DNA from: Desulfosudaceae bacterium
Lineage (GTDB): Bacteria > Desulfobacterota > Desulfobacteria > Desulfobacterales > Desulfosudaceae
Length of the DNA stretch: 64,000 nt
Reading direction: 5' to 3'
NCBI GenBank assembly: GCA_963674745.2
Contig: CAXXDV010000003.1
Location: 1,344,001 to 1,408,000, forward strand
Made by a program: the position numbers and the translations under genes
The notes under the pieces: model-generated
Database searches by the model: none
What the model was told of the DNA's origin: nothing
Seen by the model: the letters and a program-made list of their open reading frames with translations, nothing else
Part shown: positions 1 through 64,000 of the stretch, piece by piece
How the letters are laid out: each line of letters starts with the position of its first letter
Position numbering within the stretch: the first letter of the stretch is position 1

Positions 1-1
1 C

Positions 2-487
2 AAAATTGCGCCTGACAGAGCATTTCTCGGCTATTTCAAGCGGGGGATGCTGTATAAAGAACAGGGTAAAATGGATGCCGCCCTGGCTGACTTTTCCCGG
101 TGCAGATTGATTAACCCTTCGGATCCGGGCATCTACATTCAACAGGCCGAAATTCATTTGCTGCAAAAAAAATACGATCAGGCGATTGAGAATTGCCGGA
201 TGGCCTTGCGTATTTTCCCCCTGGTCTCGTCCGCCTATCGAATCCGGGGAGATGCGTTAATGGGGAAAGAAGATTATGACCTGGCATTGTGGAATTACAG
301 CGAAGCCATAGATATTGATCCGGACTCCCCGGGGTTATATATCAGAAGGGCAGAAGCATGGAAGAAAGTCGGAAATACATCAGCCGCCTGCAAGGATTTT
401 AAACGGGCATGTCAAATGATGAAGTGTGATAATAATGAATTGTTGGACTGGATGAGAAAGTATTGTTCGTTTCCGTCTTCATTTTAA
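2..487 (+). CDS. TPR-repeat protein (5' end probably outside the window)
   Basis: Tandem TPR-like helices (A..DF..., AI.IDP..PGLY..RA). The frame is open from position 2, upstream of the ATG at 47. Confidence 0.8.
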   Translation, partial: KIAPDRAFLGYFKRGMLYKEQGKMDAALADFSRCRLINPSDPGIYIQQAEIHLLQKKYDQAIENCRMALRIFPLVSSAYRIRGDALMGKEDYDLALWNYSEAIDIDPDSPGLYIRRAEAWKKVGNTSAACKDFKRACQMMKCDNNELLDWMRKYCSFPSSF

Positions 488-518
488 TCTTCAAAGACCC
501 GGTCGGGATCAACCGTTT

Positions 519-1688
519 TTAGAGGCATTGATAAACGGCGTCAATAATACGTTTGGCCCTGGGATCAATCAGAATGAATGTATCCATTTTGTTCACGGTG
601 TAACCAAAGCCCAGCCTGGCGTCCGGGTCGGCGAAGCCCAGGCACCCACCGGCACCGGGATGGCCGAAACTCTTTTGCCCGGGGCCGAAATTACCGGATT
701 TATTATTCTGGTTCAGCATAAACCCCAGGCTGAACCGGGTCTGCAGTTTCAAAACCGCGTCATGGCCGACGGTCTCTTCCATGGAGCAGTGCTCAATCAT
801 TGTCCGGGAAAGTATTTCCGTTGTACCTGATTTACCGCCTGTGGCGAGAATGCCGTACAATTTTGCAAGGGACCGTGCTGTGCTCTGACCATTGGCCGCA
901 GGTAACTCAGCGCTTCTCCAGGCACGTGTATTTACGCCTGTAATGATACTGAATGGATTGGTAAAAGCACAGGCCGTGGGCCCCCTGGGATTCTTAACAA
1001 TAGCCGCTGTTAATCGAGTTGCATCGGCATGGAGCGTAGGGAAACGCAGCATGATCATTGTTGCCGAACGCTTGTGCTCCACCGGATTCAGTCCGATATG
1101 AAGATCAAGCCCCAATGGATCAGTGATTTCCTCTTTCAAATATTGGCCAACAGAGCGACCGGTGATTTGGCGAATGACCTGTCCCACCAGCCATCCGTAA
1201 GTGACCGCGTGATATCCCTGGATCTTACCCGGATGCCACCAGGGTGCCTGCCCGGCCAGGGCGTCAGTCATCACTTTCCAGTCATAAAGGGCTTTGCTGG
1301 GCAGACGCTTTTTTACACCCACCATTCCCGCGGTATGATTCAGCAGCATGCGAACGGTTAGGGCCTCTTTACCGGCCCGGGAAAACGCCGGCCAGTACCG
1401 GGCAACAGGGGCATCCAGATCCAAACGTCCCTGATCCGCCAGCTTTAATGCACAAATGGCGGTGATGCCTTTGGTTGCGGAATAAATATTGGTCAGCGTA
1501 TTTTTCCGCCAGGGCCGATTTTTAGAGAAATCAGCAAAACCCGCCCAGATATCGACAACGGTTTTACCTTCTACGTCCAGGGCAAAGGCTGCCCCGGTTT
1601 CTTTTTTTTGATGAAAATTGTCCAGAAATGCGGTTTTGACTTTATTAAAGGCCGGATCACAATAACCGTGAATATCTGTTTTTTTCAA
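519..1688 (-). CDS. Serine hydrolase, beta-lactamase class C / EstB-like esterase family
   Basis: SxxK motif (YSATK), LLNHTAG, GYHAVTYG, FGHPGAGG. Confidence 0.9.
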   Translation of the reverse strand: MKKTDIHGYCDPAFNKVKTAFLDNFHQKKETGAAFALDVEGKTVVDIWAGFADFSKNRPWRKNTLTNIYSATKGITAICALKLADQGRLDLDAPVARYWPAFSRAGKEALTVRMLLNHTAGMVGVKKRLPSKALYDWKVMTDALAGQAPWWHPGKIQGYHAVTYGWLVGQVIRQITGRSVGQYLKEEITDPLGLDLHIGLNPVEHKRSATMIMLRFPTLHADATRLTAAIVKNPRGPTACAFTNPFSIITGVNTRAWRSAELPAANGQSTARSLAKLYGILATGGKSGTTEILSRTMIEHCSMEETVGHDAVLKLQTRFSLGFMLNQNNKSGNFGPGQKSFGHPGAGGCLGFADPDARLGFGYTVNKMDTFILIDPRAKRIIDAVYQCL

Positions 1689-1786
1689 TAAACTTTACCT
1701 TTAATGCCTTGGGCCGGATATTTCATGAAATTTTTCGATATTGCCTGGCACTCTACACCTTAAACCGCAGACAACGAATATCCGGA

Positions 1787-2224
1787 TCAGGTCGACAACT
1801 CGTTACCATGCTGACTGATAAATCGTTCCAGTTGCGCTTTCTGCATGGGGAGAACTTTTTTAAAGGCCACGCAGAGGTTCCGGACTTTACCGTTTAAGCC
1901 CGGCAGATCAGCGATTTCAAAATCCTGGACGATTTTAAAAGGAATTTTATCGACAATGACCCCTTCTCCCGGGAACATGATGGAAAGTGTCTCAACTTTT
2001 CGGAGGATTTTATTGTTTTTTTCTACATAATGCATGGCCAACCCTTTCATCCCGATATTTTTGATCGGGCCAAGGGTAATATAAGACGGCTTTCGAATAC
2101 CGAAAAACGATGGCTTGGTAACCAGCACGTAAGCTCCGTCGACCAGAAAACGCTTCCAGCGGCGCCTGTCCCTTGTTTTATGACCATCGACAACAATTTG
2201 AGCGGATTCTTCTTTTGACTGCAT
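1787..2224 (-). CDS. PilZ-like domain protein
   Basis: DRRRWKRF (RxxxR) and NIGMKGL (a variant of D/NxSxxG); 145 aa; GGAG RBS. Confidence 0.6.
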   Translation of the reverse strand: MQSKEESAQIVVDGHKTRDRRRWKRFLVDGAYVLVTKPSFFGIRKPSYITLGPIKNIGMKGLAMHYVEKNNKILRKVETLSIMFPGEGVIVDKIPFKIVQDFEIADLPGLNGKVRNLCVAFKKVLPMQKAQLERFISQHGNELST

Positions 2225-2328
2225 AGAGGACTCCTTCAGTATTGGTTAGAAAACCGGCTTTATATTACGGGTATCTTTAAAATTATTATAATTTTTAGAG
2301 ATAACCGTATAACTTCGATAAAAGTACG

Positions 2329-2898
2329 TTATCTTTTCAGTGTGTCAAAATGGTTGTTAAAAATTTGCTGAACATTCATCATCTGCTGATACTGATCCGG
2401 TGAAAGGGCCTCGATCATTTCGTTGATGATCTGCTGAGCGATCATAATTTTATTGGCTTTATCGCCGGCCCATTCATCAAGGTTATCCGCTGTGAGTTGG
2501 CTTCCGTCTGCCATGCCCAATAAATCAGTCGGAGCGGTTGCCGTAAGCTGGGCGGTAATAACTTCATAAGCTTCTTCAATTTTTTGACGATCTGTTTCAG
2601 GAAGCTGTTGCAGCATTTCATTGAACATCTGGTGGGCGGAAATGATTTCATCAACCTCTGTTTTTGACAACGGTCCGAATGTCTTCTCCAGTAATTGCCG
2701 CGCTTCTGTTTTTTTTTCTTCAGACAGTTGATCGAAGCTCTCTCCGATCAGCGAATCCAGCAAAACATTGACCACGATCCCACTTTGTCCGGTAATCGAA
2801 TCCAATTTGGCATCAGGGATAACTTTTGCGGCATGGAGTGCCGGTGATGTGAAGAGAAAAAGGCCGAACATTGATAATAAGACAGATAGTTTTTTCAT
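2329..2898 (-). CDS. Secreted alpha-helical hypothetical protein
   Basis: Signal peptide MKKLSVLLSMFGLFLFTSPALHA, then IPDAKLDSITGQSGI and repeated amphipathic helices. Confidence 0.7.
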   Translation of the reverse strand: MKKLSVLLSMFGLFLFTSPALHAAKVIPDAKLDSITGQSGIVVNVLLDSLIGESFDQLSEEKKTEARQLLEKTFGPLSKTEVDEIISAHQMFNEMLQQLPETDRQKIEEAYEVITAQLTATAPTDLLGMADGSQLTADNLDEWAGDKANKIMIAQQIINEMIEALSPDQYQQMMNVQQIFNNHFDTLKR

Positions 2899-3008
2899 TT
2901 CGGGCGCCGTCAATATAGTTTTAAAATTATTCTTATATTTTATGCCTTCTCCGCCAATCAGTCAATTATTTAAAACATTAAACAAAAACGGTTGTTCAAA
3001 GAAGTTTT

Positions 3009-3025
3009 ATGTTATATTGTTGCAT
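3009..3025. promoter_or_regulatory. Putative Zur-binding box upstream of znuACB-zur
   Basis: ATGTTATATTGTTGCAT, a 17-bp imperfect palindrome resembling Zur boxes, ~130 bp upstream of znuA. Confidence 0.55.
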
Positions 3026-3158
3026 TAAATGTTCCATCGCGCTTTCTGATATTGAATTGCATTGTAAATCCAACTAGTTATTTGTTTACGGGTGCTAAGG
3101 GAAGATGCAGCGAACAACGGTTATGCGTTTTAGGGGAAAATGATTGTGGCGGGTAAAT

Positions 3159-4085
3159 ATGTATTGTAACAAGAATTCCTTTTTCAATCTGATGCCGGTC
3201 ATATTGCTAAGCGCCGTTTTGACCGGATTTCTTTGCGGGCCGCTGGAAGCCGGAAACAACATACAGGTATTTGTCAGCATTCTGCCGCAAAAGTATTTTG
3301 TTCAACAAATCGGTACTAACAGCGTTGACGTTCAGGTCATGGTCCCGCCAGGGGCAAGCCCGGCCACGTATGAACCCAGACCATCACAGATGAAAGCGCT
3401 GGTAAATACGGACATTTATTTTGCCATCGGGGTTCCCTTTGAAAAAGTCTGGCTGAACAAAATCGCCGCCATTAATCCCCGGTTGAAGATAATTCATACG
3501 GATGAGGGCATTCAAAAACAGTTTCTGGCAGATCATATTCATGAAGGAGCGACCGGCCATGCGGTAGACAGGCATGGACATAATGATTCGTCGGGACATA
3601 TTCCAGACCCCCACATATGGCTTTCACCACCGTTGGTCATGATACAGGCCAGGGCCATACTGCTCGGTCTGGAGCAGGCAGATCCGGATCGCCGGGCCAT
3701 ATACGCGCAAAATTACCGGAACTTTATTGCAAAGCTGGTGGATATTGACGAAGCATTGCGGCAATTGTTCGATCAGACCGTCAACAAACGTTTTATGGTG
3801 CTGCATCCAGCCTGGGGATATTTTGCCCATGCCTACGGTCTGGTTCAGGTTCCCATAGAAATCGAAGGGAAAAACCCCAAACCGGCCCAGCTAAAAGAAC
3901 TGATTGATTACGCCCGGCAGCACGGCCTGTCAACTGTTTTAGCACAACCACAGTCTTCGTCCAAGTTTGCGGAACAGCTGGCAAAGGCCATTAAGGGGAA
4001 AGTGACTTATGCCGACCCGCTTTCTTCTGACTGGGACCGGAATTTGGTTCAAGTGGCTGAAAAAATAAAAAACACCCTGAAGTAA
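3159..4085 (+). CDS. znuA: Zinc ABC transporter substrate-binding protein
   Basis: SPATYEP, His-rich loop, DPHIWLSP, HPAWGYF; first gene of a metal ABC operon. Start codon uncertain (3144/3159/3192). Confidence 0.9.
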   Translation: MYCNKNSFFNLMPVILLSAVLTGFLCGPLEAGNNIQVFVSILPQKYFVQQIGTNSVDVQVMVPPGASPATYEPRPSQMKALVNTDIYFAIGVPFEKVWLNKIAAINPRLKIIHTDEGIQKQFLADHIHEGATGHAVDRHGHNDSSGHIPDPHIWLSPPLVMIQARAILLGLEQADPDRRAIYAQNYRNFIAKLVDIDEALRQLFDQTVNKRFMVLHPAWGYFAHAYGLVQVPIEIEGKNPKPAQLKELIDYARQHGLSTVLAQPQSSSKFAEQLAKAIKGKVTYADPLSSDWDRNLVQVAEKIKNTLK

Positions 4086-4099
4086 GTCAAGTCCTGTTT

Positions 4100-4879
4100 A
4101 TGGATCAAGTAATTGTTGATATCAAAGACCTTTTTTTCTCCTATAACGGATTTCCCGTTCTGGAGGGCGTTAACCTGTCGATCCAGGAAAACGATTTTAT
4201 CGCCATTATCGGTCCTAACGGCGGCGGTAAAACATCCCTCTTGAAAATTATGCTGGGGCTTCTTCAACCGGATAGGGGAGTCGTCAGGGTGTTGGGCGGT
4301 CCTCCCCAAAAAGCGTCTCACCATATCGGATACGTGCCGCAGAACATCAACATTAATCCGAATTTCCCGGTTACGGTCATGGATATCGTTTTGATGGGCA
4401 GGCTGGGGCCTTTCAAAAAGAAAATCGGAGAAACAGGCCGGGATCGCAAACTGGCAATGACCGCCCTGGAGCAAATGGAAATGGCGTCTTTTGCCCACCG
4501 GCGGATCAGTCAACTGTCCGGCGGGCAGCGGCAACGGGTATTTATTTCCAGGGCACTGGTTACGCAACCGCGCCTGTTGCTTCTAGACGAACCGACCGCC
4601 AGCATTGACACAAAAGGACAAAACGATTTCTACGCGCTGCTCAAAGAGTTAAACAAAGACATCACGATTATCGTGGTCAGCCATGATCTGCTGGTCATCT
4701 CCCGATATATGAAATCAGTGGCCTGTGTAAACAGACGGCTGCATTATCACCGGGAATCCGAAATCACAGGGAAGGTGATGGACACCATATGCCCCTGTAC
4801 GGTAGAGGATATTTGTCCGGTTGGATTGGTTACCCCCATGCTGAATTTCAACTCAGGACAAAATACCCGGAAAGATTAA
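4100..4879 (+). CDS. znuC: Zinc ABC transporter ATP-binding protein
   Basis: Walker A GPNGGGKT, LSGGQRQR, LLLLDEP, IGYVPQ. Confidence 0.92.
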   Translation: MDQVIVDIKDLFFSYNGFPVLEGVNLSIQENDFIAIIGPNGGGKTSLLKIMLGLLQPDRGVVRVLGGPPQKASHHIGYVPQNININPNFPVTVMDIVLMGRLGPFKKKIGETGRDRKLAMTALEQMEMASFAHRRISQLSGGQRQRVFISRALVTQPRLLLLDEPTASIDTKGQNDFYALLKELNKDITIIVVSHDLLVISRYMKSVACVNRRLHYHRESEITGKVMDTICPCTVEDICPVGLVTPMLNFNSGQNTRKD

Positions 4880-4882
4880 CCG

Positions 4883-5707
4883 ATGATAGAGCTTCTGCAA
4901 TATGAATTCATGCGCAACGCCTTAATGGCCGGTATTCTGGCCAGCATCATCTGCGGAATAATGGGTACCCTGGTTGTCGTTAACCGGATTGTCTTTCTCT
5001 CCGGTGGTATCGCCCATGCCGCTTACGGGGGGATCGGCATGTCCTTTTATTTCGGTTGGCCGTACCTGGCCGGGACGATGGGCTTTTCCGTGGCCGCAGC
5101 CGCACTTATGGCCGGTGTCAGCATGAAAGCAAAACACCGGGCCGATACTGTCATCGGCGTGATCTGGTCCATGGGCATGGCCAGCGGCGTCATTTTTCTG
5201 GATATGACCCCGGGATATAACGTCGACCTGATGAGTTATCTGTTTGGCAGTATACTGGCCGTTCCGTTGTCTCATCTGTGGGTAATGTTCATTTCAAGTT
5301 TTGTCATTCTCGGCCTGGTGTTTTATTTTTTCCATGACCTCCTGGCACTGTCCTATGACGAGGAATTTGCCAAAATCAGAGGTGTGCCGACCACCGCGCT
5401 TTATTTTTTAATGATCATCATGCTGGCCGTGACGATTGTGATGGTTATTCAGATTGTGGGGCTGATTCTGGTAATCGCATTGCTGACGATACCGCCATAC
5501 ATCATGGAGAAGCGGGTAAAATCCCTGCCACAAATGATGATCGGCGCCAGCCTGCTGGGAATGGTGTTTACCGTTATCGGATTGTGGATATCTTTTGTTT
5601 ATAATATAACATCCGGAGCGGCCATTATTATGGTTGCCGGTATATTTTTCTTCATATCATTGATTTTAGACCGCGTAACCGATCGTTACAGACGGGAACC
5701 TGCTTAA
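4883..5707 (+). CDS. znuB: Zinc ABC transporter permease
   Basis: ABC-3 family motifs GIAHAAYGG, YLFGSIL, GLILVIALLTIP; multiple transmembrane helices. Confidence 0.92.
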   Translation: MIELLQYEFMRNALMAGILASIICGIMGTLVVVNRIVFLSGGIAHAAYGGIGMSFYFGWPYLAGTMGFSVAAAALMAGVSMKAKHRADTVIGVIWSMGMASGVIFLDMTPGYNVDLMSYLFGSILAVPLSHLWVMFISSFVILGLVFYFFHDLLALSYDEEFAKIRGVPTTALYFLMIIMLAVTIVMVIQIVGLILVIALLTIPPYIMEKRVKSLPQMMIGASLLGMVFTVIGLWISFVYNITSGAAIIMVAGIFFFISLILDRVTDRYRREPA

Positions 5708-5722
5708 GGCAATTATCCAATT

Positions 5723-6151
5723 ATGAACCATCAGTGTGACTATGAGGCCCTGTTAAAGGCCGTAAACCTGCGGATTACCGATAACCGTCTTCAGGTGCTG
5801 CAAGTAATCGGCAAAAACCATTATCCGCTTTCGGCGACGGATATCCATCATAAGCTGGAATGCGACAGCACCATTAACCGCGTTACCGTTTATCGCATAC
5901 TTGAATTGCTGGTGGGAAATGGTTTGATTGAAAGGCTCAGTACAGGCGGCCGCGCCTTTTACTATGGTCTGACGCTAAACCACAATCACCGCTCGCACGC
6001 CCATTTTTATTGTAAAAAATGCGGTCAGATGGAATGCCTGACCCCTGAAAGTCTAACCGCGGATACCAGCCAACTGGGGAAAATTTTTCCCGGACGGATT
6101 GAAAAAGTGGAAATACGTGTCGATGGTATCTGTAAAAATTGTTTACCGTAA
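5723..6151 (+). CDS. zur: Fur-family regulator, probably Zur
   Basis: RVTVYRIL, HAHFYCKKCG, C-terminal GICKNC; located in the znu operon. Confidence 0.8.
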   Translation: MNHQCDYEALLKAVNLRITDNRLQVLQVIGKNHYPLSATDIHHKLECDSTINRVTVYRILELLVGNGLIERLSTGGRAFYYGLTLNHNHRSHAHFYCKKCGQMECLTPESLTADTSQLGKIFPGRIEKVEIRVDGICKNCLP

Positions 6152-6165
6152 AAGGAGAAAACATT

Positions 6166-6732
6166 ATGAAAAATCGATCAAAAATTCCCGGGTGTCCCTT
6201 TGTTTTTCTTTTTTCTGCCTTGTTTTTCTGCTTTAACATCGCCGTTGCCGATACAATCGTTTTTAAAGACGGTACAAAAATGGAAGTCAAAATCGCATGG
6301 CAGGAGGGCAATGTCGTTAAAACCGAAAGGTATGGCGGCGTTGTGTCATTCCCGATGAGCAAAGTCGATAGAATCGTCAAGGGGGAGTATAATTACCTTG
6401 AAGAAAATAAAAAGCCGGAGCCGGAACTGCCGAAAGACCGCGTTGGCGAGATCCCCGAATTCCTCCAGGTCAAAGCGTTTTCCACAAAAATTGTCGAATC
6501 CTCTGATGATTATGTATATGTATCCTGGACCACCAAAATGGATTCCGAAAAAGCATGCAAGGTGATGATTTCCATCAATTTTTATGACAAAGACGGCAAT
6601 ATCCTCGACAAGGATTTAGAGGAAGCAAAACTGGGCCTGGGAACCAATTCAGCCGCGGATATGACCATGATCAAGACAAGCTTATACAAAAAGGTAAACT
6701 CGACCGGCATCAACGTAAAAGAACAAGAGTAG
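6166..6732 (+). CDS. Secreted hypothetical protein
   Basis: AAGGAG RBS before ATG 6166; signal peptide ending AVA-DTIVFKDG. Confidence 0.75.
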   Translation: MKNRSKIPGCPFVFLFSALFFCFNIAVADTIVFKDGTKMEVKIAWQEGNVVKTERYGGVVSFPMSKVDRIVKGEYNYLEENKKPEPELPKDRVGEIPEFLQVKAFSTKIVESSDDYVYVSWTTKMDSEKACKVMISINFYDKDGNILDKDLEEAKLGLGTNSAADMTMIKTSLYKKVNSTGINVKEQE

Positions 6733-6783
6733 GTGATGCAGAGCGTTCTGCTCCCTGCCGTCCATTTTTAAAATGCAGTAGAT

Positions 6784-7863
6784 ATGTCTAACGAAAGAGT
6801 TGATACCATTATTGTCGGCGGCGGTCTCAGTGGACTTTATGCGGCCTTTCTGCTGGCGGCAAAGAAAAAACCGTTTGTTCTGCTTGAAGCCCGGTCCCGT
6901 GTGGGCGGCAGAATTTTAAGCACCGAGCACCAAGGTTTTTTTACTGATCTGGGGCCCTCCTGGTATTGGCCCATGATCAACCCCGAGTTAAACGCACTGA
7001 TACATAAACTGGGGCTGAAAGGATATCCTCAGTTTGAATCAGGCCTGTGCCGGTTCCAGGCCAGGGACGGCCATACGGAAACCATCGCAGGTTATCCCAT
7101 GGAACCGCCGGGATGGCGACTTAACGGCGGCATGATCTCCCTTGTCAACGGGCTTTGCGTCCAAATCCCCGAGGATGCCATCCGGCTGAATCATCCGGTC
7201 TGCGAAATCGAACGGCTGGACAATGGTGTCCGGGTTACGGTCGGTCGCCTTGACCATGAACCCAAATGCCGGCTGCAAGCAGCCGACCTCATCCTCGCCT
7301 TACCGCCCCGGCTTGCTGCCGGTTTCATTCTGTTTACACCTGATTTGTCCTACGACATTACCCAGGCCATGTTAAGAGCAAGCACCTGGATGGCGGGGCA
7401 GGCGAAATTTTTCGCCCTGTATGATCGAGCGGACTGGCGCAACCTCGGTCTTTCCGGCCAGGGGTTCAGCCTGTGCGGCCCCTTAGGGGAAATCCATGAC
7501 GGGTCAAGCGAAACCGGCACCCCTTACGGACTGACCGGTTTTGTCGGCGTTCCGGCATTGCGGCGCAAAAACAGCGAAACCATGATCCGTGCCATCCTCG
7601 CCCAGCTTTCGCTTCTTTACGGGCAGCCGGCCGGACACCCCCTCAAAATCTACTACCAGGATTGGGCAACAGAAGAATTCACCGCCACCGAATATGACCA
7701 GCGGGCCGCCCACAATCACCCCGAATTCCATCCACCTTCCGGAAAAACAAGCATCTGGAATAACACCTTTCATTTTGCCGGCACGGAAACAGCCGATGAT
7801 TTCGGCGGTTACCTGGAAGGTGCCTTGTCTAGCGCCAAACGGGCTGTCTCAGCGGTGATCTGA
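6784..7863 (+). CDS. Flavin-containing amine oxidase family protein
   Basis: GGGLSG FAD-binding motif, EARSRVGGRI, DLGPSW, HFAGTET..GGYLEGA. Confidence 0.9.
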   Translation: MSNERVDTIIVGGGLSGLYAAFLLAAKKKPFVLLEARSRVGGRILSTEHQGFFTDLGPSWYWPMINPELNALIHKLGLKGYPQFESGLCRFQARDGHTETIAGYPMEPPGWRLNGGMISLVNGLCVQIPEDAIRLNHPVCEIERLDNGVRVTVGRLDHEPKCRLQAADLILALPPRLAAGFILFTPDLSYDITQAMLRASTWMAGQAKFFALYDRADWRNLGLSGQGFSLCGPLGEIHDGSSETGTPYGLTGFVGVPALRRKNSETMIRAILAQLSLLYGQPAGHPLKIYYQDWATEEFTATEYDQRAAHNHPEFHPPSGKTSIWNNTFHFAGTETADDFGGYLEGALSSAKRAVSAVI

Positions 7864-7910
7864 CTTTGTGTTTTTCATCTTTTGAGGTGGAACGGTTTTC
7901 ATATCACCTA

Positions 7911-7950
7911 AAAATAAGGGCTCACAGAATCTCTGTAAGCCCTTATTTTT
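7911..7950. terminator. Intrinsic, possibly bidirectional terminator hairpin; homologous to the hairpin beside tRNA-Arg
   Basis: AAAATAAGGGCTCACAGA-ATC-TCTGTAAGCCCTTATTTT inverted repeat with A/T tails. Confidence 0.75.
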
Positions 7951-7952
7951 AT

Positions 7953-7975
7953 TGGCGCGCCCGGCAGGGTTCGAA
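7953..7975 (-). repeat. Duplicate of the tRNA-Arg 3' end (att-like direct repeat)
   Basis: TGGCGCGCCCGGCAGGGTTCGAA vs TGGCGCGCCCGGCAGGATTCGAA at 10784-10806 (22/23 identical). Confidence 0.9.
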
Positions 7976-8037
7976 GCTTAAGGGGGGAATTCTATGAGAA
8001 CCCGAATCCCGGTCAACGGCACAAGCGTCTGGTATGT

Positions 8038-9066
8038 TTATCGCAGGGCATCAGTGATAAAACAGCCACCACCTCCACCACCTCCACCACCTCCACCGCC
8101 TCCATCGTCTTCATCTCCGTTGGTAACGGCATTGATTATGATCGAAACCATATCTACATCAGTCAGACCGGTCAAATCTTCCACTGTCAATTGAAACGTC
8201 AATGTTAACGGATCTCCGGTAACTTCCGGTGCTGTAAACGTCGGGTTGACGGCTGATGAATCCGAAAGCGTCACATTGACTCCCGCGGTCTGCTGCCAGA
8301 GGTAGCTGATGATATCATCATCCGGATGAAAAGAGCCGGAACCGTCCAGTGTTACCTGGTCCCCTTCGGTAACGGTTTGATCACCACCCGCATCGGCAGT
8401 CGGCGGCACATTGTCTTCATCTGCCACGGTTATCGTAACGGTGTCGGTGTCGAAAAAACCGGCCTCGTCTCTCACCCTCAGTTGAAAGGTCAACACTTCC
8501 GGATTCCCGGAGACCTCCGGTGCCGTTAACGTGGGGTTGACCGCTGATGAATCCGACAATGTCACACTGACGCCTGCCGTCTGCCGCCAGAAATAGCTCG
8601 CGATGTCATTGTCCAGATCGGATGAACCGGAACCGTTCAGCGTTACCAGGCTGTTTTCGATGACGGTTTGATCTGCACCCGCATCAGCGTTCGGTGAGTT
8701 AAACTTCCTGAAAACCGCTGTAACGTCTGTTGGCCCATCAGCAGACACAAATAAAGGATTGGATGTTGTTCTCGACGTATTGACGATCCATTCGATAAAT
8801 TGAAAACCGCCATTTGTATTGGGTGTAGCTGTAAGGGTGTATTCGTTGCTGCATGTATAAACGGCCGGGTATGCGGTTATGGGGGTTGTAAAATTGGGGG
8901 ACGTAACCTCACCGCCATTTGCCGGGCTGACATTCACGGTCAGCGGGTCAATCCCTCAACCGGCTTCGGCAGGGCCGGGGAAATTCAGAAAACAACCGAT
9001 CAGAAGCAGGAATACGCAACCGTAAAAACTTTTAAGTGTGTTGTTCAAAAAATGTTTGCTGGTCAT
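8038..9066 (-). CDS. Secreted surface protein (InlB B-repeat-like domain, two PKD/REJ-like domains, poly-Gly-CFI C-terminus) with an in-frame TGA at codon 37: candidate selenoprotein or nonsense pseudogene
   Basis: AAGGAG RBS (9078-9073), ATG 9066, signal peptide ending PAEA-G, TGA at 8958-8956, then in frame into ORF 8038..8937. Two ADAG.DQTV..G..VTL.GSGS repeats; ends in a Gly run followed by CFITDALR. Confidence 0.75.
8926..8944 (-). promoter_or_regulatory. Putative bacterial SECIS hairpin
   Basis: mRNA reads UGA-GGGAUUGACCC (11 nt)-GCUGAC-CGUGAAU-GUCAGC: perfect 6-bp stem, with G in loop position 2 followed by U. Confidence 0.55.
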
Positions 9067-9229
9067 ATTTTTCTCCTTATTGATTTGATATGGGGACAAA
9101 ATTATCCCCTTTCATTTCTAATGATAAGTCTTCAAAGCGTTGTATAGCTGATTGCCAAGTTAGGAATATCGTTTGAATAGGCGACCAATTTGTTATTACT
9201 TATGAAGCGTTGCCAAAAAACAGGGCAAA

Positions 9230-9278
9230 TACCACAATGTGGTAGTTCAATATTATTATTATCCTGTTCTCGTGTCAA
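9230..9278 (-). promoter_or_regulatory. Sigma70-type promoter with overlapping palindromic operator, upstream of the PKD gene
   Basis: Minus strand TTGACA (9278-9273)-N17-TAATAT (9255-9250); perfect palindrome TACCACA-A-TGTGGTA at 9230-9244. Confidence 0.55.
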
Positions 9279-9630
9279 GGCAAAAAAGCATAGCTCAGGG
9301 AATGTATTTTCAATGGGTAACAAACACCTGAAAATATACTGAATAAACGGTTATATGGAATCAACAAATTTTTTAAGAATGAAGGCAGGGGGAGGGTGCG
9401 TCAAAGAATGAGGTTGTAATATTGATAGATTACGTTTTAATATCGTTAGAGTTATTCAAGCCTCGTCATTTTTAAATGTAAAGACAAAAATCATGGACAC
9501 CATCAATCGCGTCAGCGGGGAATTATAACCTAATAACATGGTATTGTTGATGTCATGGCCGAATTCCCTTCACTATTGAAGCTCCATACTGGAAGTTGAT
9601 GATATGTATATTCAATTAAGGAGAAATCTT

Positions 9631-10284
9631 ATGAAAAAGTCCTGTCTATTTTTACTCATGACAATTTTTGTTTCATTCTCATTGGCCTATGCCGATTTTT
9701 CAACTAATACCTTTGATGAATGTGGCGTTTATGTGCAAAAGCTGGAACGTGAAAAAAATAAATTAGATAACTTTGAGGATGAGGTAATCTCTCCAATGGT
9801 AAAGGAGATGCGCAGATTGAAAAAAACTGTAAATCATAGAATCCAGCGGCCCCGGGAGATTGAAATCAAAATTTCAAAGCTGGAAAATGGAATAAAAAAA
9901 CTTGAAATTGATATTAAGAAAAATATTAATAAAATCGACTTGCTAACCAAAGAGGCGGAAGCTTTTGAGGCCAAGGGCAAGCAGGTAGATGCCAGGAAGA
10001 AGAGAAAAAAAAGTGGAGAGCTGGAAAGACAAAATATCAATAAAACGTCAAGGATAGAAAGAAATTCCGGAAAAATTGATGATCTCAAGGAAGAAGCGGA
10101 AGAAATTAGAACTGCCCGGCAACCACTACCAAAGTTGGAAGAAGAATTAGCACAACTTGAAATGCAGCTTAAAGATCAGGAACAAATAAAAAAACATCTT
10201 AAGGAAAATGTTGTTTTTTACGAAAATACACTGGAAATGTGTCGTGACTACATACAACTTCGTATAGAGTGTGGTAGAAATTAA
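9631..10284 (+). CDS. Secreted coiled-coil hypothetical protein (AT-rich gene)
   Basis: AAGGAG RBS before ATG 9631; signal peptide ending AYA; K/E-rich heptads; Cys residues near both ends. Confidence 0.75.
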   Translation: MKKSCLFLLMTIFVSFSLAYADFSTNTFDECGVYVQKLEREKNKLDNFEDEVISPMVKEMRRLKKTVNHRIQRPREIEIKISKLENGIKKLEIDIKKNINKIDLLTKEAEAFEAKGKQVDARKKRKKSGELERQNINKTSRIERNSGKIDDLKEEAEEIRTARQPLPKLEEELAQLEMQLKDQEQIKKHLKENVVFYENTLEMCRDYIQLRIECGRN

Positions 10285-10399
10285 ATAGGGAAAAAAGATC
10301 CTGTCTGATTCGGGGTAAACTTTTAGGTGAGATAATGGGTTTTAATACGGTCCAGTTTTTAAACAACCTGGTGATAGTCGAATTTTTAGGCCAGGATGC

Positions 10400-10681
10400 T
10401 GACCCGTCCCCTATAATGACCCCACTTTAAGTGAGAGTTCCAAACATGCAACCTGGCGACGAGACCCTTTAAAAGTCTCGTCGCTCGCAAAAGGCAACAG
10501 GACTGATTCAGGTGCGGGTGGACGGTACCCCAAAGCGCTGTGTGGGCGAATGGTGTTATATTCTTGCCGCCAGTCCTCGATCAGCACCTGAGCCTCTTTC
10601 AAGGTATCAAAAAGCTCTCGATTGAGCCAATTCATCACGAAGCTTGCCGTTAAAACTTTCCACATATCCATTTTCCCAAGT
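10400..10681 (-). pseudogene. IS3-family transposase remnant (integrase-core C-terminus plus one terminal inverted repeat)
   Basis: WENGYVESFNGKLRDE continues by frameshift into LNRELF...WRQEYNTIRPHSALGY; IS3-like end TGACCCGTCCCC at 10400. Confidence 0.85.
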
Positions 10682-10740
10682 TTTTCCTTAACTTTCTATA
10701 TAGTCCAAATGTTATCCACACAAAGATTCACACACGGGAA

Positions 10741-10781
10741 AAAAAGAAGGGTTTACAGAATATCTGTAAACCCTTTATTTT
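10741..10781 (-). terminator. Terminator hairpin downstream of tRNA-Arg
   Basis: AAGGGTTTACAGA-ATA-TCTGTAAACCCTT flanked by A/T runs. Confidence 0.8.
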
Positions 10782-10783
10782 AG

Positions 10784-10861
<78 letters not shown>

Positions 10862-11089
10862 AATATATCGTTTTATGTTGATGTAGTTTCTAAATGATAG
10901 TAGGGATAATGTCAACAATAACTTGATTTAATATCGAAACAGGCGGATTTATTTTAAAAATATTATTAATTAACGTGTTTAAGTATGTTAAAAATTTGTC
11001 CGGGACAGGAAACCCGGCATTTTACAATCACTGGACGTTGTCACTGGATACAATGGCAGCGCTTGTCGGCTGATAACTTAGGGCAGGGG

Positions 11090-11542
11090 ATGAGTGATCA
11101 CGAAACATACATGCGCATGGCCCTCGGTCTTGCTCAGGAGGCCGGTGATCATGGTGAGGTCCCGGTGGGTGCCGTGCTGGTAGGTGGTTCCGGTGAAGTG
11201 CTTTCCACAGCCTTTAACCAGCCGATATCGTTAAGTGATCCGACGGCCCATGCAGAGATTATGGCATTGCGGGAAGCCGGTCGCAGGGTATTAAATTACC
11301 GATTGTTAAACACCACGCTCTATGTTACGATTGAGCCTTGTCTGATGTGCATGGGTGCCATCATACACGCCCGGGTAAAAACTGTTGTGTACGGCGCCCC
11401 TGATCCCAAATGGGGAGCAGCGGGTTCTTTATATAATTTAGCGGACGACAATCGACTGAATCACCACCCCGAGATTGTGGCGGGGGTTTGTGAAGAAGAA
11501 TGCCGTCAATTAATGCAATCGTTTTTCAGGGCCAGAAGATAA
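11090..11542 (+). CDS. tadA: tRNA adenosine(34) deaminase
   Basis: GEVPVGAV, DPTAHAE, TIEPCLMC, LNHH. Confidence 0.95.
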   Translation: MSDHETYMRMALGLAQEAGDHGEVPVGAVLVGGSGEVLSTAFNQPISLSDPTAHAEIMALREAGRRVLNYRLLNTTLYVTIEPCLMCMGAIIHARVKTVVYGAPDPKWGAAGSLYNLADDNRLNHHPEIVAGVCEEECRQLMQSFFRARR

Positions 11543-11554
11543 TCTTGAACTTGA

Positions 11555-12859
<1,305 letters not shown>

Positions 12860-12921
12860 ATAAAAGCATCTGATATTTTCCATTGACAACCTGATTCGTG
12901 TAAACTAAATATACAAAAAGT

Positions 12922-12998
12922 CGGGACGTGGCTCAGTCTGGTAGAGCACAGCGTTCGGGACGCTGGGGTCGCAAGTTCAAATCTTGCCGTCCCGACCA
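12922..12998 (+). tRNA. tRNA-Pro (anticodon CGG)
   Basis: CGGGACGTGGCTCAG...CAGCG-TT-CGG-GA-CGCTG...GTTCAAATC...CGTCCCGACCA. Confidence 0.97.
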
Positions 12999-13020
12999 CA
13001 ACTAAAAAGCGGGTGACAGC

Positions 13021-13722
13021 ATGGACATGGACGCATCCACTTACACTATTGAGTACGAGTTCTGTTTTGATGACAACAGCCAGAAAAATTTCAAGATAGA
13101 ACTTGATTCCGATACGATTTCCATCATCCATCCTCAACCGACAGAATTCCCGGCATGGACGTCTCTGGACAATGAGCAGTGCGAATGCTGTCCGCTGACC
13201 CTGGAAGACACACCATATTGTCCCATAGCGGTCAATATGGCCGAACTGGTGGAAGAATTCAAAAACACCTTTTCCCATGATACCTGCCTTGTATACTGCA
13301 AGACACTTGAGCGGACCTATCAAAAACAGACATCCGTTCAGGAAGGGCTTTTTTCCATCATGGGAATTATCATGGCCACCAGCAATTGCCCGGTGATGAA
13401 CCTTTTTAAACCCATGGCACGTTTTCATCTGCCGTTTTCAACGATTCAGGAAACCATGGTCCGTTCCGCCTCCATGTACCTGCTTCGCCAGTATTTTGTT
13501 CATAAAAAAGGAAAAAATCCGGACCTGGACATGGAAAAGCTCGACGCGCATTATGAAAATGTCCAGAAGGTCAACAAAGGCATTCTGGCCCGTATCGGCA
13601 GTGTTGTCGAAAAGGATGCGGACAAAAACGCGATCATTATTCTCAATTCCCTGGCCCAGCTCTTCAACGTGGAAATCGATGATAATCTGACATCGGTTTA
13701 TTACCTGTTCGACATTGATTGA
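13021..13722 (+). CDS. Conserved hypothetical protein with Cys cluster (CxCCP...CP)
   Basis: 233-aa ORF; PAWTSL..QCECCPL, KPMARFHLPF. Confidence 0.75.
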   Translation: MDMDASTYTIEYEFCFDDNSQKNFKIELDSDTISIIHPQPTEFPAWTSLDNEQCECCPLTLEDTPYCPIAVNMAELVEEFKNTFSHDTCLVYCKTLERTYQKQTSVQEGLFSIMGIIMATSNCPVMNLFKPMARFHLPFSTIQETMVRSASMYLLRQYFVHKKGKNPDLDMEKLDAHYENVQKVNKGILARIGSVVEKDADKNAIIILNSLAQLFNVEIDDNLTSVYYLFDID

Positions 13723-13854
13723 TACCCGCCGGCTTTTGCCATCTGTTTTACCCGGTTATTCTCCTGCTCCTTTTATTCCTTCCGCACTGGTATATTGAAA
13801 ATCCGTTCAGTTTTTATTATAATGATTAAAATGGAACCAGGTGGAAGGTAGGTT

Positions 13855-15132
13855 ATGAAAAACCGGTCGAGGGTGATCGAAGAATTACTGGCAAAAGGTG
13901 TTTCCATTCCGGCACCGGAAAGCGTGGAAATTGACGAGAGCGTTTCCGTTGACCGGATTTCCGCTGACGGGGTCACCATTCACGCCGGATGCCGGGTTTA
14001 CGGGGCGTCCACCTACATTTCACGGGACGTGTCGATTGGCCGGGAAGGACCGGTGACGATTCAAAACTGCCAGATCGGACCGCAAGCCCGCCTGGGCGGT
14101 GGTTTCTATACTGACGCGGTATTTCTGGAAGGCGTCAAAACCGGGGCCAACGCGCATGTCCGTGAGGGCACGATCATGGAGGAGGCCAGCAGCCTGGCTC
14201 ACGCGGTCGGCCTGAAACAGACGATACTGTTTCCCTTTGTTACGCTGGGCAGTCTGATCAATTTCTGTGATTGCCTGATGACCGGGGGAACGGACAGCAA
14301 AAATCACAGTGAAGTGGGCAGCTCGTATATTCATTTCAATTTTTCACCCAACCAGGACAAGGCAACGCCATCGTTGTTCGGTGATGTACCGCGGGGTGTC
14401 ATGCTGCGTCAACGGCCGATTTTCCTGGGAGGGCAGGGCGGTGCTGTGGGACCCCTGCATCTGGCTTTCGGTTCGGTTACGGCGGCGGGTACGATCTGCC
14501 GGAAAGATGAGTTCAATTCCGGCAAACTGATTATCGGGAGAACCCTCAAGGGCGGAACAATAGAGTATTCACCCGGCATATATCCGAATATTAACAGAAT
14601 TGTCGCCAACAATATTAATTATATTGCCAATCTGATCGCCCTGCTGCGCTGGTACGAAAGTGTCCGTGCCATGTTTGTTCATTCCGAACGATTCCCTGAC
14701 GCGTTACTTGAGGGGTTGAAAGAAAAAATAAACATGGGGGTTGCAGAACGGATAAAACGTTTTGAAGGATTATGCGAAAAGATGCCGTATGCCATCGCCC
14801 TGATTACGCGTGAGGATGACCGGCCGACAGTACTCCTTGAACAGAAGCAGGAACTTCTTGCAAAGAAAGAAATCGTTCCTGAGTTATTGCGGCTGATGAT
14901 CAAGTCAGAAGCCGGAGATGAACGTATGAAAAATTTATTTCTGGAAGGATTAAGCCAGGCCCGCCTTGAATCTGATCCTGATTATCTATCTGCCATTAAA
15001 TCATTAAAGCAGGCGGATGTTAATAACGGCACGGTCTGGTTGAGATCTGTTGTTGATTCTGTTGTTGACCGGATCGGTGACGTTCTGCCTTCGTTCAGTT
15101 TAATGACCAAACGACAAAATAAAATGATATGA
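13855..15132 (+). CDS. GlmU-like left-handed beta-helix protein lacking the N-terminal uridyltransferase domain
   Basis: Begins at the GlmU hinge (LLAKGVSIPAP..V.ID), has hexapeptide-like repeats, and overlaps glmM (ATGA). Confidence 0.7.
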   Translation: MKNRSRVIEELLAKGVSIPAPESVEIDESVSVDRISADGVTIHAGCRVYGASTYISRDVSIGREGPVTIQNCQIGPQARLGGGFYTDAVFLEGVKTGANAHVREGTIMEEASSLAHAVGLKQTILFPFVTLGSLINFCDCLMTGGTDSKNHSEVGSSYIHFNFSPNQDKATPSLFGDVPRGVMLRQRPIFLGGQGGAVGPLHLAFGSVTAAGTICRKDEFNSGKLIIGRTLKGGTIEYSPGIYPNINRIVANNINYIANLIALLRWYESVRAMFVHSERFPDALLEGLKEKINMGVAERIKRFEGLCEKMPYAIALITREDDRPTVLLEQKQELLAKKEIVPELLRLMIKSEAGDERMKNLFLEGLSQARLESDPDYLSAIKSLKQADVNNGTVWLRSVVDSVVDRIGDVLPSFSLMTKRQNKMI

Positions 15133-16472
15133 CCAGGCTTTTTGGTACGGATGGAATCCGGGGAACCGCCGGTGAATACCCCTTGACAGTGGATATGGTC
15201 ACGGCAATCGGCCGGGTGGTGGCCGGTTTCTTTGCAGAACAAAACAGGGCTGAACCGACAACCATTATTGTTGGTAAAGACACCCGTGAATCCGGGGATA
15301 TGCTTGCCAGCGCCTTGTGCGCGGGTATCTGCTCCATGGGTGTAAACGTCTGTATGACCGGGGTTATGCCGACACCGGGCGTCGCCTTTCTTACCCTTGA
15401 CCGCAAAGCGGATGCCGGTATTGTTCTTTCCGCTTCTCACAATCCCTACATGGACAACGGGATTAAAATATTTCATCATCTGGGGTACAAGCTTTCAGTC
15501 GCCCGGGAGATGGAACTGGAGACACGTATCCTCTCCGCCCGTGAACTGTCTGTTTCCGACAACAATCGGATGGGCCGGATTTTTTACATGCATGATGCCG
15601 TCAGCCTTTACGCTGATTTCTTAAACAGCATCCGCGAACGATATCCCTTTGATCAGCCAAAACTGGTTGTGGATTGTGCCAACGGCGCCGTGTCGGGTAT
15701 AGCCGAAAAGGTGTTTCCCGAAGCAACGGTTTTATTCAACTCACCGGACGGCAAGAACATCAACAATGATTGTGGTTCAGAATATCCCCGGGCCCTTTGC
15801 CGCAAAGTAGTGGCGCAGGGGGCTGCTGCCGGATTCGCTTTTGACGGTGACGGTGACAGGGTGATCGCGGCTGACGAAAAGGGGAGTGTGATATCCGGTG
15901 ACCGCCTCATCGCGGTTTGTGCCGCTTATTTTAAAGAAAAGGGGCTTCTTAAAAACAATACGGTTGTCACTACGGTGATGAGCAATATCGGGCTGACCCG
16001 CTTTCTGCGTGAACAGGATATTGCGCATCTCATGACCGACGTGGGCGACCGGCACGTACTGGAAAAAATGCTGGACAGCGGCGCGGTCATCGGTGGTGAG
16101 GATTCCGGGCATATCATATTTTCAGATTACCAGACAACCGGTGACGGGATGCTGACCGCCCTGATGATCTGCGGCATAATGGCACAGACCGAAAAACCGT
16201 TATCCGAACTGGTCGCCTGCATGACTGTCTATCCACAGGAACTGGTCAATGTTCCTGTGAGGGAGAAGACCGATCTGGATACAATTGAATCGGTTCAGAA
16301 TGCGATCAAGGCCGTTGAAGCGGACCTTGGTGAATCAGGCCGTGTGCTGGTAAGGTATTCAGGAACCCAGCCCCTTTGCCGGGTGATGGTTGAGGCCGGG
16401 TCTTCCAGCCGGGCCAAAGAGGCTGCCGGACGGATTGTTGAGGCCATTCGTCTTGAAATCGGTTCATCTTAA
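15129..16472 (+). CDS. glmM: Phosphoglucosamine mutase
   Basis: FGTDGIRG, SASHNP, DGDGDR, GGEDSGH, RYSGTQP. Confidence 0.95.
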   Translation: MTRLFGTDGIRGTAGEYPLTVDMVTAIGRVVAGFFAEQNRAEPTTIIVGKDTRESGDMLASALCAGICSMGVNVCMTGVMPTPGVAFLTLDRKADAGIVLSASHNPYMDNGIKIFHHLGYKLSVAREMELETRILSARELSVSDNNRMGRIFYMHDAVSLYADFLNSIRERYPFDQPKLVVDCANGAVSGIAEKVFPEATVLFNSPDGKNINNDCGSEYPRALCRKVVAQGAAAGFAFDGDGDRVIAADEKGSVISGDRLIAVCAAYFKEKGLLKNNTVVTTVMSNIGLTRFLREQDIAHLMTDVGDRHVLEKMLDSGAVIGGEDSGHIIFSDYQTTGDGMLTALMICGIMAQTEKPLSELVACMTVYPQELVNVPVREKTDLDTIESVQNAIKAVEADLGESGRVLVRYSGTQPLCRVMVEAGSSSRAKEAAGRIVEAIRLEIGSS

Positions 16473-16553
16473 GGCAGGTTTTTAAATCAGGCTTTTCGGA
16501 TTGTTTCATTTCGGAGAAGCGTTGACGTTTTTTATACACAAAAAGGAGAAGTG

Positions 16554-18131
16554 ATGAAAATAACATTTCATGGCGCGACTGGAGAAGTGACCGGTTCAAT
16601 GCATTTATTACAGACAGACAGTGATAACGTCCTGCTCGACTGCGGCCTTTTCCAGGGCAGGAGGGCCGAGGCAGCCCAAAAAAACCGCACCGCTCCGTTT
16701 GATCCATCCATATTAACCAATATTGTCCTTTCCCATGCCCATATCGATCATTCGGGCAGACTTCCGATGATGGTTCGGCAGGGTTTCGGCGGACGAATCC
16801 TGTCCACCCGCGCCACCGAAGATGTCTGCGATTACATGCTCATGGACGCGGCCCATATCCAGGAGTCAGATGCGCAGTACCTCAATTACAAGGCTGTTCG
16901 AAACGCCGTCCATAAAAAAACAAGCGGGAAAAAAGGGGGCGGCGGTTCACACCGGGAGTTGAAAGAAGCCGCCAAGTTGCTGAAAAAGGGCAAATCAGGC
17001 CTCAATGCGGAGCAGATCGGAAAACTGGCGTCAAAACTGGGTGTATCCATGGCCGAACCCCTTTACACCATGCTCGATGCCACCAACGCCCTGTCGTGTT
17101 TTGAAGGCATTCCCTACCGGACACCCGTTGAGATTGGAAAGAATATGACGGTTACGTTCTACGAAGCCGGTCATATCCTGGGATCAGCCATCAGTATTAT
17201 CAAATATAAGGAACAGGGCAGGGAGAAGAAAATCTGTTTTACCGGCGATCTCGGCCGGTTCGGCAAAGCCATTATCCGGGACCCCAACCTTGATTTTGCG
17301 CCTGAAGACCGGGATATCGATCTGTTGATCATCGAAAGCACTTACGGCGACAGGGAGCACGGCCCGGTAAGTGATTTAACGGCCAGAATGAATTCGGTTT
17401 TATCAGAGACGCTAGACAGAAACGGCACGGTGGTGATTCCGGCATTTGCTTACGGACGCACACAGGAAATGCTTTATGCCATTCATGAGATTTATAATAC
17501 CAACAACATCAAGCATGTTCCCGTTTATGTCGACAGTCCGCTGGCCAGCAAGCTGACCCGGGTTTTTGTCGAACATCCGGAAGTCTATGATGGTGAAACC
17601 CACAAAACGTTTCTTGAAATCGGCGAAAACCCCTTCGTGTTTAAAGAACTCGGTTTTGTCAAGTCGGTTGAAGAATCAATGGTATTAATGAGAGACAAAA
17701 CCCCCCATATCGTCATATCCGCATCGGGTATGTGTGAATTCGGCCGTATCCTGCATCATCTCCGCTACAAAATTCACAACCCCGCCAACACCATTTTAAT
17801 TGTCGGCTATATGGCGGAACATACCCTGGGACGGAAAATCCTGGAAGAGGGCAGGAAATATGAAAAGTCGGGCCGGAAAACAGAGCCCCCGATAATGAAG
17901 TTTTTTGGTAAAGAATACCCTTTAAAGGCTCATGTGTCTAAGATTGACGGGTTCAGCGCCCACGGGGACAAGCACGAGTTGATGCGGTTTGTCAAAGAAT
18001 CAAACCTGAACATTAAAAAAGCCGCCGTTGTTCATGGTGAGGCCGAACAGTCCCTGGCGTTTTCCAAGGCGCTTGAGGGGGAAGGCATAGAGACGGTTGT
18101 GCCGGTACCGGGCCAGACGGTTTCGATATAA
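16554..18131 (+). CDS. MBL-fold beta-CASP metallo-hydrolase (RNA-processing exonuclease family)
   Basis: SHAHIDHSG, AGHILGS, TGDLG, ESTYG, FSAHGD, VHGE. Confidence 0.9.
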   Translation: MKITFHGATGEVTGSMHLLQTDSDNVLLDCGLFQGRRAEAAQKNRTAPFDPSILTNIVLSHAHIDHSGRLPMMVRQGFGGRILSTRATEDVCDYMLMDAAHIQESDAQYLNYKAVRNAVHKKTSGKKGGGGSHRELKEAAKLLKKGKSGLNAEQIGKLASKLGVSMAEPLYTMLDATNALSCFEGIPYRTPVEIGKNMTVTFYEAGHILGSAISIIKYKEQGREKKICFTGDLGRFGKAIIRDPNLDFAPEDRDIDLLIIESTYGDREHGPVSDLTARMNSVLSETLDRNGTVVIPAFAYGRTQEMLYAIHEIYNTNNIKHVPVYVDSPLASKLTRVFVEHPEVYDGETHKTFLEIGENPFVFKELGFVKSVEESMVLMRDKTPHIVISASGMCEFGRILHHLRYKIHNPANTILIVGYMAEHTLGRKILEEGRKYEKSGRKTEPPIMKFFGKEYPLKAHVSKIDGFSAHGDKHELMRFVKESNLNIKKAAVVHGEAEQSLAFSKALEGEGIETVVPVPGQTVSI

Positions 18132-18133
18132 AC

Positions 18134-18190
18134 GTGGGGGTACCCTCCTGTAACCGCTAGATAAACGGGTACCCAAGGGGGAGTGCCCCT
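18134..18190. repeat. Degenerate REP-like inverted doublet between convergent genes
   Basis: GTGGGGGTACCCTCCTGTAACCGC...GGGTACCCAAGGGGGAGTGCCCCT resembles the element at 60632-60692. Confidence 0.5.
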
Positions 18191-18219
18191 TTTTCTTTAT
18201 TTATTCGAAAGGATAGGTA

Positions 18220-18933
18220 TTAATCTCTGCCGCCGCCGAGAATGTTAAGCAGGAACTGAAACATGAGAATAAAGTCAAGATAAAGTGTCAGAGCGCCCAT
18301 AATGGCGCCTTTTCTGACCACTCCGGCATCCAGGCCTTGCGGCTGGGTCAGGGCCATATTTTTCAGTTTCTGGGTATCATATGCGGTAAGGCCGACAAAA
18401 ATAAACACACCAAGATAGTTAATAATCATGGTGAGCCCGGAGTGATGGAAGAAAAAATTGACAATCATGGCAATGAAAAGGCCGATAAAGCCCATCATCA
18501 TGAACTGTCCCATGCCGGTTAAATCCCGTTTGGTCACCATGCCGTAGATGCTGCATGTGCCGAATGTGGCTGCAGTGATAAAAAATGCCGAAGCGATGGT
18601 AGCCTTGGCAAAGGCAAGGAAAATGACGGACATGGTCAGGCCGTTGAGCATGGCGTAGATGACAAACATTGCCGTTGCTGTTTTGGCTTCCATTTTGGCG
18701 ATTTTGAAAGACAGGTAAAACACCAGGCCCAGTTCAGCAATTATAAGGGGTATGAAAAGACGCAAAACGACAGAAAGAATAGCAGGTTGTGAAGCCACAT
18801 AAAAAGCGATAATACCGGTAAGGGCGAGACCGACCGTCATCCAGTTGTAAACACTCTGGATGAAAGAGTTCACCACAGAACGGGTTTGAGTGGTTTCTCT
18901 GGCAAAAACAGGTTCGTTCATTGAATCCTCCAT
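18220..18933 (-). CDS. Bax inhibitor-1/YccA family membrane protein
   Basis: VYNWM..GL, TKRDL, GLTAYDTQKLK, GALTLYLDF; ~7 transmembrane helices. Confidence 0.92.
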   Translation of the reverse strand: MEDSMNEPVFARETTQTRSVVNSFIQSVYNWMTVGLALTGIIAFYVASQPAILSVVLRLFIPLIIAELGLVFYLSFKIAKMEAKTATAMFVIYAMLNGLTMSVIFLAFAKATIASAFFITAATFGTCSIYGMVTKRDLTGMGQFMMMGFIGLFIAMIVNFFFHHSGLTMIINYLGVFIFVGLTAYDTQKLKNMALTQPQGLDAGVVRKGAIMGALTLYLDFILMFQFLLNILGGGRD

Positions 18934-19082
18934 ATTCTTGATTCTTTAATTACGTTGATTACGTTTTTATAATTTGTTTTGTCCCGGTTGATTTTGGGAT
19001 TGCTAAATTTTTACAAATAATATAACACCTTTTTTAGGCATTTCAACCATGATAACGCTTTGCTCATAATAAAGTATTTAAA

Positions 19083-19346
19083 ATGAAACCCGATCAGCTC
19101 TATCATAACCTGAAAGAAACAGCCGAAAAGGTCGGGATAACGGTCAAGGAATCCAATTTTAAAAATACCGGCATCCATGTATCAAGCGGGTTATGCAAAA
19201 TCCGTGAAGAACAGTTTTTTATCATGGACAAGCGCCTGACCATTCGTGAAAAAATCGAAACCCTGGCTGAATGCTTAAGAGAGATGAATCTCGAAGCTGT
19301 TTATATTGTACCGGCCATCCGTGAACTTCTACAGCCACGCTCTTAA
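19083..19346 (+). CDS. Small conserved hypothetical protein
   Basis: 87-aa ORF with SGLCKI and VYIVPAIRELL motifs. Confidence 0.7.
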   Translation: MKPDQLYHNLKETAEKVGITVKESNFKNTGIHVSSGLCKIREEQFFIMDKRLTIREKIETLAECLREMNLEAVYIVPAIRELLQPRS

Positions 19347-19429
19347 TCCCGGCAGGCAGGGCACAATACCTGTTGCCTGAAGCCGGATTCCTGACATTCC
19401 CTCGACAACCTTATTTTTATAAATCTAAA

Positions 19430-19457
19430 AGTTTACATAATATATCTTATCAGACGT
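19430..19457 (-). other. Putative chromosomal dif site (XerC/XerD recombination)
   Basis: Minus strand ACGTCTGATAA-GATATA-TTATGTAAACT; 11-6-11 layout like E. coli dif (GGTGCGCATAA-TGTATA-TTATGTTAAAT); lies in an ~800-bp AT-rich intergenic gap. Confidence 0.8.
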
Positions 19458-19981
19458 TATGGGTACGGCATATTGTTTTTAGACGGATTTTAAAGCCCGT
19501 GCGGTAAAAACCAGATACTACCGCACCTTTATTCGTTTTTTTTCAGCACGGTCAGATTCAAGTATCATTAATATATTTATTTCCAGGAAGTCCTGTAATC
19601 AGACATTATCTTTTACCTGGCTTATGACCGGATAAAAACGTGTTAATATTTTTCCGGGCTTTAAAAGATAAGAGCGTAAAATAAATCAAGGTGGCGGCAC
19701 GTAAAATATAAGGTATTCATCGTAGCGCAGCCGGCCGAATTGCTTCAATAGAATTTTATACAAAGCCCAAAAACTTAATATAAGAGTTTATTTTTTTATA
19801 TTTAATTGTTTGAAATAAATCATTTTATTGTTTTAATGAATTTTTTTTGTCCAGCCACGCCCTTGATTCTGCTGCCCGATATCATGACAAAACCATATAA
19901 AATCAAACACATATGTAGCGCATGAAACCTCAAAAAACGCCAAGGGACTGTCGTTTTTGATTTTTTTGACAACCGGTGATT

Positions 19982-20029
19982 CTACAACATGTTGTGTAAT
20001 GGTTAATATTTTTATACCCTAAATTGTGT
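19982..20029. promoter_or_regulatory. Tandem NrdR-box-like sites upstream of smc
   Basis: CTACAACATGTTGTGT (19982-19997) and ATACCCTAAATTGTGT (20014-20029), 32 bp start-to-start, resembling acaCwAtATaTwGtgt. Confidence 0.5.
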
Positions 20030-20161
20030 TTTTTTCTTTACAAACGGAAAATGCTTTGATACTTCTCTATTCAAACAATCCAGCAAAAAACAACTTGTAC
20101 TGCTATCTCTTAATCCAATTATTATCTGCCCGGTTTTAATAAGTGGCAGGAGGAGTGTTCA

Positions 20162-23100
20162 ATGAGGCTTAAACAACTTGAACTTTCAGGATTTAAGTCT
20201 TTTCCGGAGAACGCGGTCATCAATTTCCCTTCCGGAATTTTTTCCATTGTCGGCCCCAATGGCTGTGGTAAGAGCAACATTATTGACGCCCTGAAATGGG
20301 TCATGGGTGAACAGAGCGCCCTTCAGCTGCGTGGAAAATCAATGGAAGATGTGATTTTTGCCGGTACCGACGATAAAACGCCGGTAAATATGGCGGAAGT
20401 CTCGCTGACCCTTGTTAACGACAATGGATCGGCACCGGAAGAATTGAAGCATCTGTCAGAGATCATGATTACCCGCCGGATGTACCGGTCCGGTGAACGG
20501 GCTTATTATATCAACAAGCAGCCCTGCCGGTTGAAAGATATTTATAACATTTTTATGGGCAGCGGCATGGGGGCGCGCTCCTATTCGATTATCCAGCAAG
20601 GCAATATCGGCGCCATTACCGAGGCAACGCCTGAGGATCGTCGTACGTTTATTGAAGACGCGGCCGGTGTTACCCGCTACATGACCCGAAAAATAGAGAC
20701 CTTGCGAAAAATAAAGGCAACCGATCAGGACCTGCTTCGGATTAAAGATATCATGGTCGAAGTCCAGAGGCGGATGAACAGCCTTAATCGTCAGGCCAAA
20801 GCAGCACAACGATTCAAAAATTATAAGGCCGCCATTAAAGAACTGGATATTCTGATTTCGCTGAACAAATATAATGATTATCATCAGAAAATCCAGGAGA
20901 CAGGCGCCCTACTCCAGTCCCTTCGAGACACGGATAACGTTCATGCCGCTGAGATCGGGAAACTGGATGCGGCCATAGAGGCCGTTAAATACGAAAAAGC
21001 GCTCAAAGACAGGGAGATATCTTCCTTAAAAGAGAAAAAGTTCGAAGCCCAACGCGTCATTGATAAGTCCGAAAAAGATCTCGATTATCTGCGACGGGAC
21101 AATGAACGCATTCAATCTGATACGGTCAGGCTGAAAGAGGAAGAAGCGCTTTTAAGTGAAAAAAATACCCGTATGGTAACCGAGATTACCGAAGCCGAAA
21201 CGACGGAAACCCGCATCAGGGAAGAAAATCTGCGATTAAAAGATGCACTGGCGGACAGACAGGACGCGTCTGGCGAGTTACTGCAGAAAATGACCGGCCT
21301 CAAGCAGCAGTTGGACAGCCGGAAAAACGATTTGATGCGGCTTACGGCCGATGAAGCCAGATACCATAATATCTGCCAGAATGCATCTGAGGACAAAGAA
21401 GCCCTGCAAAAGCGGAAACAGGAGATCCGGACCGACCGGATTTCAGCCGCCAGGAACGCTACCCGTTTAAAAAATGAACAGGAAAAAGTTCAGGAAGAAA
21501 TTGATGCCGTTACCGGCCGAATCCATCAACTTGACGAAGAAATCACTGTTACCGGCAACCGGCTGGACGCCAAACACAAGGCCTTGTCGGACCAGATCAA
21601 GCTTGTTCAGTCCACGGATATCGAACGAAACCGGATTAAATCAAAATATACGGAAATCAAAAAGCTGGATGAGAATTTTGAATGGTACCGGGATGGGGTT
21701 AAGAGTATTATGAAACAGGCGGCCAGCGAGGAGGCTGATTCGCAAACCGGTATTCTGGGTGTAATCGCCGATATCGTCAAACCGGAACCCGGCTATGAGG
21801 CAGCTACCGAAGCCGCTCTGGGTGAATCCCTGCAATATGTCCTGATCGACAACCAACAGTCCGGGGCCCGATGGATTGAGGACCTGCGCGTCCACCATTC
21901 CGGAAGAAGCGGCTTTATACCGGTTTCTGAATTCAGCAACGGTAATGACAGTTCTCAGGCATCAGCAACGACAACCGCTGAACGTCTTATTAACCATGTT
22001 TCGACCAATCCTGAATACAATCATATTATCAATTCTTTGATCGGACATGTATTTCTGGCAGAAGATGTTCATTCGGCCCTGGAACTCTGGCATACGCCAA
22101 ACGGTCCGGTTAAAAAGACCATTGTCACCCCCGAAGGTGACCTTGTTTCGTCTTTGGGGATCATTGTCGGTGGAAGCAAAGACAGAATGGACGGTATCCT
22201 GTCTAAAAAGCAGGAGATAGAAGATCTGGCCGGGCAGATGGACGACCTTAAGGTGGTACTTGAAAAAGCCCGGAAAACGCAATCGGAAATCGAAACGGAT
22301 GTCAGGGAGATTGAAGAAGACCTGCAGAAGTTAAAAAACGACAGAAACCATGCTGCCGCCCGTAAGATTGATCTTGAAAAAGATCTTTACAGAATTTCTT
22401 CGGATCTTGATGCGGCCGGTCAGCGTCTGGAAATCCTGGAACTTGAAGAGCAGCAGCTGGATGGTGAAGAAACAGACCTGGATGATGAGATCAATAAATT
22501 TAACCAGGCGCTGGCGACAATCCGGCAGCGGATCGGGGAAGCAGAAGCACAGATTGCACAATTCAACGAATCACTGGGCAATGTGTCCGAAGAATATGAA
22601 GCGTTTAACGAAACAACCATGGAGTTAAAGCTGAAGTTATCCGGTTCTGAAGCTGAACTGGAAAGTAACCGTAAGACAATGGAAAGGCTTCAGGCGTTTC
22701 AACGTGATACCGTGCAACGCCGGGAACAGATTGTTTCCGATATCGCCGTCAAACAGGAAAAGATTGAGGCCATAAAACTATCCATAACCCAGTACGAGAG
22801 CAATCTGTCTTCATCTTATGACAGTCTCAAGCAATTGGAAGAGAAGCTGGCAGAGTACGAAACAGTTTATAATGATATCTCTGAAAAAATATCGGAAACC
22901 GATCGCAAGTTTTCCGATATTCGCAGCCAGCGTGAAAAAAACGCGGAAAAGATCCGCTTTTTGGAAAGAGAGCAGTCAGACCGGTCGGTTAAGCAGGAAA
23001 GCATTGTTCATAAGCTCGAAGATCTTTATCACTCCCCGTTTCAAACCATCAGGCGGGATTATGATCAGCAGCTGTTGGAGACAGACAAGTCCATGGCCGA

Positions 23101-23776
23101 TATGGAGACCGAATTGACCGAGTTGCGGGAAAAACTGTCCCGAATCGGAGATGTCAACCTGGGGGCGATAAGTGAGTTTGAAGAGCAGAAGGAGCGGCTT
23201 GAATTCCTGACCGCTCAGCATGACGACCTGGTCGCGGCGATAGACGACCTTCATGAGGTTATCAAAAAGATCAATCGTGTTTCACAGCAGCTCTTTTTAG
23301 ACACCTTTCATTCTATTAACCAGAAGATGAATGAAGTCTTCCCCCGCCTGTTTGACGGCGGTTCCGCCGAAATGGTGTTGTCCGAACCCAATAAGCCCCT
23401 TGAAAGCGGCGTGGAGCTGATGATTCGATTGCCCGGCAAAAAGGTGTCCCGCCTGTCGCTTTTGTCCGGTGGCGAAAAAGCCCTTTCGGCGATAGCGTTT
23501 ATTTTTTCCATATTTCTCTTAAAACCTACATCATTCTGCCTGATGGATGAAATCGACGCGCCCCTTGACGAAGCCAATGTTTACCGTTTTAATGAATTAT
23601 TGAAAATCATCGGGGAAAAATCCCAGATTATTATGATAACGCACAACAAAAAAACCATGGAGTTCGCCGATCAATTGCTCGGGGTCACCATGGAGAAAAA
23701 AGGTGTTTCCAAAATCGTGTCGGTCGATCTTGCCAATGGCAATGGCCGTAAACCGCAACTGGCGATGGTTAATTAA
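20162..23776 (+). CDS. smc: Chromosome segregation protein SMC
   Basis: GFKSF, GPNGCGKSN, long coiled coils with hinge, LSGGEK, DEIDAPLD. Confidence 0.97.
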   Translation: MRLKQLELSGFKSFPENAVINFPSGIFSIVGPNGCGKSNIIDALKWVMGEQSALQLRGKSMEDVIFAGTDDKTPVNMAEVSLTLVNDNGSAPEELKHLSEIMITRRMYRSGERAYYINKQPCRLKDIYNIFMGSGMGARSYSIIQQGNIGAITEATPEDRRTFIEDAAGVTRYMTRKIETLRKIKATDQDLLRIKDIMVEVQRRMNSLNRQAKAAQRFKNYKAAIKELDILISLNKYNDYHQKIQETGALLQSLRDTDNVHAAEIGKLDAAIEAVKYEKALKDREISSLKEKKFEAQRVIDKSEKDLDYLRRDNERIQSDTVRLKEEEALLSEKNTRMVTEITEAETTETRIREENLRLKDALADRQDASGELLQKMTGLKQQLDSRKNDLMRLTADEARYHNICQNASEDKEALQKRKQEIRTDRISAARNATRLKNEQEKVQEEIDAVTGRIHQLDEEITVTGNRLDAKHKALSDQIKLVQSTDIERNRIKSKYTEIKKLDENFEWYRDGVKSIMKQAASEEADSQTGILGVIADIVKPEPGYEAATEAALGESLQYVLIDNQQSGARWIEDLRVHHSGRSGFIPVSEFSNGNDSSQASATTTAERLINHVSTNPEYNHIINSLIGHVFLAEDVHSALELWHTPNGPVKKTIVTPEGDLVSSLGIIVGGSKDRMDGILSKKQEIEDLAGQMDDLKVVLEKARKTQSEIETDVREIEEDLQKLKNDRNHAAARKIDLEKDLYRISSDLDAAGQRLEILELEEQQLDGEETDLDDEINKFNQALATIRQRIGEAEAQIAQFNESLGNVSEEYEAFNETTMELKLKLSGSEAELESNRKTMERLQAFQRDTVQRREQIVSDIAVKQEKIEAIKLSITQYESNLSSSYDSLKQLEEKLAEYETVYNDISEKISETDRKFSDIRSQREKNAEKIRFLEREQSDRSVKQESIVHKLEDLYHSPFQTIRRDYDQQLLETDKSMADMETELTELREKLSRIGDVNLGAISEFEEQKERLEFLTAQHDDLVAAIDDLHEVIKKINRVSQQLFLDTFHSINQKMNEVFPRLFDGGSAEMVLSEPNKPLESGVELMIRLPGKKVSRLSLLSGGEKALSAIAFIFSIFLLKPTSFCLMDEIDAPLDEANVYRFNELLKIIGEKSQIIMITHNKKTMEFADQLLGVTMEKKGVSKIVSVDLANGNGRKPQLAMVN

Positions 23777-23803
23777 ATCAAATTCTCGAGTTCATCAAAT
23801 ATT

Positions 23804-24895
23804 ATGGCTTTTAATATATTCAAAAAAAAATCCAAACAGCCCAAAGAAACGTCAGCAGAAGCCGGCAAAGAAGACGATGTTTCGTTGATACCGGATCGTC
23901 CGGAAGAGCCAACCGAAGAGGCCGAAACAGAAACACCGGATATGCCCCTCCCTGAAACGCCTTCTTCTGATCCACCACCCTCTTCCACCCCGGGTTTTTA
24001 CCAGCGCCTGAGAAACGGGCTTACCAAAACCCGTAAACTGTTGACGACGGATATCGATGAACTTTTCAGTTCCGGAAAACAACTTTCCCCGGACGATCTT
24101 GATGAACTGGAAGAACGCCTTATCACTGCGGATATCGGTGTTAAAACCGCTATGGAAATAATGGATCGTCTTTCCAGTACCAAGATAACCGATGCCGACC
24201 ATCTTCGAACCAGTCTTAAGGACATCTTTCTGTCATACCTGGAGACAGAAAGAGAACCGGTGGTCGAAGATCCGGATCTGGTTAGCGGTCCCCGGATAAT
24301 TCTTGTCGTCGGTGTAAACGGTGTCGGCAAAACAACGACCATCGGGAAACTTGCCGCCAGATATGTCCGGGACGGGAAAAAGGTTATGCTGGTGGCAGCC
24401 GATACTTTTCGGGCCGCCGCAATGGAGCAGCTGGAGATCTGGGCTCAAAGAACGGGTGCCGATTTTATCAAGCACCGTGAAAACGCCGATCCGGCCGCGG
24501 TTGTTTTTGACGGGATTGAAGCCGCGCGTGCGCGGGGTATTGATATTGTTTTGATTGACACCGCCGGTCGTTTACACACCAAGGTCAACCTCATGGAAGA
24601 GTTGAAAAAAGTAAAACGAACGATAACCAAAAAAAATTCCGACGCACCGCATGAGGTGCTACTGGTACTGGATGCGACTACCGGCCAGAATGCCTTATCC
24701 CAGGCGGAAATGTTCGTTCAGGCCACCGGTGTCACAGCAATTGCCTTGACCAAGCTGGATGGTACAGCCAAAGGCGGTATCGTGGTCAATCTCTGTCATA
24801 CCTTTAATGTTCCGCTGCGGTATATCGGCGTCGGGGAACAGATCACGGATTTGCAGCCTTTTGAACCGGAAGAATTTATCGACGCATTGTTTTAG
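23804..24895 (+). CDS. ftsY: SRP receptor FtsY
   Basis: Acidic N-terminus, GVNGVGKTTT, DTFRAAA, DTAGR, TKLDGTAKGG. Confidence 0.97.
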   Translation: MAFNIFKKKSKQPKETSAEAGKEDDVSLIPDRPEEPTEEAETETPDMPLPETPSSDPPPSSTPGFYQRLRNGLTKTRKLLTTDIDELFSSGKQLSPDDLDELEERLITADIGVKTAMEIMDRLSSTKITDADHLRTSLKDIFLSYLETEREPVVEDPDLVSGPRIILVVGVNGVGKTTTIGKLAARYVRDGKKVMLVAADTFRAAAMEQLEIWAQRTGADFIKHRENADPAAVVFDGIEAARARGIDIVLIDTAGRLHTKVNLMEELKKVKRTITKKNSDAPHEVLLVLDATTGQNALSQAEMFVQATGVTAIALTKLDGTAKGGIVVNLCHTFNVPLRYIGVGEQITDLQPFEPEEFIDALF

Positions 24896-25190
24896 TCATT
24901 TCACGCCAGCCCCTGCCCGTGGTCGCGATATGGCCATCTTACCTTTTTTGAAAACGTTCTCCAATCTCTGTAACCCCTTACTGATTAAGGGCTTACAAAA
25001 AAAATCGCATTCTCAATGATATGTAGTCGACATAGGCGAATCGCCTGAAACGCATGATACAAGGGGGATTATAAAGAAAAAAAAACGCGATACATTGAAA
25101 AATCTATTGACATTAAGGTTTAGTGCGTGCAAAGTTTCATGGTAAGAGCCTTTCTAAAGAACTGTTAACACTAATTTGGGGGAAATCGCT

Positions 25191-25463
25191 ATGACAAAAT
25201 CTGAATTAATTGACAAGATGGCAAAAGATGCCGGTATTTCCAAAGTAGCTGCCGGCGCGGCTTTAAACTCATTTATGGACGGCGTGACCAAAGCCCTTAA
25301 GAAAAAGGACGGGAAAGTGACGTTGGTCGGTTTCGGTACTTTCTCTAAAGTTCACCGCAAAGGCCGTAAAGGCCGCAATCCTCAGACCGGTGCGGCGATC
25401 AAAATTAAGGCACGCAATGTCGTAAAGTTCAAGGCCGGTAAAAAATTATCTGACGCCGTTTAA
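25191..25463 (+). CDS. hup: DNA-binding protein HU
   Basis: MTKSELI..., VGFGTF, GRNPQTG, KFKAGK. Confidence 0.95.
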   Translation: MTKSELIDKMAKDAGISKVAAGAALNSFMDGVTKALKKKDGKVTLVGFGTFSKVHRKGRKGRNPQTGAAIKIKARNVVKFKAGKKLSDAV

Positions 25464-25493
25464 CAGCCCTGCAGGTTTTGTTGTACCAGTTTT

Positions 25494-25542
25494 AAAAGCG
25501 ACGGTTTATTGCCTTTTCAAGCAGTAAACCGTCGCTTTTTTT
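25494..25542 (+). terminator. Rho-independent terminator after hup
   Basis: AAAAGCGACGGTTTATTGC...GCAGTAAACCGTCGCTTTTTTT. Confidence 0.85.
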
Positions 25543-25609
25543 GTTTAGTGGTTTAACCTTTCGGGTTCATTTCCCGAATTTTCAGCCAGGTTGAATGGAA
25601 ATGATTTTT

Positions 25610-25891
25610 TTAATACCGGACATTGAACCCATCACACCCCTCGGTTGAAGACTGTTCCGATGCCTTGACCTGTTCCACTCTGGCTGACGGAGGTCCTTGA
25701 CGACACCACTCAAGAACATCTTCAACGCGTGGCCGTTCACCTTCAAAAACCGCTTCCACACTGCCATCCGGCAGGTTTCTGACCCAGCCGCTAACACTGC
25801 AGGCATCCGCCTTTCTTTTGGTTTCCATGCGGAAAAACACCCCTTGGACGCGACCGGAAATAATGGCATGAACGCAAATATGATCTGACAT
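25610..25891 (-). CDS. acyP: Acylphosphatase
   Basis: GRVQGVFFR, GWVRNLPDGSVE. Confidence 0.95.
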   Translation of the reverse strand: MSDHICVHAIISGRVQGVFFRMETKRKADACSVSGWVRNLPDGSVEAVFEGERPRVEDVLEWCRQGPPSARVEQVKASEQSSTEGCDGFNVRY

Positions 25892-25909
25892 CGCACCCTC
25901 CCCTCTTTA

Positions 25910-28156
<2,247 letters not shown>

Positions 28157-28161
28157 TCATA

Positions 28162-28416
28162 TTATTCAGGACCGGCCAGGTCAGATAGTTTATCCTTAAC
28201 TTCATCAATTATATCATAAAACCACAATATGTCTTCAATGGTCAGTCGTCCGGCCTTTGTGGGTGCCCGATCACTGCCGTCTTTTTTCTTCAGCAGTCTT
28301 GGCCCGATCTGTACCTTGGGCTGGCCATTGGCATATTGATTGATGGTAACAATCAGGCCGGTTTCTTCGCATTTCCATTGTTCCAGTACCTTGTCTTTCT
28401 CAGGATCAAAGGGCAT
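28162..28416 (-). CDS. Small conserved hypothetical protein (possibly PC4-like)
   Basis: 84 aa; AAGGAG RBS; QYANGQPKVQIGPR..KAGRLT. Confidence 0.7.
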   Translation of the reverse strand: MPFDPEKDKVLEQWKCEETGLIVTINQYANGQPKVQIGPRLLKKKDGSDRAPTKAGRLTIEDILWFYDIIDEVKDKLSDLAGPE

Positions 28417-28484
28417 TTTCTCTCCTTATTTTAAGTCAAAAGTTAAACGATTCAACATCTCAACAACGAAACAGCTAAACGATA

Positions 28485-30581
28485 TCATTTCGTTTCCGTG
28501 GCAATGGCTGAAAAATCGGCAAATCCGGAAAAAAGTGATGAGATATTCAACAGCAGCGCCAGGCGATTGGCACGCAAAGCCGGGTCTTTATCCATGACAA
28601 GAACATCATCAAAAAAAGCGTCGACCGCCTGCCGTATGGCGGCAATTTCCACCAGGGCCTGTTCATACCTGCCCTGGCTCATTGTTTCCGCCACCCGGTC
28701 GGACGCATCCTGATACGTGGTGTACAAATGGTTTTCACTGGGATGTTGAAACAGCGCTTTATCCACCGGCCCGACATCGTCCATATTCGTTTTTTTAATA
28801 ATGTTGGCCACCCGTTTGAAAGCTACTGCCAGCGGCTCGAAATCAGGCCTGGATTTCATGGCAGCCAGAGCCCCTGCCCGGCGCCAAATATCCGGAATAT
28901 TATCCGCCGAAGCATTCAGCACGGCATTAACGACATCTTTTGGTACACCCTCATCAATCAAAAGCTGAGCAATTCTGCCCTGAAAAAAACCGACCACGGC
29001 GTCGGCGGCTTCTTCCAGGTCATTTTCCGCCAGAGCCGCATAAGGCTGTAACGCTTTTGTAACCAGCTCTTTTAAAGACAGGTTCAGGTTTCTGGCCAGC
29101 AGGATCTGGATGATGCCGATGCCCTGCCGCCTGAGTGCATAGGGGTCCGAGGCACCGCTGGGAATCAGACCGATGGCGAAACACCCGCAAATGGAATCGA
29201 TTTTATCAACAACGGCCAGCAAGGCGCCGCATAATGACTCAGGAAGGGAGGCGCCCGAAAAGGCCGGCTGATAATGTTCTTCAACCGCCCGTGACACAGT
29301 CGGTTTTTCACCATTGGCCAGCGCATATATTCTGCCCATGGTGCCCTGAAGCTTGGGAAATTCGATCACCATATGGGTCACCAGGTCGGCCTTGCAGAGC
29401 TGAGCGGCTCGTGAAAGATCGGCCGTAAGCCCGGCATCGTCCATATTCAGCATCCGGGTCAAATTCAAGGCCAGCGCCATCAACCTTTCCGTCTTTTCGT
29501 AGACAGATCCCAGCCTGGCCTGAAACAGCACCCGCCTCAGGCTGTCGATTCGATCGTCAAGGGAGATTTTAATATCGTTTTCATAAAAGAACATGGCGTC
29601 TTCCAGACGTGCGCGTAGAACCCGCTCATGGCCTTTTGTCACCTGCGACATATCAGAAGCACGGTTATTGTTGATAACGATAAAATGAGGCAGCAACCGG
29701 TCGCCATTGCCGCCCATGGCAAAATATTTCTGGTGTGATCGCATGGCGGTTATCAGGACCTCATCGGGAAGGGCCAGATATCTCTCCTCGAACCGTCCGG
29801 CGGCAGCTACGGGAAGCTCCACCATATTGGTGACCATGTCTATCAGGTCTTCATCAGGAAGAACCTGCCCTCCCAGGGAAGCGGATATCCGGCTGATTTC
29901 ATCGACCACCATTTGCCGGCGGGTTTTTATGTCGACAATAACATTTGCTTCGCGAAGGGCGTCTCTGTAGGCGTCGGGGTGATCGATCTTTATCCGGCCC
30001 GGGCTTAAAAACGGGTGACCCGAAGTATATTTATTGCTGGTGATGCCGGCCCAGGAAAACCTCACAATCTGTGCACCGAAGAGTGCCACAAGCGAGTGGA
30101 CCGGCCTGGCAAACAGTTCTTTGTGTTCCCCCCACTTCATGTTTTTTGGAAAAGTTATGGCGGAAAGCAGCCCGGGGAGTATTTCTTTCAATACGGCTGC
30201 CGTCTTCCGGCCTTTTTCGACCCGTTTGGCAACCAGGTATTCACCCTTATCCGTAGTGATGGTTTTCAGCGATGTGATTGGAACACCGGCTTTTTCAGCA
30301 AATTTACGGGCCGGCACCGTAAAGTTGCCATCAGCATCAATGGCCACCTTGACCGGCGGGCCGGTCATCGTTTCGGAAACATCGGCCTGCTTGGAAGCCA
30401 CGTCACTGACGATAACGGCCAGCCGCCGGGGCGTCCCGAAAGTCTCCATCATACCATGCCGGACACGCGCGGCGGTAAGCTTTTCCGTCAGTGATGCTTT
30501 CAGTGCGTCCAGTGCGGGTTCGATATACCCCGCGGGTAATTCTTCGGTGCCGATTTCAAACAGCAGGGTTTCAGACGTCAT
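28485..30581 (-). CDS. glyS: Glycine--tRNA ligase beta subunit
   Basis: LFEIGTEELP, TPRRL, RARLEDA.FF, EFPKLQG, SDPYALRR. Confidence 0.97.
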   Translation of the reverse strand: MTSETLLFEIGTEELPAGYIEPALDALKASLTEKLTAARVRHGMMETFGTPRRLAVIVSDVASKQADVSETMTGPPVKVAIDADGNFTVPARKFAEKAGVPITSLKTITTDKGEYLVAKRVEKGRKTAAVLKEILPGLLSAITFPKNMKWGEHKELFARPVHSLVALFGAQIVRFSWAGITSNKYTSGHPFLSPGRIKIDHPDAYRDALREANVIVDIKTRRQMVVDEISRISASLGGQVLPDEDLIDMVTNMVELPVAAAGRFEERYLALPDEVLITAMRSHQKYFAMGGNGDRLLPHFIVINNNRASDMSQVTKGHERVLRARLEDAMFFYENDIKISLDDRIDSLRRVLFQARLGSVYEKTERLMALALNLTRMLNMDDAGLTADLSRAAQLCKADLVTHMVIEFPKLQGTMGRIYALANGEKPTVSRAVEEHYQPAFSGASLPESLCGALLAVVDKIDSICGCFAIGLIPSGASDPYALRRQGIGIIQILLARNLNLSLKELVTKALQPYAALAENDLEEAADAVVGFFQGRIAQLLIDEGVPKDVVNAVLNASADNIPDIWRRAGALAAMKSRPDFEPLAVAFKRVANIIKKTNMDDVGPVDKALFQHPSENHLYTTYQDASDRVAETMSQGRYEQALVEIAAIRQAVDAFFDDVLVMDKDPALRANRLALLLNISSLFSGFADFSAIATETK

Positions 30582-30598
30582 TTTTCAATATTACCTTA

Positions 30599-31471
30599 TT
30601 ATTTTTTAAGTAAAGGGAAACCCATGGATTCTCTCTGTTCCAGGTACTGGCGGGCACATTTTCGGGCAATATCCCTGATTCTTTTAATGTACCCTGTTCT
30701 TTCAGTAACACTGATGGCCCCTCGTGCGTCAAGCAGGTTGAAGGTATGGGAACATTTCAGGCATAATTCATAAGCCGGCAGTACCAGCGAATGCGCCAGG
30801 ACACGATAGGCTTCCTGTTCGTATTTTTCAAAGAAAAGCAGGAGGCTGTCGACATCGGCATGCTCGAAATTATATCCGGACTGTTCCACTTCCTGCTGGA
30901 AATGCAGATCACCATAGGTGATACCGTCATCGGTCCATTGCAGATCATACACATTGTCTACCTGCTGCATGTACATGGCGATGCGTTCCAACCCATAAGT
31001 CAATTCAACGGATATGGGTGACAGTTCGATACTGCCGGCCGTCTGAAAATAGGTGAACTGGGTTACTTCCATACCGTCCAACCAGACTTCCCAGCCCAGA
31101 CCGGAGGCACCGAGTGTCGGAGACTCCCAGTCATCTTCTACAAAACGGATATCGTGATCTTCCGGTTTGATTCCCAGGGCGGCCAGGCTTTTGATATAAA
31201 GATTCTGGACATCCGGTGGTGAGGGTTTCATCAGAACCTGAAACTGGTAATAATGTTGCAGGCGGTTGGGATTTTCACCATAACGCCCATCGGTCGGGCG
31301 CCTGGACGGCTGGACATAAGCGACTTTCCACGGCTCGGGCCCGATGGCTTTCAGGAGCGTTTCCGGATGAAACGTTCCGGCACCGACTTCCAGATCATAT
31401 GGTTGAACCAGGACGCACCCTTTTTTTATCCAGAATTTTTGCAACGTCAGGATGATATCTTGAAAATTCAT
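30599..31471 (-). CDS. glyQ: Glycine--tRNA ligase alpha subunit
   Basis: [32 protein letters not shown]. Confidence 0.98.
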
Positions 31472-31496
31472 TCACAACCCCAAATCGAATACACCG

Positions 31497-32564
31497 TTAA
31501 TCTGTTAACGAAATGCCGTCAGGCGCTATAAGCCCCTTTGTATCAATTCGCGTCTCCAGCAGGCAGGCATCATCCCGATTTTCCAGAAGCGTTTTCCACC
31601 TGCCTTTAAGGCGCGTGATATTTTCCGGTTTTCCTATGGCCCAGACGCATCCGCCACCACCGGCACCGGTGAACCTGACGCCACAGTTTATCTCTTTTGC
31701 TGCGGTCGCCAGACTCTCTCCCATATCATCAAAAACATCCGGTGTCATCTGTTTTCTGCAAGTACTGTCGCGGTTCATGGACACGATCGCTTCGTCGATT
31801 TTACCGGCTTTCAGGGCTTCGATAAAAGACCGGGCGCAGTCGATAATATCCTTCCACAGGTCGCGATCCTCAGCGCCGATAAAATGGCTCATCCATCGGC
31901 TGTTGATGTCCCTTGATTCATGAGGGATACCACAGTAAGCGACCGCAAACCGGTCGTTAAAGTCCTGACACTGTACGCCATCGAAAACAACGGTCCGCGT
32001 AAAGTCCGGATGACCGACGGATGAATGCCAGTACCAGGCATTGGCGCCGCCATAAACCGCGGCCAGCTGGTCTTGAAGGCCGCAGGGAATCCGGGCCACG
32101 GCTTCTTCTATGGCATGGGCGACGAGCGCGATTTGTTTGCGTGAAAGGGCATCTTTCGGGTTAATCGAAGCCAGGGCGCAGACAAGGGCCACGGCAGCTG
32201 CTGATGATCCGCCCAGAGCGCTTTTTGGCGGAGAAGTCGAATTGATGGTAATATGCAGGCCGGATACATTAAAATAGTCGGCAATGGCAAACATCAGACC
32301 GAGTGGATGTTGATACGGTGCCGCACCGGAAGAAAATTCGACGCTTTCAAATCCCCGGGAAGAAATTTTAACCACCCCTTCGGTATAAGGCAAAAGGGTT
32401 ACTTCCGTACGGAGATCAATGGCCAGGTTAAAGGTCGCCGGCAACAGATTCTGCATGGGCAGGTAAATCGTTTTAATGTCCAAGGTTCCCCCCATATCGA
32501 CACGGCATGGCGCGGATGTCGTCAGCGGGGATTTTTCAAGATACTTTTTTATATTTTGTGACAT
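31497..32564 (-). CDS. GHMP-family sugar kinase (HddA/galactokinase-like)
   Basis: APCRVDMGG, PPKSALGGSSA, GLQDQ, GAGGGG. Confidence 0.85.
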   Translation of the reverse strand: MSQNIKKYLEKSPLTTSAPCRVDMGGTLDIKTIYLPMQNLLPATFNLAIDLRTEVTLLPYTEGVVKISSRGFESVEFSSGAAPYQHPLGLMFAIADYFNVSGLHITINSTSPPKSALGGSSAAAVALVCALASINPKDALSRKQIALVAHAIEEAVARIPCGLQDQLAAVYGGANAWYWHSSVGHPDFTRTVVFDGVQCQDFNDRFAVAYCGIPHESRDINSRWMSHFIGAEDRDLWKDIIDCARSFIEALKAGKIDEAIVSMNRDSTCRKQMTPDVFDDMGESLATAAKEINCGVRFTGAGGGGCVWAIGKPENITRLKGRWKTLLENRDDACLLETRIDTKGLIAPDGISLTD

Positions 32565-33351
32565 TGTCTTTCTGTCTCCATTCTCTCAGACTACGCAGGA
32601 CCTTAAGGCTTTTAATGTCCGTAGAAAGATGAAAGGGCACAAACAATTCCATGGCAGCCAGACCTTCCCGTTTGGCAGCGGGCGTAAGCTGGATTCTCCC
32701 GGCTTTCTGGAGGTTGCCCTCTTTTAACCACAACAGCTGTTTTATGGCTCCTTTGGAAATCATCACGTACCGGGTCACCCGGGCGGAAGAAAAGCATGTA
32801 CCGCAGACCAGCCCGCCCATGGCAATATCAAACGCCATCTGCGCTTCGGCCAGATCTTCCAACGGTTTATGGCAGACCCGGCAACCGGTCAACCCGGGCG
32901 ACATCCCCGCCAGGCTCATAAAGCGGATCTGGAACAAAAGGCTGATGGTCTCTCTGGTCGCCATATCCTTGTCCAGCATGGTCAGGGCGTGAAAAAAAAG
33001 AGCGAACAGATTATTCTGAAAGCCGCCACTGACGACCCAGCGATTGATCATTTCCGACCAGTAGCTGGCGTAGGCAATTTTTTCAGCGTCGTTTCTCATG
33101 CCGGCAAAAGGATGCGTTAAAACGACTTCTTTTAGCAACAGCAGGTTTCCCCGGCCGTTTTTAGGAACCGCAAAATTGGCGTCCAGGCAGGAAAACGGTT
33201 CTAAAACACCGGCAAAACGTTTTTTGCTTTTTTTGGCGTTTTTAGCGATGGCGGAAATTTTTCCGTGATCCCGGGTCAGAAAATCAATGATGTAATCATA
33301 TTCGGAAAAATCCATCCGCCTGAGTATAATTGAAGCTGTAGCCAGGGACAT
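32536..33351 (-). CDS. recO: DNA repair protein RecO
   Basis: OB-fold N-terminus (LTRDHGKI..IAK.AKKSKKRF) and CxxC...CxxC zinc finger. Confidence 0.92.
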   Translation of the reverse strand: MSLATASIILRRMDFSEYDYIIDFLTRDHGKISAIAKNAKKSKKRFAGVLEPFSCLDANFAVPKNGRGNLLLLKEVVLTHPFAGMRNDAEKIAYASYWSEMINRWVVSGGFQNNLFALFFHALTMLDKDMATRETISLLFQIRFMSLAGMSPGLTGCRVCHKPLEDLAEAQMAFDIAMGGLVCGTCFSSARVTRYVMISKGAIKQLLWLKEGNLQKAGRIQLTPAAKREGLAAMELFVPFHLSTDIKSLKVLRSLREWRQKDNVTKYKKVS

Positions 33352-33354
33352 AAA

Positions 33355-34722
33355 TTATATTCCGAGGATTGTTGTCGCCGCTATAAAATAAAAAAATACG
33401 CTGATGATATCGATAAAGGTGGTCACAAACGGGCCGGTCGCAACCGCGGGATCGATTTTCAACCGGGCAAACGTCATGGGGAACAGCGAGCCGACCAGGG
33501 CGGCAATGGACATGGATGAAACAACGGATGTTCCGACCGCCAGGCTAAAACCCGACATGCCGTATTGCACCTGGGCAACAGCGCCGATGATGGCGCCGTA
33601 AAAAAGGCCCAGCAGCAGACCGACTGCGATCTCCTTGAAAATGACGGCACTAAAGTCACTGATACTCAATCTGTTTGTCGCCAGCCCGCGGACAACAATG
33701 GTGCATGACTGGGTGCCGATATTCCCGCCCATCCCCATGATGACCGGAATAAAAGCGGCGATATAAGCAAACGTGCGCAGATGTTCTTCGAAATGGCCGA
33801 TTATAAAAAAAGCCACAATCCCGCCGAAACAACTGGCAAACAGCCATGGCAGACGGATGCGGATACTGCGGAAAACGGTCTGCGTTTCCACAAAGGTTTC
33901 GCCGACACCGGCCATTTTCAGGATGTCTTCCGTGGCTTCTTCCCGGAAAACATCGATGACATCGTCAACCGTGACAATTCCCACCAGGACATTGGACCTG
34001 TCTATAACGGGAACGGCCAGAAAGTCATAACGCTCTACGATTTTTGCCACATCTTCCTGGTGGGTATCGGTTGTCACGGAATAGACATCCGTGGTCATAA
34101 ACTCTTTTAGCGGTGTATGTCCGGGTACCACAACCAGCTGACGCAAAGAGACCACTCCCACCAGTCGCTTGTATTCATCCACGACATACAGATAAAACGG
34201 CATTTCCACATTAATATATTCACTCTGCAAAGACTGGATAGCCTCACTGGCGGTAACGTCCTGCTGCAGGGCTATAAAATCCGGCAGCATGATCGCGCCG
34301 GCGGTATCATCTTCATAAGCCAGCAGCTCTTCCACGTCCTCCGATGCTTCGCGCTGCATTTTTTCAAGCAGTTCAGTGGATTTTGTTTCAGGCAGACACC
34401 CCAGCAGGGCAGCGACATCATCGGGGGACATCTCCATCAGCACCTCAACGACGTCGTTCACATCCAGTTTGTCGATAAGACTGGGCACAATAGATTCATC
34501 CAGGGTGGCGAACAGCACCCCTTTATGTTCCACTGCATCAAGCATATTAAACAGTTTTACCTGATTAACCAGGGGTATATCCTTAAACACAAGCGCCAGG
34601 TCGGCAGCATGCGTTTTATTGACCATTTTTCGCAGGTGGGTAATCGCATTTCGCCTCAGGAGCCGCTTAATGCTTTCAACAAGTATTCTGTTTCGATGAC
34701 TGAGCCGGCCGATGTCAACCAT
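33355..34722 (-). CDS. mgtE: Magnesium transporter MgtE
   Basis: N-domain, CBS pair, RLPWL, GGNIGTQ, DPAVATGPFVTT..D. Confidence 0.96.
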   Translation of the reverse strand: MVDIGRLSHRNRILVESIKRLLRRNAITHLRKMVNKTHAADLALVFKDIPLVNQVKLFNMLDAVEHKGVLFATLDESIVPSLIDKLDVNDVVEVLMEMSPDDVAALLGCLPETKSTELLEKMQREASEDVEELLAYEDDTAGAIMLPDFIALQQDVTASEAIQSLQSEYINVEMPFYLYVVDEYKRLVGVVSLRQLVVVPGHTPLKEFMTTDVYSVTTDTHQEDVAKIVERYDFLAVPVIDRSNVLVGIVTVDDVIDVFREEATEDILKMAGVGETFVETQTVFRSIRIRLPWLFASCFGGIVAFFIIGHFEEHLRTFAYIAAFIPVIMGMGGNIGTQSCTIVVRGLATNRLSISDFSAVIFKEIAVGLLLGLFYGAIIGAVAQVQYGMSGFSLAVGTSVVSSMSIAALVGSLFPMTFARLKIDPAVATGPFVTTFIDIISVFFYFIAATTILGI

Positions 34723-34753
34723 TTTTCCATCCCTTGTAAAAAAAGCAGTACAA

Positions 34754-35527
34754 TCAGGGAATATCGATATTTACGACTTTTCCCTGTTCCCGGGGAAGTT
34801 CAACCGGAACATCATTGGCAAAAAGTTTTATGCCGGCGGCATTCCCGATGAGCAGGTTATATCTCCTGAGCGCTTCAAATTCAAGACGGTCTCCCGGTCG
34901 AAGTGTATATTCCCTGTTTTTGTTATTATCAATGTTAATTTTTAACCAGGTGTCCGCCACGGCAACTACGGATAAACGAATCGTTTTTGTATCAGTATCG
35001 CCCGGCAATACACTACCGGTATCATTTATTTCATCACCACAATCAGCGGGTGGCGTTAAAACCGGTTCCGAGGTGACCGCTACCCTGCCCTTATCCGTTT
35101 GCTTTTGATGTCTTACCTGCTCTTCATGCCGGGTTGAAAGAAAAACAGTCAGTGAAATAAGGATAAAAATGACAGTCCCGGACATGATCAGTTTTTTCCA
35201 GAACAAATCATTTTCCCTGACCAGGTTCTCGCTTGACACAATTGTCTGCTTAAACTGGTTTAATCGTTGCAGATAATCCTGAATAACCCTGGCTTCATCA
35301 GCATCTACGAGTCGGGCAAATCCCCTTAAAAAGCCTTTGGCAAATACCGGCTCCGGCATCCTTGACAAATCTTCATTCTCAATCGCTTTTAAGACGCTTG
35401 TACCGATTTTTAAGTCCAGCGCAACAACCTCCAGGTTCAGATTTTTCGTTTTTCTGCACCATTGAAGATAGCGGCCAAAAGACATTTGCGTTTGACTACC
35501 GGTAAGGGCCATGTCAGTTTTTTTCAA
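34754..35527 (-). CDS. rodZ: RodZ-like helix-turn-helix membrane protein
   Basis: N-terminal HTH (LKAIEN..., KGFLRGFAR), one transmembrane helix, C-terminal WL.I..D / IGNAAGI domain. Confidence 0.8.
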   Translation of the reverse strand: MKKTDMALTGSQTQMSFGRYLQWCRKTKNLNLEVVALDLKIGTSVLKAIENEDLSRMPEPVFAKGFLRGFARLVDADEARVIQDYLQRLNQFKQTIVSSENLVRENDLFWKKLIMSGTVIFILISLTVFLSTRHEEQVRHQKQTDKGRVAVTSEPVLTPPADCGDEINDTGSVLPGDTDTKTIRLSVVAVADTWLKINIDNNKNREYTLRPGDRLEFEALRRYNLLIGNAAGIKLFANDVPVELPREQGKVVNIDIP

Positions 35528-35555
35528 CCATAGGGTGGTCAGGCATTAATATTGT

Positions 35556-36608
35556 TTATTCAAGAATTTTAATATGGGCCGAATCACGCAATTCACTAAT
35601 CCAGGCATTAAATTTATCATCCAGTTTTTTCTCATAAAGTTTTTTGTGAATCCTGCCGGCTGTTTCATCATCAAGATTACCGTCATTGTTTATGACCGAG
35701 TGGACATAAAAAATCTGATATCCAAAACCCGTTTCAATCACGGGGGTTATATCACCTTCAGCCGTATTGATAATTGCCTCTTTAATGGTATCGGCCAGAT
35801 CGTTTTCAGCAAATAGACCGAGATCTCCGCCTGTCTCGGCCACGGACGACTGCGAGTATTGCCTGGCCATGTCTTCAAAAGAAGCGCCCGCTTTAATCTG
35901 CTGATGGATTTCTTCCATTTTTGCAAGAACCGCCTCCCTTTGATCCGGTTCAGCCCCTTTTGGCGTTAAAAGGACGATCTGTTTCAAATGATACCAGGTC
36001 CCGGTGGCGAACTCTTCAGGATGATCCTGATAATAATGCTCGACTTCCTCTCTGGTGACAACGATTTTTGACTTGACCTCATGACTCAATAACTTGTTTT
36101 TAATAAGCTGATTTTTTACATTTTCTCGATACTCATCAACCGTCTGGCCGATTTCAGAAAGGTATGATTGAAAAGCGTCATCAGAGTAAAGCATAGATTG
36201 TTTCATTTGATCCAGGGCTTCGGTAACCTCCTGGTCACTCACGATAATGCCCAGATCCGCTGCTTGCTGTCTGCCCAACTTTTCGTTGATCAGGCCGGCC
36301 AGAATTTCATTTCGCGCCTGGGCAAGGACATTTTTTTCGGTTTCTTCCGGCAGATGCTGCTGCATGATATTCATTTTGTATGGAACCAGGGCCTTGTCAA
36401 TATCAGACAATAAAACAATATCGTTGTTGACAATGGCGACTATCCTGTCCACCACTTTTTCAGGCTTGTTCTGTTGTGCCGGGGATGGATAGACGAATAA
36501 CCCTGAAATGATGACCACCGTTCCAATCAAAAAAAAGCGCTCGATGGCTTTTGTCAAACGGGTTATCCGCCTGCGTGATTTGTGCTTTACTTGTAAATTT
36601 TTTCCCAT
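35556..36608 (-). CDS. surA: SurA-like chaperone / parvulin PPIase
   Basis: VDRIVAIVNND, FEDMARQYS, GGDLG. Confidence 0.85.
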   Translation of the reverse strand: MGKNLQVKHKSRRRITRLTKAIERFFLIGTVVIISGLFVYPSPAQQNKPEKVVDRIVAIVNNDIVLLSDIDKALVPYKMNIMQQHLPEETEKNVLAQARNEILAGLINEKLGRQQAADLGIIVSDQEVTEALDQMKQSMLYSDDAFQSYLSEIGQTVDEYRENVKNQLIKNKLLSHEVKSKIVVTREEVEHYYQDHPEEFATGTWYHLKQIVLLTPKGAEPDQREAVLAKMEEIHQQIKAGASFEDMARQYSQSSVAETGGDLGLFAENDLADTIKEAIINTAEGDITPVIETGFGYQIFYVHSVINNDGNLDDETAGRIHKKLYEKKLDDKFNAWISELRDSAHIKILE

Positions 36609-37267
36609 TGTTGCTCATTCAATTCTATGTCGTATTGTTGTTGCAGACTGCTCATCCATTGTGGATAAAGCGCCTGTGCTTTTTCCCTGCGTAATTGTTT
36701 TACAAAAGAAGCGTCAATCTTATGCGAAAGAGATGCTTCATCTTCCTGATCAACGGGAAGACAGGCACGAAAATGCCGCCTGACCTCTTCCGGTGACAGG
36801 TTGATTTTGATGACCAGCTCATGATCGATCACTTTTTCCGTCAACAATCGGATGGCCACCCTTTTTTTCCAGGCGTCAAAAGGAATCGCCCTTTCCTGTA
36901 AGGTCTTATTAAAAACACCATCCGGATAATCATCCTTGACCTCTTTAACCGCGTTTTCCAATTCTGCGGGCGATACAGACAACCCCAGTTCCTCGGCCCT
37001 TTTGGTCAGGATAAGCTCTTCGGTCAACTGCTTCAGAAGCCGGGTTTTCAATTTATCAACCACCGGTTTTTCCTGAAGGGCTTCATAGGGATAGGAGGCC
37101 TTCATTACTTCCAGAGCGTCCAGGTAGTCTTCAACGGTTACAGCTGTATTGTCGATTCGAACAAGATAATTTTTATTTGTGTCGTTATCGAAAATACTGC
37201 AACCGATGATGAGCATGAAAGGCAGAACAACCCCGAGCACCACTTTTTTAAGAAATTGAAAAGCCAT
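36587..37267 (-). CDS. SurA N-terminal domain lipoprotein
   Basis: Lipobox-like IIGC; RAEELGLSVS..EL; lies between mfd and surA. Confidence 0.7.
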   Translation of the reverse strand: MAFQFLKKVVLGVVLPFMLIIGCSIFDNDTNKNYLVRIDNTAVTVEDYLDALEVMKASYPYEALQEKPVVDKLKTRLLKQLTEELILTKRAEELGLSVSPAELENAVKEVKDDYPDGVFNKTLQERAIPFDAWKKRVAIRLLTEKVIDHELVIKINLSPEEVRRHFRACLPVDQEDEASLSHKIDASFVKQLRREKAQALYPQWMSSLQQQYDIELNEQQWEKIYK

Positions 37268-37311
37268 TATTCCCCTGATTTTCCCACCTGAATAAGAACA
37301 TATACTATAAA

Positions 37312-40300
37312 TTATTTATTGTTAACACGATAAGTTATGTCTTTCAAGAGATTTCTGGCAAAGACAATACCGTTTCGACGCTTTTTCGGAGGAAGATTTA
37401 CCTTGAAGGCCTGTTCGGAGAGCGTTTCAAAAGGCAACTGCTTTTCTGATAAGATCTCCTGGATGACCGGATGTGACGACAAACGGTCCGGACCAAGATA
37501 AAGGGCCAGGTATGAATCTGTTAATTCCACTCTTTTTATCCCGGCCCTGACGGCAAAGACCTTAAGAAGGATTTTTAAAAGCAGGTTCTCTGTTTCTACC
37601 GGCATCCGGCCGTACCGGTCGGTCAATTCTTCTTTTACGCTGTTAATGTCACCGGTTGTCCGGGCTCTGGCCAGGCGTCTGTAAATCGACATCCGCTGGT
37701 CAATGGCCGGGATATATTCATCGCTGATAAAGGCTGAAAGCGGGATGTTGATCTCGGCGTCAACCGGTCCTTCGGCCGGCTCCCCTTTTAATTCAGCCAC
37801 TGTTTTTTCCATCAATTGCAGGAACATATCATATCCGACAGCCGCTATATGTCCGGACTGGGAAACACCCAGAACCGAACCGCCGCCGCGAATCTGCAAG
37901 TCGTTCATCGCGATCTGAAAACCGGAACCAAGATCGCTGTGCTCCATCAGTACTTTCAGCCGTTTCTGGGCGTCCTTGCTCAAAGCCGTGTCTTTGGGAA
38001 TGAACAGGTAAGCATAGGCCTGTTCATCCGAGCGCCCCACTCTTCCACGCAACTGGTAAATCTGGGCCAGACCGAACTTGTCGGCACGATTGACAAAAAT
38101 GGTGTTGGCCGACGGGATATCCAGGCCGGATTCAATAATACGGGTGCAGACAAGCATATCAATTTCTTTGTTCACGAATTTCAGCATTTCCTGTTCCAGC
38201 TTATCACTTCCCAGCCGTCCGTGGGCGACACCGATTCTTACCTCCGGCACCAGCTTCTGCAGGTGATTGGCGATATACCATATTTTATTGATATTGTTAT
38301 GAACAAAATAGATCTGGCCGCCGCGTTTGAGCTCTCTTCGGACGGCCGCTTTTATAATGCCATCGTCAAACTCGCAGACATAGGTTTTGACAGCCAGGCG
38401 GTCTTCCGGCGGCGTGTTGATTACGCTGATATCTCTGACGCCGATCAGGGACATATGCAGGGTCCTGGGAATGGGCGTTGCAGTCAAAGAAAGTACATCC
38501 ACCGTGCTTCTAAGTGTTTTCAGCTTTTCTTTGTGTTTGACACCGAATCGCTGTTCTTCATCCATTATGACCAACCCCAGGTCTTTAAAAGAGACATCCT
38601 TGGATAATAAGCGATGGGTCCCGATAACAATATCGATCTTTCCGTCACTGACATCACGGACGATCTGCTTCTGCCTGGCAGGCGACCGGAAACGATTCAA
38701 ACACGCGATCTGTACCGGATAATCCGAAAACCGGTTTTTGAATGTGGCCAGATGCTGTTCAGCCAGAACTGTGGTGGGTACCAGAACCGCTATCTGCTTG
38801 CCGTCGCAGACAGCCTTGAATGTGGCTCTCATGGCGATTTCGGTTTTTCCGAACCCGACATCGCCACAAACCAGACGGTCCATGGGTTTTGTCATCTCCA
38901 TATCGGACAACACCTCTTCAATTACGTTGAGCTGATCGTCTGTCTCATCGTAGGGGAAGCTTGCCTCAAAATCGTCAAAGTAGGCGTCGGCCGGGCTGAA
39001 AGAATACCCCTGGTTGACTTTACGCCGGGCGTAAAGCGTTAACAGTTCCTTGGCGATTCTTTCCGCTTCTTTTTTGGCCTTTGCTTTTGCCGTTTGCCAT
39101 GATTTACCACCCATCTTGTCCAGCTCTGGAACGATATCGTCGACCCCGATATATTTTCTGGCCATATCCATCCGGTCGACGGACAAATAAAGACGGTCAT
39201 CATATTTGTATCGGATCAGCAGAAAATCACCATAAACGTTTTCTACTTTAATTTTCCGCATACCGTCATAACGGCCAATACCGTGATCAACATGAACGAT
39301 AAAATCACCTTTTTTCAGTTCTTCGAGCTCCAGGATTTCCGCCCGGGTCGTCGGCCGCCGGACGCGTCTGCGCTTACGGTTGCTGCCGAAAATATCTGAT
39401 TCGCAGATCAAAGACAATCCGCAACCGGGGCATATAAATCCGGTTGATACCTGACCCGGGACCAGTCGTATCAGTCCGGCAGAACCTGAAAGAACATCGG
39501 GGAACCCGTCAACATGAACCGGTTTGATGCCATACGGCGCCAACAGGGCCTGTATCCGTTCCTCCCGGGAAAGATTACTGCAGGTGATTACGGTGGTCTG
39601 TCCCGCCTGTTGATTGTTTGTCAACCATTCCGCAAAAGGTTTTAACGGGTTGTCTGTGTCATGGTTGTACTTTAAGGTTGCCGGCAGGCTGTTTACCGAC
39701 TTGACGTCCATGTGGATCCGGTTTTTGGCCTGTTTGTCTTCCGGTAATCCCGGAGATTCTTCCTTTGCCAGCGCACGAAGCAAAATCGTACGCCTTTGGA
39801 AAACCATCTCTTTTGCTTCTTCCCAGTCGAGGAACAGGTCCTCCGGCGGAACACACAGTTTTCTTTCGTTTTCCGAAGCCTCGTAATTCTCAGCAATCTG
39901 TTGCCGATGGTAAGCGGCAGCGCTTTCTATATCTTCCGGGATTGCCAGGACGAAACAGGTATTGCCGGGAAGATAATCAAACAGCGTGGATAAATGGTTG
40001 TACAACAGCGGCGTCATTCTATGGATATCGTCACCGGCGGATCCGGTGGTGACCCGCTCCACCATTTCCCTGACGGCAGACAGGGGTAAATCGAGTTCAG
40101 CGGCCCGTTTTTTGATGGCTGCGATATATCGGCCGGTATGCTCTTTTTTCAGAATTGTTTCTCTGGCCGGCAACAATATGATCTCTTCAGCTGTTTTGGT
40201 CCGGCGCTGGGAAACCGGTGAAAAAAAGTGGAGGGTGTCTACTGTATCTCCGAAAAAATCCACCCGCACGGGATCATCGTAAAAGGGTGAAAACACGTCC

Positions 40301-40845
40301 AGAATACCGCCACGTAAAGAGAAATCACCCGGTTCCTCTACGATGGCGCTCCGGGAATAGCCGCCATTGGTCAGTTTCTCCAGCAGTCCCGATAAATCAA
40401 CATCTTCGCCGACCATCAGGATTTCAGCAAAATCACACAATTCGGTTTTCGGTAGAAGCCGTTGCAGCAATCCTTCAAGGGACAGAACGAGTACCGACGG
40501 CATAACGCCCTGGGTCATCTGGTATAAAAGGCGAACTCTCGCAGCCGACGTTCGGTTGTGATATGACAGGTGGGTATATGGCAGAATGCTGTAACCCGGG
40601 AAAACTTCCAGAGACCGGTCCCGGGAATCACCCAGAAAAAATGACAGGTCGCTTGACAGTCGCTCGGCTTCGCGGGCATCGGCTGTAACAACGACCACGG
40701 GTGCTCCGGTAAAGTCGGCGATCCGAAAAGCAATATAAGCATCAGCCGAACCGTTTATGCCGCTACATTCAATATGAGAAGCGGACCCCTGAACGGCATC
40801 GAGGAGCTGCTGTATTTTTTTCTCTTGATTTTGAAACATACTCAC
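37312..40845 (-). CDS. mfd: Transcription-repair coupling factor
   Basis: UvrB-like module RGGILD, VHVDHGIG, GDVGFGKT, DEEQRFG, QLRGRVGR, TRCF C-terminus. Confidence 0.98.
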   Translation of the reverse strand: MSMFQNQEKKIQQLLDAVQGSASHIECSGINGSADAYIAFRIADFTGAPVVVVTADAREAERLSSDLSFFLGDSRDRSLEVFPGYSILPYTHLSYHNRTSAARVRLLYQMTQGVMPSVLVLSLEGLLQRLLPKTELCDFAEILMVGEDVDLSGLLEKLTNGGYSRSAIVEEPGDFSLRGGILDVFSPFYDDPVRVDFFGDTVDTLHFFSPVSQRRTKTAEEIILLPARETILKKEHTGRYIAAIKKRAAELDLPLSAVREMVERVTTGSAGDDIHRMTPLLYNHLSTLFDYLPGNTCFVLAIPEDIESAAAYHRQQIAENYEASENERKLCVPPEDLFLDWEEAKEMVFQRRTILLRALAKEESPGLPEDKQAKNRIHMDVKSVNSLPATLKYNHDTDNPLKPFAEWLTNNQQAGQTTVITCSNLSREERIQALLAPYGIKPVHVDGFPDVLSGSAGLIRLVPGQVSTGFICPGCGLSLICESDIFGSNRKRRRVRRPTTRAEILELEELKKGDFIVHVDHGIGRYDGMRKIKVENVYGDFLLIRYKYDDRLYLSVDRMDMARKYIGVDDIVPELDKMGGKSWQTAKAKAKKEAERIAKELLTLYARRKVNQGYSFSPADAYFDDFEASFPYDETDDQLNVIEEVLSDMEMTKPMDRLVCGDVGFGKTEIAMRATFKAVCDGKQIAVLVPTTVLAEQHLATFKNRFSDYPVQIACLNRFRSPARQKQIVRDVSDGKIDIVIGTHRLLSKDVSFKDLGLVIMDEEQRFGVKHKEKLKTLRSTVDVLSLTATPIPRTLHMSLIGVRDISVINTPPEDRLAVKTYVCEFDDGIIKAAVRRELKRGGQIYFVHNNINKIWYIANHLQKLVPEVRIGVAHGRLGSDKLEQEMLKFVNKEIDMLVCTRIIESGLDIPSANTIFVNRADKFGLAQIYQLRGRVGRSDEQAYAYLFIPKDTALSKDAQKRLKVLMEHSDLGSGFQIAMNDLQIRGGGSVLGVSQSGHIAAVGYDMFLQLMEKTVAELKGEPAEGPVDAEINIPLSAFISDEYIPAIDQRMSIYRRLARARTTGDINSVKEELTDRYGRMPVETENLLLKILLKVFAVRAGIKRVELTDSYLALYLGPDRLSSHPVIQEILSEKQLPFETLSEQAFKVNLPPKKRRNGIVFARNLLKDITYRVNNK

Positions 40846-40880
40846 GTTATTTTCTTTTTCTATTATGATAAGTCAGATCG

Positions 40881-40956
<76 letters not shown>

Positions 40957-41109
40957 TCTTTTCTTCGTCCTTTATCCAGTAAACTCAATCCATTTCTTCC
41001 GCACCAATAACCTGTCGCATGAAAGATATTATTGCCATCCGGGCAAATGTGAATTATGATAATGGATTAATGATGAATGATCATCAACCATAAAAAATAA
41101 ATACTGAAA

Positions 41110-43287
41110 ATGAATCGTTTTGCCTATCGCACTACAGGGCTGGCCATCAAAACGCTTTCCGGGCTGATTAAACCGAGGGTCAGGATCTACGAACAGGAGA
41201 ATATCCCCACGGATAGCTCTATTATCTTTGTCATTAATCATTTCACCCGAGCAGAAACGCTTCTGCTACCCTATTACATCAATAAAATTACCGGCCGGCA
41301 AATCTGGTCTCTGGCCGATCATGGCCTTTTCAGGGGTGGCCTGGGCATGTTTCTTGAGAGGGTTGGTGCCGTTTCCACCGGTGATCCGGACCGGGACAAG
41401 CTGATCGTCAAAACCCTGCTGACAAATGAAGCCTCGTGGATCATTTTCCCAGAAGGCCGAATGGTCAAAAATAAAAAAATTTATGATGTTGTCGATCAGA
41501 AGGGTCAGTATATCGTTTCCTCTTCGGTAGGGAAGCACCCACCCCATACCGGTGCGGCTACCCTTGCTTTGAGAACCGAATTCTACAGAAACCGCATCGG
41601 AAAAATGCTGGAAATTTATCCGGATGAGGCCCGGCGGCTTCTGGATCTTTATCAGATTGATTCCTTCGAGAGCATAAAAGAAAACAAAACCCTGATCGTT
41701 CCGGTAAACATTACCTATTACCCCATCAGGGCCAAAGAAAATATCGTCAGCAGCCTGGCCGGCCGGCTGTTTGAGAACCTTTCCTTACGTGCTGTTGACG
41801 AGTTGCAGGCCGAAGGTACCCTGCTGCTTTCCGACACGGACATTGATATCCGATTTGGCGAACCCATTGACGTCAGCGGTTTTTTAAAAGCGAAAATCAT
41901 CCAGGAAAACATCGCGTTACGGGCGAAAATCGGTTTTAACGACTCCATCGCCGCCAAGAATATGTTGCGCGCCATCGCGGTCGAAATCATGGAACGATAC
42001 ATGTCGTCGATTTACAATATGACGACGGTTAACCATGATCATATTTTCGCGTCGATTTTAAAACATATTTCCGGAGACCGGATCCAGGAAGACGATTTGA
42101 AGCGAAGAGCCTTTCTGGCCATTACGGCAGTTGATTCACTGACCACCCGGACATTCAAACACTCTTCATTAATGCAGGACCAGAGTCATCTGCTGACCGA
42201 TGACAGGCACAAGAAATACGCCAATTTTGTTGCTATTGCGGAAGAAACCGGGGCTGTTAAAAGAGAAGACGGCTGGGTAATCAAAGCGGTTGACATGGAT
42301 GCTCTGCCGGATTTTCACAGTGCCCGCATGACCAATCCCATAACGGTCATTGCCAATGAAGTGGAGCCATTGGCAGATCTTCAGGATTCCATTAATGACC
42401 TGGCCGGAGCCACTTACCAGGAAATAAGGCAGCTGATATCCACCCACCTGATAACAACTGCTGATTTCGAGTTTGAAAAAGATTACGCCAATTTTTCCAT
42501 TCAAGGTGAATCCAAGAAAAAGAACGTTGGCCGGCCATATTTATTAAAAGGCGCCTCTCCGCGCCTGGGGGTCGTTCTGGTACATGGATACATGGCCGCA
42601 CCGCTGGAGGTAAGGGCCCTGGCCACCTACTTGAATGATATGGGCATTACCGTTTATGCCCCCCGTTTAAAGGGTCACGGTACTTCTCCTGTGGATCTGG
42701 CAAAATGTCAGTTTACCGAATGGATAGAATCCGTGGAAAAAGGCTACGCCATCATCAGGAACCGTTGCGACAAGGTGATTGCCGGCGGATTTTCCATGGG
42801 TGCCGGTCTTGTGATTGATCTGACGTCAAGAGTGACCGATCTTTCCGGAATGTTCGCTATTGCGCCGCCACTCAAGCTCCAGAACTTCTCCAGTAATTTC
42901 GTCCCAGCCGTAAACCTGTGGAACCGGCTGCTCAAACGGATCAACATTGATCGAAACAGAATGGAGTATGTTGAAAATACGCCTGAAAACCCGGCTATCA
43001 ATTATATCCGTAACCCCATTGCCGCAGTCGCCGAAATGGGCCGCTTGATGGATACGTTGGAATCAAAACTGTCTTCGATTACCGTCCCGGCACTGGTCAT
43101 CCAGTCCCAGGCGGACCCGGTGGTCGACCCTAAAGGATCCAGAACGATTTTCAAAAAACTCGCTTCAGTTGATAAAGAATATCTCCTGATCAATTATCCA
43201 CACCACGGTATTGTCAATGGGGAAGGATCGGAACGCGTCTTTAAGGCAGTCGGCGATTTTGTCAAGAAACTGATGACAGACGCTTGA
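41110..43287 (+). CDS. PlsC/PlsB-type acyltransferase fused to an alpha/beta hydrolase (carboxylesterase/lipase)
   Basis: N-terminal NHFTRAE, IFPEG, IVPVNITY; C-terminal VHG, GFSMG nucleophile elbow, ADPVV, HHG. Confidence 0.85.
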   Translation: MNRFAYRTTGLAIKTLSGLIKPRVRIYEQENIPTDSSIIFVINHFTRAETLLLPYYINKITGRQIWSLADHGLFRGGLGMFLERVGAVSTGDPDRDKLIVKTLLTNEASWIIFPEGRMVKNKKIYDVVDQKGQYIVSSSVGKHPPHTGAATLALRTEFYRNRIGKMLEIYPDEARRLLDLYQIDSFESIKENKTLIVPVNITYYPIRAKENIVSSLAGRLFENLSLRAVDELQAEGTLLLSDTDIDIRFGEPIDVSGFLKAKIIQENIALRAKIGFNDSIAAKNMLRAIAVEIMERYMSSIYNMTTVNHDHIFASILKHISGDRIQEDDLKRRAFLAITAVDSLTTRTFKHSSLMQDQSHLLTDDRHKKYANFVAIAEETGAVKREDGWVIKAVDMDALPDFHSARMTNPITVIANEVEPLADLQDSINDLAGATYQEIRQLISTHLITTADFEFEKDYANFSIQGESKKKNVGRPYLLKGASPRLGVVLVHGYMAAPLEVRALATYLNDMGITVYAPRLKGHGTSPVDLAKCQFTEWIESVEKGYAIIRNRCDKVIAGGFSMGAGLVIDLTSRVTDLSGMFAIAPPLKLQNFSSNFVPAVNLWNRLLKRINIDRNRMEYVENTPENPAINYIRNPIAAVAEMGRLMDTLESKLSSITVPALVIQSQADPVVDPKGSRTIFKKLASVDKEYLLINYPHHGIVNGEGSERVFKAVGDFVKKLMTDA

Positions 43288-43389
43288 ACCGGGACGTCAC
43301 CACCTGCCTGCCTGACCGTTAAGAATTCACCTGAGAAAAACAATTAAAACAAAACGATGTCATAAGAATACATTCAAAGGAGGAAACAT

Positions 43390-45081
43390 ATGAAGTTGTT
43401 AATTATCGGCGGCGTCGCCGGCGGAGCCACAGCAGCTGCCAGAGCACGCAGACTGAACGAAGATGCCGAGATCGTTCTTTTTGAACGCGGTGAGTTTATC
43501 TCTTTTGCCAATTGCGGGCTGCCCTATTACATCGGTCAGATTATCAAGGAGCAGGAAGACCTGCTGGTGATCACGGTCGAGGATTTTGTTAAACGTTATG
43601 CGGTTGATGTCCGGGTATTTACAGAAGTAACGGCTATTGATCGGGAAAATCGACAGGTCGCAATCAAAAATCTCAAAACAGGAGAAACCTATCAGGAGTC
43701 TTTTGATAAAATAATTCTCTCTCCGGGCGCTGAGCCGATAAAACCACCCCTTGAGGGGATTGATCTGGACAATATCTTTAACCTTCGTAACATTCCCGAT
43801 TCCGTAAAAATTAAAAACTTTGTCGATACCCATAGCCCGGAAGCTGCTGTTGTCGTGGGCGGCGGGTTTATCGGCCTGGAAATGGCGGAAAACCTGGCCA
43901 TCCGCGGTATTAAAACCACTATTGTAGAAAAGTTGGACCAGGTGATGCCCTCACTCGATGTGGAGATGGCGGCGTTCATGTCCGCCCATCTAAAAGAAAA
44001 AAACGTGGAGTGTATCCTCGGTGACGGCATCAGCGCCTTTTCAAAGGACAATGGACGTTTGGTCGTACATACGGAAAAAGGACAGAAACTGTCCTGTGAC
44101 CTGGTGATACTGTCCATCGGTGTCCGTCCTGAAAACCGGCTGGCAAGAGAAGCCGGGCTGGAAATCAGCGGTCGTGGCGGTGTCAAGGTCAGCGCCACCA
44201 TGCAGACATCGGATCCGGATATTTTTGCCGTCGGCGATGCGGTTGAAATAATGGATCACGTCACCGGCTTTCGTACCATGACGCCGCTGGCCGGCCCGGC
44301 CAATAAACAGGGGCGTATCGCGGCTGACAATGTTATGGGACGACGAAGTATTTTCCGCGGGACACTGGGCACGTCAGTCGTAAAACTGTTTGACATGACC
44401 GTGGCTTCTACCGGTGCCAATGAGCGTTTTTTGACCGCTAACAATGTTCCCTTTCTGGTCAGTTACACCCATTCCGGCTCCCATGCCTCATATTATCCGG
44501 GTGCGGAAATGATGGCCATCAAGCTGTTTTTCTCTCCGGGCAGCGGGAAGGTTCTGGGCGCCCAGATTATCGGTCAGGACGGCGTGGATAAACGGATCGA
44601 TGTCATTGCCACCGCCATTCATGGATCCATGACGGTTTACGATCTGGAAGAACTGGAACTGGCCTACGCGCCGCCTTATTCATCCGCCAAGGATCCGGTC
44701 AATATTGCCGGCTTTGTGGCATCCAATTTACTCAAGGGTGATGTACGGAATATCAACTGGCATGAATTTATCGACATTGATCCGGAAGGCATTGAGTTGA
44801 TCGACCTCAGAAACAAGGATGAACTGGAAGAAGCCGGCGTCGTCCCCGGGGCGATGCATATCCCCCTGCCTGAACTCAGAAACCATTTAAGTAAACTGGA
44901 TCCGCACAAGCAATACATAACGTTCTGCGCCATTGGTTTGCGGGGATACGTGGCTTACCGCATCATGTCACAGAAGGGATACAATGTTCAGAACTTAAGT
45001 GGCGGATATAAAACCCTTATGGGTGCCAAGGGGAAAATTATGGCCGAGTCCGCCCGGACTCAGCTCTGGCGTTCGGAATAG
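43390..45081 (+). CDS. CoA-disulfide/persulfide reductase with C-terminal rhodanese domain
   Basis: GGVAGG, SFANCGLPY, GGGFIG, YAPPYS, rhodanese FCAIGLRG / NLSGGY. Confidence 0.92.
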   Translation: MKLLIIGGVAGGATAAARARRLNEDAEIVLFERGEFISFANCGLPYYIGQIIKEQEDLLVITVEDFVKRYAVDVRVFTEVTAIDRENRQVAIKNLKTGETYQESFDKIILSPGAEPIKPPLEGIDLDNIFNLRNIPDSVKIKNFVDTHSPEAAVVVGGGFIGLEMAENLAIRGIKTTIVEKLDQVMPSLDVEMAAFMSAHLKEKNVECILGDGISAFSKDNGRLVVHTEKGQKLSCDLVILSIGVRPENRLAREAGLEISGRGGVKVSATMQTSDPDIFAVGDAVEIMDHVTGFRTMTPLAGPANKQGRIAADNVMGRRSIFRGTLGTSVVKLFDMTVASTGANERFLTANNVPFLVSYTHSGSHASYYPGAEMMAIKLFFSPGSGKVLGAQIIGQDGVDKRIDVIATAIHGSMTVYDLEELELAYAPPYSSAKDPVNIAGFVASNLLKGDVRNINWHEFIDIDPEGIELIDLRNKDELEEAGVVPGAMHIPLPELRNHLSKLDPHKQYITFCAIGLRGYVAYRIMSQKGYNVQNLSGGYKTLMGAKGKIMAESARTQLWRSE

Positions 45082-45188
45082 TTTTAGCGGACATTTCACT
45101 TATAGGCCCCCCCCTGTGGGTGCCCTTTGATTTCGCCCGGCGGGTGAGATATCCGGATTATGCCGAAGTTTACTGGTTACTGGACCGG

Positions 45189-46688
45189 CTACCGTCTGGT
45201 CTCTGATTTCTTTCTGAACCCATCCCAAAAACCTGAAAATTGGCATCTGCTTTTTAAAATGAGGTACATCATTTTTAAAGCATTTTGAGCAAGCGGGATG
45301 AAATTGCCGGAATGCTTTGATTGTCCGCCCATCCGTCTTCGATACGTTACAGGGATCTCGATAACTCTGCTTCGGCAGATCAGCATAGCGATGATCATTT
45401 CCGGAGAAAATTCGGGGCCTGGTGCATTCAAGTAGGGTTTAATTCGTATATAACTGTTTCTCCAAAGGGCACGATACGTGCACCCCACATCCGTAAAGCG
45501 TGGTTCCTGCCCCCACCAGAGAACTTCAATAATCTTACCGTAAAACACATTACCCCATCTGACAAGGCTCCTCATATTCGCGCCCTGCTCGATCATCTGA
45601 CGGGTGGTCCGTGTGCCGATGACCATATCGCAATCTTTTAGATATTCCAGAAACTTCGGAATATCATTGGCAGTAAAACTGCCGTCAGCCTCAGTGATTA
45701 TAATAATATCTCCGTTGGCTTCCTCAAGCCCACGCCTGATAGCGTTCCCATATCCCTGGCGGGTCTCAGTAATCACATGGGCACCCGCCTCTAAGGAGAT
45801 TTCTTTCGTGCGATCACTTGAATTGTTATCCACAACCAGGACTTCGTTAACCTGGTTATGAACACTGAAATCCGCTATAACGCTGGCAATGGTTTCTTCT
45901 TCGTTGTAAGCCGGTATCAGAACGGTAACATTTTTTTGATCAAAATCGGACGAGCGAACGAGATAATTGGCTTTGTTAAGATCATCTAGATTGTTGATAT
46001 TCATATAGTGACCCGTCAGAATCTCCGCCATTACCTTTTCATGGCGGGCCATCTCTGAAAGCGCATCAGTCAATTCCACTTCATGCCTGAGGCTGGAAGG
46101 CGGGGTCCTACGGATATAGTCAAACACCTTCGGTGTCAACAGGTAGGTGCCGACGCCCATCAGTTCAGTCCGGGTGTTGACCGGTTTTTCAATTAAGGCG
46201 CGAATACGCCCGTCATGGATATCTCCAGTATAGTTATCGGAGATTCTGCTATGGTCATTCTCCTTTTTAAACATAATGACGCCGTCACAAGTTCGCATAT
46301 CATATTCAAGCAGCGTATCATGATTTGTCTCCAAATACAGTTCATCCCCCAGCATGACAAGGAAATGTCCGGGCTGAAGAATGTAGGGTTCTGCCATTAG
46401 TAAGGCATGACCTACGCCTCCTGGCTCCTTCTGTTCGGCAAAAACAAACTCCAGGCCAAAATCCCGTGAAGACAAATGCGCAACAAGCTGATCACCGCAA
46501 TGCCCGATCACGACGATGACCCGACGCACACGGCACTGGCTTTTCATTATAGAAAGCGTTCGTTCAATAAGCGGTATACCGGCTATTTCCATGAGCGCTT
46601 TTGGTATATAGTGTGAAGCGGGGTAAGCCCGGACCCCTCTTCCGGCGGCAAGAATAACACCGGTCATATCATTTTCAGTTGAGGGCAT
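45189..46688 (-). CDS. Sugar-phosphate nucleotidyltransferase fused to a GT2 glycosyltransferase
   Basis: N-terminal ILAAGRGVR..PKAL, EKP; C-terminal IPAYNEE, VDNNSSD, GYG.A, EADGS, FTDVGC. Confidence 0.85.
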   Translation of the reverse strand: MPSTENDMTGVILAAGRGVRAYPASHYIPKALMEIAGIPLIERTLSIMKSQCRVRRVIVVIGHCGDQLVAHLSSRDFGLEFVFAEQKEPGGVGHALLMAEPYILQPGHFLVMLGDELYLETNHDTLLEYDMRTCDGVIMFKKENDHSRISDNYTGDIHDGRIRALIEKPVNTRTELMGVGTYLLTPKVFDYIRRTPPSSLRHEVELTDALSEMARHEKVMAEILTGHYMNINNLDDLNKANYLVRSSDFDQKNVTVLIPAYNEEETIASVIADFSVHNQVNEVLVVDNNSSDRTKEISLEAGAHVITETRQGYGNAIRRGLEEANGDIIIITEADGSFTANDIPKFLEYLKDCDMVIGTRTTRQMIEQGANMRSLVRWGNVFYGKIIEVLWWGQEPRFTDVGCTYRALWRNSYIRIKPYLNAPGPEFSPEMIIAMLICRSRVIEIPVTYRRRMGGQSKHSGNFIPLAQNALKMMYLILKSRCQFSGFWDGFRKKSETRR

Positions 46689-46730
46689 TATTCGCTCACA
46701 TTAATTTAGACGGGAGGGTGAATATTCGGA

Positions 46731-47435
46731 CTATACGGTATCGACGTCCAGCAACATCGTTGACGGATTTAAATACAGGCCCGGATCGGAAGCCGCTGTT
46801 TCTTTTGTCGGCAGGGCTCTGACCCGGATTTTTTTATTCTCCGGCAACAACTCCCAGGCAACGTCAAACAGATCGGCCAGGCCGGCAAATCCGGCCGGGC
46901 GGTTCTGGTCATCCCGTTCTGCCTCTCGATGTGACGGGATAGAGAGCCATGCGCCAAAAGACAATTCCCGGCCGAGTTCCTTGATCCCGGTGATCGTGTC
47001 GGGCGCTGAGGCGTCGAGAAAAAAACCGTCTAGGATAACCATTTGCGGTGAGAAGACACTCTGCTCCACGAAGTCCATCAGTCTCTCCCTGACACCGTCA
47101 ATGGAAAAGCCTGGGGCTTTCATGGTCATAATCAAGCGGCGGGAAAGCAGTGGAGAAAGCGACAAGTTTTCCCCGGTTTTTCCGCCATGGGCCTTCACCA
47201 GATTAAAGACCTCGTTATACCACAAGGCGGTCTTCTTTACCGAATCGGACAAATTGATATGCAGCACGTTTTTCCCGGTCATCATGGCATATATAGCGGA
47301 CTGGACCAAAAAAGAGGTTTTACCGACACCGGCGCGAGCCACCACGGCTCCGAGTTTGCCGTCAGACAGGGCGTCATTAATGATACCGGCCACGGGAGCC
47401 AGTGATTCTGGTATGGTTACGGTTTGCTCCTGCAT
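46731..47435 (-). CDS. RecA/KaiC/DnaB-like P-loop protein, coupled to fusA
   Basis: ARAGVGKT Walker A, VILDG Walker B; its start directly abuts the fusA stop. Confidence 0.75.
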   Translation of the reverse strand: MQEQTVTIPESLAPVAGIINDALSDGKLGAVVARAGVGKTSFLVQSAIYAMMTGKNVLHINLSDSVKKTALWYNEVFNLVKAHGGKTGENLSLSPLLSRRLIMTMKAPGFSIDGVRERLMDFVEQSVFSPQMVILDGFFLDASAPDTITGIKELGRELSFGAWLSIPSHREAERDDQNRPAGFAGLADLFDVAWELLPENKKIRVRALPTKETAASDPGLYLNPSTMLLDVDTV

Positions 47436-49517
47436 TTATTTCTCCTGCTTTTTATTTTTCATTTTTTCAATTTCTTCGGCAATGGCCGCCGGCACCTGCT
47501 GGTAAGCCATAAACTCCATGGCGAATTGTGCCTGTCCCTGGGTAGATGACCGCAGAACGTTTGAGAAACCGAACATTTCAGCCAACGGTACCTGGGCTTC
47601 AATCGCACAGGAAACGCCTTCGTCCTGGGTACCGACAATGATACCGCGCCGCTGGTTTAACAGCTTCATTACGCCGCCCTGAAATTCCGGCGGGGTTTCA
47701 ACCGTTACTTTCATTATGGGTTCATGAATAATCGGACCGGCCTTTCTGTAAGCTTCGAGAAAGGCGCCTCGGGCCGCGGCCTCAAAAGCCATTTCCGATG
47801 AATCAACCGAATGAAAGGCGCCGTCATTGATTTCAATTTTGACATCCACCACCGGGAATTCCAGCCAGGGCCCCTTATCCATGCACTTTGAAAAGCTTTT
47901 TTCACAGGATGGAATATATTGGGTCGGTATGGCACCCCCGGTTATTTTGTTTTCAAACACGAAACCCTCTCCGGGAGCGGGTTCCATGTATCCCGCGACG
48001 CGCCCGAACTGACCTGCCCCACCCGTCTGTTTTTTATGGGTATAATTAAATTCAACCCGGCGGGTGATTGTTTCCCGGTAAGCCACCTGGGGGCTACCGA
48101 TGGAGATGGCGGCGTCATATTCACGGCGCATACGTTCCAGATAGACATCCAAATGCAGTTCGCCCATACCCTGGATAATTGTTTCGTTGGTCTCTTTGTC
48201 CACAAACGTTTGAAAGGTCGGATCTTCCCTGGTAAACCGGCCGATGGCTTTGGACATGGCGATTTCCGACTTGTTGTCCTTGGGCTTGATGGCCAGAGAG
48301 ACGACCGGATCGGGCACGAAAATAGATGTCATCGTCAGCCTTAAGCCGTCACTGGTAAACGTGTCGCCGGAAGCACAATCGATCCCGAACAAAGCGCCGA
48401 TACCGCCGGCCGATATTCGTTCGATATCTTCCATCTGGTCGGCATGCATGCGTACCAGCCGGCCGATGCGGACTTTCTTACCCGTTCTGACATTGATGAC
48501 GTTATCCCCTTTTGATAAGGTTCCCTGGTATACGCGCACATAGGTCAACTGACCGTAACGCCCGTCTTCCAGTTTAAACGCCAGGGCGACGACGGGCTGG
48601 CCCGGGTCGTGGGACAGGGTCACCTGCGACTGATCATTATCCAGGTCAATAGCCGTGTTCTGTGCGTCTTCAGGGGCCGGCATATAAGTGATAATCGCGT
48701 CCAGCAGGGGTTGTACACCCTTATTTTTGTAAGCCGATCCCACGAAAACCGGCGTCAATTCCCGGGCAAAAGCGCCCTTCCGGATGGCTTCAGCCAGCAT
48801 CGCTTCGGTAATTTCCGTTTCTTCCAGAACGGCATCGGTCAGTTCTTCCGAAAAGGCTGATGCGGCATCGATCAGCACTTCACGCTGTTCTGCCGCCCGA
48901 TCTTTAAGGTCATCCGGAATTTCAGTGGTTTTGATTGTCTCACCGTTGTCACCCTCGAAATAAACGGCTTTCATGGTTACCAGGTCCACAACGCCATTAA
49001 AATCCGCTTCCAGGCCAATGGGAATCTGTATCAGCACGGCATTGTGGCCGAGTTTATCTTTGAGTTGTCGGGTTACGCGAAAGGGATCGGCCCCGCTGCG
49101 GTCACATTTATTGACAAAGGCCAGGCAGGGAACCTTATACCGCTTCATCTGCCGGTCCACGGTAATCGACTGGGATTGGACCCCGCCCACGGCGCACAAG
49201 ACCAGGACGGCACTGTCCAGGACCCGAAGTGACCGCTCAACTTCAATAGTAAAATCCACATGGCCCGGTGTGTCGATAATATTGACGCTATACCCCTTCC
49301 ACTCACAAAAGGTCGCCGCCGAGGCGATGGTAATCCCCCGCTCTTTTTCAAGCTCCATGAAATCCATGGTCGCACCCACGCCGTCTTTTCCCTTAACGTC
49401 ATGGATAGAATGAATCCGTTGGGTATAGAACAGTATCCGTTCGGTCAGTGTGGTTTTTCCCGAATCAATATGGGCGCTGATGCCGATGTTTCTCAGTTTC
49501 TGTTTTGCAGGTTTCAT
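47436..49517 (-). CDS. fusA: Elongation factor G
   Basis: [40 protein letters not shown]. Confidence 0.97.
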
Positions 49518-49847
49518 TTTTCAGTAATACCCTATTTTAATAATCTTTCATCAATCTCTTGGATTAAAACAATAAAACGGTAAAAGCCGGTTTATGAGTC
49601 GCGCTCCGGGTGTCATACGGATAACTTAAGCAGCATGATTACAGAAAACAGTTCAGGGATACTTAGTCTTTTCCATTCCCGAAAAAATCTGTTGTATATA
49701 TCAGGTTGTTTTTCATGGTGCAAGAGAAAAGATGTGAACACAAGATAATTATCGTTCGCCTCAAGAGCGATCACAGATCCCCTTAAATCGCCGACTGTTT
49801 CCTCCGCCTCTCTGGTTACACCTGATAAATGTCATCCCAAAGCCACT

Positions 49848-49906
49848 TGACAACATGTGGTACCCTCAAAAATATTGACACACAAGATGCTCTTGCTATA
49901 TATAAT
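49848..49906 (+). promoter_or_regulatory. Putative promoter region of the radical SAM operon with two NrdR-box-like sites
   Basis: TTGACA 49875-49880 and TATATATAAT 49897-49906; TGACAACATGTGGTAC (49848) and ACACAAGATGCTCTTG (49880), 32 bp apart. Confidence 0.35.
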
Positions 49907-49932
49907 ACCCATAAAAGCAGATTCTTACATAA

Positions 49933-51300
49933 ATGCAGCCTCTTCCTCCACATATGCATGTCTACATCATACCCTTCCAGGATAAGTTTGTCGTCTACAG
50001 ACCTTTAAAAAGATTAGCCTTTATTGCTAATTCGGCCATGGTTAATCTTATTGCGAAGATACAGGAGAAGTCACATTTTAAGGGCCTGCCGACGCACAGT
50101 GAAGCCATGGCCTTTCTCGATGCCGTCGGTTTTTTTGAACCCGACCCCCGGCCTACCCAACCGCCGCCAGTTCAAGAACCGTATTTACCGACAGTCGCGG
50201 TCGTGTTTTTAACCACTGACTGTAATTGTAAATGTGTTTATTGTTATGCTTCAGCAGGCGGTGTGCCGGCCACGGAAACGCTTCCCGTCAGGCTGGGATA
50301 TCGCACCATTGATGTTGTCTGTGAAAATGCCCTGCTGACCGGAAAAAACAAATTCACGTTGAGCTTTCATGGCGGCGGCGAACCGACGATGGCGTCGAAA
50401 AAAATGAAACAGCTGATAAATTACGCCAGAAAAAAAGAAGTACCCTGTCATGCCAATCTTACAACCAACGGTTGCTGGTCTGCGGCTGACAGGGAGTGGA
50501 TTCTGAACAATTTTGACGATGTCAGCCTCTCTTTTGACGGTTTGCGTGAAATTCAGGACCGCCAGCGTCCGCTTGCAAGCGGTAGAGGAACATATGACCT
50601 GGTTATGGCGAGCATTACGGCCATGGACCAGCGGCAGTTGTCTTATGGTATCCGAATGACGGTAACAGAGGACTCTGTCGATCAATTGCCGGAAAACATG
50701 AAATTCCTTTGCAGCAGCACGGATTGCCGGGTTTTCCAGGTGGAGCCGGCGTCCAATCATGGACGGGCAATGCAGGGCCATAATGCCCTGACCCAATACG
50801 ATCGATTTGCCCGGGCCTTTCTTAAAGCATATGATATTGCCGTGGCTGCGGGCAGGCACATGTATTATTCAGGCGCAAGGCCCTGGGTGATTACCCCACG
50901 TTTTTGTCAGGCCCCGGAAAATGCTTTGATTGTGGGTACGGACGGGTTTCTCACGGCATGTTATGAAGTGTGCAGTAGAGACCACGAACTGGCGGGGCTG
51001 TTTTGCTTTGGTGATATCTCCGAAAACGGGATAATGTCCGTGCACGAAAAGACCCGGCAGGCGCTTTTTGAAAAAATTGAACAGCGAAAAAAACAGTGCC
51101 GGGACTGCTTTTGTTTCTGGCATTGTGCCGGAGACTGCCCGTCCAAGACAATGACGGCGGATGGCAGGGGGCACCTTCGGTTTGACCGACGGTGTGATTT
51201 GAACCGCCATATTACCCGGGAACTGATTATACGCAACATTACAAACGGTAACGGTATCTGGCAGGGGGCATCAGAAGAACAGATGCTTGTCGCCTGTTAG
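49933..51300 (+). CDS. Radical SAM/SPASM peptide/protein maturase with N-terminal RRE-like region
   Basis: CNCKCVYC, FHGGGEP, TTNG, SFDG; SPASM FCQA...DG.LTAC...CRDCFCFWHCAGDCP...RC. Confidence 0.92.
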   Translation: MQPLPPHMHVYIIPFQDKFVVYRPLKRLAFIANSAMVNLIAKIQEKSHFKGLPTHSEAMAFLDAVGFFEPDPRPTQPPPVQEPYLPTVAVVFLTTDCNCKCVYCYASAGGVPATETLPVRLGYRTIDVVCENALLTGKNKFTLSFHGGGEPTMASKKMKQLINYARKKEVPCHANLTTNGCWSAADREWILNNFDDVSLSFDGLREIQDRQRPLASGRGTYDLVMASITAMDQRQLSYGIRMTVTEDSVDQLPENMKFLCSSTDCRVFQVEPASNHGRAMQGHNALTQYDRFARAFLKAYDIAVAAGRHMYYSGARPWVITPRFCQAPENALIVGTDGFLTACYEVCSRDHELAGLFCFGDISENGIMSVHEKTRQALFEKIEQRKKQCRDCFCFWHCAGDCPSKTMTADGRGHLRFDRRCDLNRHITRELIIRNITNGNGIWQGASEEQMLVAC

Positions 51301-51327
51301 GGCAGTTAACACCAAAAGGAATCGACG

Positions 51328-51780
51328 ATGGAAAAGAGAAGGAATCCTGGCGCTGCGACAACATCCCGCCGGAACTTTTTCCGTCGTTTTTTTACTGAAA
51401 CGATAAGCCTTATTGAGGAAGCCAGGGGAACCCCCCAGCTCAACCTGAATGATATCGCAGCGCTCCCGGATGAGATTTTCGGTAGTATCATTCCGGTTTT
51501 CAGTGAACATACCCGGTATCGGATTGAAGGTGATCGGCTACTCATCGTCGATGAAAAGAGCGCTATTTTCAGAAAAGCCTATCAATTTACGCCTCGAGAG
51601 CTGTATGTTTTGAATCAATTTGACGGACATAATACATTAAATTCAATTGTTTATGTAATTATAAACCAGTTTGACCAAGATGCCGAAGCAGCGTTTCAGC
51701 AGGTAAAAAATCTGTTCTGCACCATGGCCGGATACGCGGTATGCCATCCGCTGCATGAAACACCGGAGCAGCAAAAATGA
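51328..51780 (+). CDS. PqqD/RRE-like protein with an N-terminal twin-arginine motif
   Basis: C-terminal VLNQFDGHNTLNSIV..I...F.....AFQQVKNLF..M matches the PqqD pattern; N-terminal SRRNFF has no hydrophobic h-region. Confidence 0.65.
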   Translation: MEKRRNPGAATTSRRNFFRRFFTETISLIEEARGTPQLNLNDIAALPDEIFGSIIPVFSEHTRYRIEGDRLLIVDEKSAIFRKAYQFTPRELYVLNQFDGHNTLNSIVYVIINQFDQDAEAAFQQVKNLFCTMAGYAVCHPLHETPEQQK

Positions 51781-53162
51781 ACCGGGCAGATATTGCCGAT
51801 ATTTACGCCATTTCCTTACCAGAAGAGAAGTTTCTGCTATATTCCCCGTTAAGGGGTTTTTCCGCGCTCGTAAACCGGAAAGCCCTTGATGAATCCGCCC
51901 GGTTTGTAACGGGAAAACCATGCCGAAACAGGGGGGCGTCACCGCTTGACGCTATTTTCAATGCGCTTTCAACGCCTGCTTTACCCCCTCCATTTGAACC
52001 GGATAAGCTGCTGGCTCCTTTTTTTCTGGGTATTATTCCCACGCGGGCCTGTAACATGTCCTGCCGTTATTGCGATTTCGGGGACCAATCGCCGGGTTCG
52101 CAGTCCATGGATTTACGGACTGCTGTAGCTGCTGTGGACTGGATGGCGGACCATGTTTATCGGACAGGCCGGGATAAACTGGAAATCCACTTTTTCGGCG
52201 GAGAGCCGTTTGTCGCCCCAGATGTCGTGGACGCCGCCGTTTACCGGGCGCGGGCTGTTGCCGGGGAAAAAGGGATACCCCTTCATCTGGAAGTGTCCAC
52301 CAACGGTCTATTTGATGAGAACAGGGCCGTTTTTGTGGGGGATTACTTTAATTCAGCTGTTATTTCCCTGGATGGATTCCGGGAAACACATGACCGTCAC
52401 CGCCCCCTAGACGGGAGCAGAGGTAGTTTTGATGGTGTCGTAGAGTCAATTCGGCGGCTTTCGATGACGCCGGCAGAGGTTTGTCTGCGGTGTTGTATAT
52501 CGCATATAAACGTGGACAGGATGGAAGCGATTGCCCGGTGGTTCTGTGAAGAATTAAAACCATCTGTCGTAAACTTTGAAATCGTAAGTTCAAATTCAAA
52601 ATCAGATGCGGCGGGATTGTTTCCGCCCGACCCGTATCGTTTTGCCGGTAATTGCGTTCGGGCCTGTCGTCTTGTCCGACAATTCGGGATTCAAGCGGTT
52701 TACGCGTCGGCATCTATTGATACCGTGCGTCGAAGTTTTTGTCCCATGGGAAAGGATACCTTGATCGTTTCTCCCGATGGACGGATCAGCAGTTGTTATC
52801 TGCCGGACAGGGACTGGAAGAAAAAGGGACTGGATCTTGATGTGGGACGTCTGAGAACGGATGGTTCAATGGATATTGACATGGCTGCAATCCAGCGTCT
52901 GCGCCGGATAACCGCCGATAAGCCCGGCTGTGAAAAATGCTTTTGCAAATGGACTTGCGCCGGAGGCTGTCATGTCAGGCAATACGATCAGGCAGCTGTT
53001 TCTACAAAAAATGATTTTTGTGTTCAGACGCGCCTTATTACCGCCTGTTCTCTGCTGGACAACCTTGGATTCCGCGATCTGGCCGATTCGCTTCTGGCGG
53101 ATATGGACGCGATGGAAACTCTGGCGTTGAATCCATCGGATTATTTGGTACAATTCACATGA
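51777..53162 (+). CDS. Radical SAM/SPASM peptide/protein maturase with N-terminal RRE-like region
   Basis: CNMSCRYC, FFGGEP, STNG, ISLDG; SPASM FCPMG...PDG.ISSC...CEKCFCKWTCAGGCH...FC; ATGA overlap with the upstream gene. Confidence 0.92.
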   Translation: MNRADIADIYAISLPEEKFLLYSPLRGFSALVNRKALDESARFVTGKPCRNRGASPLDAIFNALSTPALPPPFEPDKLLAPFFLGIIPTRACNMSCRYCDFGDQSPGSQSMDLRTAVAAVDWMADHVYRTGRDKLEIHFFGGEPFVAPDVVDAAVYRARAVAGEKGIPLHLEVSTNGLFDENRAVFVGDYFNSAVISLDGFRETHDRHRPLDGSRGSFDGVVESIRRLSMTPAEVCLRCCISHINVDRMEAIARWFCEELKPSVVNFEIVSSNSKSDAAGLFPPDPYRFAGNCVRACRLVRQFGIQAVYASASIDTVRRSFCPMGKDTLIVSPDGRISSCYLPDRDWKKKGLDLDVGRLRTDGSMDIDMAAIQRLRRITADKPGCEKCFCKWTCAGGCHVRQYDQAAVSTKNDFCVQTRLITACSLLDNLGFRDLADSLLADMDAMETLALNPSDYLVQFT

Positions 53163-53196
53163 TGTATGGAAATTAAACCATAACGAAAGAGGCCAT

Positions 53197-54822
53197 ATGG
53201 ATGACTCTAGAAAAGATGATCGCTTGAAGCAAGTGCCCGAGAATCCGGATGAAAAACCTGAGGTGTACGCGGTCTCAATGAAAAAAAAGAGGGTTTCATT
53301 AAGCCGTCGTGCTTTTTTGGGCAGTATCGGTACCGGCGCGCTGCTGACCGCCTGTGCTGAACTAAATCCTCAAAAAAACGGATGTGTCGACAAAACAGCC
53401 GGCCGGCCGGGGGGTGTTTCACAATTACCGTCGGAACCGGTAAAAGAAGTGTATGAGTGGTGCGAAAATTTTAATACCCATTCAAATTCCGTCAATGCCC
53501 TGGCTGTCAGCCCGAATGGCCGGATGCTGGTGTCGGGAAGCGCCGACACAACGATCAAATTATGGTCTCTCCCCGGGGGAAAGCTCCTGAAAATCTTAAA
53601 GGGGCATTCAAATGTTGTAAATACGGTAGCCGTCAGTCCGGACGGCAAGCTGCTGGCTTCCGGAAGCGGCGGTAAGACTGTCAGGCTGTGGTCTCTTAAA
53701 AATGGCCGGGGGCTGCTTTCTTTGAAAGGGCATTCAGCGTTTGTCAAGTCTGTTGCCTTCAGCCCGGATGGCCGGCTGCTGGCTTCCGGAAGCGGAGACA
53801 AAACCATTAAGTTGTGGTCTCTGCCGGAGGGGAAACTGCTGAAAACCCTGACGGGACATTCGAGTTATGTGTATGCGGTTGCCTTCAGCCCGGACGGTAA
53901 ATTTCTAATATCCGGAAGCGCTGACAAAACCATCCGGTTGTGGTCTTTGCCGGACGCAATGCTGTCACAAACCCTGACAGGGCATTCCGACTATGTCAAC
54001 TCACTGGTTGTCGGTTCGGACAGCCGGCTCCTGATATCGGGAAGCTGTGACAGAACGATTAAACTGTGGTCTTTGCCGGACGGGGGGCTGTTGCAAACCC
54101 TGGCAGGTCATTCCGGCTGGATCAATACTTTAGCGATCAGCCTGTGCGGACATCTGCTGGCGTCGGGAAGTGCTGATAAAACGGTAAGAATATGGTCCCT
54201 GCCGGAGGGTAAACCGCTTCTGGTGATGATGGGCCAGGATTTGCCGATAAAATCCGTGGTAATCAACCCGGAAGGGAATTTGTTAATATCGGCCGGTAGT
54301 GACAAAACCATTACCGTATGGACGCTTCCGGATGGATCCCCCAGTTGGTGCTTTTCCGATCCTGCCTTAACCGCGCCGCAGGAGATGAAAACCTTTCGTC
54401 AGATGGGATTTTGCACCCGGATCCTGCCCTGTGGCGCACAGATACCGCCGGGGGCTGTTTGCACTTGTAATTGTGTGGCAGCGGCCTCTATCCACAAGGG
54501 GCCTGAAACGATCTGTATTTGTGATACCATCGCCGTCCCGGCCTTCAAAACGCTGCCGGGAAATACGGTGTGTGTCTGCAACACAATTTTAGTCGGCACG
54601 GGTTGTATCCCCAAGAATCATGAACGGCACATGTCAGGGAAGTCCTGTACCTGCAATACTATTTGTACCTGTGATACGGTGTCGAGGGCCGGTCTTCCTT
54701 GTTCCCGTTATGCTGTAGGCGGCCACACAAAACAGACGACCGGAACGACTTGTACCTGCGATACCATCTGCACCTGCGATACGGTTTCAACAGGAGGCGG
54801 GCATTACTGGTATCCCACTTAA
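53197..54822 (+). CDS. Tat-exported lipoprotein with 7 WD40 repeats and a Cys-rich repeat tail (putative modification substrate)
   Basis: SRRAFL Tat motif (aa 36-41), LTA-C lipobox (Cys53), seven 42-aa WD40 repeats, 7x C-x-C-[DN]-[TC]-[IV], C-terminus GGGHYWYPT. Confidence 0.88.
   Translation: MDDSRKDDRLKQVPENPDEKPEVYAVSMKKKRVSLSRRAFLGSIGTGALLTACAELNPQKNGCVDKTAGRPGGVSQLPSEPVKEVYEWCENFNTHSNSVNALAVSPNGRMLVSGSADTTIKLWSLPGGKLLKILKGHSNVVNTVAVSPDGKLLASGSGGKTVRLWSLKNGRGLLSLKGHSAFVKSVAFSPDGRLLASGSGDKTIKLWSLPEGKLLKTLTGHSSYVYAVAFSPDGKFLISGSADKTIRLWSLPDAMLSQTLTGHSDYVNSLVVGSDSRLLISGSCDRTIKLWSLPDGGLLQTLAGHSGWINTLAISLCGHLLASGSADKTVRIWSLPEGKPLLVMMGQDLPIKSVVINPEGNLLISAGSDKTITVWTLPDGSPSWCFSDPALTAPQEMKTFRQMGFCTRILPCGAQIPPGAVCTCNCVAAASIHKGPETICICDTIAVPAFKTLPGNTVCVCNTILVGTGCIPKNHERHMSGKSCTCNTICTCDTVSRAGLPCSRYAVGGHTKQTTGTTCTCDTICTCDTVSTGGGHYWYPT
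53473..54327 (+). repeat. Seven tandem 126-bp WD40 coding repeats
   Basis: Repeated (G)HS..V..VA.SPDG.LL.SGS.DKT(I/V).LWSL with a 42-aa period. Confidence 0.9.
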
Positions 54823-54834
54823 GCCGGACGGCAG

Positions 54835-57672
54835 ATGAATATTTTAACTCCTGCGAATAAAAACGACATAACCGACGATTTCACGGCAGCGGACACTTTT
54901 TCTGTCGGCAATTTTATGCTTAAGGGGAAGGTCCATCCGAAACTGCCTCTGTTTGAACTGCGTTCGGGCGGTCAAAGCGTATTGTATGCGCCCGGAAAAG
55001 TTGCCGTTGTAGATTATCCGAATGCCGAAGCGATCTGCCGGGCATGGTCCGGAGACGGTGTCCTGTCTCCGGGCAGCATTTCCGGTCAGACGGCCCGATG
55101 GCTTGAAACGCATGCGGAAAATGCCCTGAAAAAATGGAAGGCTGTTACCGGCATGCCTTTCCAGCCCGAATGCCTGACCATTTACCCGGGTATTCAGTGC
55201 AACCTGAAATGTGGTTATTGTTACGCGCGGAACCGTGACGTTGATGAAACAGCGGGAAGCAGGTCAGGCCGTCCGGTTATGGCTGATTCGGTTGTGGCTT
55301 CCGCTGCCGCGATTGTAGCGAAAAACTGCGCCGACAAAGGACTTCCGTTTCATCTGGTTCTGCACGGCGGTGGAGAGCCCTCATACTACTTTGATCAGGT
55401 GCGCCGTTATACGGCGATAACCCGCCAGGCTGCCCGGCAGCTCGGGCTGGACTGGTTCGGGTATATCGCCACCAATGGGGTAATGCCTGAAAAAAATGCC
55501 CGGTGGCTGGCTGAAAATTTTACGCGGATCGGACTGTCGTGCGACGGCCCTCCAGATATTCAGGACAGGCAGCGGCCGCTTAAAACTGGCGGCAGAACCT
55601 CGCCACAGGTAAAACAGACCGCGCGTATTTTAACTGAACATGGCGCGGATATGGTTGTCCGCGCCACCCTGACACCCTGGTCTTTTTCTCGTCAGACTGA
55701 AATTGTCACCTATTTTTATGAGCATTTAAATCCATCCGCCATACGTTTTGAACCGGCTTTTCGACTTCGGGATAATGGGCATCCGGGATTCACCGCAGAC
55801 GATGCGTCAATTTTTGTCGAGCATTTTCTGGCTGCCAGGAAGACAGCAGAATCCATGGGATGCCATCTTTCCTTATCCGGTATCCGGCCCGAAGAGATCC
55901 ACGGCCCTTTTTGCGATGTCCTGCGGAATGTCCTGCGTCTGGGACCGGACGGTTCGGCTACGGCCTGTTTTCTGATATCAGATGAAACGGTACCTGTCAG
56001 TTCGCCTTTTTTGATTGGCCGGGCGGACCCGGACACGGGTGATTTTATTTTAGACACCAAAAAGATAGAGGCATTCCGGCGTTCCGTCGCCGTCATACCT
56101 GCCGAATGTGAACAATGCATCAATATCTGTCATTGCGCCCGGGGATGTCCGGACCGGTGTCCGGTTTTAACCGGGTCGCCCGTTGATCCGGAGAATAAAA
56201 ATAATAATAATTTTCTGTGCCGGTTGTATCAAAAACTGGCGCCGGCCCTCATTATGGACGCAGCGGACAGGTTGATAAACAGAGAACAAAAAAAGGCGGT
56301 GACGATACTACCCGATATCGGCATCTCCGATGAAGCCGGCCTTAACCTGAATGATCTGCCGGCTGCCGTAAACAGGGAAGAGATCAGAAAACAGTATGAC
56401 GCGGTGGGCGGTACCTATGATATTACAGCCGGCCGCTTGCCGGAGCCTGCCTGGCGGAAAAAGGGGTTTACCTTCAATGGCCCTGATGCCTGGCATTATC
56501 TGCGTCGGGTTTTACCGGATACGGATCACGCCCGACCGGTGTCTATTTATTTCCATGTCCCGTTTTGTGAACACCGGTGTGCCTTTTGTGACTGCTATGC
56601 CTTTCCCTTCGGGAAAAAAAGGTCCGTAAAAGAAGAGGCCTTTTGCCGGGCGCTTGTAGCTGAAATGCGTTTTTGGTCGGATATTTACCCGATCAGCCGA
56701 CGCCGGGTTACGACCGTCCATTTCGGCGGAGGGACCCCGGGGTGTTTGAATGCTCCTGTGTTTGATCGAATTCTGACGGAATGCCGCGATCTTTTTAAAG
56801 TCCATGAGCAGACGGAATGGGCGCTGGAAACAACCGTTTCTCACATCAGGCAGGAAGATTTGAACCGGTTGGGAAAATTGGGCTTTTCCCGGCTGCATGT
56901 TGGGGTTCAGACCTTAAATGAGGATTTAAGGCAATCCATTGGGAGAAGGACTTCAGCCAAGGATGCTGTCTTCAGGCTGAAAAAGGCCATGGGGGCAGGT
57001 TTTGTTGTTTCCGTAGATATTTTATATGGCCTCCCCGGACAGCGCTTATCGGATGTGCTGAATACCCTGTCGATCCTGATTGACATGGAGATTCACGGTC
57101 TGTCGCTTTACCGTTTCAATGTATCAAAACGGAATCGATGGTATATTAAGCGTTGCCGGGAGTTTAACCCGGATCCGCGTCGTGATTACTTGATGTTTCA
57201 GGCCGCGGAGCAAATGCTGACCAAAGCCGGTTATCGGAAAAACCATTTTGCGCATTTTGCAAAACAAGCGGATCGCAACCTGTATTTCACCTGTCCGCTG
57301 AGGGGGGAAGACCTGCTGGCCATGGGGCCGACGGCAGACGGTTTTTTCGGTAATTATCGATACCGTAACGCGGAATATGCAAGGTATATGAACCAGTTGC
57401 AAAACAAATCAGGCATGCCGGTGCTGCAAGGCTGTCTTGAGGAATCAGACCTTGAGGTCAGGGCGCGTCCGGCGATCCTCGACATTATGGGCAGCCATAT
57501 CCGGAGAAGCGTTCATGAACATCTGGGTATCGACAGTCTGATCAAGAAATGGGAAGACTGTCTGCTGATCGAAAATTTATCCGGCGGAAATGATTTTGCG
57601 TTAACACCGAACGGCTCCTGGTTTGTTAATCAAATGATTGCTGATGTTTTACATGATCTTGAAAGCAGGTGA
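54835..57672 (+). CDS. Double radical SAM protein: radical SAM/SPASM fused to a HemN-like (class C) radical SAM domain
   Basis: CNLKCGYC (aa 122), LHGGGEP, SPASM CEQCINICHCARGCP; second domain IYFHVPFCEHRCAFC (Cys578), VHFGGGTP, RLHVGVQT, VDILYGLPGQ. Confidence 0.9.
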   Translation: MNILTPANKNDITDDFTAADTFSVGNFMLKGKVHPKLPLFELRSGGQSVLYAPGKVAVVDYPNAEAICRAWSGDGVLSPGSISGQTARWLETHAENALKKWKAVTGMPFQPECLTIYPGIQCNLKCGYCYARNRDVDETAGSRSGRPVMADSVVASAAAIVAKNCADKGLPFHLVLHGGGEPSYYFDQVRRYTAITRQAARQLGLDWFGYIATNGVMPEKNARWLAENFTRIGLSCDGPPDIQDRQRPLKTGGRTSPQVKQTARILTEHGADMVVRATLTPWSFSRQTEIVTYFYEHLNPSAIRFEPAFRLRDNGHPGFTADDASIFVEHFLAARKTAESMGCHLSLSGIRPEEIHGPFCDVLRNVLRLGPDGSATACFLISDETVPVSSPFLIGRADPDTGDFILDTKKIEAFRRSVAVIPAECEQCINICHCARGCPDRCPVLTGSPVDPENKNNNNFLCRLYQKLAPALIMDAADRLINREQKKAVTILPDIGISDEAGLNLNDLPAAVNREEIRKQYDAVGGTYDITAGRLPEPAWRKKGFTFNGPDAWHYLRRVLPDTDHARPVSIYFHVPFCEHRCAFCDCYAFPFGKKRSVKEEAFCRALVAEMRFWSDIYPISRRRVTTVHFGGGTPGCLNAPVFDRILTECRDLFKVHEQTEWALETTVSHIRQEDLNRLGKLGFSRLHVGVQTLNEDLRQSIGRRTSAKDAVFRLKKAMGAGFVVSVDILYGLPGQRLSDVLNTLSILIDMEIHGLSLYRFNVSKRNRWYIKRCREFNPDPRRDYLMFQAAEQMLTKAGYRKNHFAHFAKQADRNLYFTCPLRGEDLLAMGPTADGFFGNYRYRNAEYARYMNQLQNKSGMPVLQGCLEESDLEVRARPAILDIMGSHIRRSVHEHLGIDSLIKKWEDCLLIENLSGGNDFALTPNGSWFVNQMIADVLHDLESR

Positions 57673-57946
57673 AGATGGTTCACTTTGATCCTGATGTCGT
57701 CTGGTCTGTTGACTGCCGCGGTTTGTCGCTGGTTCACCGTAAAACAGGTGACCGCGCTTGCCTGGTTTATCCCCAAGCCGCTTTATGGGATCTGTTGAGC
57801 AGAGAGGTGGAAATGACGAGGATCATCCGGATCATGACGGCTCTGACGGCGTTGAGGACCCGGCTGTCCGGCTATGGTGCCGCCGGACCGTCCAGGGCTG
57901 GATTGACGCGGGCTGGATGCTCGAAGACGGGGAAACCGCATCATGA
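57669..57946 (+). pseudogene. PqqD/RRE-like gene split by a 1-base frameshift near 57846-57850 (pseudogene or assembly error)
   Basis: First frame gives ..YPQAALWDLLSR..IIRIMTALT; the -1 frame continues GVEDPAVRLWCRRTVQGWIDAGWM..TGA, overlapping the next ATG (ATGA 57943-57946); joined length ~92 aa. Confidence 0.65.
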
Positions 57947-59940
57947 CGAATCTTTCCCTTACCTCTGAATGTAACCAGAATTGTTCATACTGCTTTGCCG
58001 GGAATATAACGGAAGTCAGCCGTTTTCCCCGCCGGGAGTATGATGGGTTCCTCGCGTTTTTGAGGCGGTCAGGGATCAAGCAGGTCCGGTTGCTGGGCGG
58101 TGAACCCACGCTTCATCCGGACTTTATTTTTTTTGTAGAAGAGGCTTTCCGTCAGGGCTTTCATGTGCTGGTATTTTCAAACGGCATGATGCCTGAAAGC
58201 GCCGTAAAATGTCTTGAAATCCTGCCCCCGGACAAGCTACTGGTTCTGGTAAATACCACCCCTTCCCGGCGTTGGAACATGAACCTACGTGGTCGCCGGA
58301 TCGAGATATTGAAACGTTTGAATCAGAGGGTAATGATCGGTTTAACCATTCACACAACGAACCCTGATATTGATTCCATCTGTTCGTATATTGAAATATT
58401 GAATTTACGCCCCGCCATCCGCCTGGGTCTGGCCCATCCCTGCCCGGACAGCACCAATCAATGGTTGCCTCCCAAGCATTATTGTCTGGTCGGACAAATC
58501 ATAGCCGATTTTATCATTCGGCACCCGGATCTGTCGATCGAGTTTGATTGCGGCTTCGTGCCCTGCATGTTCCCGGACTGGTTTTTTTCACAGTCTGTTT
58601 TCAAACCGGAGGACATCGGGCGCCGCTGCGGGCCGATACCGGACATCTTACCCGATGGCTCAGTAGTGCACTGTTTTCCGTTACGTGCCATATCGAAACT
58701 GACACTGGATCAACTGGCCTGTGCCCGGGCGGCAGGAAAAGAATTGTCGCGAATGGTTGCACCGTATCAGCATACGGGTATTTTCCCGGAATGCGGCTGC
58801 TGTGAATATCGGACGGCGGATCAGTGCTCCGGCGGTTGTATTGCGGCAGCCGGCCGGCGCTTGAGAAGTTCGTCTCAATGCTTTTCTCTGTCAATTCCGC
58901 TCAGCACATCCCTTGCGTCGGATTTTACCGGCAATGAGCCGTCCCCCGGTAACGGGACGCTGGAAGATGTGAACGATGCCAGGGTGGACAAAGATTTCAT
59001 CATTCCGTATATCGATCAGCCACCGCGTTTCTGGGAGGAAATTTATAGCGCCTTTGGCCGGTTTATCAAAAAGGTGTATTGTCCCCTGCCCGGCAGTAAA
59101 ATCGGTTCCGGGCGTCCGCCTCAACCCGATGACCATTTACATCAATTTTTATGTTCCGGTTATTTTGAGACGGATATCCTTATCAACTCGCCTTTTGTTA
59201 AAGAACCGCTGGACGATTTTACAAGCCGTGTCATCAGGGAATTGAGGCTGTTTTCGGAGAAATACCCTTTATCGGGCGTGACGATTGCCAATCGTAAGGT
59301 CGGCAGACGGATCCGGGAGGTATTTCCTGACCTGACCCTGACGGCTTCGGTGTTGATGGATGTTTACGGGCCTGATCAGATAAAACGGATGGGGGATACT
59401 TTTGACTGCCTGGTTCCGTCCAGCAGGATTATGCGTAATATCAATGCCCTGATGCGGATCAGGCAGGCTTTTGCCGGGAAGATACGGTTGATCGCCAATG
59501 AAGCGTGCCTTCCGGGCTGCCCCTACCGTGATCAGCATTTTTACGAGATGAATTCCGACCGTTCGTACCCTGAATCGCTCTGTACCGACCTTCTCGAGGA
59601 AAAACCATGGCTGCGCTTAACCGGTGCCTGGGTTCTTCCGCAGCACCTGTCTTTTTTCGATACCATCTATGATGAACTCAAACTGGCGGGCCGCGTTACC
59701 TTAAAAGATCCGGCAAAGTATATGAAGGTGCTGAATGCTTATATTACCGGGACGCCGCTGACCCCGGATGAAATCGGCGGCGGGCCGGCGTCTGTCCTAG
59801 ACCCTGTTTATATTGATTCTGATTTTTATTTTTCCACGTTAAATTGTGATAAACAATGCCATCAATGCGATATCTGCAGCACATATTATGAAATGCAGAC
59901 CAATCCGGTAGAAAATGAAACAGAAAAAGTGCCTGTATGA
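57943..59940 (+). CDS. Radical SAM/SPASM domain fused to a peptidase U32-family domain
   Basis: CNQNCSYC, LLGGEPTLHP, FSNG, CGP..DILPDG.V.HCFP, CGCC...CSGGC; C-terminal IGSGR, ASV, ANEACLPGCP...H, LKLAGR, CDKQCHQCDIC. Confidence 0.85.
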   Translation: MTNLSLTSECNQNCSYCFAGNITEVSRFPRREYDGFLAFLRRSGIKQVRLLGGEPTLHPDFIFFVEEAFRQGFHVLVFSNGMMPESAVKCLEILPPDKLLVLVNTTPSRRWNMNLRGRRIEILKRLNQRVMIGLTIHTTNPDIDSICSYIEILNLRPAIRLGLAHPCPDSTNQWLPPKHYCLVGQIIADFIIRHPDLSIEFDCGFVPCMFPDWFFSQSVFKPEDIGRRCGPIPDILPDGSVVHCFPLRAISKLTLDQLACARAAGKELSRMVAPYQHTGIFPECGCCEYRTADQCSGGCIAAAGRRLRSSSQCFSLSIPLSTSLASDFTGNEPSPGNGTLEDVNDARVDKDFIIPYIDQPPRFWEEIYSAFGRFIKKVYCPLPGSKIGSGRPPQPDDHLHQFLCSGYFETDILINSPFVKEPLDDFTSRVIRELRLFSEKYPLSGVTIANRKVGRRIREVFPDLTLTASVLMDVYGPDQIKRMGDTFDCLVPSSRIMRNINALMRIRQAFAGKIRLIANEACLPGCPYRDQHFYEMNSDRSYPESLCTDLLEEKPWLRLTGAWVLPQHLSFFDTIYDELKLAGRVTLKDPAKYMKVLNAYITGTPLTPDEIGGGPASVLDPVYIDSDFYFSTLNCDKQCHQCDICSTYYEMQTNPVENETEKVPV

Positions 59941-60049
59941 AAACAGAGGGGGTGATAATGACAGATAGTGCCCTTTTATTTTTCTGGACAAGAATGATCG
60001 TCCGGTGAATGGATCGGAAATGCCTTGCAAAGGATGCTTTTACAGTTTG

Positions 60050-60475
60050 TTATCCAAATATATCGATTTTACTTTCACCGCTCATATATCTGAAATAGTC
60101 AGACAAAATACGCCCGTGATCAAAAGCCAGGGTTTCCGGCAAGGTGTCTTTGGTATAAACAACGGCCCTGGCGGCATCGTCTGCAGCAATGGGCGTACCT
60201 TCGGCTTCGGCGATAAAAACGACGCTGGCCGTATGGTGACGGGGGTCACGGGCTGGATCGGAATAAACGTGAAACTGCTCTTTCAGGCTCACATTCAGCC
60301 CGGTTTCTTCAGCCGCCTCGCGAACAGCAGCCCTTTCCACCGATTCACCGTAATCGACAAACCCGCCCGGCAAAGCCCAGCCATAGGGCGGATTTTTGCG
60401 TTCAATCAGAATGATACCGCCATTGATTTGAATAATGATATCAACAGTCAAAAAGGGGTTGCGGGGATTGTTCAT
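60050..60475 (-). CDS. NUDIX hydrolase
   Basis: Nudix box [35 protein letters not shown]. Confidence 0.93.
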
Positions 60476-60538
60476 ATACGGATTCTTCCCTTTCAAAGCC
60501 AGGCCGGTGTTTTTGTTATTTAAGAGGCTGGGTTGTTC

Positions 60539-60862
60539 AAGGTGTTTATGTGGTTAAGTGTTTATGTGATTAAGGTATCAGGGTGTTACGTGTTATTTAT
60601 TTTTGGTTAAGGTGTTGTCGCTCGCGAATGTTGTAGGGGCGGCCCCCTGTGGCCGCCCGGCAAAAGGGCAACCACAGGGGGTTGCCCCTACAGGAGTTCG
60701 GGGCCCTCGCCTATCATCACTCAACCTCCGAACCTACAACCCTCGCAATGACGCAATCAACTAAAACTCTAACACTTTAAAACCTAAAACTTAAGTCTTT
60801 AATGCCTCAACAAACCAATCAACCACGATATCCACTTAATCACTTAATCACATAAACACCTT
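60539..60862. repeat. Composite palindromic element: octamer-repeat outer inverted repeats around a GTAG-type REP doublet
   Basis: Outer inverted repeat 60541-60568 / 60833-60860 (25/28 match); inner TGTAGGGGCGGCCCCCTGTGGCCGCCC (60632-60658) and GGGCAACCACAGGGGGTTGCCCCTACA (60666-60692). Confidence 0.8.
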
Positions 60863-61124
60863 CTAAGTAACTTAACAAAAAAACGCCATATGTTGTGTTA
60901 TATACACGCCGAAGCACAACCCACGAAACAACCCAGTGTAAGAAAGTTATTTGTAGGTTTGGTTCCGGGCCGTGCCCGGTTGGAACGCTAATCACCCGCT
61001 CACCAAGTCATTATTTTAAACCCGTTGATTTCAATTGCTTTTTGTAAATACAGCGTTATATAGAGAGTATCCGAAATAAACGCCTTTCTAATTTGAGCAA
61101 AGAGGTTTTTTGATGGGAGACTGG

Positions 61125-61529
61125 ATGTCCGAGTTGTTTCGACTGAAATCAGTCTTTAAACCGTTGGTTATTGTTATGCTGGGGGGCGGTCTGGGCGCGG
61201 CCAGCCGATATCTGGTCGGTTTATTGAGCGCCAGGATATGGGGGACTCATTTTCCCTGGGGAACGCTTATCGTTAATCTGGCGGGTTGTTTTCTGATCGG
61301 TTTTTTTTTCGCCCTTTCGGACCGGGCCCGACTGCTGACACCGGAAATGCGCCTTCTGTTGATCACCGGATTTCTGGGCGCACTGACCACATTTTCTACG
61401 TTTTCTCTTGAAACCACCAACGCCGCTCGAGCCGGCATGACGCTTCAGCCGGTTGTTAATATTCTGGTCAACAACCTGGGCGGTATCGGCTTGACCTTTC
61501 TGGGGTTATGGCTGGGAAGCCTTAAATAG
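61125..61529 (+). CDS. crcB: Fluoride efflux channel Fluc/CrcB
   Basis: GGGLGAASRY, GTLIVNLAGCF, TGFLGALTTFSTF. Confidence 0.95.
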   Translation: MSELFRLKSVFKPLVIVMLGGGLGAASRYLVGLLSARIWGTHFPWGTLIVNLAGCFLIGFFFALSDRARLLTPEMRLLLITGFLGALTTFSTFSLETTNAARAGMTLQPVVNILVNNLGGIGLTFLGLWLGSLK

Positions 61530-61537
61530 GGGGGGGA

Positions 61538-62827
61538 ATGCTTAATTACAAAGCGATCGAGATTTTTACCAGCGAAGAAGCACGTTACCGGAAAAAGCCG
61601 TTAGTCGATACGGTCCTGCAATATATCAAAGACTTGAAGATTGCCGCCCGCTGTATCGTCACCCGGGGTATTGCCGGTTGTTACGAAAGCGGTGAATTGA
61701 CGACTACCCGCCTGGAAATCCTCTCTTTCAACCTGCCGGTCCGAATCTATATCGTTCTTCCAGACGCTGAAGCCGAACGGGTGCTCGACGGACTGAACGA
61801 GATGATCACCGACGGCATCGTGGCGCTGCATGATCTGAACGTACTCTGTCACCGGACGCAAAATGCCTTTTTTCCCAGGCAGCTCCTGGTTCGGGACGTC
61901 ATGACCCGCGATCCGGAATGTGTGACAGCCGGCACCGCTTTGAGCGATGTGGTTCGCCTGCTTTTATCCTCGATTTTTTCAGGGTTGCCCGTAGTCGATG
62001 AGTTCAACCGTCCCGTGGGTGTCATCACCCAGGGGGATTTGATTAAAAAAGGCGGCCTTCCCCTGCGTTTGGGGCTGCTGGCAGAGTCCGATCAGAACCG
62101 CCTGGCGTCTGTTTTAAACCGGCTTTCTTCCCGAACGGCCAGCGAAGTCATGACGACACCGGCGGTGATGATTGCCGCCGACCAGCCATTAACCAAAGCA
62201 GTGGAACTGATGTTGAACAAAGGCGTTAAACGCCTGCCGGTAGTCGATAAGAACGGCGGAATCTCAGGCATGCTGTCGCGGCTGGATATCTTCCGGACGG
62301 TCATGCGGGAGGCGCCGGACTGGGACACATTCAAGGCGCAAAAAATAGAAGTAAAACAGCTAAAACGCGTAGGGGACATTTTACACCGGGACGTGCACGC
62401 CGTCTCACCGGAGACGACGATTGATGAAGTTATCCGGTTTATCGATGACAACGCCATTCAACGGGTGGCCGTTGTTGACACCGGGGGAAAACTGCTGGGG
62501 TTGATTTCGGATCGTGATTTGCTGCGATACTTCAAGCCGGAGCAGGAAGGTGTCTGGCGTATATTGGCAAAGATGAAAAACCCCTTCAAGCAGGAGACTT
62601 CCGATTCCGGAGATATTCAAAAGCGCCTGTCCGAGATAACCGCAGGAGCGGTCATGACAACAACGGTGATTACGGTTGATGAGGACATGAAAATCGAAAC
62701 GGCCATCGGTTTGATGCTTGACAAGGGGCTAAAACGGCTTCCCGTAATTAACCGGGATGGCCGGTTCCAGGGCATGATCAGTCGGGACGCGCTGTTGCGG
62801 ACGGGGTATGGAAGCCAGGCGTCTTGA
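61538..62827 (+). CDS. DUF190 (PII-like) domain plus two CBS-pair protein
   Basis: N-terminal IFTSE...VTRGIAG...LS.NLPV.I; four CBS domains (VRDVMT, LPVVD, G.ISRxD); directly after crcB. Confidence 0.85.
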   Translation: MLNYKAIEIFTSEEARYRKKPLVDTVLQYIKDLKIAARCIVTRGIAGCYESGELTTTRLEILSFNLPVRIYIVLPDAEAERVLDGLNEMITDGIVALHDLNVLCHRTQNAFFPRQLLVRDVMTRDPECVTAGTALSDVVRLLLSSIFSGLPVVDEFNRPVGVITQGDLIKKGGLPLRLGLLAESDQNRLASVLNRLSSRTASEVMTTPAVMIAADQPLTKAVELMLNKGVKRLPVVDKNGGISGMLSRLDIFRTVMREAPDWDTFKAQKIEVKQLKRVGDILHRDVHAVSPETTIDEVIRFIDDNAIQRVAVVDTGGKLLGLISDRDLLRYFKPEQEGVWRILAKMKNPFKQETSDSGDIQKRLSEITAGAVMTTTVITVDEDMKIETAIGLMLDKGLKRLPVINRDGRFQGMISRDALLRTGYGSQAS

Positions 62828-62842
62828 ACGCCTGATGTCTGT

Positions 62843-63529
62843 TTATACCCCTCCCCTGTTCAAGGCATCCAGCAAAGGTGCGATATCTTCTTTATATTCC
62901 GGTTCAATCAGTAAATTTCTGGCCGGGAAATTGGGGATAAACGGTTGACCATGCACCGACAAGTACCCCTCTCTGTATCGCATTCTGTTTTCCGCCGATT
63001 GCATGAAAATCAGCACATCTGTCATGTTGCCGGTAAAACCGTATGAATCAATATGTTCAATATACTGCAACATGACATGATTAACCGATACGGTCAGCGG
63101 TGACATGCGCGCGTATTCCCCTCGCCGGCAAGTCTTCTGGGAAACCAGGCAACGGCAGGCAAAAGGACGCACATCATATATCGGGCACTGGTTCTCGCTC
63201 AACAAAGGGCAATCTCCCCAGGCCGGATCAATAACCTCTTCCGGCACTTCCTCCTCTTTGACAATCATTTCCGTCAACCGGTTAAACGTGAACTGAGGGA
63301 TAAAACGCTTTCTTAATAAGTATGCTTGCAACTGATCCGGAACAGCCACCCGGCCTGCCCGTTCCAATGCCTCGACAATCAGAAAGCCCTCCAGAGAAGT
63401 TATGGTTACATTAATGGTGCAGCAGGTGGCGCACCCGGCCCGGCAAGCCAGGTCAAGCGAGTCGACATGCTCATCATACACTTTGCAAATATGATTATAA
63501 GCAGTTGTTTTATCATCGATATTAAACAT
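62843..63529 (-). CDS. YkgJ-family cysteine-cluster protein
   Basis: CRAGCATCC, CPLL, CPIYDVRPFACR. Confidence 0.85.
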   Translation of the reverse strand: MFNIDDKTTAYNHICKVYDEHVDSLDLACRAGCATCCTINVTITSLEGFLIVEALERAGRVAVPDQLQAYLLRKRFIPQFTFNRLTEMIVKEEEVPEEVIDPAWGDCPLLSENQCPIYDVRPFACRCLVSQKTCRRGEYARMSPLTVSVNHVMLQYIEHIDSYGFTGNMTDVLIFMQSAENRMRYREGYLSVHGQPFIPNFPARNLLIEPEYKEDIAPLLDALNRGGV

Positions 63530-64000
63530 AATTTATGCACCTGGCCGTTTCGCATTTGTCGATTTTCCCCGTTATCTCCAATCGGAAAAGCATCTACTTA
63601 AATTTCCGGAATTTCACGAACGGCAAAGCGACCTGGTTCCTTCAAAACTTGCGCGCCGTAATCTTGAATTTTATGCCTCCATGAAGCTTGTTTTTCTTAC
63701 TTCATACCATGAGGCACACCCCCCATTCAATACTATTACGCCTCAAGTTGATAGAATAAGCATTGACACTTAAAAGCCGGGTTGGTAAAATAATCGAATA
63801 AAAAAAGGAACTTGATGCCACACTGAGGCACATATCACCATAATTACAAAATTTTATGAGGGCCACATGCTTGGAAAAATGCTGAAACTGCCTCAGAAAC
63901 CCCATCAACCGGAGTAATTTGTGACAAAAAACAATAAATTCAAGATGCTTATAATATTTCTGCTGGTCTTCCCCCTTTTTCCCGTCGACGTCACCGCCAA

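Follow-up and report, generated by a model that had tools for sequence, protein, structure and literature searches.

Almost all known bacterial selenoproteins are either redox enzymes or proteins that handle metals or sulfur, and carry selenocysteine (Sec) in the active site. Genes of the fdhF type have an in-frame UGA and, immediately downstream within the coding region, a small hairpin, which in E. coli fdhF lies 11 nt after the UGA. The locus described here, at positions 8038-9066 of the window (the whole stretch of 64,000 nt that was analysed), shares with these genes both the UGA and the hairpin, a G-U at loop positions 2–3, the presence of selA, selB, selC and selD in the genome, and the occurrence of Cys in homologs. 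It differs in that the family to which it belongs is not an oxidoreductase, in that Sec is predicted to lie right at the N-terminus of a protein that is exported, in the near identity of the hairpin across two phyla, and in the rarity of Cys forms at the N-terminal column (2 versus 51 Sec forms). So few Cys homologs are unusual for a bacterial selenoprotein family.

Exported selenoproteins have been described in the SAO system (10.1101/2022.07.06.499078), where SaoB and SaoC carry Sec with a nearby Cys. As far as the accessible part of that source describes them, they resemble the present family in having an extracellularly exposed Sec, a nearby Cys and genes that are routinely shortened in databases; unlike it, they comprise an ABC substrate-binding protein and a CC-COOH protein with an internal or C-terminal CU dipeptide, and belong to a conserved neighbourhood of nine genes, where we saw none. 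The Omp28-related selenoprotein (NF045500/GOS_C) is likewise exported, contains Sec and is shortened by annotation, and its UxxC motif recurs in two relatives of the window protein; the Sec of the present family, however, lies on an N-terminal tail and its Cys is mostly 28–88 residues away.

Two groups of surface-protein domains are also relevant. The InlB B-repeat domains (PF18998, PF09479; TIGR02543) share the LTVxVSP first strand and a PF18998 match in relatives, but ordinary B-repeats are without Sec or Cys at the N-terminus, and most have a local CPxxC pair that is absent from the Sec module, whose one Cys lies elsewhere. The cross-linked domains of Gram-positive adhesins and pilins (5u6f, 3b2m, CnaB2 8bdw) are all-beta, of similar size and on surface proteins, and offer the same notion of a covalent staple within one molecule. 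Among structural matches to the module they rank best (Z 6.2–5.0, which is background level); unlike it, they use isopeptide, ester, thioester or disulfide bonds rather than selenium, and no sequence relationship was found. We found no family of this kind in NCBIfam or in the selenoprotein reviews that were searched; the sequences of BSepDB Table S2 and of OS_HP1-3 (2007 Olavius) lie outside this comparison, and the family may be identical with a 'hypothetical' one such as OS_HP1-3.

Organization of the gene

Positions 8038-9066 of the minus strand form a single gene of 342 residues, from ATG 9066 to TAA 8038, encoding in order a signal peptide, Gly, the TGA, an InlB-B-repeat-like domain, two PKD domains and a tail consisting of a Gly run and CFITDALR. 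The features are as follows.

9250..9278, minus strand: promoter-like site TTGACA-17-TAATAT, ~185 nt 5′ of the ATG (consensus scan, 10/12 matches, weak)
9073..9078, minus strand: Shine-Dalgarno sequence AAGGAG, 6 nt 5′ of ATG 9066-9064, read from the sequence
8962..9066, minus strand: predicted signal peptide M1-A35 (MTSKHFLNNTLKSFYGCVFLLLIGCFLNFPGPAEA, ...PGPAEA), by eye
8956..8958, minus strand: in-frame TGA, codon 37, very probably read as selenocysteine; same alignment column in 51 genes, Cys in 2 paralogs
8945-8955, minus strand: 11-nt spacer from TGA to hairpin, from the sequence
8926..8944, minus strand: SECIS-type hairpin GCUGAC-CGUGAAU-GUCAGC, overlying the codons of P-L-T-V-N-V-S-P
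8692..8955, minus strand: N-terminal all-beta module, PF18998-related, residues 38-125 (Pfam and AlphaFold2 model)
8851..8853, minus strand: Cys72 (TGC) in VYTCSNE, sole Cys of the module and proposed selenenylsulfide partner of Sec37
8161..8682, minus strand: two PKD domains, residues 129-214 and 219-302 (Pfam PF22352, PF18911)
8041..8103, minus strand: 13-Gly run, then C-terminal tail CFITDALR (translation; stop TAA 8040-8038)
7909..7951, no strand assigned: strong terminator hairpin, flanked by A and U runs, that separates the Sec gene from a convergent amine-oxidase gene

The frame that begins at 9066 is open to TAA 8040-8038 apart from the single TGA at 8958-8956. The preliminary description had placed an AAGGAG ribosome binding site and ATG 9066 upstream of the called start, GTG 8937, in the same frame, with this TGA as the sole interruption and a hairpin exactly 11 nt beyond it, and the sequence bears out each of these points. 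The hairpin consists of GCTGAC (8944-8939), the loop CGTGAAT (8938-8932) and GTCAGC (8931-8926), and GTG 8937, at which the mechanical ORF list begins the gene (8038..8937, 299 aa), falls inside the loop. Gene callers shorten genes of the family in the same way, to the GTG inside the hairpin, and thereby lose the signal peptide, a systematic annotation error that the present comparison exposes.

The predicted signal peptide, judged by eye, has K4 and K12 near its N-terminus, a hydrophobic core and an A-x-A before the predicted cut, and this N-terminal layout is common to all 51 relatives. By the A-x-A rule Sec is predicted to occupy position 2 of the mature protein (G-U-G-I-D-P...). A lipoprotein with Sec as the lipidated +1 residue was considered and rejected on the N-termini, inspected by eye: E, D, K and G are frequent at position -3 (AEAG-U, VDAA-U, AKAA-U) and three genes have N, D or R at position -1, where the lipobox consensus is of the L-[AS]-[GA]-C type with a hydrophobic residue at -3.

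Conservation of the TGA and extent of the family

The TGA occupies one alignment column in 51 distinct genes (one chance row, L200, is left out of this set), of which five are in this genome, five are in a congener and the others are in Desulfobacterales-type and Dehalococcoidales metagenome-assembled genomes. The protein search of this genome recovered five TGA-bearing paralogs and one TGA-less paralog, and the congeneric genome contains the same five plus one; all 10 TGAs of the two genomes fall in one column, immediately behind the signal peptide. Just two N-terminal homologs without the TGA were found; both have TGT (Cys) in its place and no hairpin, and both are tandem paralogs (G000 C1:1647582 and G002 C9:15715). 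The preliminary description had looked to homologs for either Cys or a conserved TGA at this codon, and both are found. Between the TGA and the GTG the protein sequence G-x-P-x-L-T is conserved in frame. The genes also occur in tandem paralog sets, with three in a row at C1:2.63 Mb and with pairs of a Sec form and a Cys form conserved in two species.

Several searches contributed to this census. The protein search, which is independent of any DNA motif, supplied 26 of the 51 Sec genes, and further family members came from searching 401 genomes within the same order with a profile. The 20-nt hairpin pattern occurs at 40 loci in contigs representing one genome per species, 27 of which have a signal peptide and an in-frame TGA 11–17 nt upstream, while the other 13 have neither; as 27 of the 51 genes were retrieved with the hairpin sequence itself, these are not usable as evidence of hairpin conservation. 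With a looser pattern, the 80 readable loci among the matches listed comprise six family members, 73 without a TGA and one with a chance TGA and no signal peptide; the matches of this DNA scan are mostly chance ones in GC-rich genomes, and we therefore take no family count from it. A search for homologous proteins with residues 1-130 returned a single match, a metagenomic protein whose first residues are the counterpart of VNVSP.

Six family genes of genomes G000 and G002 (in G000: L032, L037 and L048) contain a second TGA, located where other members end at TAA or TAG; for L041 the agreement is only approximate (residue 539, in paralogs of 541–551 aa). These positions indicate that TGA is otherwise a stop codon in the family.

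The SECIS-type hairpin

The hairpin GCUGAC-CGUGnnn-GUCAGC begins 11, 14, 17 or 20 nt after the TGA, the 11-nt spacing being found in 33 of the 51 genes. In the whole genome there are six sites that match GCTGAC-N7-GTCAGC, and five of them are the TGA paralogs, each with its TGA exactly 11 nt upstream. Six-frame translation of the genome yields 24 LTVxVS peptides, and only those of the five TGA paralogs are coded CTGACCGTGnnnGTCAGC. Synonymous sites are correspondingly fixed: 25 of the 26 Sec genes found by protein search use G-CTG-ACC-GTG-nnn-GTC-AGC-C, a choice expected from gene-body codon usage at about 0.001 per gene, although the figure is inflated by kinship among the sequences.

Across the 51 sequences 99.7% of stem cells are paired. 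In two of the six stem pairs both partners have changed, G-C having become U-A and C-G likewise U-A, which gives the compensated variant CUUUGAC...GUCAAAG in two related genes, so that the covariation is probably a single event; the other four pairs show no variation in the 51 sequences. Most of the RNA-level evidence is therefore the invariance of synonymous sites. The Cys paralogs have diverged at the hairpin site and fold no hairpin there. Together these patterns indicate that the hairpin is under selection at the RNA level.

The published model of bacterial SECIS elements, the bSECIS consensus of Zhang and Gladyshev, specifies a loop of 3–9 nt, a stem of 4–16 bp, 16–37 nt from UGA to loop, an MFE of at most -7.5 (PMC13188914, Fig. 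2 legend), and a G in loop position 1 or 2 followed by G or U (PMC13188914, 2026 AEM review). The window hairpin fits, with a 7-nt loop that starts C-G-U and a 6-bp stem, and the distance from UGA to loop (17 nt in the window; 17, 20, 23 or 26 nt in relatives) lies within the model. The isolated hairpin has a folding energy of -7.0 kcal/mol and none of 200 shuffles is as stable (z -4.76), yet alone it is just short of -7.5 and passes only with its flanks. In a 39-nt context the energy is -11.5 kcal/mol (MFE; centroid -8.1), which is not unusual (z -1.06), and an 86-nt fold around the site (z -2.1) does not contain the 6-bp hairpin. The SECIS-like character proposed in the preliminary description thus agrees with the published constraints, marginally so for energy.

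Selenocysteine machinery and verification of the TGA

The genome encodes a tRNA-Sec (75.1 bits against a cut-off of 47) together with selB (369.8 bits), selA (607.9 bits) and selD (368.6 bits), all above curated cut-offs, so that the four genes selA/selB/selC/selD on which the preliminary description had made its reading depend are all there. In the second phylum, selB and tRNA-Sec are above cut-off in 5/5 carriers tested (four titled Dehalococcoidales and one 'uncultured bacterium'). The selD gene of this genome itself contains one in-frame TGA.

Other contigs reproduce the TGA. Over 8107-9200, a Logan contig of the probable source run shows 0 differences, and a marine-sediment contig that covers 8860-9086 at 92% identity has 17 differences and keeps both TGA and hairpin (places are listed for 13 of the 17, none of them in the TGA or hairpin). 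The source-run and marine-sediment contigs rule against the TGA being a sequencing error, a possibility that the preliminary description had proposed to check against reads. Insertion of Sec at the codon 37 UGA is accordingly supported from several sides and is, from the sequence comparisons, very probable; the fuller reading, of one gene at 8038-9066 whose UGA encodes Sec, is highly likely.

The N-terminal module and its passengers

The module of the window protein matches PF18998 with E 7.6e-4 and 19.9 bits, below the gathering cut-off of 23.6; seven of nine scanned relatives are above it (26.5–216.8 bits), and L048 has no Pfam match. Both PKD domains exceed their cut-off of 27 (PF22352, 122.7 bits; PF18911, 55.2 bits). 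In relatives the Sec module is fused to PKD domains, to fn3 and MopE domains, to further B-repeats with a membrane anchor, or to an uncharacterised domain of about 400 residues. This interchange of passengers indicates that the signal peptide, Sec and B-repeat together are a portable N-terminal module. The term 'adhesin' is, for these proteins, a guess from domain types.

The AlphaFold2 model of the module is all-beta (pLDDT 88.3). Foldseek with this model against the PDB returned nothing at E<=0.001, and a wide VIA-align search gave pilins and adhesin domains as best fold matches, with a best Z of 6.2, which is weak, since Z under 8 is common background; the InlB B-repeat 2y5p scores Z 4.2 only. 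Sequence searches of the PDB gave one spurious match with the module profile (E 0.055) and none with a 541-aa paralog as query. A library-wide search with the module profile matched 70,425 representatives (E<=0.001), for the most part giant surface proteins with many repeats; the best 150 of the 70,425 are all long repeat proteins, and no Sec or Cys count follows from them. Identity with a thioredoxin-fold UxxC selenoprotein was rejected: neither the window protein nor the scanned relatives have a thioredoxin-type Pfam or NCBIfam match, the model is all-beta, and U-x-x-C is found in only 2 of the 51 relatives, on the N-terminal tail.

The proposed partner cysteine

The Sec modules follow a one-Cys rule. 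Exactly one Cys is present in the 95 residues after Sec in 50 of the 51 modules, and none in the remaining one. Its place is not fixed (UC, UxC, UxxC, about +35 or about +72; overall +1 to +88), being 28–88 residues from Sec in 47/51 and in UC, UxC or UxxC arrangements in 4/51. One Cys-form paralog lacks a second Cys. Among non-Sec B-repeat domains from the same loci, 39 of 55 have two Cys, in a local CPxxC loop. We also considered Sec as a replacement for one Cys of the usual B-repeat disulfide, and rejected it, as the ordinary pair is a local CPxxC loop located elsewhere.

From the one-Cys rule we infer a Sec-Cys selenenylsulfide pair, which is fairly probable. The preliminary description had suggested, more specifically, that Sec pairs with the Cys of VYTCSNE; the single Cys in 50 of 51 modules supports pairing, indirectly, while the VYTCS site itself is not constant in the family. 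The pair may serve as a staple, as a cross-link, or in the capture of thiols or metals. Comparison of the genes around the window copy with those around two paralog clusters revealed no common partner gene and no conserved neighbour that hints at function.

Possible functions

In the explanation that we favour, the UGA of codon 37 would be decoded as Sec by the cell's own SelB and tRNA-Sec, guided by a 19-nt SECIS hairpin within the coding sequence of the first beta-strand (L-T-V-N-V-S). The product would be an exported, surface-type protein in which, after cleavage of the signal peptide at the predicted site, Sec lies within the first one or two mature residues, on a short flexible tail ahead of the InlB-B-repeat-like domain. 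The selenol would then probably bond with the module's single Cys as a selenenylsulfide, and such an Se-S pair could outlast a disulfide, or re-form better, in the sulfidic, reducing habitats of these anaerobes. A broader proposal, which is tentative and rather unlikely, is that the module is a portable selenium cap that provides surface proteins of sulfide-exposed anaerobes with enzyme-free covalent Se-S chemistry. If it were true, Se-S bonds would form and persist where disulfides cannot; they might tie down the first domain, join subunits into fibres or meshes, or anchor the cell covalently to surfaces bearing thiols or sulfide. Such chemistry would be the selenium counterpart of the isopeptide and thioester bonds in Gram-positive pili and adhesins, and would make this the first case in bacteria of selenocysteine in a structural or adhesive, non-catalytic role.

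Other readings accept Sec insertion but differ in what the residue does. The Sec-Cys couple may act between molecules, the selenol of one copy bonding with the Cys of another copy or paralog, or with surface thiols or persulfides, so as to bring about cross-linking, fibre formation or covalent adhesion without an enzyme. Each module would have one donor (the tip Sec) and one acceptor Cys, the genes occur in the tandem sets noted above, and the best fold matches are pilins and adhesins known for covalent cross-links; given that those matches are at background level, that the UC, UxC and UxxC members look like local intramolecular couples, and that the Dehalococcoidales members are membrane-anchored single proteins, we consider this reading quite unlikely. 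Unlikely, too, is a role for Sec and Cys as a soft-ligand tip site for a metal or sulfur species (Cu, Zn, Hg, Fe-S mineral surfaces or polysulfide) in place of a stable Se-S bond. The adjacent U/C variants resemble the metal- or redox-type CU and UxxC motifs of Haft's SAO proteins, so far as the accessible part of that work describes them, one relative has a putative metal-binding motif of the MopE type, and record titles place carriers in sulfidic sediments. Against it, the Cys is distant in most modules, there is no additional conserved ligand residue, and no metal-handling genes are conserved beside the paralogs; the ZnuABC/Fur genes (3144-6151) lie on the opposite strand and are not seen beside other copies.

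Two further readings give the chemistry of Sec a lesser part or none. The UGA could be mainly regulatory or kinetic, imposing a slow, selenium-dependent decoding step at about codon 35-40 that pauses the ribosome as the signal peptide emerges and so makes the export or expression of surface proteins depend on the supply of selenium, with residue chemistry secondary. The Sec or Cys codon does lie at position 34-45 in 36 of 39 genes (37 Sec-form, 2 Cys-form; the three exceptions, at codons 53, 75 and 79, are probably mis-chosen starts), and this approximates the length of the ribosomal exit tunnel. Signal-peptide length alone, however, explains the codon position, and because the sole substitution at the column is Cys, and the one-Cys rule points to chemistry, a pause is very improbable as the main function. 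Finally, the TGA could be a true stop, either in a gene broken by a nonsense mutation or a sequencing error, or at the end of an upstream ORF of 36 codons that is distinct from a second ORF, of 299 codons, starting at GTG 8937. Gene callers and the ORF list choose that GTG, and the one database match to the N-terminal region begins at the equivalent VNVSP; yet 51 genes from two phyla would have to share this 'break' at one column, the in-frame conservation of G-x-P-x-L-T between TGA and GTG would go unexplained, and the GTG-started product would lack a signal peptide and half of the first strand. With Cys at the column in paralogs and reads that agree with the TGA, a true stop is extremely improbable.

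Selenocysteine decoding at codon 37 would place Sec at the tip of exported, adhesin-like scaffolds with interchangeable passengers, in at least 51 genes and almost always in the Sec form, and if confirmed would widen the use of selenium to the cell surface, possibly in a structural or adhesive role. The selenoproteome of anaerobes already rich in Sec would grow by several genes (five in the source genome), and the very compact (19 nt), nearly invariant hairpin would be a natural SECIS for the study of SelB recognition outside E. coli. The family lends itself to direct tests, since the source genome consists of three contigs and looks like that of a cultured strain.

The 3′ part of the gene

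An RNA metatranscriptome contig (X4) covers 8405-8646, which is the PKD part, with the TGA outside it. The terminator at 7909..7951 has a folding energy of -27.9 kcal/mol (z -8.2), equalled by 0 of 200 shuffles. The form of the C-terminus, a [G/S]-rich stretch followed by CF[ILV] and 5–9 residues, is also present on about 20 other predicted proteins of the genome.

A UGA-interrupted reading frame followed by a hairpin

The preliminary description drew attention to a frame with its own ribosome binding site and ATG, broken only by a TGA, with a SECIS-like hairpin 11 nt beyond and with the ORF track opening inside it. Each of these elements is recovered here.

Features of the window gene and its 3′ flank
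9078-9073, minus strand: AAGGAG, 6 nt 5′ of ATG 9066
9066-8038, minus strand: coding frame from ATG 9066 to TAA 8040-8038; TGA 8958-8956 (codon 37) is the only interruption
8944-8926, minus strand: hairpin GCTGAC-CGTGAAT-GTCAGC, beginning after an 11-base spacer from the TGA
7951-7909, 3′ of the window gene: strong terminator hairpin (-27.9 kcal/mol, z -8.2)

The start in the mechanical ORF list, GTG 8937, falls inside the hairpin loop, and residues 1–35 of the read-through protein look like a signal peptide with an A-E-A end, as judged by eye. It is very probable, from the sequence comparisons below, that this is an intact selenoprotein gene with UGA read as selenocysteine (Sec). In its support, the UGA is conserved, the hairpin is likewise conserved and in part compensated, Cys substitutes for Sec in paralogs, and the Sec machinery is present.

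The source genome (5.55 Mb, 3 contigs, 99.96% complete) contains all of the machinery named in the preliminary description: tRNA-Sec (75.1 bits; cut-off 47), selA (607.9 bits), selB (369.8 bits) and selD (368.6 bits; G000:C1:326061-326981, locus L018). Five of five carriers tested from a second phylum likewise have selB and tRNA-Sec above cut-off. With its single in-frame TGA (...VAGAG-U-ASKLAPGDL), selD is a selenoprotein gene too. The genome also encodes a second SelB-like protein, divergent and 676 aa long (G000:C3:1795409-1797292, minus strand; L010:1492-3522), which has 25% full-length identity to canonical SelB, scores slightly below cut-off on TIGR00475 (239.9 bits), retains the SelB beta-barrel and last winged helix, and in the alignment shows EIPVC in place of DVPGH, the DxxG switch-II motif.

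One contig, from the probable source run, matches 8107-9200 with no differences, TGA included, and is no independent check on the assembly. Another, of 251 nt and from a marine-sediment metagenome, spans 8860-9086 with 17 differences; the TGA and the hairpin are untouched by the 13 that are listed with places. An RNA-library contig is confined to the PKD part.

Paralogs and the Sec/Cys position

Searching the source genome with the read-through protein yields four further genes with one N-terminal in-frame TGA and one gene without; the same five TGA genes and one TGA-less gene are present in a congeneric genome (G002; 61 genomes searched, with any match in four). In read-through translations all ten TGAs occupy one position (...P-G-x-A-x-A-(A/G)-U-G-x-P-x-L-T-V-[ND]-V-S-P), and both TGA-less genes have TGT (Cys) there, so that the homologs show the shared TGA or Cys that the selenoprotein reading had anticipated. 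A tandem pair of Sec and Cys forms is kept in two species of the genus (G000:C1:1646226-1648580 and G002:C9:14652-16065), the Cys form lying directly downstream, with loss of the hairpin as well as of the mid-domain Cys. A second TGA stands at the usual TAA/TAG end point of the family in three genes of the source genome (L032, L037, L048) and in L043, L047 and (near it) L041 of G002, which argues that in these genomes TGA terminates translation normally where it is not followed by a hairpin.

Constraint on the hairpin

In the ten Sec genes the DNA 3′ of the TGA reads GCTGACCGTG[GA][AC]TGTCAGCC; in the two Cys genes the equivalent DNA has drifted and the stem can no longer form. The pattern GCTGAC-N7-GTCAGC occurs at six sites in the source genome, five of them the TGA genes, each with its TGA 11 nt upstream. 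The hairpin alone folds at -7.0 kcal/mol, matched by none of 200 shuffles; with flanks included folding is not unusual, and an 86-nt fold has z -2.1. Set against the bSECIS constraints of a 2026 AEM review (PMC13188914), the 7-nt loop, 6-bp stem, 17-nt UGA-to-loop distance and C-G-U loop start (the early G then U already remarked upon) all lie within range, and the energy does so only marginally. Across the family, 33 genes have 11 nt between UGA and hairpin, seven have 14, ten have 17 and one has 20.

The hairpin appears to be under selection at the RNA level, and the main argument is its frozen synonymous sites, the strength of which is inflated by kinship. Just five of 24 six-frame LTVxVS peptides in the source genome are encoded as CTG-ACC-GTG-nnn-GTC-AGC, and these are the five Sec genes. 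Among 26 Sec genes recovered by protein-level searches only, 25 have the identical hairpin coding, extending to the third-position G of any codon preceding Leu, and in the remaining one the outer pair has become U-U. From the codon usage of these gene bodies, such coding would be expected at a frequency of about 0.001 per gene. Two related genes (L241, L242) have the variant CUUUGAC-CGUGUC[AC]-GUCAAAG, in which two stem pairs are altered on both sides, one pair is gained, and the encoded Ser becomes Lys. Over 51 sequences 99.7% of stem cells are paired, with double changes in two of the six pairs and four pairs invariant; such covariation is slight and probably goes back to a single event.

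Breadth and novelty of the family

Scanned for exact copies of the 20-nt hairpin, contigs from one genome per species give 40 loci. In 27 of these a signal peptide is present together with an in-frame TGA 11–17 nt upstream of LTV[ND]VSP; the other 13 are chance matches with neither signal peptide nor TGA. By label the 27 are Desulfobacterales, Desulfobacteraceae, Desulfococcus, Desulfonema, Desulfosalsimonadaceae, Syntrophaceae and 'Deltaproteobacteria', along with four Dehalococcoidales, one 'Proteobacteria' and one 'uncultured bacterium'. The module profile matches 115 of 401 genomes of the window's order, mostly through ordinary B-repeats; Sec forms occur in at least 16 of the 401, a lower bound counted from fetched and inspected loci alone. 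In total there are 51 distinct Sec-form genes (leaving out L200, a chance row).

The family is apparently sizeable and uncatalogued. Full-text literature searches found nothing joining selenocysteine with the InlB B-repeat or selenoproteins with PKD domains, and the N-terminal unit has no counterpart among NCBIfam models (June 2026). In the portion consulted, the family table of the AEM review lists none of PF18998, PF09479, TIGR02543, PF22352 and PF18911, and does not mention Listeria, signal peptides, or secreted or surface proteins. No such family was seen in the parts consulted of the Haft 2022 preprint (10.1101/2022.07.06.499078), deep-Sep, BSepDB and the 2007 Olavius paper, though it may coincide with one of the 'hypothetical' families of the last two. 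Public gene calls shorten the family genes, the only database match to the N-terminal region beginning at VNVSP.

The Sec module and its proposed partner cysteine

Residues 38–125 form a predicted all-beta module (AlphaFold2, 39 sequences: pLDDT 88.3, pTM 0.76), which profile comparison links to the divergent InlB B-repeat (PF18998): the score is 19.9 bits for the window copy, below cut-off, and seven of nine relatives scanned score above it (26.5–216.8 bits; L048 has no Pfam match). Structure searches give nothing stronger than weak matches (Z 6.2 to 4.2), to covalently cross-linked domains of pilins and adhesins and to the B-repeat of InlB.

Exactly one Cys lies within 95 residues after the Sec in 50 of 51 modules.

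Position of the Cys relative to Sec in 51 modules
+34 to +45: Y-T-C-S type, window included; 23 genes
+71 to +88: ahead of the last strand; 17 genes
+67 to +69: within an insert; 3 genes
+1 to +3: UC, UxC, UxxC; 4 genes
+28, +49, +59: single cases; 3 genes
None: L066; 1 gene

Ordinary B-repeat domains in the same loci differ in that a local CPxxC loop supplies two Cys in 39 of 55, which suggests that Cys are paired in this type of domain and that the Sec module has swapped the pair for Sec plus one Cys elsewhere. Giant surface proteins of related Desulfobacterales-type genomes (L103, L107, L109, L113 and others) have dozens of B-repeat domains, in each of which a conserved C-P-x-x-C loop separates strands two and three.

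Decoding would be by the standard mechanism, SelB delivering Sec-tRNA to codon 37. The signal peptide would be cleaved after A-x-A, and the selenol on a flexible tip would bond with the module's Cys. We favor, with modest confidence, a selenenylsulfide between Sec and this single Cys. The earlier proposal of pairing with the Cys of VYTCSNE gains indirect support from this lone Cys, which has the Y-T-C-S type of setting in 23 genes. The pair might act as a staple within one molecule, as a cross-link between molecules or a means of covalent adhesion, or as a soft ligand of metals or of sulfur species; the gene neighborhoods of the window copy and its paralogs give no hint as to which. The predicted setting of the family, non-enzymatic and extracellular, is an unusual context for Sec, as the preliminary description had remarked.

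Passenger domains and a C-terminal tag

Behind the module, the window protein has two PKD domains, a stretch of 13 glycines and CFITDALR as its tail. Relatives join this N-terminal unit to other passengers: three or four PKD domains, MopE with three fn3 domains, a region of about 400 residues with four similar repeats and no domain assignment, or (in Dehalococcoidales members) more B-repeats and a C-terminal membrane anchor. The four-repeat region, with motifs such as YFPHV..SPWQTEIA.INT, is borne by three tandem Sec-tipped paralogs (G000:C1:2629329-2636238; L031, L048 and L032; L122:7576-12619) and by several MAG relatives, also C-terminal to the Sec module; that of L031 has no Pfam match over cut-off and no PDB sequence match.

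NCBIfam has no match for the window protein, which carries a recurrent C-terminal tag (8041-8103). This tag, a Gly/Ser-rich run, invariant C-F-[ILV], 5–9 residues and a stop, is common to Sec and Cys PKD paralogs, is too short for a membrane helix, and may be a sorting or modification signal. It recurs at about 20 places elsewhere in the source genome (e.g. C1:2506733, C1:723579, C3:1573543, C3:900778, C3:320347), about 20 of 34 regex matches appearing genuine.

Follow-up and report, generated by a model that had tools for sequence, protein, structure and literature searches.

We identified a cluster of seven co-oriented genes (g1 to g7; positions 49933-59940 of the + strand, on which all features below lie) that quite probably encodes a protein-scale, RiPP-like maturation system with one of its own products, the WD40 protein g4, as the substrate. 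The cluster lies in a window of 64,000 nucleotides, the whole stretch of Desulfosudaceae DNA analyzed here. We favor a whole-protein substrate because no small precursor ORF is present in the cluster, and because of the co-occurrence of enzyme and tail genes, the mapping of tail motifs to enzyme modules, a leader co-fold, the likeness of g1 to CteB, and the presence of TatC. A sequence-only reading had already proposed the WD40 protein itself as the substrate, which the tail-side sampling of loci and the match between motifs and enzyme sets support; it had also named no characterized system of this architecture, and no description of one was found in the literature.

Gene content of the cluster

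The seven ORFs were found exactly where they had been claimed, between fusA (EF-G) and a NUDIX gene (E 1.1e-21), with intergenic gaps of 27, 34, and 12 bp and ATGA/GTGA overlaps at the remaining junctions. A promoter-like site, TTGACA-18-AATATT (49847..49876), was placed in the 415-bp gap 5' of g1 by consensus match only (10/12 positions). The five predicted radical SAM domains were confirmed by five CxxxCxxC motifs (g1, residue 97; g3, 92; g5, 122 and 578; g7, 10) and by Pfam Radical_SAM matches in all four enzymes (g1, g3, g5, and g7). The SPASM motif CxxCx5Cx3C is present in g1, g3, and the N-terminal half of g5, with a variant, CxxCx7Cx3C, in the N-terminal half of g7; the Pfam SPASM model matches g1 and g3 only. 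None of the cluster's enzymes reaches an NCBIfam equivalog cut-off, and their chemistry can therefore be proposed by analogy only. As had been noted, neither the ORF list nor Pfam revealed a short Cys-rich ORF, a protease, or an ABC transporter within or adjoining the cluster.

The first gene, g1 (49933..51300; 455 aa; Pfam Radical_SAM and SPASM), encodes a CteB-like radical SAM/SPASM enzyme with a predicted RRE-like, leader-binding N-terminal domain and a SPASM motif at residue 389. In a profile search against the PDB, its closest solved relative was CteB (5wgg, E 1.6e-47, residues 49-426). The NCBIfam PapB model gave scores of 110 (g1) and 117 bits on the window's enzymes, against a cut-off of 340. 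The second radical SAM/SPASM enzyme is g3 (51777..53162; 461 aa), recognized by Pfam, NCBIfam, and motifs. The g5 gene (54835-57672; 945 aa) is a fusion. Its N-terminal half (54835..56394) holds the third radical SAM/SPASM domain, with a SPASM motif at 425, a Pfam Radical_SAM match, and 60 bits over positions 4-329 of the 330 in the PapB model. The C-terminal half (56497..57672) is a HemN/ChuW-like (class C type) radical SAM domain that scored 185.7 bits with ChuW/HutW (cut-off 400; model positions 27-415 of 419) and 143.5 bits with HemW.

A second fusion, g7 (57943-59940; 665 aa), joins a radical SAM domain (57943..58932; Pfam E 6.2e-13) with a SPASM-like Cys cluster (CGCCEYRTADQCSGGC at residue 284) to a divergent U32-like TIM-barrel domain (58933..59940). 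The window's copy of the latter has no Pfam match of its own, and the U32 part of the predicted fusion is borne out at a distance: 11/17 orthologs match PF01136 at E <= 1 (best 4e-5), the top Foldseek match of the model is the U32 peptidase Mk0906 (5d88, E 8.8e-8), and the profile retrieves proteins above Pfam's U32 cut-off (3/3 tested). By these sequence and model comparisons, the domain is a distant U32 relative; its conserved cysteines are g7 residues 522, 526, 547, and 635/639/642/645.

The remaining two genes appear to be weakly PqqD-like. The g2 protein (51328..51780; 150 aa; ScmD E 3.4e-4) carries an invariant N-terminal RRxFF motif, in which R14 and R15 are unchanged across 22 sequences; its match to PqqD has an E of 0.12, and 5/22 orthologs match (best 1.5e-5). 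For g6, recognized through its orthologs, 5/11 match PqqD (best 9.4e-6). The two RRE/PqqD-like proteins that had been announced were thus found, but their likeness is weak, as neither of the window's own copies reaches the PqqD HMM cut-off. Overall, the profile searches that had been suggested gave matches for Radical_SAM, WD40, and SPASM (g1, g3), but weak or no matches for PqqD and U32 on the window's copies.

As the window reads, g6 (57669-57968) is out of frame beyond about residue 61, as had been seen. This would suit a decaying remnant, in which the cluster no longer works in the source genome. However, an additional T follows 57851 in the contigs of two public runs. Both runs come from a single sample, which may have been the source of this assembly, and this T is the sole difference from the window over 57500-58200. 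The extra T yields a 92-codon g6 frame (57669..57946) ending in an ATGA overlap with g7, and the frameshift is probably an assembly error. The other genes are all intact with their conserved residues kept, and we consider decay of the cluster extremely unlikely.

The presumed substrate and its leader

The g4 gene (53197..54822) encodes the 541-aa protein with a Cys-repeat tail that had been reported. Its residues 1-36 (53197..53304; DDRLKQVP...KPEVYAV) form a conserved, leader-like stretch, as judged from alignment and co-fold. Residues 36-53 (53302..53355) were read, at the motif level, as a twin-arginine motif (SRRAFLG), a hydrophobic stretch, and a lipobox (LTAC, Cys53). The earlier proposal of a Tat-exported lipoprotein keeps these motifs and a TatC found in the source genome, but the Tat HMMs did not match g4; we infer that g4 would be exported by Tat and lipid-anchored at Cys53. 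The WD40 beta-propeller (residues ~90-390; 53464..54366) matches Pfam WD40 in seven stretches (E 1.5e-82), consistent with seven blades, and has an AF2 pLDDT above 90.

The Cys-rich tail (residues 385-541; 54349..54819) contains 20 Cys and seven CxC(N/D)(T/C) motifs. It matches no Pfam or NCBIfam model; its relatives comprise 571 cluster representatives at E <= 1e-3 among 1.84 billion. Two segments stand out. Residues 411-427 (54427..54477), PCGAQIPPGAVCTCNCV, form a universal core with near-invariant columns, common to the two classes of tail described below and a proposed target of g1; its pattern, PCGxPxPxGAxCxCNCV, is present in all tails of the fetched loci. The C-terminal HYWYPT (residues 536-541; 54802..54819), in which Y537 is invariant and W538 and P540 are near-invariant, is proposed, from alignment and association with the enzyme set, as the site on which g3, g5, and g7 act.

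The N-terminal stretch could serve as a leader for g1. P21, R37, and R38 are unchanged across 44 sequences, as is the distance between them; P21 belongs to a P-x-(I/V)-(Y/F) motif and lies 16 residues ahead of the invariant RR. When g1 was co-folded with g4 residues 1-60, the score was 0.79 (runs 0.80, 0.79, and 0.79), compared with 0.00 for the best of three controls; a mark of 0.79 is attained by 116/157 solved complexes and 2/215 mismatched pairs. At least 69% of contacts agree between runs, with a partner pLDDT of 59 or more. In these models, the interface sets g1 residues 10-61 and 388-442 against g4 residues 4-16, 19-28, 33, and 35. The models support a predicted grip of the g1 N-terminal domain on the conserved residues that precede the twin arginines.

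It should be noted that co-fold scores of this kind may reflect likeness to solved RRE-leader complexes; one CteB structure entry presumably contains CteB's leader.

Tail motifs and enzyme sets across loci

We surveyed gene neighborhoods from the tail side, by fetching loci with the tail motifs [GD]A[VTI]C[TIL]CNCV and [EQ][TQ][VI]C[IV]CDT[IV] alone. Of 154 stretches fetched, 128 were confirmed, and the best 80 of the 128 were kept, giving 72 loci that, judging from record titles, span at least 8 phylum-level groups. In a sample of 401 genomes of the window's phylum, the genome of the window was the only one with the tail, whose distribution is thus patchy. Tails ending in YW[YHRF]P define class A (35 loci) and those without that end class B (36 loci); these counts include related genomes and are not independent samples.

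The enzyme set tracks the tail motifs. A g3, g5, or g7 homolog is present in 31/35 loci with tails ending in YWxP(N/S/T), whereas 0/36 class-B loci hold g2, g3, g5, g6, or g7; g3 homologs, in particular, occur only alongside YWxP-ended tails (26/35 versus 0/36). The one enzyme common to all locus classes is g1 (31/36 class-B and 24/35 class-A loci), which lies at most 300 bp from the tail gene in 29/31 and 17/24 of these, respectively. Four class-A loci lack g3, g5, and g7: two (L009 and L017) end 212 and 561 bp past the tail gene, and two (L020 and L032) are second loci in MAGs that hold the full cluster elsewhere (L010 and L014). In 11/35 class-A loci, g1 is absent from the fetched DNA; the majority lie on contigs that are cut short, whereas L037 is flanked by ~6 kb in both directions. 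No enzyme was found within 8-10 kb in L035, L020, and L032. Nevertheless, tail homologs do not usually stand without radical SAM genes, as enzyme genes adjoin the tail gene in nearly all fetched loci.

A second association concerns the residue before YW. It is His in 27 loci, 23 of which encode a HemN-like and/or U32-like domain, and another residue in 8 loci, from about 4 lineages, none of which does (0/8). Three loci (L012, L041, and L046) have the N-terminal halves of g5 and g7 without their HemN-like and U32-like partner domains. Stand-alone genes correspond to the N-terminal half of g5 in L010, L014, and L039, and to that of g7 in L010, L014, and L016.

These patterns bear on whether the tail is instead an unmodified, metallothionein-like domain that binds metal or iron-sulfur clusters, with radical SAM genes that serve a small molecule, an unannotated peptide, or some other substrate, or that only deliver clusters. 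Its Cys content (12.7% of residues 385-541), its CxC spacing, and its lack of a readable AF2 fold (pLDDT below 50 for residues 425-541) would fit such a domain, and metal binding is also discussed for CrpA in the available text of PMC13692751. However, the enzyme set varies with features of the tail other than Cys (the YWxP end and the His), g1 is CteB-like and is predicted to hold the g4 leader, and the cluster contains no further ORF that could be the substrate. Moreover, Tat-exported Fe-S proteins do not require five radical SAM domains. Binding without modification therefore seems very unlikely.

The conserved end also suggests that g4 could be a mere carrier, its C-terminal HYWYP(N/T) becoming a diffusible cofactor or peptide once cut off, either by the U32-family domain or by a protease encoded elsewhere. 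PQQ is built from PqqA and mycofactocin from MftA, and the PqqA/PqqD/PqqE and MftA/MftB/MftC logic resembles such a route. Two PqqD-like proteins, several SPASM enzymes, and a near-invariant C-terminal hexapeptide are in line with it, but a cofactor precursor that stays in the cytoplasm would have no use for a conserved export signal or a folded binding domain, and the cluster has no dedicated protease or exporter. A self-cleaving Peptidase_S74 domain lies C-terminal of the tail in some class-B proteins, indicating cleavage at the tail's end in the wider family; this cleavage, however, would leave the Cys tail on the protein instead of freeing it. Likewise, U32 originally took its name from peptidases, but the characterized members cited in the available text of PMC6747719 are hydroxylases. 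Overall, we regard a carrier role as unlikely and retain g4 as the substrate that is itself matured.

Related systems and the proposed maturation route

The closest known systems are CteB/CteA and PapB/PapA (SCIFF, ranthipeptide). Like their enzymes, g1 combines a radical SAM core with SPASM (CteB 5wgg, E 1.6e-47), its N-terminal domain is predicted to receive a leader-type stretch of the substrate, and the target is rich in Cys that have Asp, Asn, or Thr as neighbors. Unlike CteA and PapA, g4 is a 541-aa protein with a predicted export signal, its leader lying ~370 residues from the core and fused to the twin-arginine signal. Family cut-offs are also unmet (PapB, 110 of 340 bits; ScfB-type, 100.6 of 425), and four more radical SAM domains and a U32-like domain are present here.

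A protein-sized SPASM substrate has a precedent in QhpC: the SPASM enzyme QhpD cross-links Cys to Asp/Glu in this subunit, which also bears a modified Trp and is finally located outside the cytoplasm. In quinohemoprotein amine dehydrogenase, this cross-linked small subunit adjoins a seven-bladed propeller. However, the QhpD model (TIGR03906) gives 73 bits with g1 and 79 bits with g3 against a cut-off of 453, and no QhpE-type protease, QhpF-type exporter, or QhpG-type flavoprotein was found in the cluster with Pfam. In addition, SH3 or Ig-like domains stand in for the propeller at some loci, unlike in Qhp, and the propeller is thus not essential to the system; the earlier idea of a modified domain displayed on a beta-propeller fits the window but not those loci.

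The placement of the leader recalls the Tat proofreading chaperones TorD, DmsD, and NapD, cytoplasmic proteins that bind their substrates at or near the twin-arginine signal until these are matured. A cytoplasmic binder would similarly sit next to the g4 signal until maturation is done; unlike these chaperones, it would belong to the modifying enzymes themselves, as an RRE/PqqD-type domain, and it would bind a conserved motif upstream of the RR.

A second precedent for a protein-sized substrate is CrpC/CrpA of Methanococcus voltae (TIGR04463), in which an RRE-bearing SPASM enzyme installs thioethers on the C-terminal Cys-repeat region of a full-size protein whose conserved N-terminal stretch engages CrpC (PMC13692751, available text). 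TIGR04463 gives 74.9 bits with g3 and 49.2 bits with g1 against a cut-off of 525, indicating a different family. Crp has one enzyme, in contrast to the five radical SAM domains, the U32-like domain, and the two PqqD-like proteins found here, and a Tat signal, a WD40 domain, and a YWxPN end are not described for CrpA in the available text of PMC13692751.

The C-terminal half of g7 shares a TIM barrel with UbiU/UbiV and other U32 O2-independent hydroxylases (PMC6747719, available text; see also PMC10990095), is closest to Mk0906, and is related to PF01136 through its profile; its conserved Cys could hold an Fe-S cluster. Unlike U32 proteins, the copy in the window is not matched directly by Pfam, and its Cys spacing (Cx3Cx20C and a terminal Cx3Cx2Cx2C) differs from the CX6CX15CX3/4C reported for most U32 families. 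Unlike UbiU/UbiV, this domain is fused to a radical SAM domain, and its substrate would be a protein.

In the route that we propose, the N-terminal ~35 residues of g4 would act as a leader directly ahead of the twin-arginine export motif, bound in the cytoplasm by the RRE-like N-terminal domain of g1 and probably also by the PqqD-like g2 and g6. The CteB-like g1 would cross-link the universal core, most likely through Cys-to-Asn/Asp/Thr thioethers, while the SPASM-type g3 and N-terminal halves of g5 and g7 would modify the YW(Y/H/R)P(N/T/S) end and/or the CxC repeats. The HemN-like domain of g5 and the U32-like domain of g7 may add further modification tied to the His before YW, by family analogy C-methylation and O2-independent hydroxylation. 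The finished, folded g4 would then leave via Tat and, lipid-anchored at Cys53, would display a binding domain, here WD40, bearing a rigid modified tail.

Cluster layout and enzymes

Seven co-oriented ORFs fill positions 49933 to 59940: g1 (49933-51300, 455 aa), g2 (51328-51780, 150 aa), g3 (51777-53162, 461 aa), g4 (53197-54822, 541 aa), g5 (54835-57672, 945 aa), g6 (57669-57946), and g7 (57943-59940, 665 aa). They are separated by gaps of 27, 34, and 12 bp or joined by 4-bp ATGA/GTGA overlaps, as the sequence-only reading had described (gaps of 12-34 bp). Its placement of the cluster between fusA and a NUDIX gene was also correct, as the flanks are an EF-G gene (47436-49517) on the strand opposite to the cluster and a NUDIX gene (60050-60496, minus strand, E 1.1e-21). 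A sigma-70-like site, a consensus match only, is located about 57 bp upstream of g1, and a terminator scan found 13 sites versus a mean of 14.6 in shuffled sequence, which is no excess. The cluster contains no short Cys-rich ORF and no protease, ABC, or flavoprotein domain, in agreement with the earlier statement that a short precursor ORF, a dedicated protease, and a peptide ABC exporter are missing; the motif-bearing partner is the 541-aa protein g4. Unrelated to the cluster, a CrcB-like gene directly followed by a gene for a DUF190 protein with four CBS domains (61110-62827) may represent a fluoride-related pair.

The count of five radical SAM domains was borne out by five CxxxCxxC motifs, at residues 97 of g1, 92 of g3, 122 and 578 of g5, and 10 of g7, and by Pfam Radical_SAM matches to g1, g3, both halves of g5, and the N-half of g7. 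The SPASM signature CxxCx5Cx3C is found at residues 389 of g1, 385 of g3, and 425 of g5, with a spacing variant at residue 284 of g7; Pfam SPASM itself matches g1 and g3 only. The cross-link chemistry of these SPASM-type enzymes (g1, g3, and the N-halves of g5 and g7) is putative. Indeed, no cluster enzyme reached an NCBIfam equivalog cut-off (PapB, ScfB, QhpD, TIGR04463, and others); the top scores were those for PapB, with 110.3 bits for g1 and 117.3 bits for g3 against a cut-off of 340, and the others were lower relative to their cut-offs. The closest solved protein to g1 is CteB (5wgg; E 1.6e-47 with a profile of 43 g1 orthologs), in an alignment that begins at g1 residue 49. The g5 C-half, in which the motif at residue 578 reads CEHRCAFC, aligns with positions 27-415 of the 419 in the ChuW/HutW model (E 1.3e-54) and scores under the HemN-family cut-offs (ChuW/HutW, 185.7 bits with a cut-off of 400; HemW, 143.5 with 205.4; HemN, 134.9 with 324.95). 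Given a near-full-length alignment at a score below the cut-off, we therefore call this half HemN-like, which upholds the fusion proposed for g5.

Of the two genes described as PqqD-like, the window copies fall short of the model cut-off, and some of their orthologs match the model. The g2 protein scores 13.1 bits against PF05402 (PqqD; cut-off 23.4, E 0.12), and the g6 fragment has no match to it, but the model is matched by 5 of 22 g2 orthologs at E <= 1 (best 1.5e-5) and by 5 of 11 g6 orthologs (best 9.4e-6); g2 also matches ScmD (E 3.4e-4). These matches weakly suggest that g2 and g6 are PqqD-like. The frameshift noted in g6 is present in the window, where the gene is out of frame beyond about residue 61 and the other frame encodes a C-terminus that matches homologs and ends in the ATGA overlap with g7. 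It is most likely an assembly error, because the public contigs of two runs, both from one sample that may be the source of this assembly, differ from the window over 57500-58200 by a single extra T behind 57851 (TTT versus TT at 57851-57853) that restores the g6 frame; run X3 (share 0.16) has no coverage of this interval. We also observed that an N-terminal RRxFF(R) is invariant in all 22 g2-family proteins (alignment A4). It is twin-arginine-like, with no hydrophobic stretch behind it, and may mimic or pair with the Tat motif of the substrate.

The U32 fusion proposed for g7 is supported, as a distant relationship, by the fold and by the orthologs of its C-half but not by the sequence of the window copy, which has no Pfam match at E <= 1, PF01136 (Peptidase_U32) included, and shows another Cys spacing. 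PF01136 is matched by 11 of 17 C-half orthologs at E <= 1 (best 4e-5). Foldseek with the AF2 model (pLDDT 83.1) returned the U32 peptidase Mk0906 (5d88) as top match (E 8.8e-8, TM 0.63 by target length), the runners-up being generic TIM barrels with E values of at least 4.6e-5. In addition, the ortholog profile picks up proteins of other genomes that pass the Pfam U32 cut-off (3 of 3 tested), and among 401 genomes sampled from the window's phylum it is strong only in the window's own genome (504 bits; next best, 112.6 bits). Together, these results tie the g7 C-half to the U32 family; a sequence-profile search of the PDB gave nothing significant, with a TIM barrel at E 0.17 as the best match. 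The conserved cysteines form Cx3Cx20C plus a terminal Cx3Cx2Cx2C, and the four-Cys motif CX6CX15CX3/4C, the pattern of most U32 families according to PMC6747719, is absent from the g7 C-half. O2-independent hydroxylases are known among U32 family members, as described in PMC6747719 (see also PMC10990095).

Two further features of this half can be recorded. The invariant Cx3Cx2Cx2C that ends it (g7 residues 635-645; 59845-59877) lies outside the usual U32 Cys pattern and may serve as an additional Fe-S site. Most closely related to the g7 C-half are stand-alone proteins of about 355-365 aa (100-113 bits) at loci L076, L077, and L078, in genomes where the tail described below was not found (G171, G362, and G034, respectively).

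The g4 protein, its leader, and its tail

From its N-terminus, the g4 protein comprises a conserved stretch, the SRRAFLG motif, a hydrophobic segment, an LTAC lipobox, the seven WD40 repeats, and a Cys tail (residues 385-541) that ends in HYWYPT (536-541). The description of a 541-aa WD40 protein with a Cys-repeat tail was thus accurate: the 157 tail residues include 20 Cys and seven CxC(N/D)(T/C) motifs. The WD40 region is modeled by AF2 with pLDDT >90 over residues 90-390, and the full-length model is confident for the propeller only; pLDDT is <50 for the tail and about 57 for the leader (residues 1-36), so the model carries no structural information on either. The tail falls outside all Pfam and NCBIfam models, and a search of the ESM Atlas with it gave no usable match.

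A word-indexed search with the tail returned 14 proteins, all with the g4-type N-terminal stretch. Precomputed WD40-type Pfam domains are found in 13 of them, the exception being P0012; HYW(Y/R)P followed by N, S, or C ends 12 of the 14, P0012 ends in TYWYPN, and P0007 ends otherwise. When 1.84 billion representatives were scanned with HMMER, a profile built from 15 tails matched 571 with E <= 1e-3, including 94 with E <= 1e-10 and 21 with E <= 1e-30, each a cluster representative. At the loci surveyed below, the middle domain can be SH3_3 (L013 and L072, with weaker matches in L041 and L061) or Ig-like (N_BRCA1_IG, E ~1e-26, in L016 and L023), and nothing recognizable was found in that position in L033 and L070 or in the protein P0012 mentioned above. 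Therefore, the leader/signal and the tail are the constant parts and the propeller is cargo. The beta-propeller on which a modified domain was proposed to be displayed is not essential to the system.

The leader is conserved as well: in both of the tail classes defined below, P-x-(I/V/L)-(Y/F/...) occurs exactly 16 residues ahead of an invariant RR, and P21, R37, and R38 show no variation across 44 sequences. As the n-regions of signal peptides are normally variable, this conservation calls for a reader. Co-folding of g1 with g4 residues 1-60 (alignments of 43 and 44 rows, respectively) gave a score of 0.79, with 0.00 for the best of three controls. Of 157 solved complexes, 116 attain this mark, as do 2 of 215 mismatched pairs. 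Between runs, at least 69% of the contacts are shared; the partner pLDDT is at least 59, and the contacts join g1 residues 10-61 and 388-442 to g4 residues 4-16 and 19-28. The predicted complex supports, but does not demonstrate, binding of the g4 leader by a putative N-terminal RRE of g1. The pass may reflect likeness to the solved complexes of RRE domains with leaders that exist. In a closed WD40 propeller the N- and C-termini usually lie side by side, an arrangement that would bring leader and tail together.

For export, the succession of SRRAFLG, GSIGTGALL, and LTAC agrees with the S/T-R-R-x-F-L-K-type pattern, and TatC (PF00902) is encoded in the window's genome (E 1.1e-73). The Tat-signal HMMs PF10518 and TIGR01409 match neither g4 nor its first 101 residues, so Tat export and lipidation of g4 are predicted at the level of motifs.

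Enzyme sets beside tail-bearing genes

Loci were collected from one genome per species with two tail patterns derived from a 5-tail alignment, taking up to 10 kb on each side. The patterns gave 154 matches, 128 of which were confirmed, and the best 80 of these 128 yielded 72 loci; as the loci were fetched by tail patterns only, the sampling was blind to the enzymes. Six-frame translations were searched with the window proteins split into domains and with the tail HMM. One locus (L044) had no tail-HMM match, and the other 71 fall into 35 whose tails end in YW[YHRF]P (class A) and 36 with tails lacking that end (class B), which often finish with CTCVPIK or CTCNLVYY. Common to all tails is the core (Y/W)T(L/Q)PCGxP(I/L)PxGAxCxCNCV, which in g4 takes in residues 411-427.

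Among these loci from the best 80 of 128 matches, 31 of 35 in class A encode one or more homologs of g3, g5, or g7, and 0 of 36 in class B encode a homolog of g2, g3, g5, g6, or g7. Class-A loci encode homologs of g1 (24 of 35), g2 (22), g3 (26), g6 (10), the g5 N-half (24) and C-half (18), and the g7 N-half (25) and C-half (17). Two of the four class-A loci without g3, g5, or g7 homologs are cut by a contig end 212 and 561 bp past the tail gene, and two more are second loci, their MAGs having a full cluster elsewhere. A g1 homolog is found in 31 of 36 class-B loci, <300 bp from the tail gene in 29 of these 31. Radical SAM homologs thus lie beside tail genes in nearly all loci, and the enzyme set tracks the tail end. 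The proposal that the tail of the WD40 protein is itself the substrate gains support from this comparison, and the simplest reading is that g1 would act on the universal core and the other enzymes on the class-A YWxP(N/S/T) end.

The residue before YW may also be informative. It is His in 27 loci, 23 of which encode a HemN-like and/or U32-like domain; the remaining four are L009 and L013, cut by contig ends, and the second loci L020 and L032. It is Thr, Ser, Gly, or Val in eight loci, none of which (0 of 8) encodes either domain. Three of these non-His loci with ample flanks (L012, L041, and L046) carry the g5 and g7 N-halves as stand-alone genes. The informative non-His loci are few, because L017 and L061 are truncated, L015 is truncated in part, and L069 appears degraded; the eight represent about four lineages. 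The association of His with the HemN-like and U32-like domains is a lead, not proof. The distribution of the system is patchy, since the g4-type tail was found in the window's own genome alone among the 401 genomes sampled from its phylum.

Several additional features of tail-bearing loci were seen. Some class-B proteins continue past the tail (...CTCIPVP) with a self-cleaving domain of the Peptidase_S74 "chaperone of endosialidase" type, as in L054 (7511-10573) and L063 (8501-10576), with matches above the cut-off (E 8.7e-10 and 2.8e-9); L051 and L064 belong to this group too. Elsewhere such domains are typical of trimeric phage fibers, a hint that it may matter for the tail end to be free and perhaps for trimers to form. 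In six other class-B loci (L025, L036, L047, L050, L059, and L066), the C-terminal ~150-200 residues after the tail form a conserved CQAH(R/K)LLDxDPxVR... domain, with no Pfam match in the two scanned. In L010, L022, L037, and L042, tail-bearing genes occur as three or four consecutive paralogs, which recalls RiPP clusters with multiple precursors.

Known systems and a possible protein-bound cofactor

To our knowledge, nearly all known cases of RiPP-type radical SAM chemistry concern short peptides, whole proteins being rare substrates (QhpC and the recently reported CrpA). The comparative evidence supports reading the cluster as a probable RRE-guided radical SAM/SPASM maturation system that acts on entire exported proteins and has an unusually large complement of enzymes. 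Full-text searches of the literature outside subscription journals found no description of the cluster, and the tail motif strings were found there only in unrelated papers. With no equivalog cut-off reached either, no match to a characterized pathway emerged, and within that literature the view that no characterized system has this architecture stood. One eLife article that mentions WD40 and SPASM (PMC7159879) concerns unrelated conflict systems.

The nearest precedent for whole-protein SPASM maturation appears to be CrpC/CrpA: as reported in PMC13692751, the SPASM enzyme CrpC puts ranthionine links on the 28.8-kDa Cys-repeat protein CrpA, whose N-terminus engages the RRE of CrpC. However, it belongs to another family, as TIGR04463 gives g3 74.9 bits against a cut-off of 525. 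Maturases of the CteB/PapB type differ in acting on a short ribosomal peptide. QHNDH biogenesis differs both in its enzyme QhpD, whose model TIGR03906 gives 73.2 and 79.4 bits in the cluster against a cut-off of 453, and in relying on the QhpE protease, the QhpF exporter, and the QhpG monooxygenase, domain types that the cluster lacks. A close analogy to MADH/QHNDH, with a propeller and a small cross-linked quinone subunit, was down-weighted, as the propeller is swapped for SH3_3 or Ig-like domains or is absent elsewhere.

A more specific reading, which we regard as unlikely, is that the H-Y-W-(Y/H/R)-P-(N/T/S) end becomes a protein-bound aromatic cofactor made in the cytoplasm without O2 and then exported by Tat. 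The cofactor would be cross-linked, C-methylated, and hydroxylated or quinone-like. Its builders would be three cross-linking SPASM enzymes, a methylase of the HemN type, and an O2-independent hydroxylase of the U32 type, and the thioether-stapled Cys region would serve as a rigid stalk for the cofactor. Tat export of the entire protein would have to wait until the RRE domains let go of the leader, which would overlap the signal n-region. If true, this would amount to an anaerobic equivalent of TTQ and CTQ quinoproteins, placed on swappable binding domains (WD40, SH3, Ig-like).

Maturation of whole exported proteins, if true, would be a widespread case, given 571 tail representatives at E <= 1e-3 and loci from at least eight phylum-level groups. 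It would involve the largest enzyme set among the systems compared, with five radical SAM domains, a U32-like domain, and two PqqD-like proteins. It also yields a testable assignment of enzymes to motifs: g1 to the PCG...CxCNCV core, g3 and the g5 and g7 N-halves to the YWxPN end, and the HemN-like and U32-like domains to the His. The recognition motif would be part of the Tat signal and the cargo domain would be interchangeable, and the system would offer a route to studying how cytoplasmic maturation is coupled with Tat export.

Follow-up and report, generated by a model that had tools for sequence, protein, structure and literature searches.

A conserved terminal hexapeptide accompanies additional radical SAM enzymes in a family of proteins with Cys-rich tails and is probably a second site of modification

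Results

A Cys-rich, probably exported protein surrounded by radical SAM genes

Within the window (the whole 64,000-nucleotide stretch of Desulfosudaceae DNA analyzed here), an open reading frame on the forward strand (53197..54822) encodes a protein of 541 amino acids, the putative substrate of the enzymes encoded around it, in which a leader-like N-terminus, a Tat/lipoprotein signal, a WD40 propeller (Pfam WD40, 1.5e-82), a tail of Cys repeats, and a short terminal tag follow one another. In the AlphaFold2 model of this protein, the propeller (roughly residues 85-390) has pLDDT above 90, residues 1-78 and 395-541 largely fall below 50, and residues 490-541 reach about 25-30, that is, the tail is predicted to be unstructured. 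The leader-like motif PEVYAV (residues 21-26) and the twin-arginine motif SRRAFLG (residues 36-42), which together span 53257..53322 (+), conform to a pattern shared by homologs, P[EQ..][VI][YF]A[VI]-x6-16-[RK]R, which 55 of the 62 tagged ORFs contain, and the untagged relatives discussed below carry a related N-terminal motif (..DG..E.PEI[VY]P..RRGFL). The Pfam TAT_signal profile matches 2 of the 11 homologs scanned. The hydrophobic stretch of the signal ends, in the translation, with a lipobox-like LTAC (residues 50-53; 53344..53355, +), and in many homologs a Cys preceded by Ala, Gly, or Ser similarly follows a hydrophobic stretch. The segment SRRAFLG...GALLTAC accordingly displays the sequence hallmarks of a Tat lipoprotein, namely, an S-R-R-x-F-L-type motif, a hydrophobic stretch, and a lipobox Cys, and the protein is probably exported by the Tat route and lipid-anchored, the latter status being predicted from the signal.

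The Cys-repeat tail (54379..54789, +), as delineated from the translation and an alignment of homologs, consists of PCG..CTCNCV, CICDTI, CVCNTI, and two copies of CTC[N/D]TICTCDTV. The body of these proteins is exchangeable (WD40, SH3_3, or Ig-like), and the tail and the tag persist: all 11 short homologs scanned, with SH3_3 or Ig-like bodies and without WD40, bear both. A role of the tail as a ligand of its own propeller was considered and rejected, given that the tail is undocked in the model, with pLDDT below 50, and that it occurs, together with the tag, on bodies other than WD40. Neither the tail nor the tag matches any Pfam or NCBIfam family.

Two radical SAM genes precede the substrate gene on the same strand. 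Enzyme A (49933..51300, +; Pfam Radical_SAM and SPASM), the sole partner common to the untagged relatives, has PapB as its best NCBIfam match (110.3 bits against a cut-off of 340), and SCIFF scores 101 against 425. Enzyme B (51777..53162, +), assigned to the radical SAM/SPASM group by Pfam and NCBIfam, reaches 117.3 bits with PapB (cut-off 340) and 79 with QhpD (453); none of the thioether-maturase cut-offs, of PapB, ScfB, or QhpD, is reached by A or B. Between them lies the gene for a PqqD-like small protein of 150 amino acids (51328..51780, +; ScmD, 3.4e-4), a probable peptide-binding RRE.

Downstream of the substrate gene, a 945-amino acid fusion combines radical SAM/SPASM enzyme C, identified by NCBIfam scores, in its N-terminal half (54835..56400, +) with a HemN-like domain of the class C radical SAM type (56401..57672, +). 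The curated models that match the latter best are ChuW/HutW (1.3e-54, 185.7 bits against a cut-off of 400), HemW (143.5 against 205.4), and HemN (134.9 against 325). The CxxxCxxC and GGG(T)P positions of the HemN-like domain (C578, C582, C585, and G631-G633/P635), which we take to be the cluster motif and the HemN-type SAM motif, respectively, are invariant in 13 fusions. A complex prediction for the C-HemN fusion with the last 45 residues of the substrate gave a score of 0.00, which speaks neither for nor against binding.

The next gene, orf99 (57669..57968, +), encodes a second PqqD-like small protein, recognized from the Pfam PqqD matches of its family and from its position, always directly upstream of D. 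Pfam PqqD matches 6 of the 17 members of the orf99 family (best 5.5e-5) and 3 of the 27 members of the first PqqD-like family (best 1.5e-5); the copies in the window itself do not reach Pfam PqqD at E<=0.1 in the family scans (E 0.12 for the 150-amino acid copy), and profile comparison between the two families yields a weak match (probability 14.7%). Finally, radical SAM enzyme D (57943..58932, +; Pfam Radical_SAM, 8.3e-12), which was not found in 4 His-type genomes (see below), forms the N-terminal half of a 665-amino acid protein whose remainder (58933..59940, +) is modeled by AlphaFold2, with pLDDT 84, as a U32-like TIM barrel with conserved Cys residues, seven of them invariant. The U32 domain named in the initial annotation finds some support at the level of the fold, where the best PDB match is the U32 protein Mk0906 (5d88; E 2.6e-7, target-normalized TM-score 0.64, 14% identity), ahead of the next generic TIM barrels by a factor of about 500, but not at the level of sequence profiles, since residues 301-665 of D match no Pfam family, U32 included, at E<=10. 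The domain was not found in 4 of the 5 His-type genomes whose loci lack it and is, judging by these genomes, optional among the tagged systems.

All enzymes of the cluster score far below every curated family cut-off; the QhpD model, for instance, yields 51-79 bits on them (cut-off 453). With 25-50 bits against cut-offs of 310-450, enzyme C falls outside every cyclophane-synthase family modeled (YhhB 49.7 against 445, AmcB 43.9 against 425, GrrM 42.7 against 310, FxsB 41.9 against 370, and XyeB 25.5 against 450), and A and B are also below the cut-offs of these families. In relative terms, C scores nearer to the cyclophane and other aromatic cross-linking enzymes than A or B (YhhB/PapB bits: C, 49.7/61.4; A, 54.8/110.3; B, 56.9/117.3).

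The terminal tag is a family signature

Positions 54793-54822 (+), in the frame of the ORF 53197-54822, encode GGG-HYWYPT and a stop. The codons, starting with the last residue before the spacer, are aca (T, 54790), gga (G, 54793), ggc (G, 54796), ggg (G, 54799), cat (H, 54802), tac (Y, 54805), tgg (W, 54808), tat (Y, 54811), ccc (P, 54814), act (T, 54817), and taa (54820), with the spacer and the tag at 54793..54819 and the stop at 54820-54822; the ending with four consecutive aromatic residues that had been noticed in the initial annotation is thus exact, His being counted as aromatic.

In the first homolog search, 12 of 13 proteins ended with HYW[Y/R]P[N/S/C], one of them with an extra Val, or with YTYWYPN, and after the profile search, xY[W/Y/F]xP followed by 1-2 residues was the protein end in 114 of 156 homologs, a frequency that rules out chance. 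The initial annotation had suggested looking for a terminal HYWYP motif in homologs and had held that a lack of conservation would speak against its reading; the motif turned out to be a signature of the family. Over 169 distinct tagged tails, the consensus is [H/S/T]-Y-W-[Y/H/R]-P-[N/T/S/C/D], with Tyr at -5 in all 169, Trp at -4 and Pro at -2 in 166 each, and Asn at -1 in 146. In these 169 tails, the tag is located at the exact C-terminus, one further tail has a single extra residue, and no internal copies were detected in any of them. A strictly C-terminal position is typical of docking tags, too. Between 3 and 51 residues, with a mean Gly content of about 27%, separate the last Cys from the tag, so the Gly linker that had been described as setting off the tag, and that is indeed present here as GGG, is a frequent feature of the family rather than a fixed one. 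The profile search with the tail family produced 548 clusters at 50% identity, and tagged proteins come from about ten phyla, according to record titles and one source name.

Tagged and untagged tails have different enzyme complements

Comparison of the neighborhoods, restricted to loci that extend 5 kb or more to each side, divides the family with Cys-rich tails into two classes: untagged tails that are accompanied by A alone and tagged tails that are accompanied by A together with B, C, D, and PqqD-like proteins. Among the 23 tagged loci, most of the genomes examined being incomplete MAGs, B and C were each found in 20, and D and a PqqD-like protein in 18 each; the respective counts for the 36 untagged loci are 1, 0, 1, and 0, the single exception being L063, where the genes are broken across frames. 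Enzyme A is the only type of radical SAM enzyme adjoining the untagged tails (34 of 36 loci). In the genome of L005, enzyme B is encoded elsewhere (376 bits).

Most tagged tails contain more CxC repeats than the untagged ones. In some tails, nevertheless, the tag can be almost the sole feature that separates the classes: that of L146 consists of CTCNCV, a Gly-rich stretch, and HYWHPN, and that of L055 has an ending of the untagged type, CTCVPV, directly followed by HYWYPS.

The first residue of the tag covaries with the HemN-like domain

The first position of the tag (-6) is occupied by His or by Ser/Thr, and the presence of the HemN-like domain appears to track the His. The domain was found in all 29 His-type systems for which the question could be answered, in 23 cases within the locus and in 6 elsewhere in the genome (242-369 bits), whereas no intact copy was found in any of the 10 Ser/Thr-type systems (7 genomes and 3 contigs), a 29-versus-0 count that is inflated by shared ancestry. 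One Ser-type genome contains only a C-terminal HemN-like fragment, and tblastn (E<=1) detected no decayed HemN-like or U32-like remnants in 12 Ser/Thr-type and variant loci. On the tree of enzyme B (30 rows), even when only well-supported branches are considered, 4 changes between His and Ser/Thr are required, and in 4 of the 4 independent pairs the presence of the HemN-like domain changes with the His, too few for significance in a sign test (p=0.125). Given that the U32-like domain is likewise absent from all Ser/Thr-type systems examined, the His could be coupled to this domain, or to the pair, rather than to the HemN-like domain by itself. Overall, the tag is conserved and strictly terminal, and it co-occurs with specific enzymes down to the level of a single residue.

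Discussion

The tag as a probable second modification module

The conservation of the tag and its co-occurrence with additional radical SAM enzymes suggest that the terminal hexapeptide is probably a second site of chemical modification. The scenario we envisage is that several radical SAM enzymes mature the substrate in the cytoplasm, prior to Tat export and, probably, lipid anchoring, and that the tag, at the free C-terminal end of this protein, would be modified as well. Enzyme A, common to the untagged relatives, would handle the shared Cys motifs, and the accessory set, B, C, D, and the two PqqD-like proteins, would come with the tag. Since the HemN-like domain is usually either part of the C protein or encoded after it, a cross-link on the invariant Tyr/Trp would most likely be the work of C, and the HemN-like domain would most likely act on the His, via C-methylation or formation of a methylene bridge, the chemistry known for its class. 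On balance, we lean toward this explanation as a whole, in which the tag is a second modification module and the HemN-like domain acts on the His or needs it. The argument is one of co-occurrence throughout, and we infer the modification of the tag, the assignments of the enzymes, and the chemistry from the sequences.

The initial annotation had already proposed a second core chemically unlike the Cys repeats. The association of the tag with B, C, and D, and of its His with the HemN-like domain, lends weight to this proposal, but its attribution to a cyclophane synthase receives no backing from the family models, none of which includes C. An aromatic-X-X motif can be read in the tag in several registers (H-Y-W, Y-W-Y, W-Y-P, and Y-P-T), by a loose criterion that any aromatic-rich stretch would satisfy.

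Relationship to known radical SAM systems

Radical SAM cross-linking is known to use the rings of His, Tyr, and Trp as donors. The triceptides and other aromatic cross-linking systems (XyeB, GrrM/OscB, FxsB, YhhB, AmcB, and HaaB/HtkB; DarE/DynA) resemble the one described here in having an aromatic-rich motif near the C-terminus of the precursor, a radical SAM/SPASM enzyme, and PqqD-type helpers; HtkB, as described, makes a link between His-C2 and Lys-C-beta (PMC11499958). However, their precursors are short peptides rather than a 541-amino acid exported protein, four radical SAM enzymes plus HemN-like and U32-like domains would serve a single protein here, and enzyme C, whose cross-link is putative, scores far below the family cut-offs.

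In the maturation of quinohemoprotein amine dehydrogenase, cross-linking is followed by the action of a Trp hydroxylase, a Trp is built into a protein-derived cofactor, and the periplasm is where the product functions. The cross-linking is described as a cytoplasmic reaction of the radical SAM/SPASM enzyme QhpD on the Cys-rich gamma-subunit QhpC (PMC7876137). The present system differs in the low scores of its enzymes with the QhpD model, in the strictly terminal location of the tag, and in that the annotation of the cluster, as distinct from a dedicated search, includes no flavoprotein hydroxylase or dehydrogenase partner. The parallel with CrpA/CrpC of Methanococcus voltae, where a radical SAM/SPASM enzyme installs ranthionine cross-links on a full-size protein of Cys repeats whose N-terminus is leader-like and whose Cys region is C-terminal (PMC13692751), involves the architecture of the substrate; that system, however, is archaeal and includes one enzyme, and the available text of the report describes no aromatic terminal tag and contains none of the terms 'WD40', 'twin-arginine', and 'HemN' (PMC13692751).

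The HemN-like class C methylases (NosN, TbtI, C10P, and ChuW) are reported to modify aromatic or olefinic substrates by transferring one-carbon units onto their sp2 carbons (PMC6050322, PMC12871812), and the domain in the present cluster retains CxxxCxxC and GGG(T)P and matches ChuW/HutW best; unlike these enzymes, it is fused to a radical SAM/SPASM peptide maturase and scores below every cut-off, and the available portions of these sources name no protein His as a substrate (PMC6050322, PMC12871812). The U32 proteins UbiU/UbiV, for their part, are described as hydroxylating aromatic rings without O2 (10.1101/587956, PMC10990095). The domain fused to D has a U32 protein, 5d88, as its best match among solved structures and contains conserved Cys residues, candidate counterparts of the U32 ligands, but differs in the low sequence identity to that structure, the lack of a Pfam U32 match at E<=10, and its optional presence.

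Alternative roles of the tag

An alternative that we consider unlikely, albeit the strongest of the contenders, is that the tag is a follower-type recognition sequence, as the initial annotation had also allowed: the hexapeptide itself would stay unmodified and recruit accessory enzymes or PqqD-like partners to the tail, where the enzymes would modify the Cys repeats. The targets of B, C, and D could all be the extra CxC repeats that are present in most tagged tails, with the tag in another role. C-terminal recognition motifs typically combine a fixed distance to the free carboxylate with a variable spacer, exactly the geometry seen here; furthermore, the cluster encodes discrete candidate RREs, the two small PqqD-like proteins, and such proteins match the tag in class specificity (18 of 23 tagged versus 0 of 36 untagged loci). 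Yet a conserved leader-like motif is already in place at the N-terminus in both classes, some tagged tails, such as that of L146, lack any additional CxC repeat on which the accessory enzymes could act, and the joint loss of an enzyme domain and a tag residue in 4 of 4 cases fits a substrate residue at least as well.

Somewhat less probable still is a function of the tag outside the cell, as an end-piece that binds a metal, heme or another tetrapyrrole, or a partner protein, with the His as a ligand and the HemN-like domain as a HemW/ChuW-like tetrapyrrole handler that loads or processes the cofactor. The best curated matches of that domain, ChuW/HutW, HemW, and HemN, are all tetrapyrrole enzymes or chaperones, so that a peptide methylase is only one of the options, and the link between the His and the HemN-like domain fits an axial His ligand equally well. 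Tat export, moreover, is typical of proteins that acquire cofactors before export. All these matches, however, are below the cut-offs (400, 205, and 325 bits), and HemN-like methylases of peptides or natural products would be expected to yield the same best matches, given that we saw no curated model of such enzymes. In addition, neither CxxCH nor another known heme motif was found in the translated tail, and the Ser/Thr-type proteins retain the rest of the tag, as well as C and D, without the His.

A sorting or processing signal, comparable to those of sortase or exosortase substrates and directing cleavage at the C-terminus, anchoring, or secretion, would account for the terminal position but is so improbable that we reject it: the protein stops at the tag, with no hydrophobic helix or basic tail after it, the annotation of the cluster includes no protease, sortase-like gene, or transporter, and the Tat/lipobox signal at the N-terminus suffices to explain export.

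Implications

Searches of the literature, Pfam, and NCBIfam recovered no paper or curated family that describes the tagged maturation system. In the literature, the strings HYWYPN, YWYPN, HYWRPN, HYWHPN, and HYWYPT led to nothing related, and the combinations of radical SAM with WD40, SPASM, and twin-arginine, or of HemN-like with RiPP and histidine, led to nothing on the system. If the tag is modified, it would represent a new radical SAM substrate motif, and if the HemN-like domain indeed acts on the His, this would probably be the first instance in which a HemN-like enzyme targets a residue of a protein and is linked to one particular His. A bolder extension of the modification scenario, which we rate as a long shot, would make the His-Tyr-Trp triad the precursor of a new O2-independent protein-derived cofactor or cross-linked redox center, formed by radical SAM ring cross-linking, addition of a one-carbon unit at the His by the HemN-like domain, and ring hydroxylation by the U32-like domain, and exported via Tat on a lipid-anchored WD40, SH3, or Ig carrier. 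The tag also makes the system easy to search for, and the natural His and Ser/Thr variants, which differ in whether the HemN-like and U32-like domains are present, provide a ready-made experiment on the relationship between the choice of residue and the choice of enzyme.

The substrate protein and its conserved ending

The substrate ORF (53197-54822, + strand; 541 residues) ends, as read from its final codons, in T-G-G-G-H-Y-W-Y-P-T followed by a stop, which bears out the GGG-HYWYPT ending described at 54793-54822 in the initial annotation. The N-terminus of the translated protein, MDDSRKDDRLKQVPENPDEKPEVYAV, is followed by a twin-arginine motif, SRRAFLG, and a hydrophobic stretch with LTAC, a likely lipobox, at its end. 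Next in the protein is a WD40 propeller (Pfam, 1.5e-82); the 147 residues at its C-terminal end make up a CxC-repeat tail for which neither Pfam nor NCBIfam gave a matching family. In an AlphaFold2 model based on 26 homologues, pLDDT is >90 in the propeller and <50 over nearly all of residues 395-541, low values that suggest a free, flexible peptide.

The last six residues, which we call the tag, are shared widely. A search with the tail only recovered 13 proteins; in 12 the ending is HYW[Y/R]P[N/S/C] (an additional Val in one) or YTYWYPN, and in the other it is ..GRYY. When 1.84 billion representatives were searched with a profile, 548 proteins passed E<=0.001, of which 91 also passed E<=1e-10, and the ending xY[W/Y/F]xP plus one or two residues is present in 114 of 156 homologues. 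When homologue proteins were pooled with ORFs from 151 fetched loci, 169 distinct tagged tails were obtained. Counting from the C-terminus, position -5 is Tyr in all 169, -4 is Trp in 166 (Tyr 2, Thr 1), and -2 is Pro in 166 (Ser 3); position -6 is His in 127 (Ser 22, Thr 18, Tyr 1, Leu 1), -3 is Tyr in 104, His in 32 and Arg in 30 (Lys 2, Phe 1), and -1 is Asn in 146 (Thr 12, Ser 4, Cys 4, Asp 3). One further tail has a single residue beyond the tag. No internal copy of the tag occurs in any of the tails, the spacing from the last Cys varies from 3 to 51 residues, and Arg or Lys at -3 is found only with His at -6 (32/127 vs 0/40). By these statistics, therefore, the motif that the initial annotation took for a second core or a recognition sequence is conserved among homologues. 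A relative at locus L134 (1-870) ends in ..YYTTTYTYPN after many PTYY repeats, a degenerate tag or an alternative to it, and still adjoins a C-type enzyme and a PqqD-like protein.

The gene cluster

The substrate gene lies in a tight cluster, with all genes on the + strand. Ahead of it are A, a radical SAM (rSAM)/SPASM enzyme (49933-51300), a PqqD-like protein of 150 aa (51328-51780), and B, a second rSAM/SPASM enzyme (51777-53162); the substrate gene separates B from C, an rSAM/SPASM enzyme fused to a HemN-like domain (54835-57672), and then come a 99-aa protein of a weakly PqqD-like family (57669-57968) and D, a radical SAM enzyme that has a fused C-terminal domain of 335 aa (57943-59940). 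All the rSAM enzymes fall far under every curated cut-off, and the best curated match of the HemN-like domain is ChuW/HutW, at 185.7 bits vs a cut-off of 400. The 335-aa domain of D matched nothing in Pfam at E<=10; among solved structures its profile-based model (pLDDT 84) comes closest to 5d88, a U32 protein (E 2.6e-7; identity 14%), with generic TIM barrels about 500-fold behind. Pfam PqqD is matched, weakly, by 3 of 27 members of the 150-aa family and 6 of 17 members of the 99-aa family.

Near its N-terminus the 150-aa PqqD-like protein has an invariant Arg-Arg (RRxFF in 27/27 aligned members; window 51367-51372, residues 14-15) that resembles the SRRxFL Tat motif of the substrate but without a hydrophobic stretch after it, and that may be a mimic of, or a competitor for, that motif. 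Directly upstream of the cluster (46731-49517, - strand) are genes for a GTPase of 693 aa, EF-G-like on reading its translation rather than by family search, and an AAA_25-like protein of 234 aa; no AAA_25-like protein was found next to related loci.

Enzymes that accompany the tag

Scans of species-representative genomes (127 relatives, 73 loci retained) and metagenomes (241 relatives, 78 loci retained) gave, once the ORF had been extended through each match, closed ORFs of which 62 are tagged and 86 untagged. The untagged proteins share a PCGxPIPPGAVCTCNCV motif and end, for example, in CTCVPIK, CTCNLVYY or CMAVRCR, or run on into other domains. Some tagged tails differ from these in little else: that of L146 consists only of CTCNCV, a Gly-rich stretch and HYWHPN, and that of L055 ends CTCVPV-HYWYPS.

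Each rSAM ORF was assigned to the best-scoring of the four paralogues in the window, and classes were compared over loci flanked on each side by 5 kb or more (23 tagged, 36 untagged). A is present in 19/23 tagged vs 34/36 untagged loci, B in 20/23 vs 1/36, C in 20/23 vs 0/36, and D in 18/23 vs 1/36; the HemN-like domain (15/23), the U32-like domain (12/23) and the PqqD-like proteins (18/23) were all found in 0/36 untagged loci. The sole untagged locus with B and D is L063, where both genes are broken across frames. By these counts A belongs with the Cys motifs common to both classes, and the tag is accompanied by B, C, D and the PqqD-like proteins. L005, the one well-covered tagged locus without B, has B elsewhere in its genome (376 bits); searches of five further tagged genomes did not find D in four, so D is not obligatory.

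Two of the tagged loci without enzymes, L030 and L042, hold additional copies of the substrate gene; the main clusters of the same MAGs are L013 and L008. Genomes with two substrate genes, either as such orphans far from the enzymes or in tandem (L075/L076, on one 24.8-kb metagenome contig), suggest that one enzyme set serves several substrates.

Histidine at position -6 and the HemN-like domain

Systems can be divided into His-type and Ser/Thr-type by the residue at -6. In 23 His-type systems the locus itself encodes an orthologue of the HemN-like domain (133-387 bits when scored against that of the window), the window included and L081 and L094 excluded as duplicates of L035 and L034; for His-type loci cut by contig ends, whole-genome searches found it on another contig in 6/6 (242-369 bits). 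It is thus present in 29/29 answerable His-type systems, a set that leaves out two orphan copies, L146 (a 70-bit start at a contig end) and 14 short contigs.

An intact copy was found in none of 10 Ser/Thr-type systems (7 genomes, 3 metagenome contigs). In the genomes, the best matches, L015 excepted, reach 87-104 bits at 25-32% identity, values that we take to be those of ordinary HemN/HemW genes, and the search of the L071 genome gave no match. On the metagenome contigs (L075/76, L079, L148) the C gene is complete and unfused, and no sequence of HemN-like type was found, even by tblastn at E<=1. The L015 genome, whose substrate ends in SYWYPN, has a 173-bit match, at 44-45% identity, to the C-terminal half only of the domain, on a separate contig (L153 6465-7058, G002:C57); it contains a TGA, leaves an ORF of 84 aa, is flanked by a PP2C-like gene and by genes for membrane proteins, all unrelated, and appears to be left over from a gene since lost. 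Nor was an intact copy found for L064, with the ending ..SYWY (50 bits). The Competibacteraceae MAG of L003, in which D was not found, has a more divergent HemN-like domain (152 bits) as an N-terminal fusion to B (10649-13549) rather than a C-terminal one to C.

A quick maximum-likelihood tree of B (30 rows; duplicates L081, L094 and L075 dropped) requires four changes between His and Ser/Thr even when only well-supported branches are counted. The presence of the HemN-like domain changes with the residue in 4/4 independent pairs (sign test p=0.125; with four pairs 0.05 is out of reach). Every Ser/Thr-type system examined also lacks the U32-like domain. Among His-type systems this domain is optional: it was not found in the genomes of four loci (L012, L019, L003, L034), and in that of another, L020, it lies outside the locus.

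A probable second modification site

Judging from these sequence comparisons, the most probable role of the tag is that of a second modification site, one for which the C-terminus would have to be free. It may instead serve as a cofactor ligand, a role with which the tetrapyrrole-handling functions of all the nearest curated relatives of the HemN-like domain would agree. It may also be a docking tag. However, a motif P-[E/Q]-[V/I]-[Y/F]-A-[V/I] lies 6-16 residues ahead of the twin arginines in 55 of the 62 tagged ORFs (most of the other seven are cut 5' by the contig), some substrates start exactly at it (MKPEIYAIQRGRSGWKLSRR), and a related N-terminal motif is present in untagged relatives; the family therefore already has a leader-like element at the N-terminus, and with it there is less need for another recognition sequence at the C-terminus, possible as that may be. 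Partnership with the WD40 propeller is ruled out, given that signal, Cys tail and tag are kept in 11 short homologues in which an SH3_3 domain (L012, L036, L054, L092, L120-L122, L141) or an Ig-like N_BRCA1_IG domain (L020, L110, L112) replaces WD40. These WD40-less homologues are mostly Chloroflexota-type and have a Pro/Thr-rich linker.

Literature searches with the tag motif strings and with the combinations of enzymes and architecture that we tried returned no relevant paper from the library searched. The known systems that come closest are triceptide and aromatic cross-linking rSAM enzymes, QhpC/QhpD, CrpA/CrpC, which form thioethers at protein scale, and class C methylases. If the tag is a second modification site, C probably acts on its invariant Tyr/Trp, because C is regularly present in tagged clusters, is commonly fused to the HemN-like domain, and has scores that, in relative terms, lie closer to cyclophane-type families than those of A or B; the His of the tag is probably a target, or else a requirement, of the HemN-like domain.

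Follow-up and report, generated by a model that had tools for sequence, protein, structure and literature searches.

A radical SAM-U32 fusion protein in a widespread tail cassette: a candidate oxygen-free hydroxylase directed at proteins

The U32 proteins characterised to date are all described as Fe-S proteins needed for the O2-independent hydroxylation of aromatic carbons, with an oxidant that is not established (PMC10990095, PMC6747719, PMC5727448, PMC11574389; here and below, these papers are cited from extracts of their text). UbiU/UbiV (YhbU/YhbV in E. coli) serve ubiquinone hydroxylation, RlhA acts on 23S rRNA (ho5C2501) and TrhP on tRNA (ho5U34). For UbiU/V, RlhA and TrhP, the extracts report prephenate-dependent, O2-independent hydroxylation with a [4Fe-4S] cluster in vivo only (PMC10990095, PMC6747719, PMC11574389), and direct catalysis in vitro is said there to be demonstrated for no U32 protein (PMC11574389). 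A four-cysteine motif, CX6CX15CX3/4C, occurs in 8 of 10 U32 families (PMC6747719, extract). C169 and C176 are essential in RlhA (PMC5727448, extract) and their UbiU counterparts are cluster ligands, while the ligand cysteines differ between UbiU and UbiV (PMC6747719, extract). Cysteines elsewhere also count: UbiV offers a precedent for a cluster ligand outside the core motif (PMC6747719), and RlhA also needs C580 and C611, which lie C-terminal to the U32 motif (PMC5727448, both in extract).

A different group of described systems comprises the PapB/CteB thioether synthases, PqqE/PqqD and MftC/MftB, where a radical SAM (rSAM)/SPASM enzyme and a small PqqD-like protein jointly process a C-terminal core, an arrangement that the locus reported here appears to share. 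CteB (PDB 5wgg) is the closest solved relative of two of its enzymes (gene C and the N-half of gene E). None of these systems has a U32 domain and, unlike in these RiPP pairs, the presumed substrates of our cassette are exported proteins of full size, and several paralogues of them are often present. Maturation of quinohemoprotein amine dehydrogenase (QhpC gamma subunit, QhpD rSAM/SPASM, QhpG hydroxylase) resembles the cassette by analogy only: an exported protein, a Cys beside Asp/Asn that rSAM/SPASM enzymes could cross-link, and an aromatic residue needing oxygenation. QhpG is an O2-dependent flavoprotein. Unlike the Qhp system, the cassette has no heme subunit or dehydrogenase genes, and its tail motif and enzymes differ; the QhpD model TIGR03906 is matched weakly by gene products A (73 bits) and C (79 bits), against a cut-off of 453.

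Architecture of gene G

The window (the whole stretch of 64,000 nucleotides analysed here) carries a tight seven-gene operon on the + strand, genes A to G, of which G is the last. Gene G and its parts are the following:

57943..59940, + strand: gene G, 665 aa, ATG start, rSAM/SPASM-like plus U32-type two-domain protein (ORF list, translation)
57943..58860, + strand: N-terminal rSAM/SPASM-like half, aa 1-306 (Pfam, profile alignment, cysteines)
57970-57993, + strand: CxxxCxxC, that is C10/C14/C17 (read from the sequence)
between 58549 and 58839, + strand: eight auxiliary cysteines of the N-terminal half (alignment)
58861..58989, + strand: linker, aa 307-349 (gapped, unconserved columns)
58990..59937, + strand: U32-type TIM-barrel domain, aa 350-665 (model, Foldseek, VIA, hhalign)
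59506..59583, + strand: retained U32 cysteines C522-x3-C526 and C547 (hhalign residue mapping; 37/37)
59680..59697, + strand: KLAGRV motif with K580, G583 and R584 (aligned to canonical U32 KIEGR; invariant 58/58)
59845..59877, + strand: C-x3-C-x2-C-x2-C, that is C635, C639, C642 and C645 (invariant; presumed extra metal or Fe-S site)

The N-terminal half matches the Pfam Radical_SAM family (PF04055) over residues 5-123 with E 8.3e-12 and 46 bits, the cut-off being 29.5. Pfam SPASM (PF13186) gives no match to G; the G family profile aligns to SuiB (5v1q, profile positions 8-308) and anSME (4k37, 8-306), SPASM parts included, and also to SkfB. All 11 cysteines of this half, the CxxxCxxC and eight more (C203, C208, C229, C244, C284, C287, C295, C299), are present in each of the 32 N-complete homologues. 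Four of them form C284-x2-C287-x7-C295-x3-C299, to be compared with the CX2CX5CX3C included in the SPASM seven-cysteine pattern. The linker ranges from 19 to 87 aa across 37 aligned rows of the family, and 215 homologues of similar length to G are found at E<=1e-3. G is almost certainly a two-domain protein, rSAM followed by a U32-type domain. This is the layout that a sequence-only reading had put forward (an open reading frame with an N-terminal CxxxCxxC, a linker and a U32-like C-terminal part of about 315 aa), and the analysis bears it out; the C-terminal motifs which that reading quoted (ANEACLPGCP..H, LKLAGR and CDKQCHQCDIC) are present and conserved, with their key residues invariant.

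Kinship of the C-terminal domain to U32 was addressed by structure and by profile. The AlphaFold model of the domain (pLDDT 93.6) finds Mk0906 (PDB 5d88), the sole solved U32 structure and a protein with no known function, as its best structural match: Foldseek places it first with E 7.3e-8 and a TM score of 0.65 on the target, the rest being at 1e-4 or weaker, and VIA also places it first with Z 18.3 and an rmsd of 2.8 Å over 216 of 247 residues, the next match having Z 12.3. Sequence identity to Mk0906 is 12-13%. A structural search of a viral library gave a phage 'Peptidase' as best match (E 6.5e-11). Alignment by hhalign of 58 G-family sequences with 28 canonical U32 sequences yielded a probability of 92% and E 8.3e-8 in global mode (91%, E 9.9e-7 in local mode), with 15 of the 46 canonical conserved columns identical in the G family, including N415, S469, R495, C522, C526, K580, G583 and R584. 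Searches by sequence alone gave nothing significant for the domain of G: Pfam PF01136 (gathering score 22.4 bits) does not match G even at E<=10, it matches 38 of 58 G-family members weakly (E<=1, best 4.4e-4), no NCBIfam family matches the domain, and a PDB profile search with it returned nothing significant, 5d88 appearing at E 0.43 only. Taken together, the structural and profile comparisons support homology of the C-terminal 315 or so residues to the U32 family, in line with the U32-likeness claimed for aa 350-665 from the sequence.

Invariant residues of the domain are N519, E520, C522, C526, R529, H532, C547, K580, G583, R584 and C635/C639/C642/C645, the seven cysteines being retained in 37 of 37 rows. 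In the hhalign mapping, C522-x3-C526 is set against the CxxPC pair of canonical U32, and C547 falls on the column of C234 in a canonical member (L081), 38 residues past its C196, a spacing equal to that between C193 and C232 of UbiU. The CX6C half of the canonical CX6CX15CX3/4C is absent from the G domain, where the mapping shows the loop to be deleted, and RlhA C169 and C176, which fall in that loop, have no counterpart. A further motif, C-x3-C-x2-C-x2-C, lies near the terminus and is probably a metal-binding site; its first three cysteines, C635/C639/C642, have radical SAM spacing as read from the sequence. We infer that the U32 half of G binds an Fe-S cluster; by its cysteine pattern, G as a whole has room for as many as five cluster sites. 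The U32-type profile of G retrieved about 2,000 protein clusters. In the wider stand-alone U32 clade found with it, G's cysteine signature is present in 29-30 of 30 sequences (the terminal four in 30/30), and PF01136 is matched at E<=0.01 by 34 of 37 members and above its cut-off by 24 of 37. By its sequence features, the domain belongs to a U32 subclade with its own 3+4 cysteine signature.

Compared with UbiU/UbiV, then, G shares a homologous TIM barrel, the CX3C aligned with CxxPC, a third cysteine at the 38-residue UbiU spacing, the KxxGR motif and an anaerobic setting. Unlike them, it has no CX6C, carries an extra terminal C4, scores under the Pfam threshold, and is fused or adjacent to rSAM enzymes in a protein-tail cassette rather than next to ubi genes or an SCP2 protein. 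RlhA and TrhP are of the same family as the U32 half of G; they act on RNA and have DUF3656 or other C-terminal domains where G has the cysteine knuckle.

The operon and its recurrence

Besides G, the operon encodes three rSAM/SPASM domains, a HemN-like rSAM, two PqqD-like proteins and a TAT-lipoprotein WD40 protein, distributed over six genes:

49933..51300, + strand: gene A, rSAM/SPASM maturase, PapB/SCIFF-maturase-like (Pfam Radical_SAM and SPASM)
51328..51780, + strand: gene B, second PqqD-like small protein (weak ScmD match)
51777..53162, + strand: gene C, rSAM/SPASM maturase (Pfam Radical_SAM and SPASM)
53197..54822, + strand: gene D, presumed substrate, with TAT-type signal and lipobox, WD40 propeller and Cys-repeat tail
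54835..57672, + strand: gene E, a fusion of rSAM/SPASM (aa ~110-480) with HemN-like rSAM (aa ~555-940)
57669..57946, + strand: gene F, PqqD-like recognition protein (alignment), overlapping the start of G by 4 nt

A TTGACA-18-AATATT arrangement lies upstream of gene A at 49847-49876, a promoter by consensus match only.

In the PDB, the product of gene C matches CteB 5wgg with E 9.2e-19 over residues 89-404, and that of gene E matches HemN 1olt (E 1.2e-26), NocN 9p2u (E 1.8e-20) and CteB 5wgg (E 1.6e-9). The WD40 propeller of D is recognised by Pfam with E 1.5e-82. Its tail (nt 54676-54819) has the form (CxCxxx)n, followed by a Gly-rich stretch and a HYWYPT end (GGGHYWYPT). The PqqD-like character shows in the families of F and B, PF05402 being matched by 9 of 20 members for F (best E 9.4e-6) and, at E<=0.1, by 5 of 15 orthologues for B, one of them above the cut-off. 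Gene F is frameshifted as read in the window, with one base missing after 57851; the extra base behind that position is T in the contigs of runs X1 and X2, and C in a relative (X3). G is translationally coupled to F.

No curated family covers the cassette. Every NCBIfam match of the seven operon proteins lies far under its curated cut-off, as exemplified by A against the PapB family (110 bits, under the cut-off) and E against HutW (185.7 bits, cut-off 400). NCBIfam searches with the tail of the window and with five short precursors gave no tail match, only TAT-signal or sub-threshold repeat matches, and no Rfam family reached its gathering score within 49000-64000.

The host looks like a sulfate-reducer-type anaerobe: its genome, 99.96% complete, contains dsrA (621 bits) and yielded no heme-copper oxidase when searched, as expected from the anaerobic host assumed in the sequence-only reading. 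Among 301 sampled genomes of the host phylum, this is the only one with a full-length G type and also the only one with a strong tail match; for the former only full-length matches count, because the search profile included the N-half of G and drew generic radical SAM matches. More broadly, a search of about 185,000 species-representative genomes found the cassette in 100, and we compared 80 related loci, spread over twelve or more phylum-level groups. In the 41 loci flanked on each side by 7 kb or more, BLAST recovers C in 40, the N-half of G in 38, A in 37, the N-half of E in 33 and its C-half in 32, D in 31 and B in 26.

The tail recurs with these enzymes. Across cassettes it is Cys-rich, HYWYPN-ending and carried by exported proteins; 91 ORFs ending in YWx[PY]x are spread over 62 of the 80 loci, and they range from 73 to 1232 aa. 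In most loci the tail sits on a protein of full size, not on a short peptide; short natural precursors of 135-160 aa also occur. Tyr(-5) and Trp(-4) are found in 91/91 and the proline in 90/91, which leaves only Tyr and Trp invariant. An association between His(-6) of the tail and the HemN-like domain was also seen.

The fusion of rSAM and U32 is not fixed, and roughly every second locus encodes the U32 separately: across the 80, 38 have the U32-like ORF joined to the rSAM half (41 with three larger fusions) and in 38 it stands alone. The larger fusions join the N-half of G and U32 to a HemN-like domain (2 loci) or to all of E (1 locus), and in 1 of the 80 loci U32 is fused to a HemN-like domain alone. 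On the tree, fused forms are scattered among split ones, and in the wider clade some fusions have the reverse order, with U32 followed by Radical_SAM (P0327) or by a B12-rSAM (P0379). Four loci (L024, L025, L046 and L069) have the U32-type domain and no rSAM of the G N-half type within the stretch examined, so that the U32-type domain can evidently do without the rSAM half; its closer partner may be the HemN-like domain. Stand-alone rSAMs resembling the N-half of G (30-35% identity) occur in other contexts that have no cassette genes, and the one such context scanned (L114) is RiPP-like; these rSAMs are uninformative about the U32 half.

Possible roles of the U32-type half

The previous comparisons lead to the hypothesis that G takes part in the maturation of a protein tail, which we consider very probable. 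A peptide-type rather than an RNA or quinone context had been suggested from the sequence, and it is supported by the PqqD-like F, the adjoining D and a gene set that recurs across phyla; the RiPP-type features of the operon are the two PqqD-like proteins and the tail motif. Mechanistically, G and the small F would modify the C-terminal tail of D, a TAT-exported WD40 lipoprotein, while it is still in the cytoplasm. They would do so beside the other rSAM enzymes of the operon, of which A, C and the E N-half are thioether-synthase-like and the E C-half is HemN/class-C-methyltransferase-like. The rSAM half of G would abstract hydrogen and oxidise or cross-link the substrate, and the U32 half would then supply an oxygen atom without O2, probably to the invariant Tyr-Trp, with prephenate as donor by analogy with UbiU/V, RlhA and TrhP. 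The Tyr-Trp pair, as judged from sequence, is a reasonable choice of target and a better guess than Asp/Asn, the other target put forward in the sequence-only reading, because all characterised U32 reactions are on aromatic carbons and only Tyr(-5) and Trp(-4) are invariant. The assignment of the D tail to G in particular, and hydroxylation itself, are what we infer from this setting. As a whole, a two-domain Fe-S maturase acting on the tail of D with an oxygen-inserting U32 half is a serious possibility that stays short of an even chance; oxygen insertion by the U32 half, taken by itself, we hold tentatively. Weighing against it are the loss of the CX6C pair, the failure of PF01136 to match G, the encoding of the U32 domain apart from the rSAM half at many loci, and the fact that no U32 protein is reported to catalyse the reaction directly in vitro.

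A less likely alternative is that the U32 half inserts no oxygen and supports the rSAM domains of the cassette as an Fe-S electron relay or as a scaffold that holds the substrate, serving its own N-half and/or the HemN-like domain by moving electrons or positioning the rigid Cys-rich tail. The seven invariant cysteines with their terminal C-x3-C-x2-C-x2-C, the promiscuous fusion to different rSAM types and the loss of the CX6C pair essential in RlhA all fit such a role, and electron transfer has been suggested as a possible function of U32 clusters (PMC10990095, extract). However, SPASM domains already have their own electron-relay clusters, and the barrel retains invariant polar residues common to canonical U32 (N415, S469, R495, K580, R584) in addition to the equally invariant, family-specific E520, R529 and H532; this pattern suggests a pocket for catalysis or ligand binding more than a mere relay. 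The U32-type half might also run another, undescribed reaction whose substrate is the tail or a small-molecule co-substrate, for example as a lyase, dehydratase or decarboxylase, or through SAM-radical chemistry from the C-terminal CX3CX2C on the TIM barrel. This is unlikely in our view: most U32 subfamilies have no known function (PMC10990095, PMC5727448, extracts), the G clade has its own cysteine signature whose last motif begins with radical SAM spacing, and TPR or aminotransferase domains occur as fusion partners in relatives, but the idea has no precedent and no SAM-binding motifs were seen; only hydroxylations and a disputed collagenase activity have been tied to U32 proteins.

That collagenase activity, reported for PrtC and HP0169 (PMC5727448, extract) and echoed in the JGI label 'collagenase-like PrtC family protease' of some homologues, would make the U32 half a true peptidase that trims or releases the modified tail. 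We regard this as very improbable, as there is no follower peptide to remove, the conserved motif being at the extreme C-terminus, and the TAT/lipoprotein export signals and folded propeller of the precursors suggest that the whole protein is the product; moreover, the U32 family has no known catalytic residues of a protease. Least credible of all is a G unrelated to its neighbours that hydroxylates RNA or quinone. No other biology has been demonstrated for the family (PMC10990095, PMC5727448, PMC11574389, extracts), but the host carries two canonical U32 genes elsewhere (318 and 182 bits), and the U32 domain of G has a PqqD-like partner and co-occurs with the tail cassette in 80 loci, fused to cassette enzymes.

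Meaning for the U32 family

In the literature searched, which lies outside subscription journals, we found no description of a fusion of U32 with radical SAM, or of the tail system. Apart from the U32 proteins, no known enzymes are believed to draw a hydroxyl oxygen from an organic donor, here prephenate, and U32 chemistry has so far been tied to RNA bases and ubiquinone only. The rSAM-fused clade in the tail cassette points to proteins as a possible new class of substrate, and the fusion gives a natural hint at the missing U32 oxidant. G, F and a short tail make up a small, soluble system with defined genes, which might allow U32 chemistry to be reconstituted.

We further consider, as a distinctly unlikely but far-reaching extension of oxygen insertion by G, that the cassette builds without O2 an oxygenated, cross-linked aromatic centre from the C-terminal Tyr-Trp of exported proteins. 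If true, that centre might be a protein-derived cofactor of the quinone type, similar to CTQ or TTQ, with G a U32 enzyme would for the first time insert oxygen into a protein, and the fused rSAM half of G would be the strong one-electron oxidant still missing from the proposed prephenate-dependent U32 mechanism. G is, in short, a candidate protein-directed, oxygen-free hydroxylase in a widespread and undescribed gene set.

Gene G and its operon

Gene G closes a tightly packed plus-strand block that runs from 49933 to 59940, with 4-nt overlaps at the B/C, E/F and F/G junctions, and with an EF-G gene and a NUDIX gene flanking it on the opposite strand.

Genes of the operon, and the parts of gene G
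Gene A, +: radical SAM/SPASM protein, PapB/SCIFF-maturase-like
Gene B, +: PqqD-like protein (PF05402 matched by 5/15 orthologues)
Gene C, +: radical SAM/SPASM protein, closest solved relative CteB (E 9.2e-19)
Gene D, +: WD40 propeller with a Cys-repeat tail
Gene E, +: radical SAM/SPASM half (E-N) fused to a HemN-like radical SAM half (E-C, 56350-57672; HemN 1olt, E 1.2e-26; class-C methyltransferase NocN, E 1.8e-20)
Gene F, 57669-57946, +: PqqD-like protein (PF05402 matched by 9/20, best E 9.4e-6)
Gene G, 57943..59940, +: ORF of 665 aa
G, aa 1-306: radical SAM/SPASM-like half (G-N), PF04055 and a Cys-rich region
G, aa ~307-349: linker of variable length (19-87 aa, 37 rows)
G, aa 350-665: U32-type domain

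The radical SAM half of G contains C10-x3-C14-x2-C17 and matches PF04055 in Pfam (E 8.3e-12, 46 bits, cut-off 29.5); in the Cys-rich region that follows, eight cysteines are kept in 32/32 N-complete homologues. The G family profile finds SkfB as the best match of its N-half (E 3.1e-11) and aligns the SPASM enzymes SuiB (5v1q) and anSME (4k37) over this entire half, which we term SPASM-like because the Pfam SPASM model does not match G. Conservation is higher in aa 350-665, where N519, E520, C522, C526, R529, H532, C547, K580, G583 and R584 are invariant together with the terminal motif C635-x3-C639-x2-C642-x2-C645. Since their residues are invariant across the homologues of the family alignment, the motifs quoted in the sequence-only reading are real and under selection.

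The product of gene D begins (53197-53370) with an SRRAFL...LLTAC segment, which, judged by the consensus, looks like a TAT (twin-arginine) signal with a lipobox-like element (LLTAC) behind it, and its tail consists of CxC[D/N]T[I/V] repeats with GGGHYWYPT at the end. As the window reads, gene F is broken by an apparent frameshift: its N-terminal part is read in the 57669 frame, and its C-terminal part belongs to an ORF at 57758..57946. Contigs from two sequencing runs of one sample, probably the source (X1 and X2), have one extra T after 57851, where a related organism seen in a third run (X3) shows an additional C; once the missing base is put back, the reading frame runs into the start of G with an ATGA overlap. 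The break near 57851 thus reflects an assembly error of one base, not a pseudogene; F is intact. Downstream, the stretch 61110-62827 encodes a CrcB fluoride channel and then a DUF190 plus four-CBS protein; Rfam gave no fluoride riboswitch and no other family at gathering score in 49000-64000.

The U32-type domain

Direct sequence search with aa 350-665 returned nothing in Pfam, even at E<=10, and nothing in NCBIfam, and with the family profile the match to 5d88, the solved U32 protein, was no better than E 0.43. The AlphaFold model of the domain (58 sequences) is very confident, with a pLDDT of 93.6 and a pTM of 0.91. Using this model, Foldseek ranked 5d88 first (E 7.3e-8, generic TIM barrels from 1e-4), and a second, independent all-against-all structure alignment gave 5d88 a Z of 18.3 (rmsd 2.8 Å, 216/247 residues; next chain Z 12.3). 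At the profile level, hhalign of the G family against 28 canonical U32 proteins, drawn from 21/41 sampled genomes of the host's phylum, returned Prob 92% and E 8.3e-8. The U32-likeness proposed for this region is thus borne out by Foldseek, structure alignment and hhalign, where direct sequence search finds no match.

PF01136 is reached weakly by 38/58 members of the G family (best E 4.4e-4). The profile of the domain alone matched 2,052 cluster representatives at E<=1e-3, 1,228 of them at E<=1e-10, the second tier of matches being a clade of stand-alone proteins of 310-370 aa, in which 34/37 match PF01136 at E<=0.01 and 24/37 score above gathering. This wider clade keeps the G signature (N519 and C522 30/30, C526 and H532 29/30) as well as C547, K580, R584 and the four terminal cysteines (30/30). 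A quick tree, with long branches and approximate placement, splits the 28 canonical U32 proteins from the G-type proteins plus a stand-alone clade member from locus L118 with SH-aLRT 100. In the viral fold library BFVD, the top match of aa 350-665 is 'Peptidase [Escherichia phage OLB35]' (E 6.5e-11), and the closest ESM Atlas clusters include phage-encoded U32-like proteins.

The L118 protein (8785-9843, minus strand, 353 aa) shares 26% identity with the G domain and scores 28.4 bits with PF01136. Its neighbours are a MarR regulator, a xanthine-dehydrogenase-type molybdenum enzyme, a MatE exporter and a tannase/feruloyl esterase, a context that suggests metabolism of aromatic small molecules.

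The canonical U32 motif is given as CX6CX15CX3/4C, with cysteines C169, C176, C193 and C232 in UbiU and C39, C180, C193 and C197 in UbiV (PMC6747719); RlhA is described as requiring C169 and C176, plus two C-terminal cysteines (PMC5727448). In our alignment the canonical columns are C173, C180, C196 and C200, with C234 present in 11/28 sequences and lying 38 residues after C196, as in the UbiU C193-C232 spacing. C522 and C526 of G align to C196 and C200, and C547 falls in the C234 column because it adjoins L546, itself aligned to L233. By contrast, the loop with the first two cysteines (the CX6C pair) is deleted in G. K580, G583 and R584 correspond to the canonical KIEGR motif, and G is identical at 15/46 conserved canonical columns. 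With C522/C526/C547 retained, the CX6C loop lost and four cysteines at the terminus, the G domain belongs to a U32 subclade of its own kind, marked by a 3+4 cysteine pattern.

Recurrence of the cassette and its fusions

In a scan of one genome per species the U32-type domain had 100 relatives; the 80 loci that were fetched belong, going by record title, to Acidobacteriota, Desulfobacterota, Chloroflexota, Bacteroidota, Planctomycetota, Verrucomicrobiota, Armatimonadota, Actinomycetota, KSB1, SAR324 and others. Where at least 7 kb was available on each side (41 loci), components were assigned by BLAST, which under-detects small proteins, with radical SAM paralogues placed by best score: C in 40, G-N in 38, A in 37, E-N in 33, E-C in 32, D in 31, B in 26 and F in 11. 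Of the 301 sampled genomes of its phylum, only that of the host matches G over its full length, and only there is the tail match strong (E 5.8e-12), so the cassette is patchy and probably mobile.

ORFs with a YWx[PY]x ending number 91, in 62/80 loci; the 18 loci without one are mostly short contigs.

Residues at the tail end, counted from the C-terminus (91 ORFs)
-6: H 77, T 10
-5: Y 91
-4: W 91
-3: Y 65, H 11, R 11, F 4
-2: P 90
-1: N 67, T 13, C 6

The tail-bearing precursors are between 73 and 1232 aa long; a propeller is missing from some of them, and several loci hold 3-4 paralogous propeller precursors. Short precursors, of which 2/5 exceeded the cut-off of the TAT-signal model, occur at L009, L019, L041, L052 and L079, and some loci have only 135-160 aa forms without the WD40 propeller. 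Many tails share an upstream box, LPCGSPIPPGAxCxCNCV, which may be a recognition sequence for the PqqD-like proteins.

Forms of the U32-type ORF (80 loci)
G-N + U32: 38 loci
U32 alone: 38 loci
G-N + U32 + HemN-like: 2 loci
G-N + U32 + all of E (1582 aa): 1 locus
U32 + HemN-like: 1 locus

The U32 homology and the protein-tail context of the sequence-only reading stand, whereas the fusion it relied on is not fixed, the domain being alone in 38 of the 80 loci. In the database, 507 entries are stand-alone forms of <=364 aa; the tree mixes fused and split forms, which forces at least three changes, and in four loci the neighbour of the U32 gene is E or E-C, a G-N type gene being absent from the fetched stretch. 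In the wider clade (fusion proteins P0327, P0379, P0308, P0316, P0335, P0353 and P0378), the U32 domain is found N-terminal to a radical SAM domain (P0327) or a B12-radical SAM (P0379), and also joined to TPR repeats or a (class-III) aminotransferase. The radical SAM partner of the clade varies and fusion is optional; among the comparative arguments that this U32 clade and radical SAM enzymes work together, their repeated independent joining carries most weight. At L114:3968-12105, a stand-alone G-N homologue (35% identity) is found in a different RiPP-like cluster, with HPr-kinase-like, NTP_transf_5, B12-radical SAM, transglutaminase-like and CAAX protease genes.

A possible hydroxylation of the tail

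G has two Fe-S-type domains, and its operon also encodes a conserved protein carrying the tail as well as a dedicated PqqD-like partner. UbiU/V, RlhA and TrhP are Fe-S U32 proteins needed for O2-independent hydroxylation of aromatic carbons, in which prephenate donates the oxygen, in the case of ubiquinone at least; the sources describe the oxidant that first takes two electrons from the ring as unknown for U32 proteins and report no in vitro activity for them (PMC10990095, PMC11574389). Mechanistically, the radical SAM half of G would provide the oxidising step, by H-atom abstraction and electron removal through its auxiliary clusters, and the U32 half would subsequently deliver the oxygen. 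The Tyr(-5)-Trp(-4) pair would be favoured as target, since these two residues alone are invariant and the U32 precedents are all aromatic, over the Asp/Asn beside the tail cysteines, which would more naturally be substrates of the three CteB/PapB-like thioether synthases. The HemN-like domain is missing from 6/7 loci without His(-6) vs 11/55 His-bearing loci, a comparison in which the His-less loci come from few lineages, mostly Bacteroidales, and thus few independent events, and in which U32 is present in all by construction. This pattern is a weak hint in favour of Tyr-Trp too: the HemN-like enzyme may act on His(-6), which would leave Tyr-Trp for others. Maturation would take place in the cytoplasm, followed by TAT export, which fits the precursor's signal.

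Taken together, the U32 homology and protein-tail context of G are supported, and O2-independent hydroxylation by G is plausible but unproven. The absence of the canonical CX6C pair from the domain counts against oxygen insertion, and a U32 half that serves as an electron relay or scaffold, or performs other chemistry, is nearly as likely. We found no curated family, and among the papers searched no paper, covering the G enzyme or its cassette. G is best classed as a variation on known kinds, the U32 Fe-S proteins and the radical SAM RiPP-type maturases, and there is a realistic chance that the enzyme and its cassette might reveal new protein chemistry.
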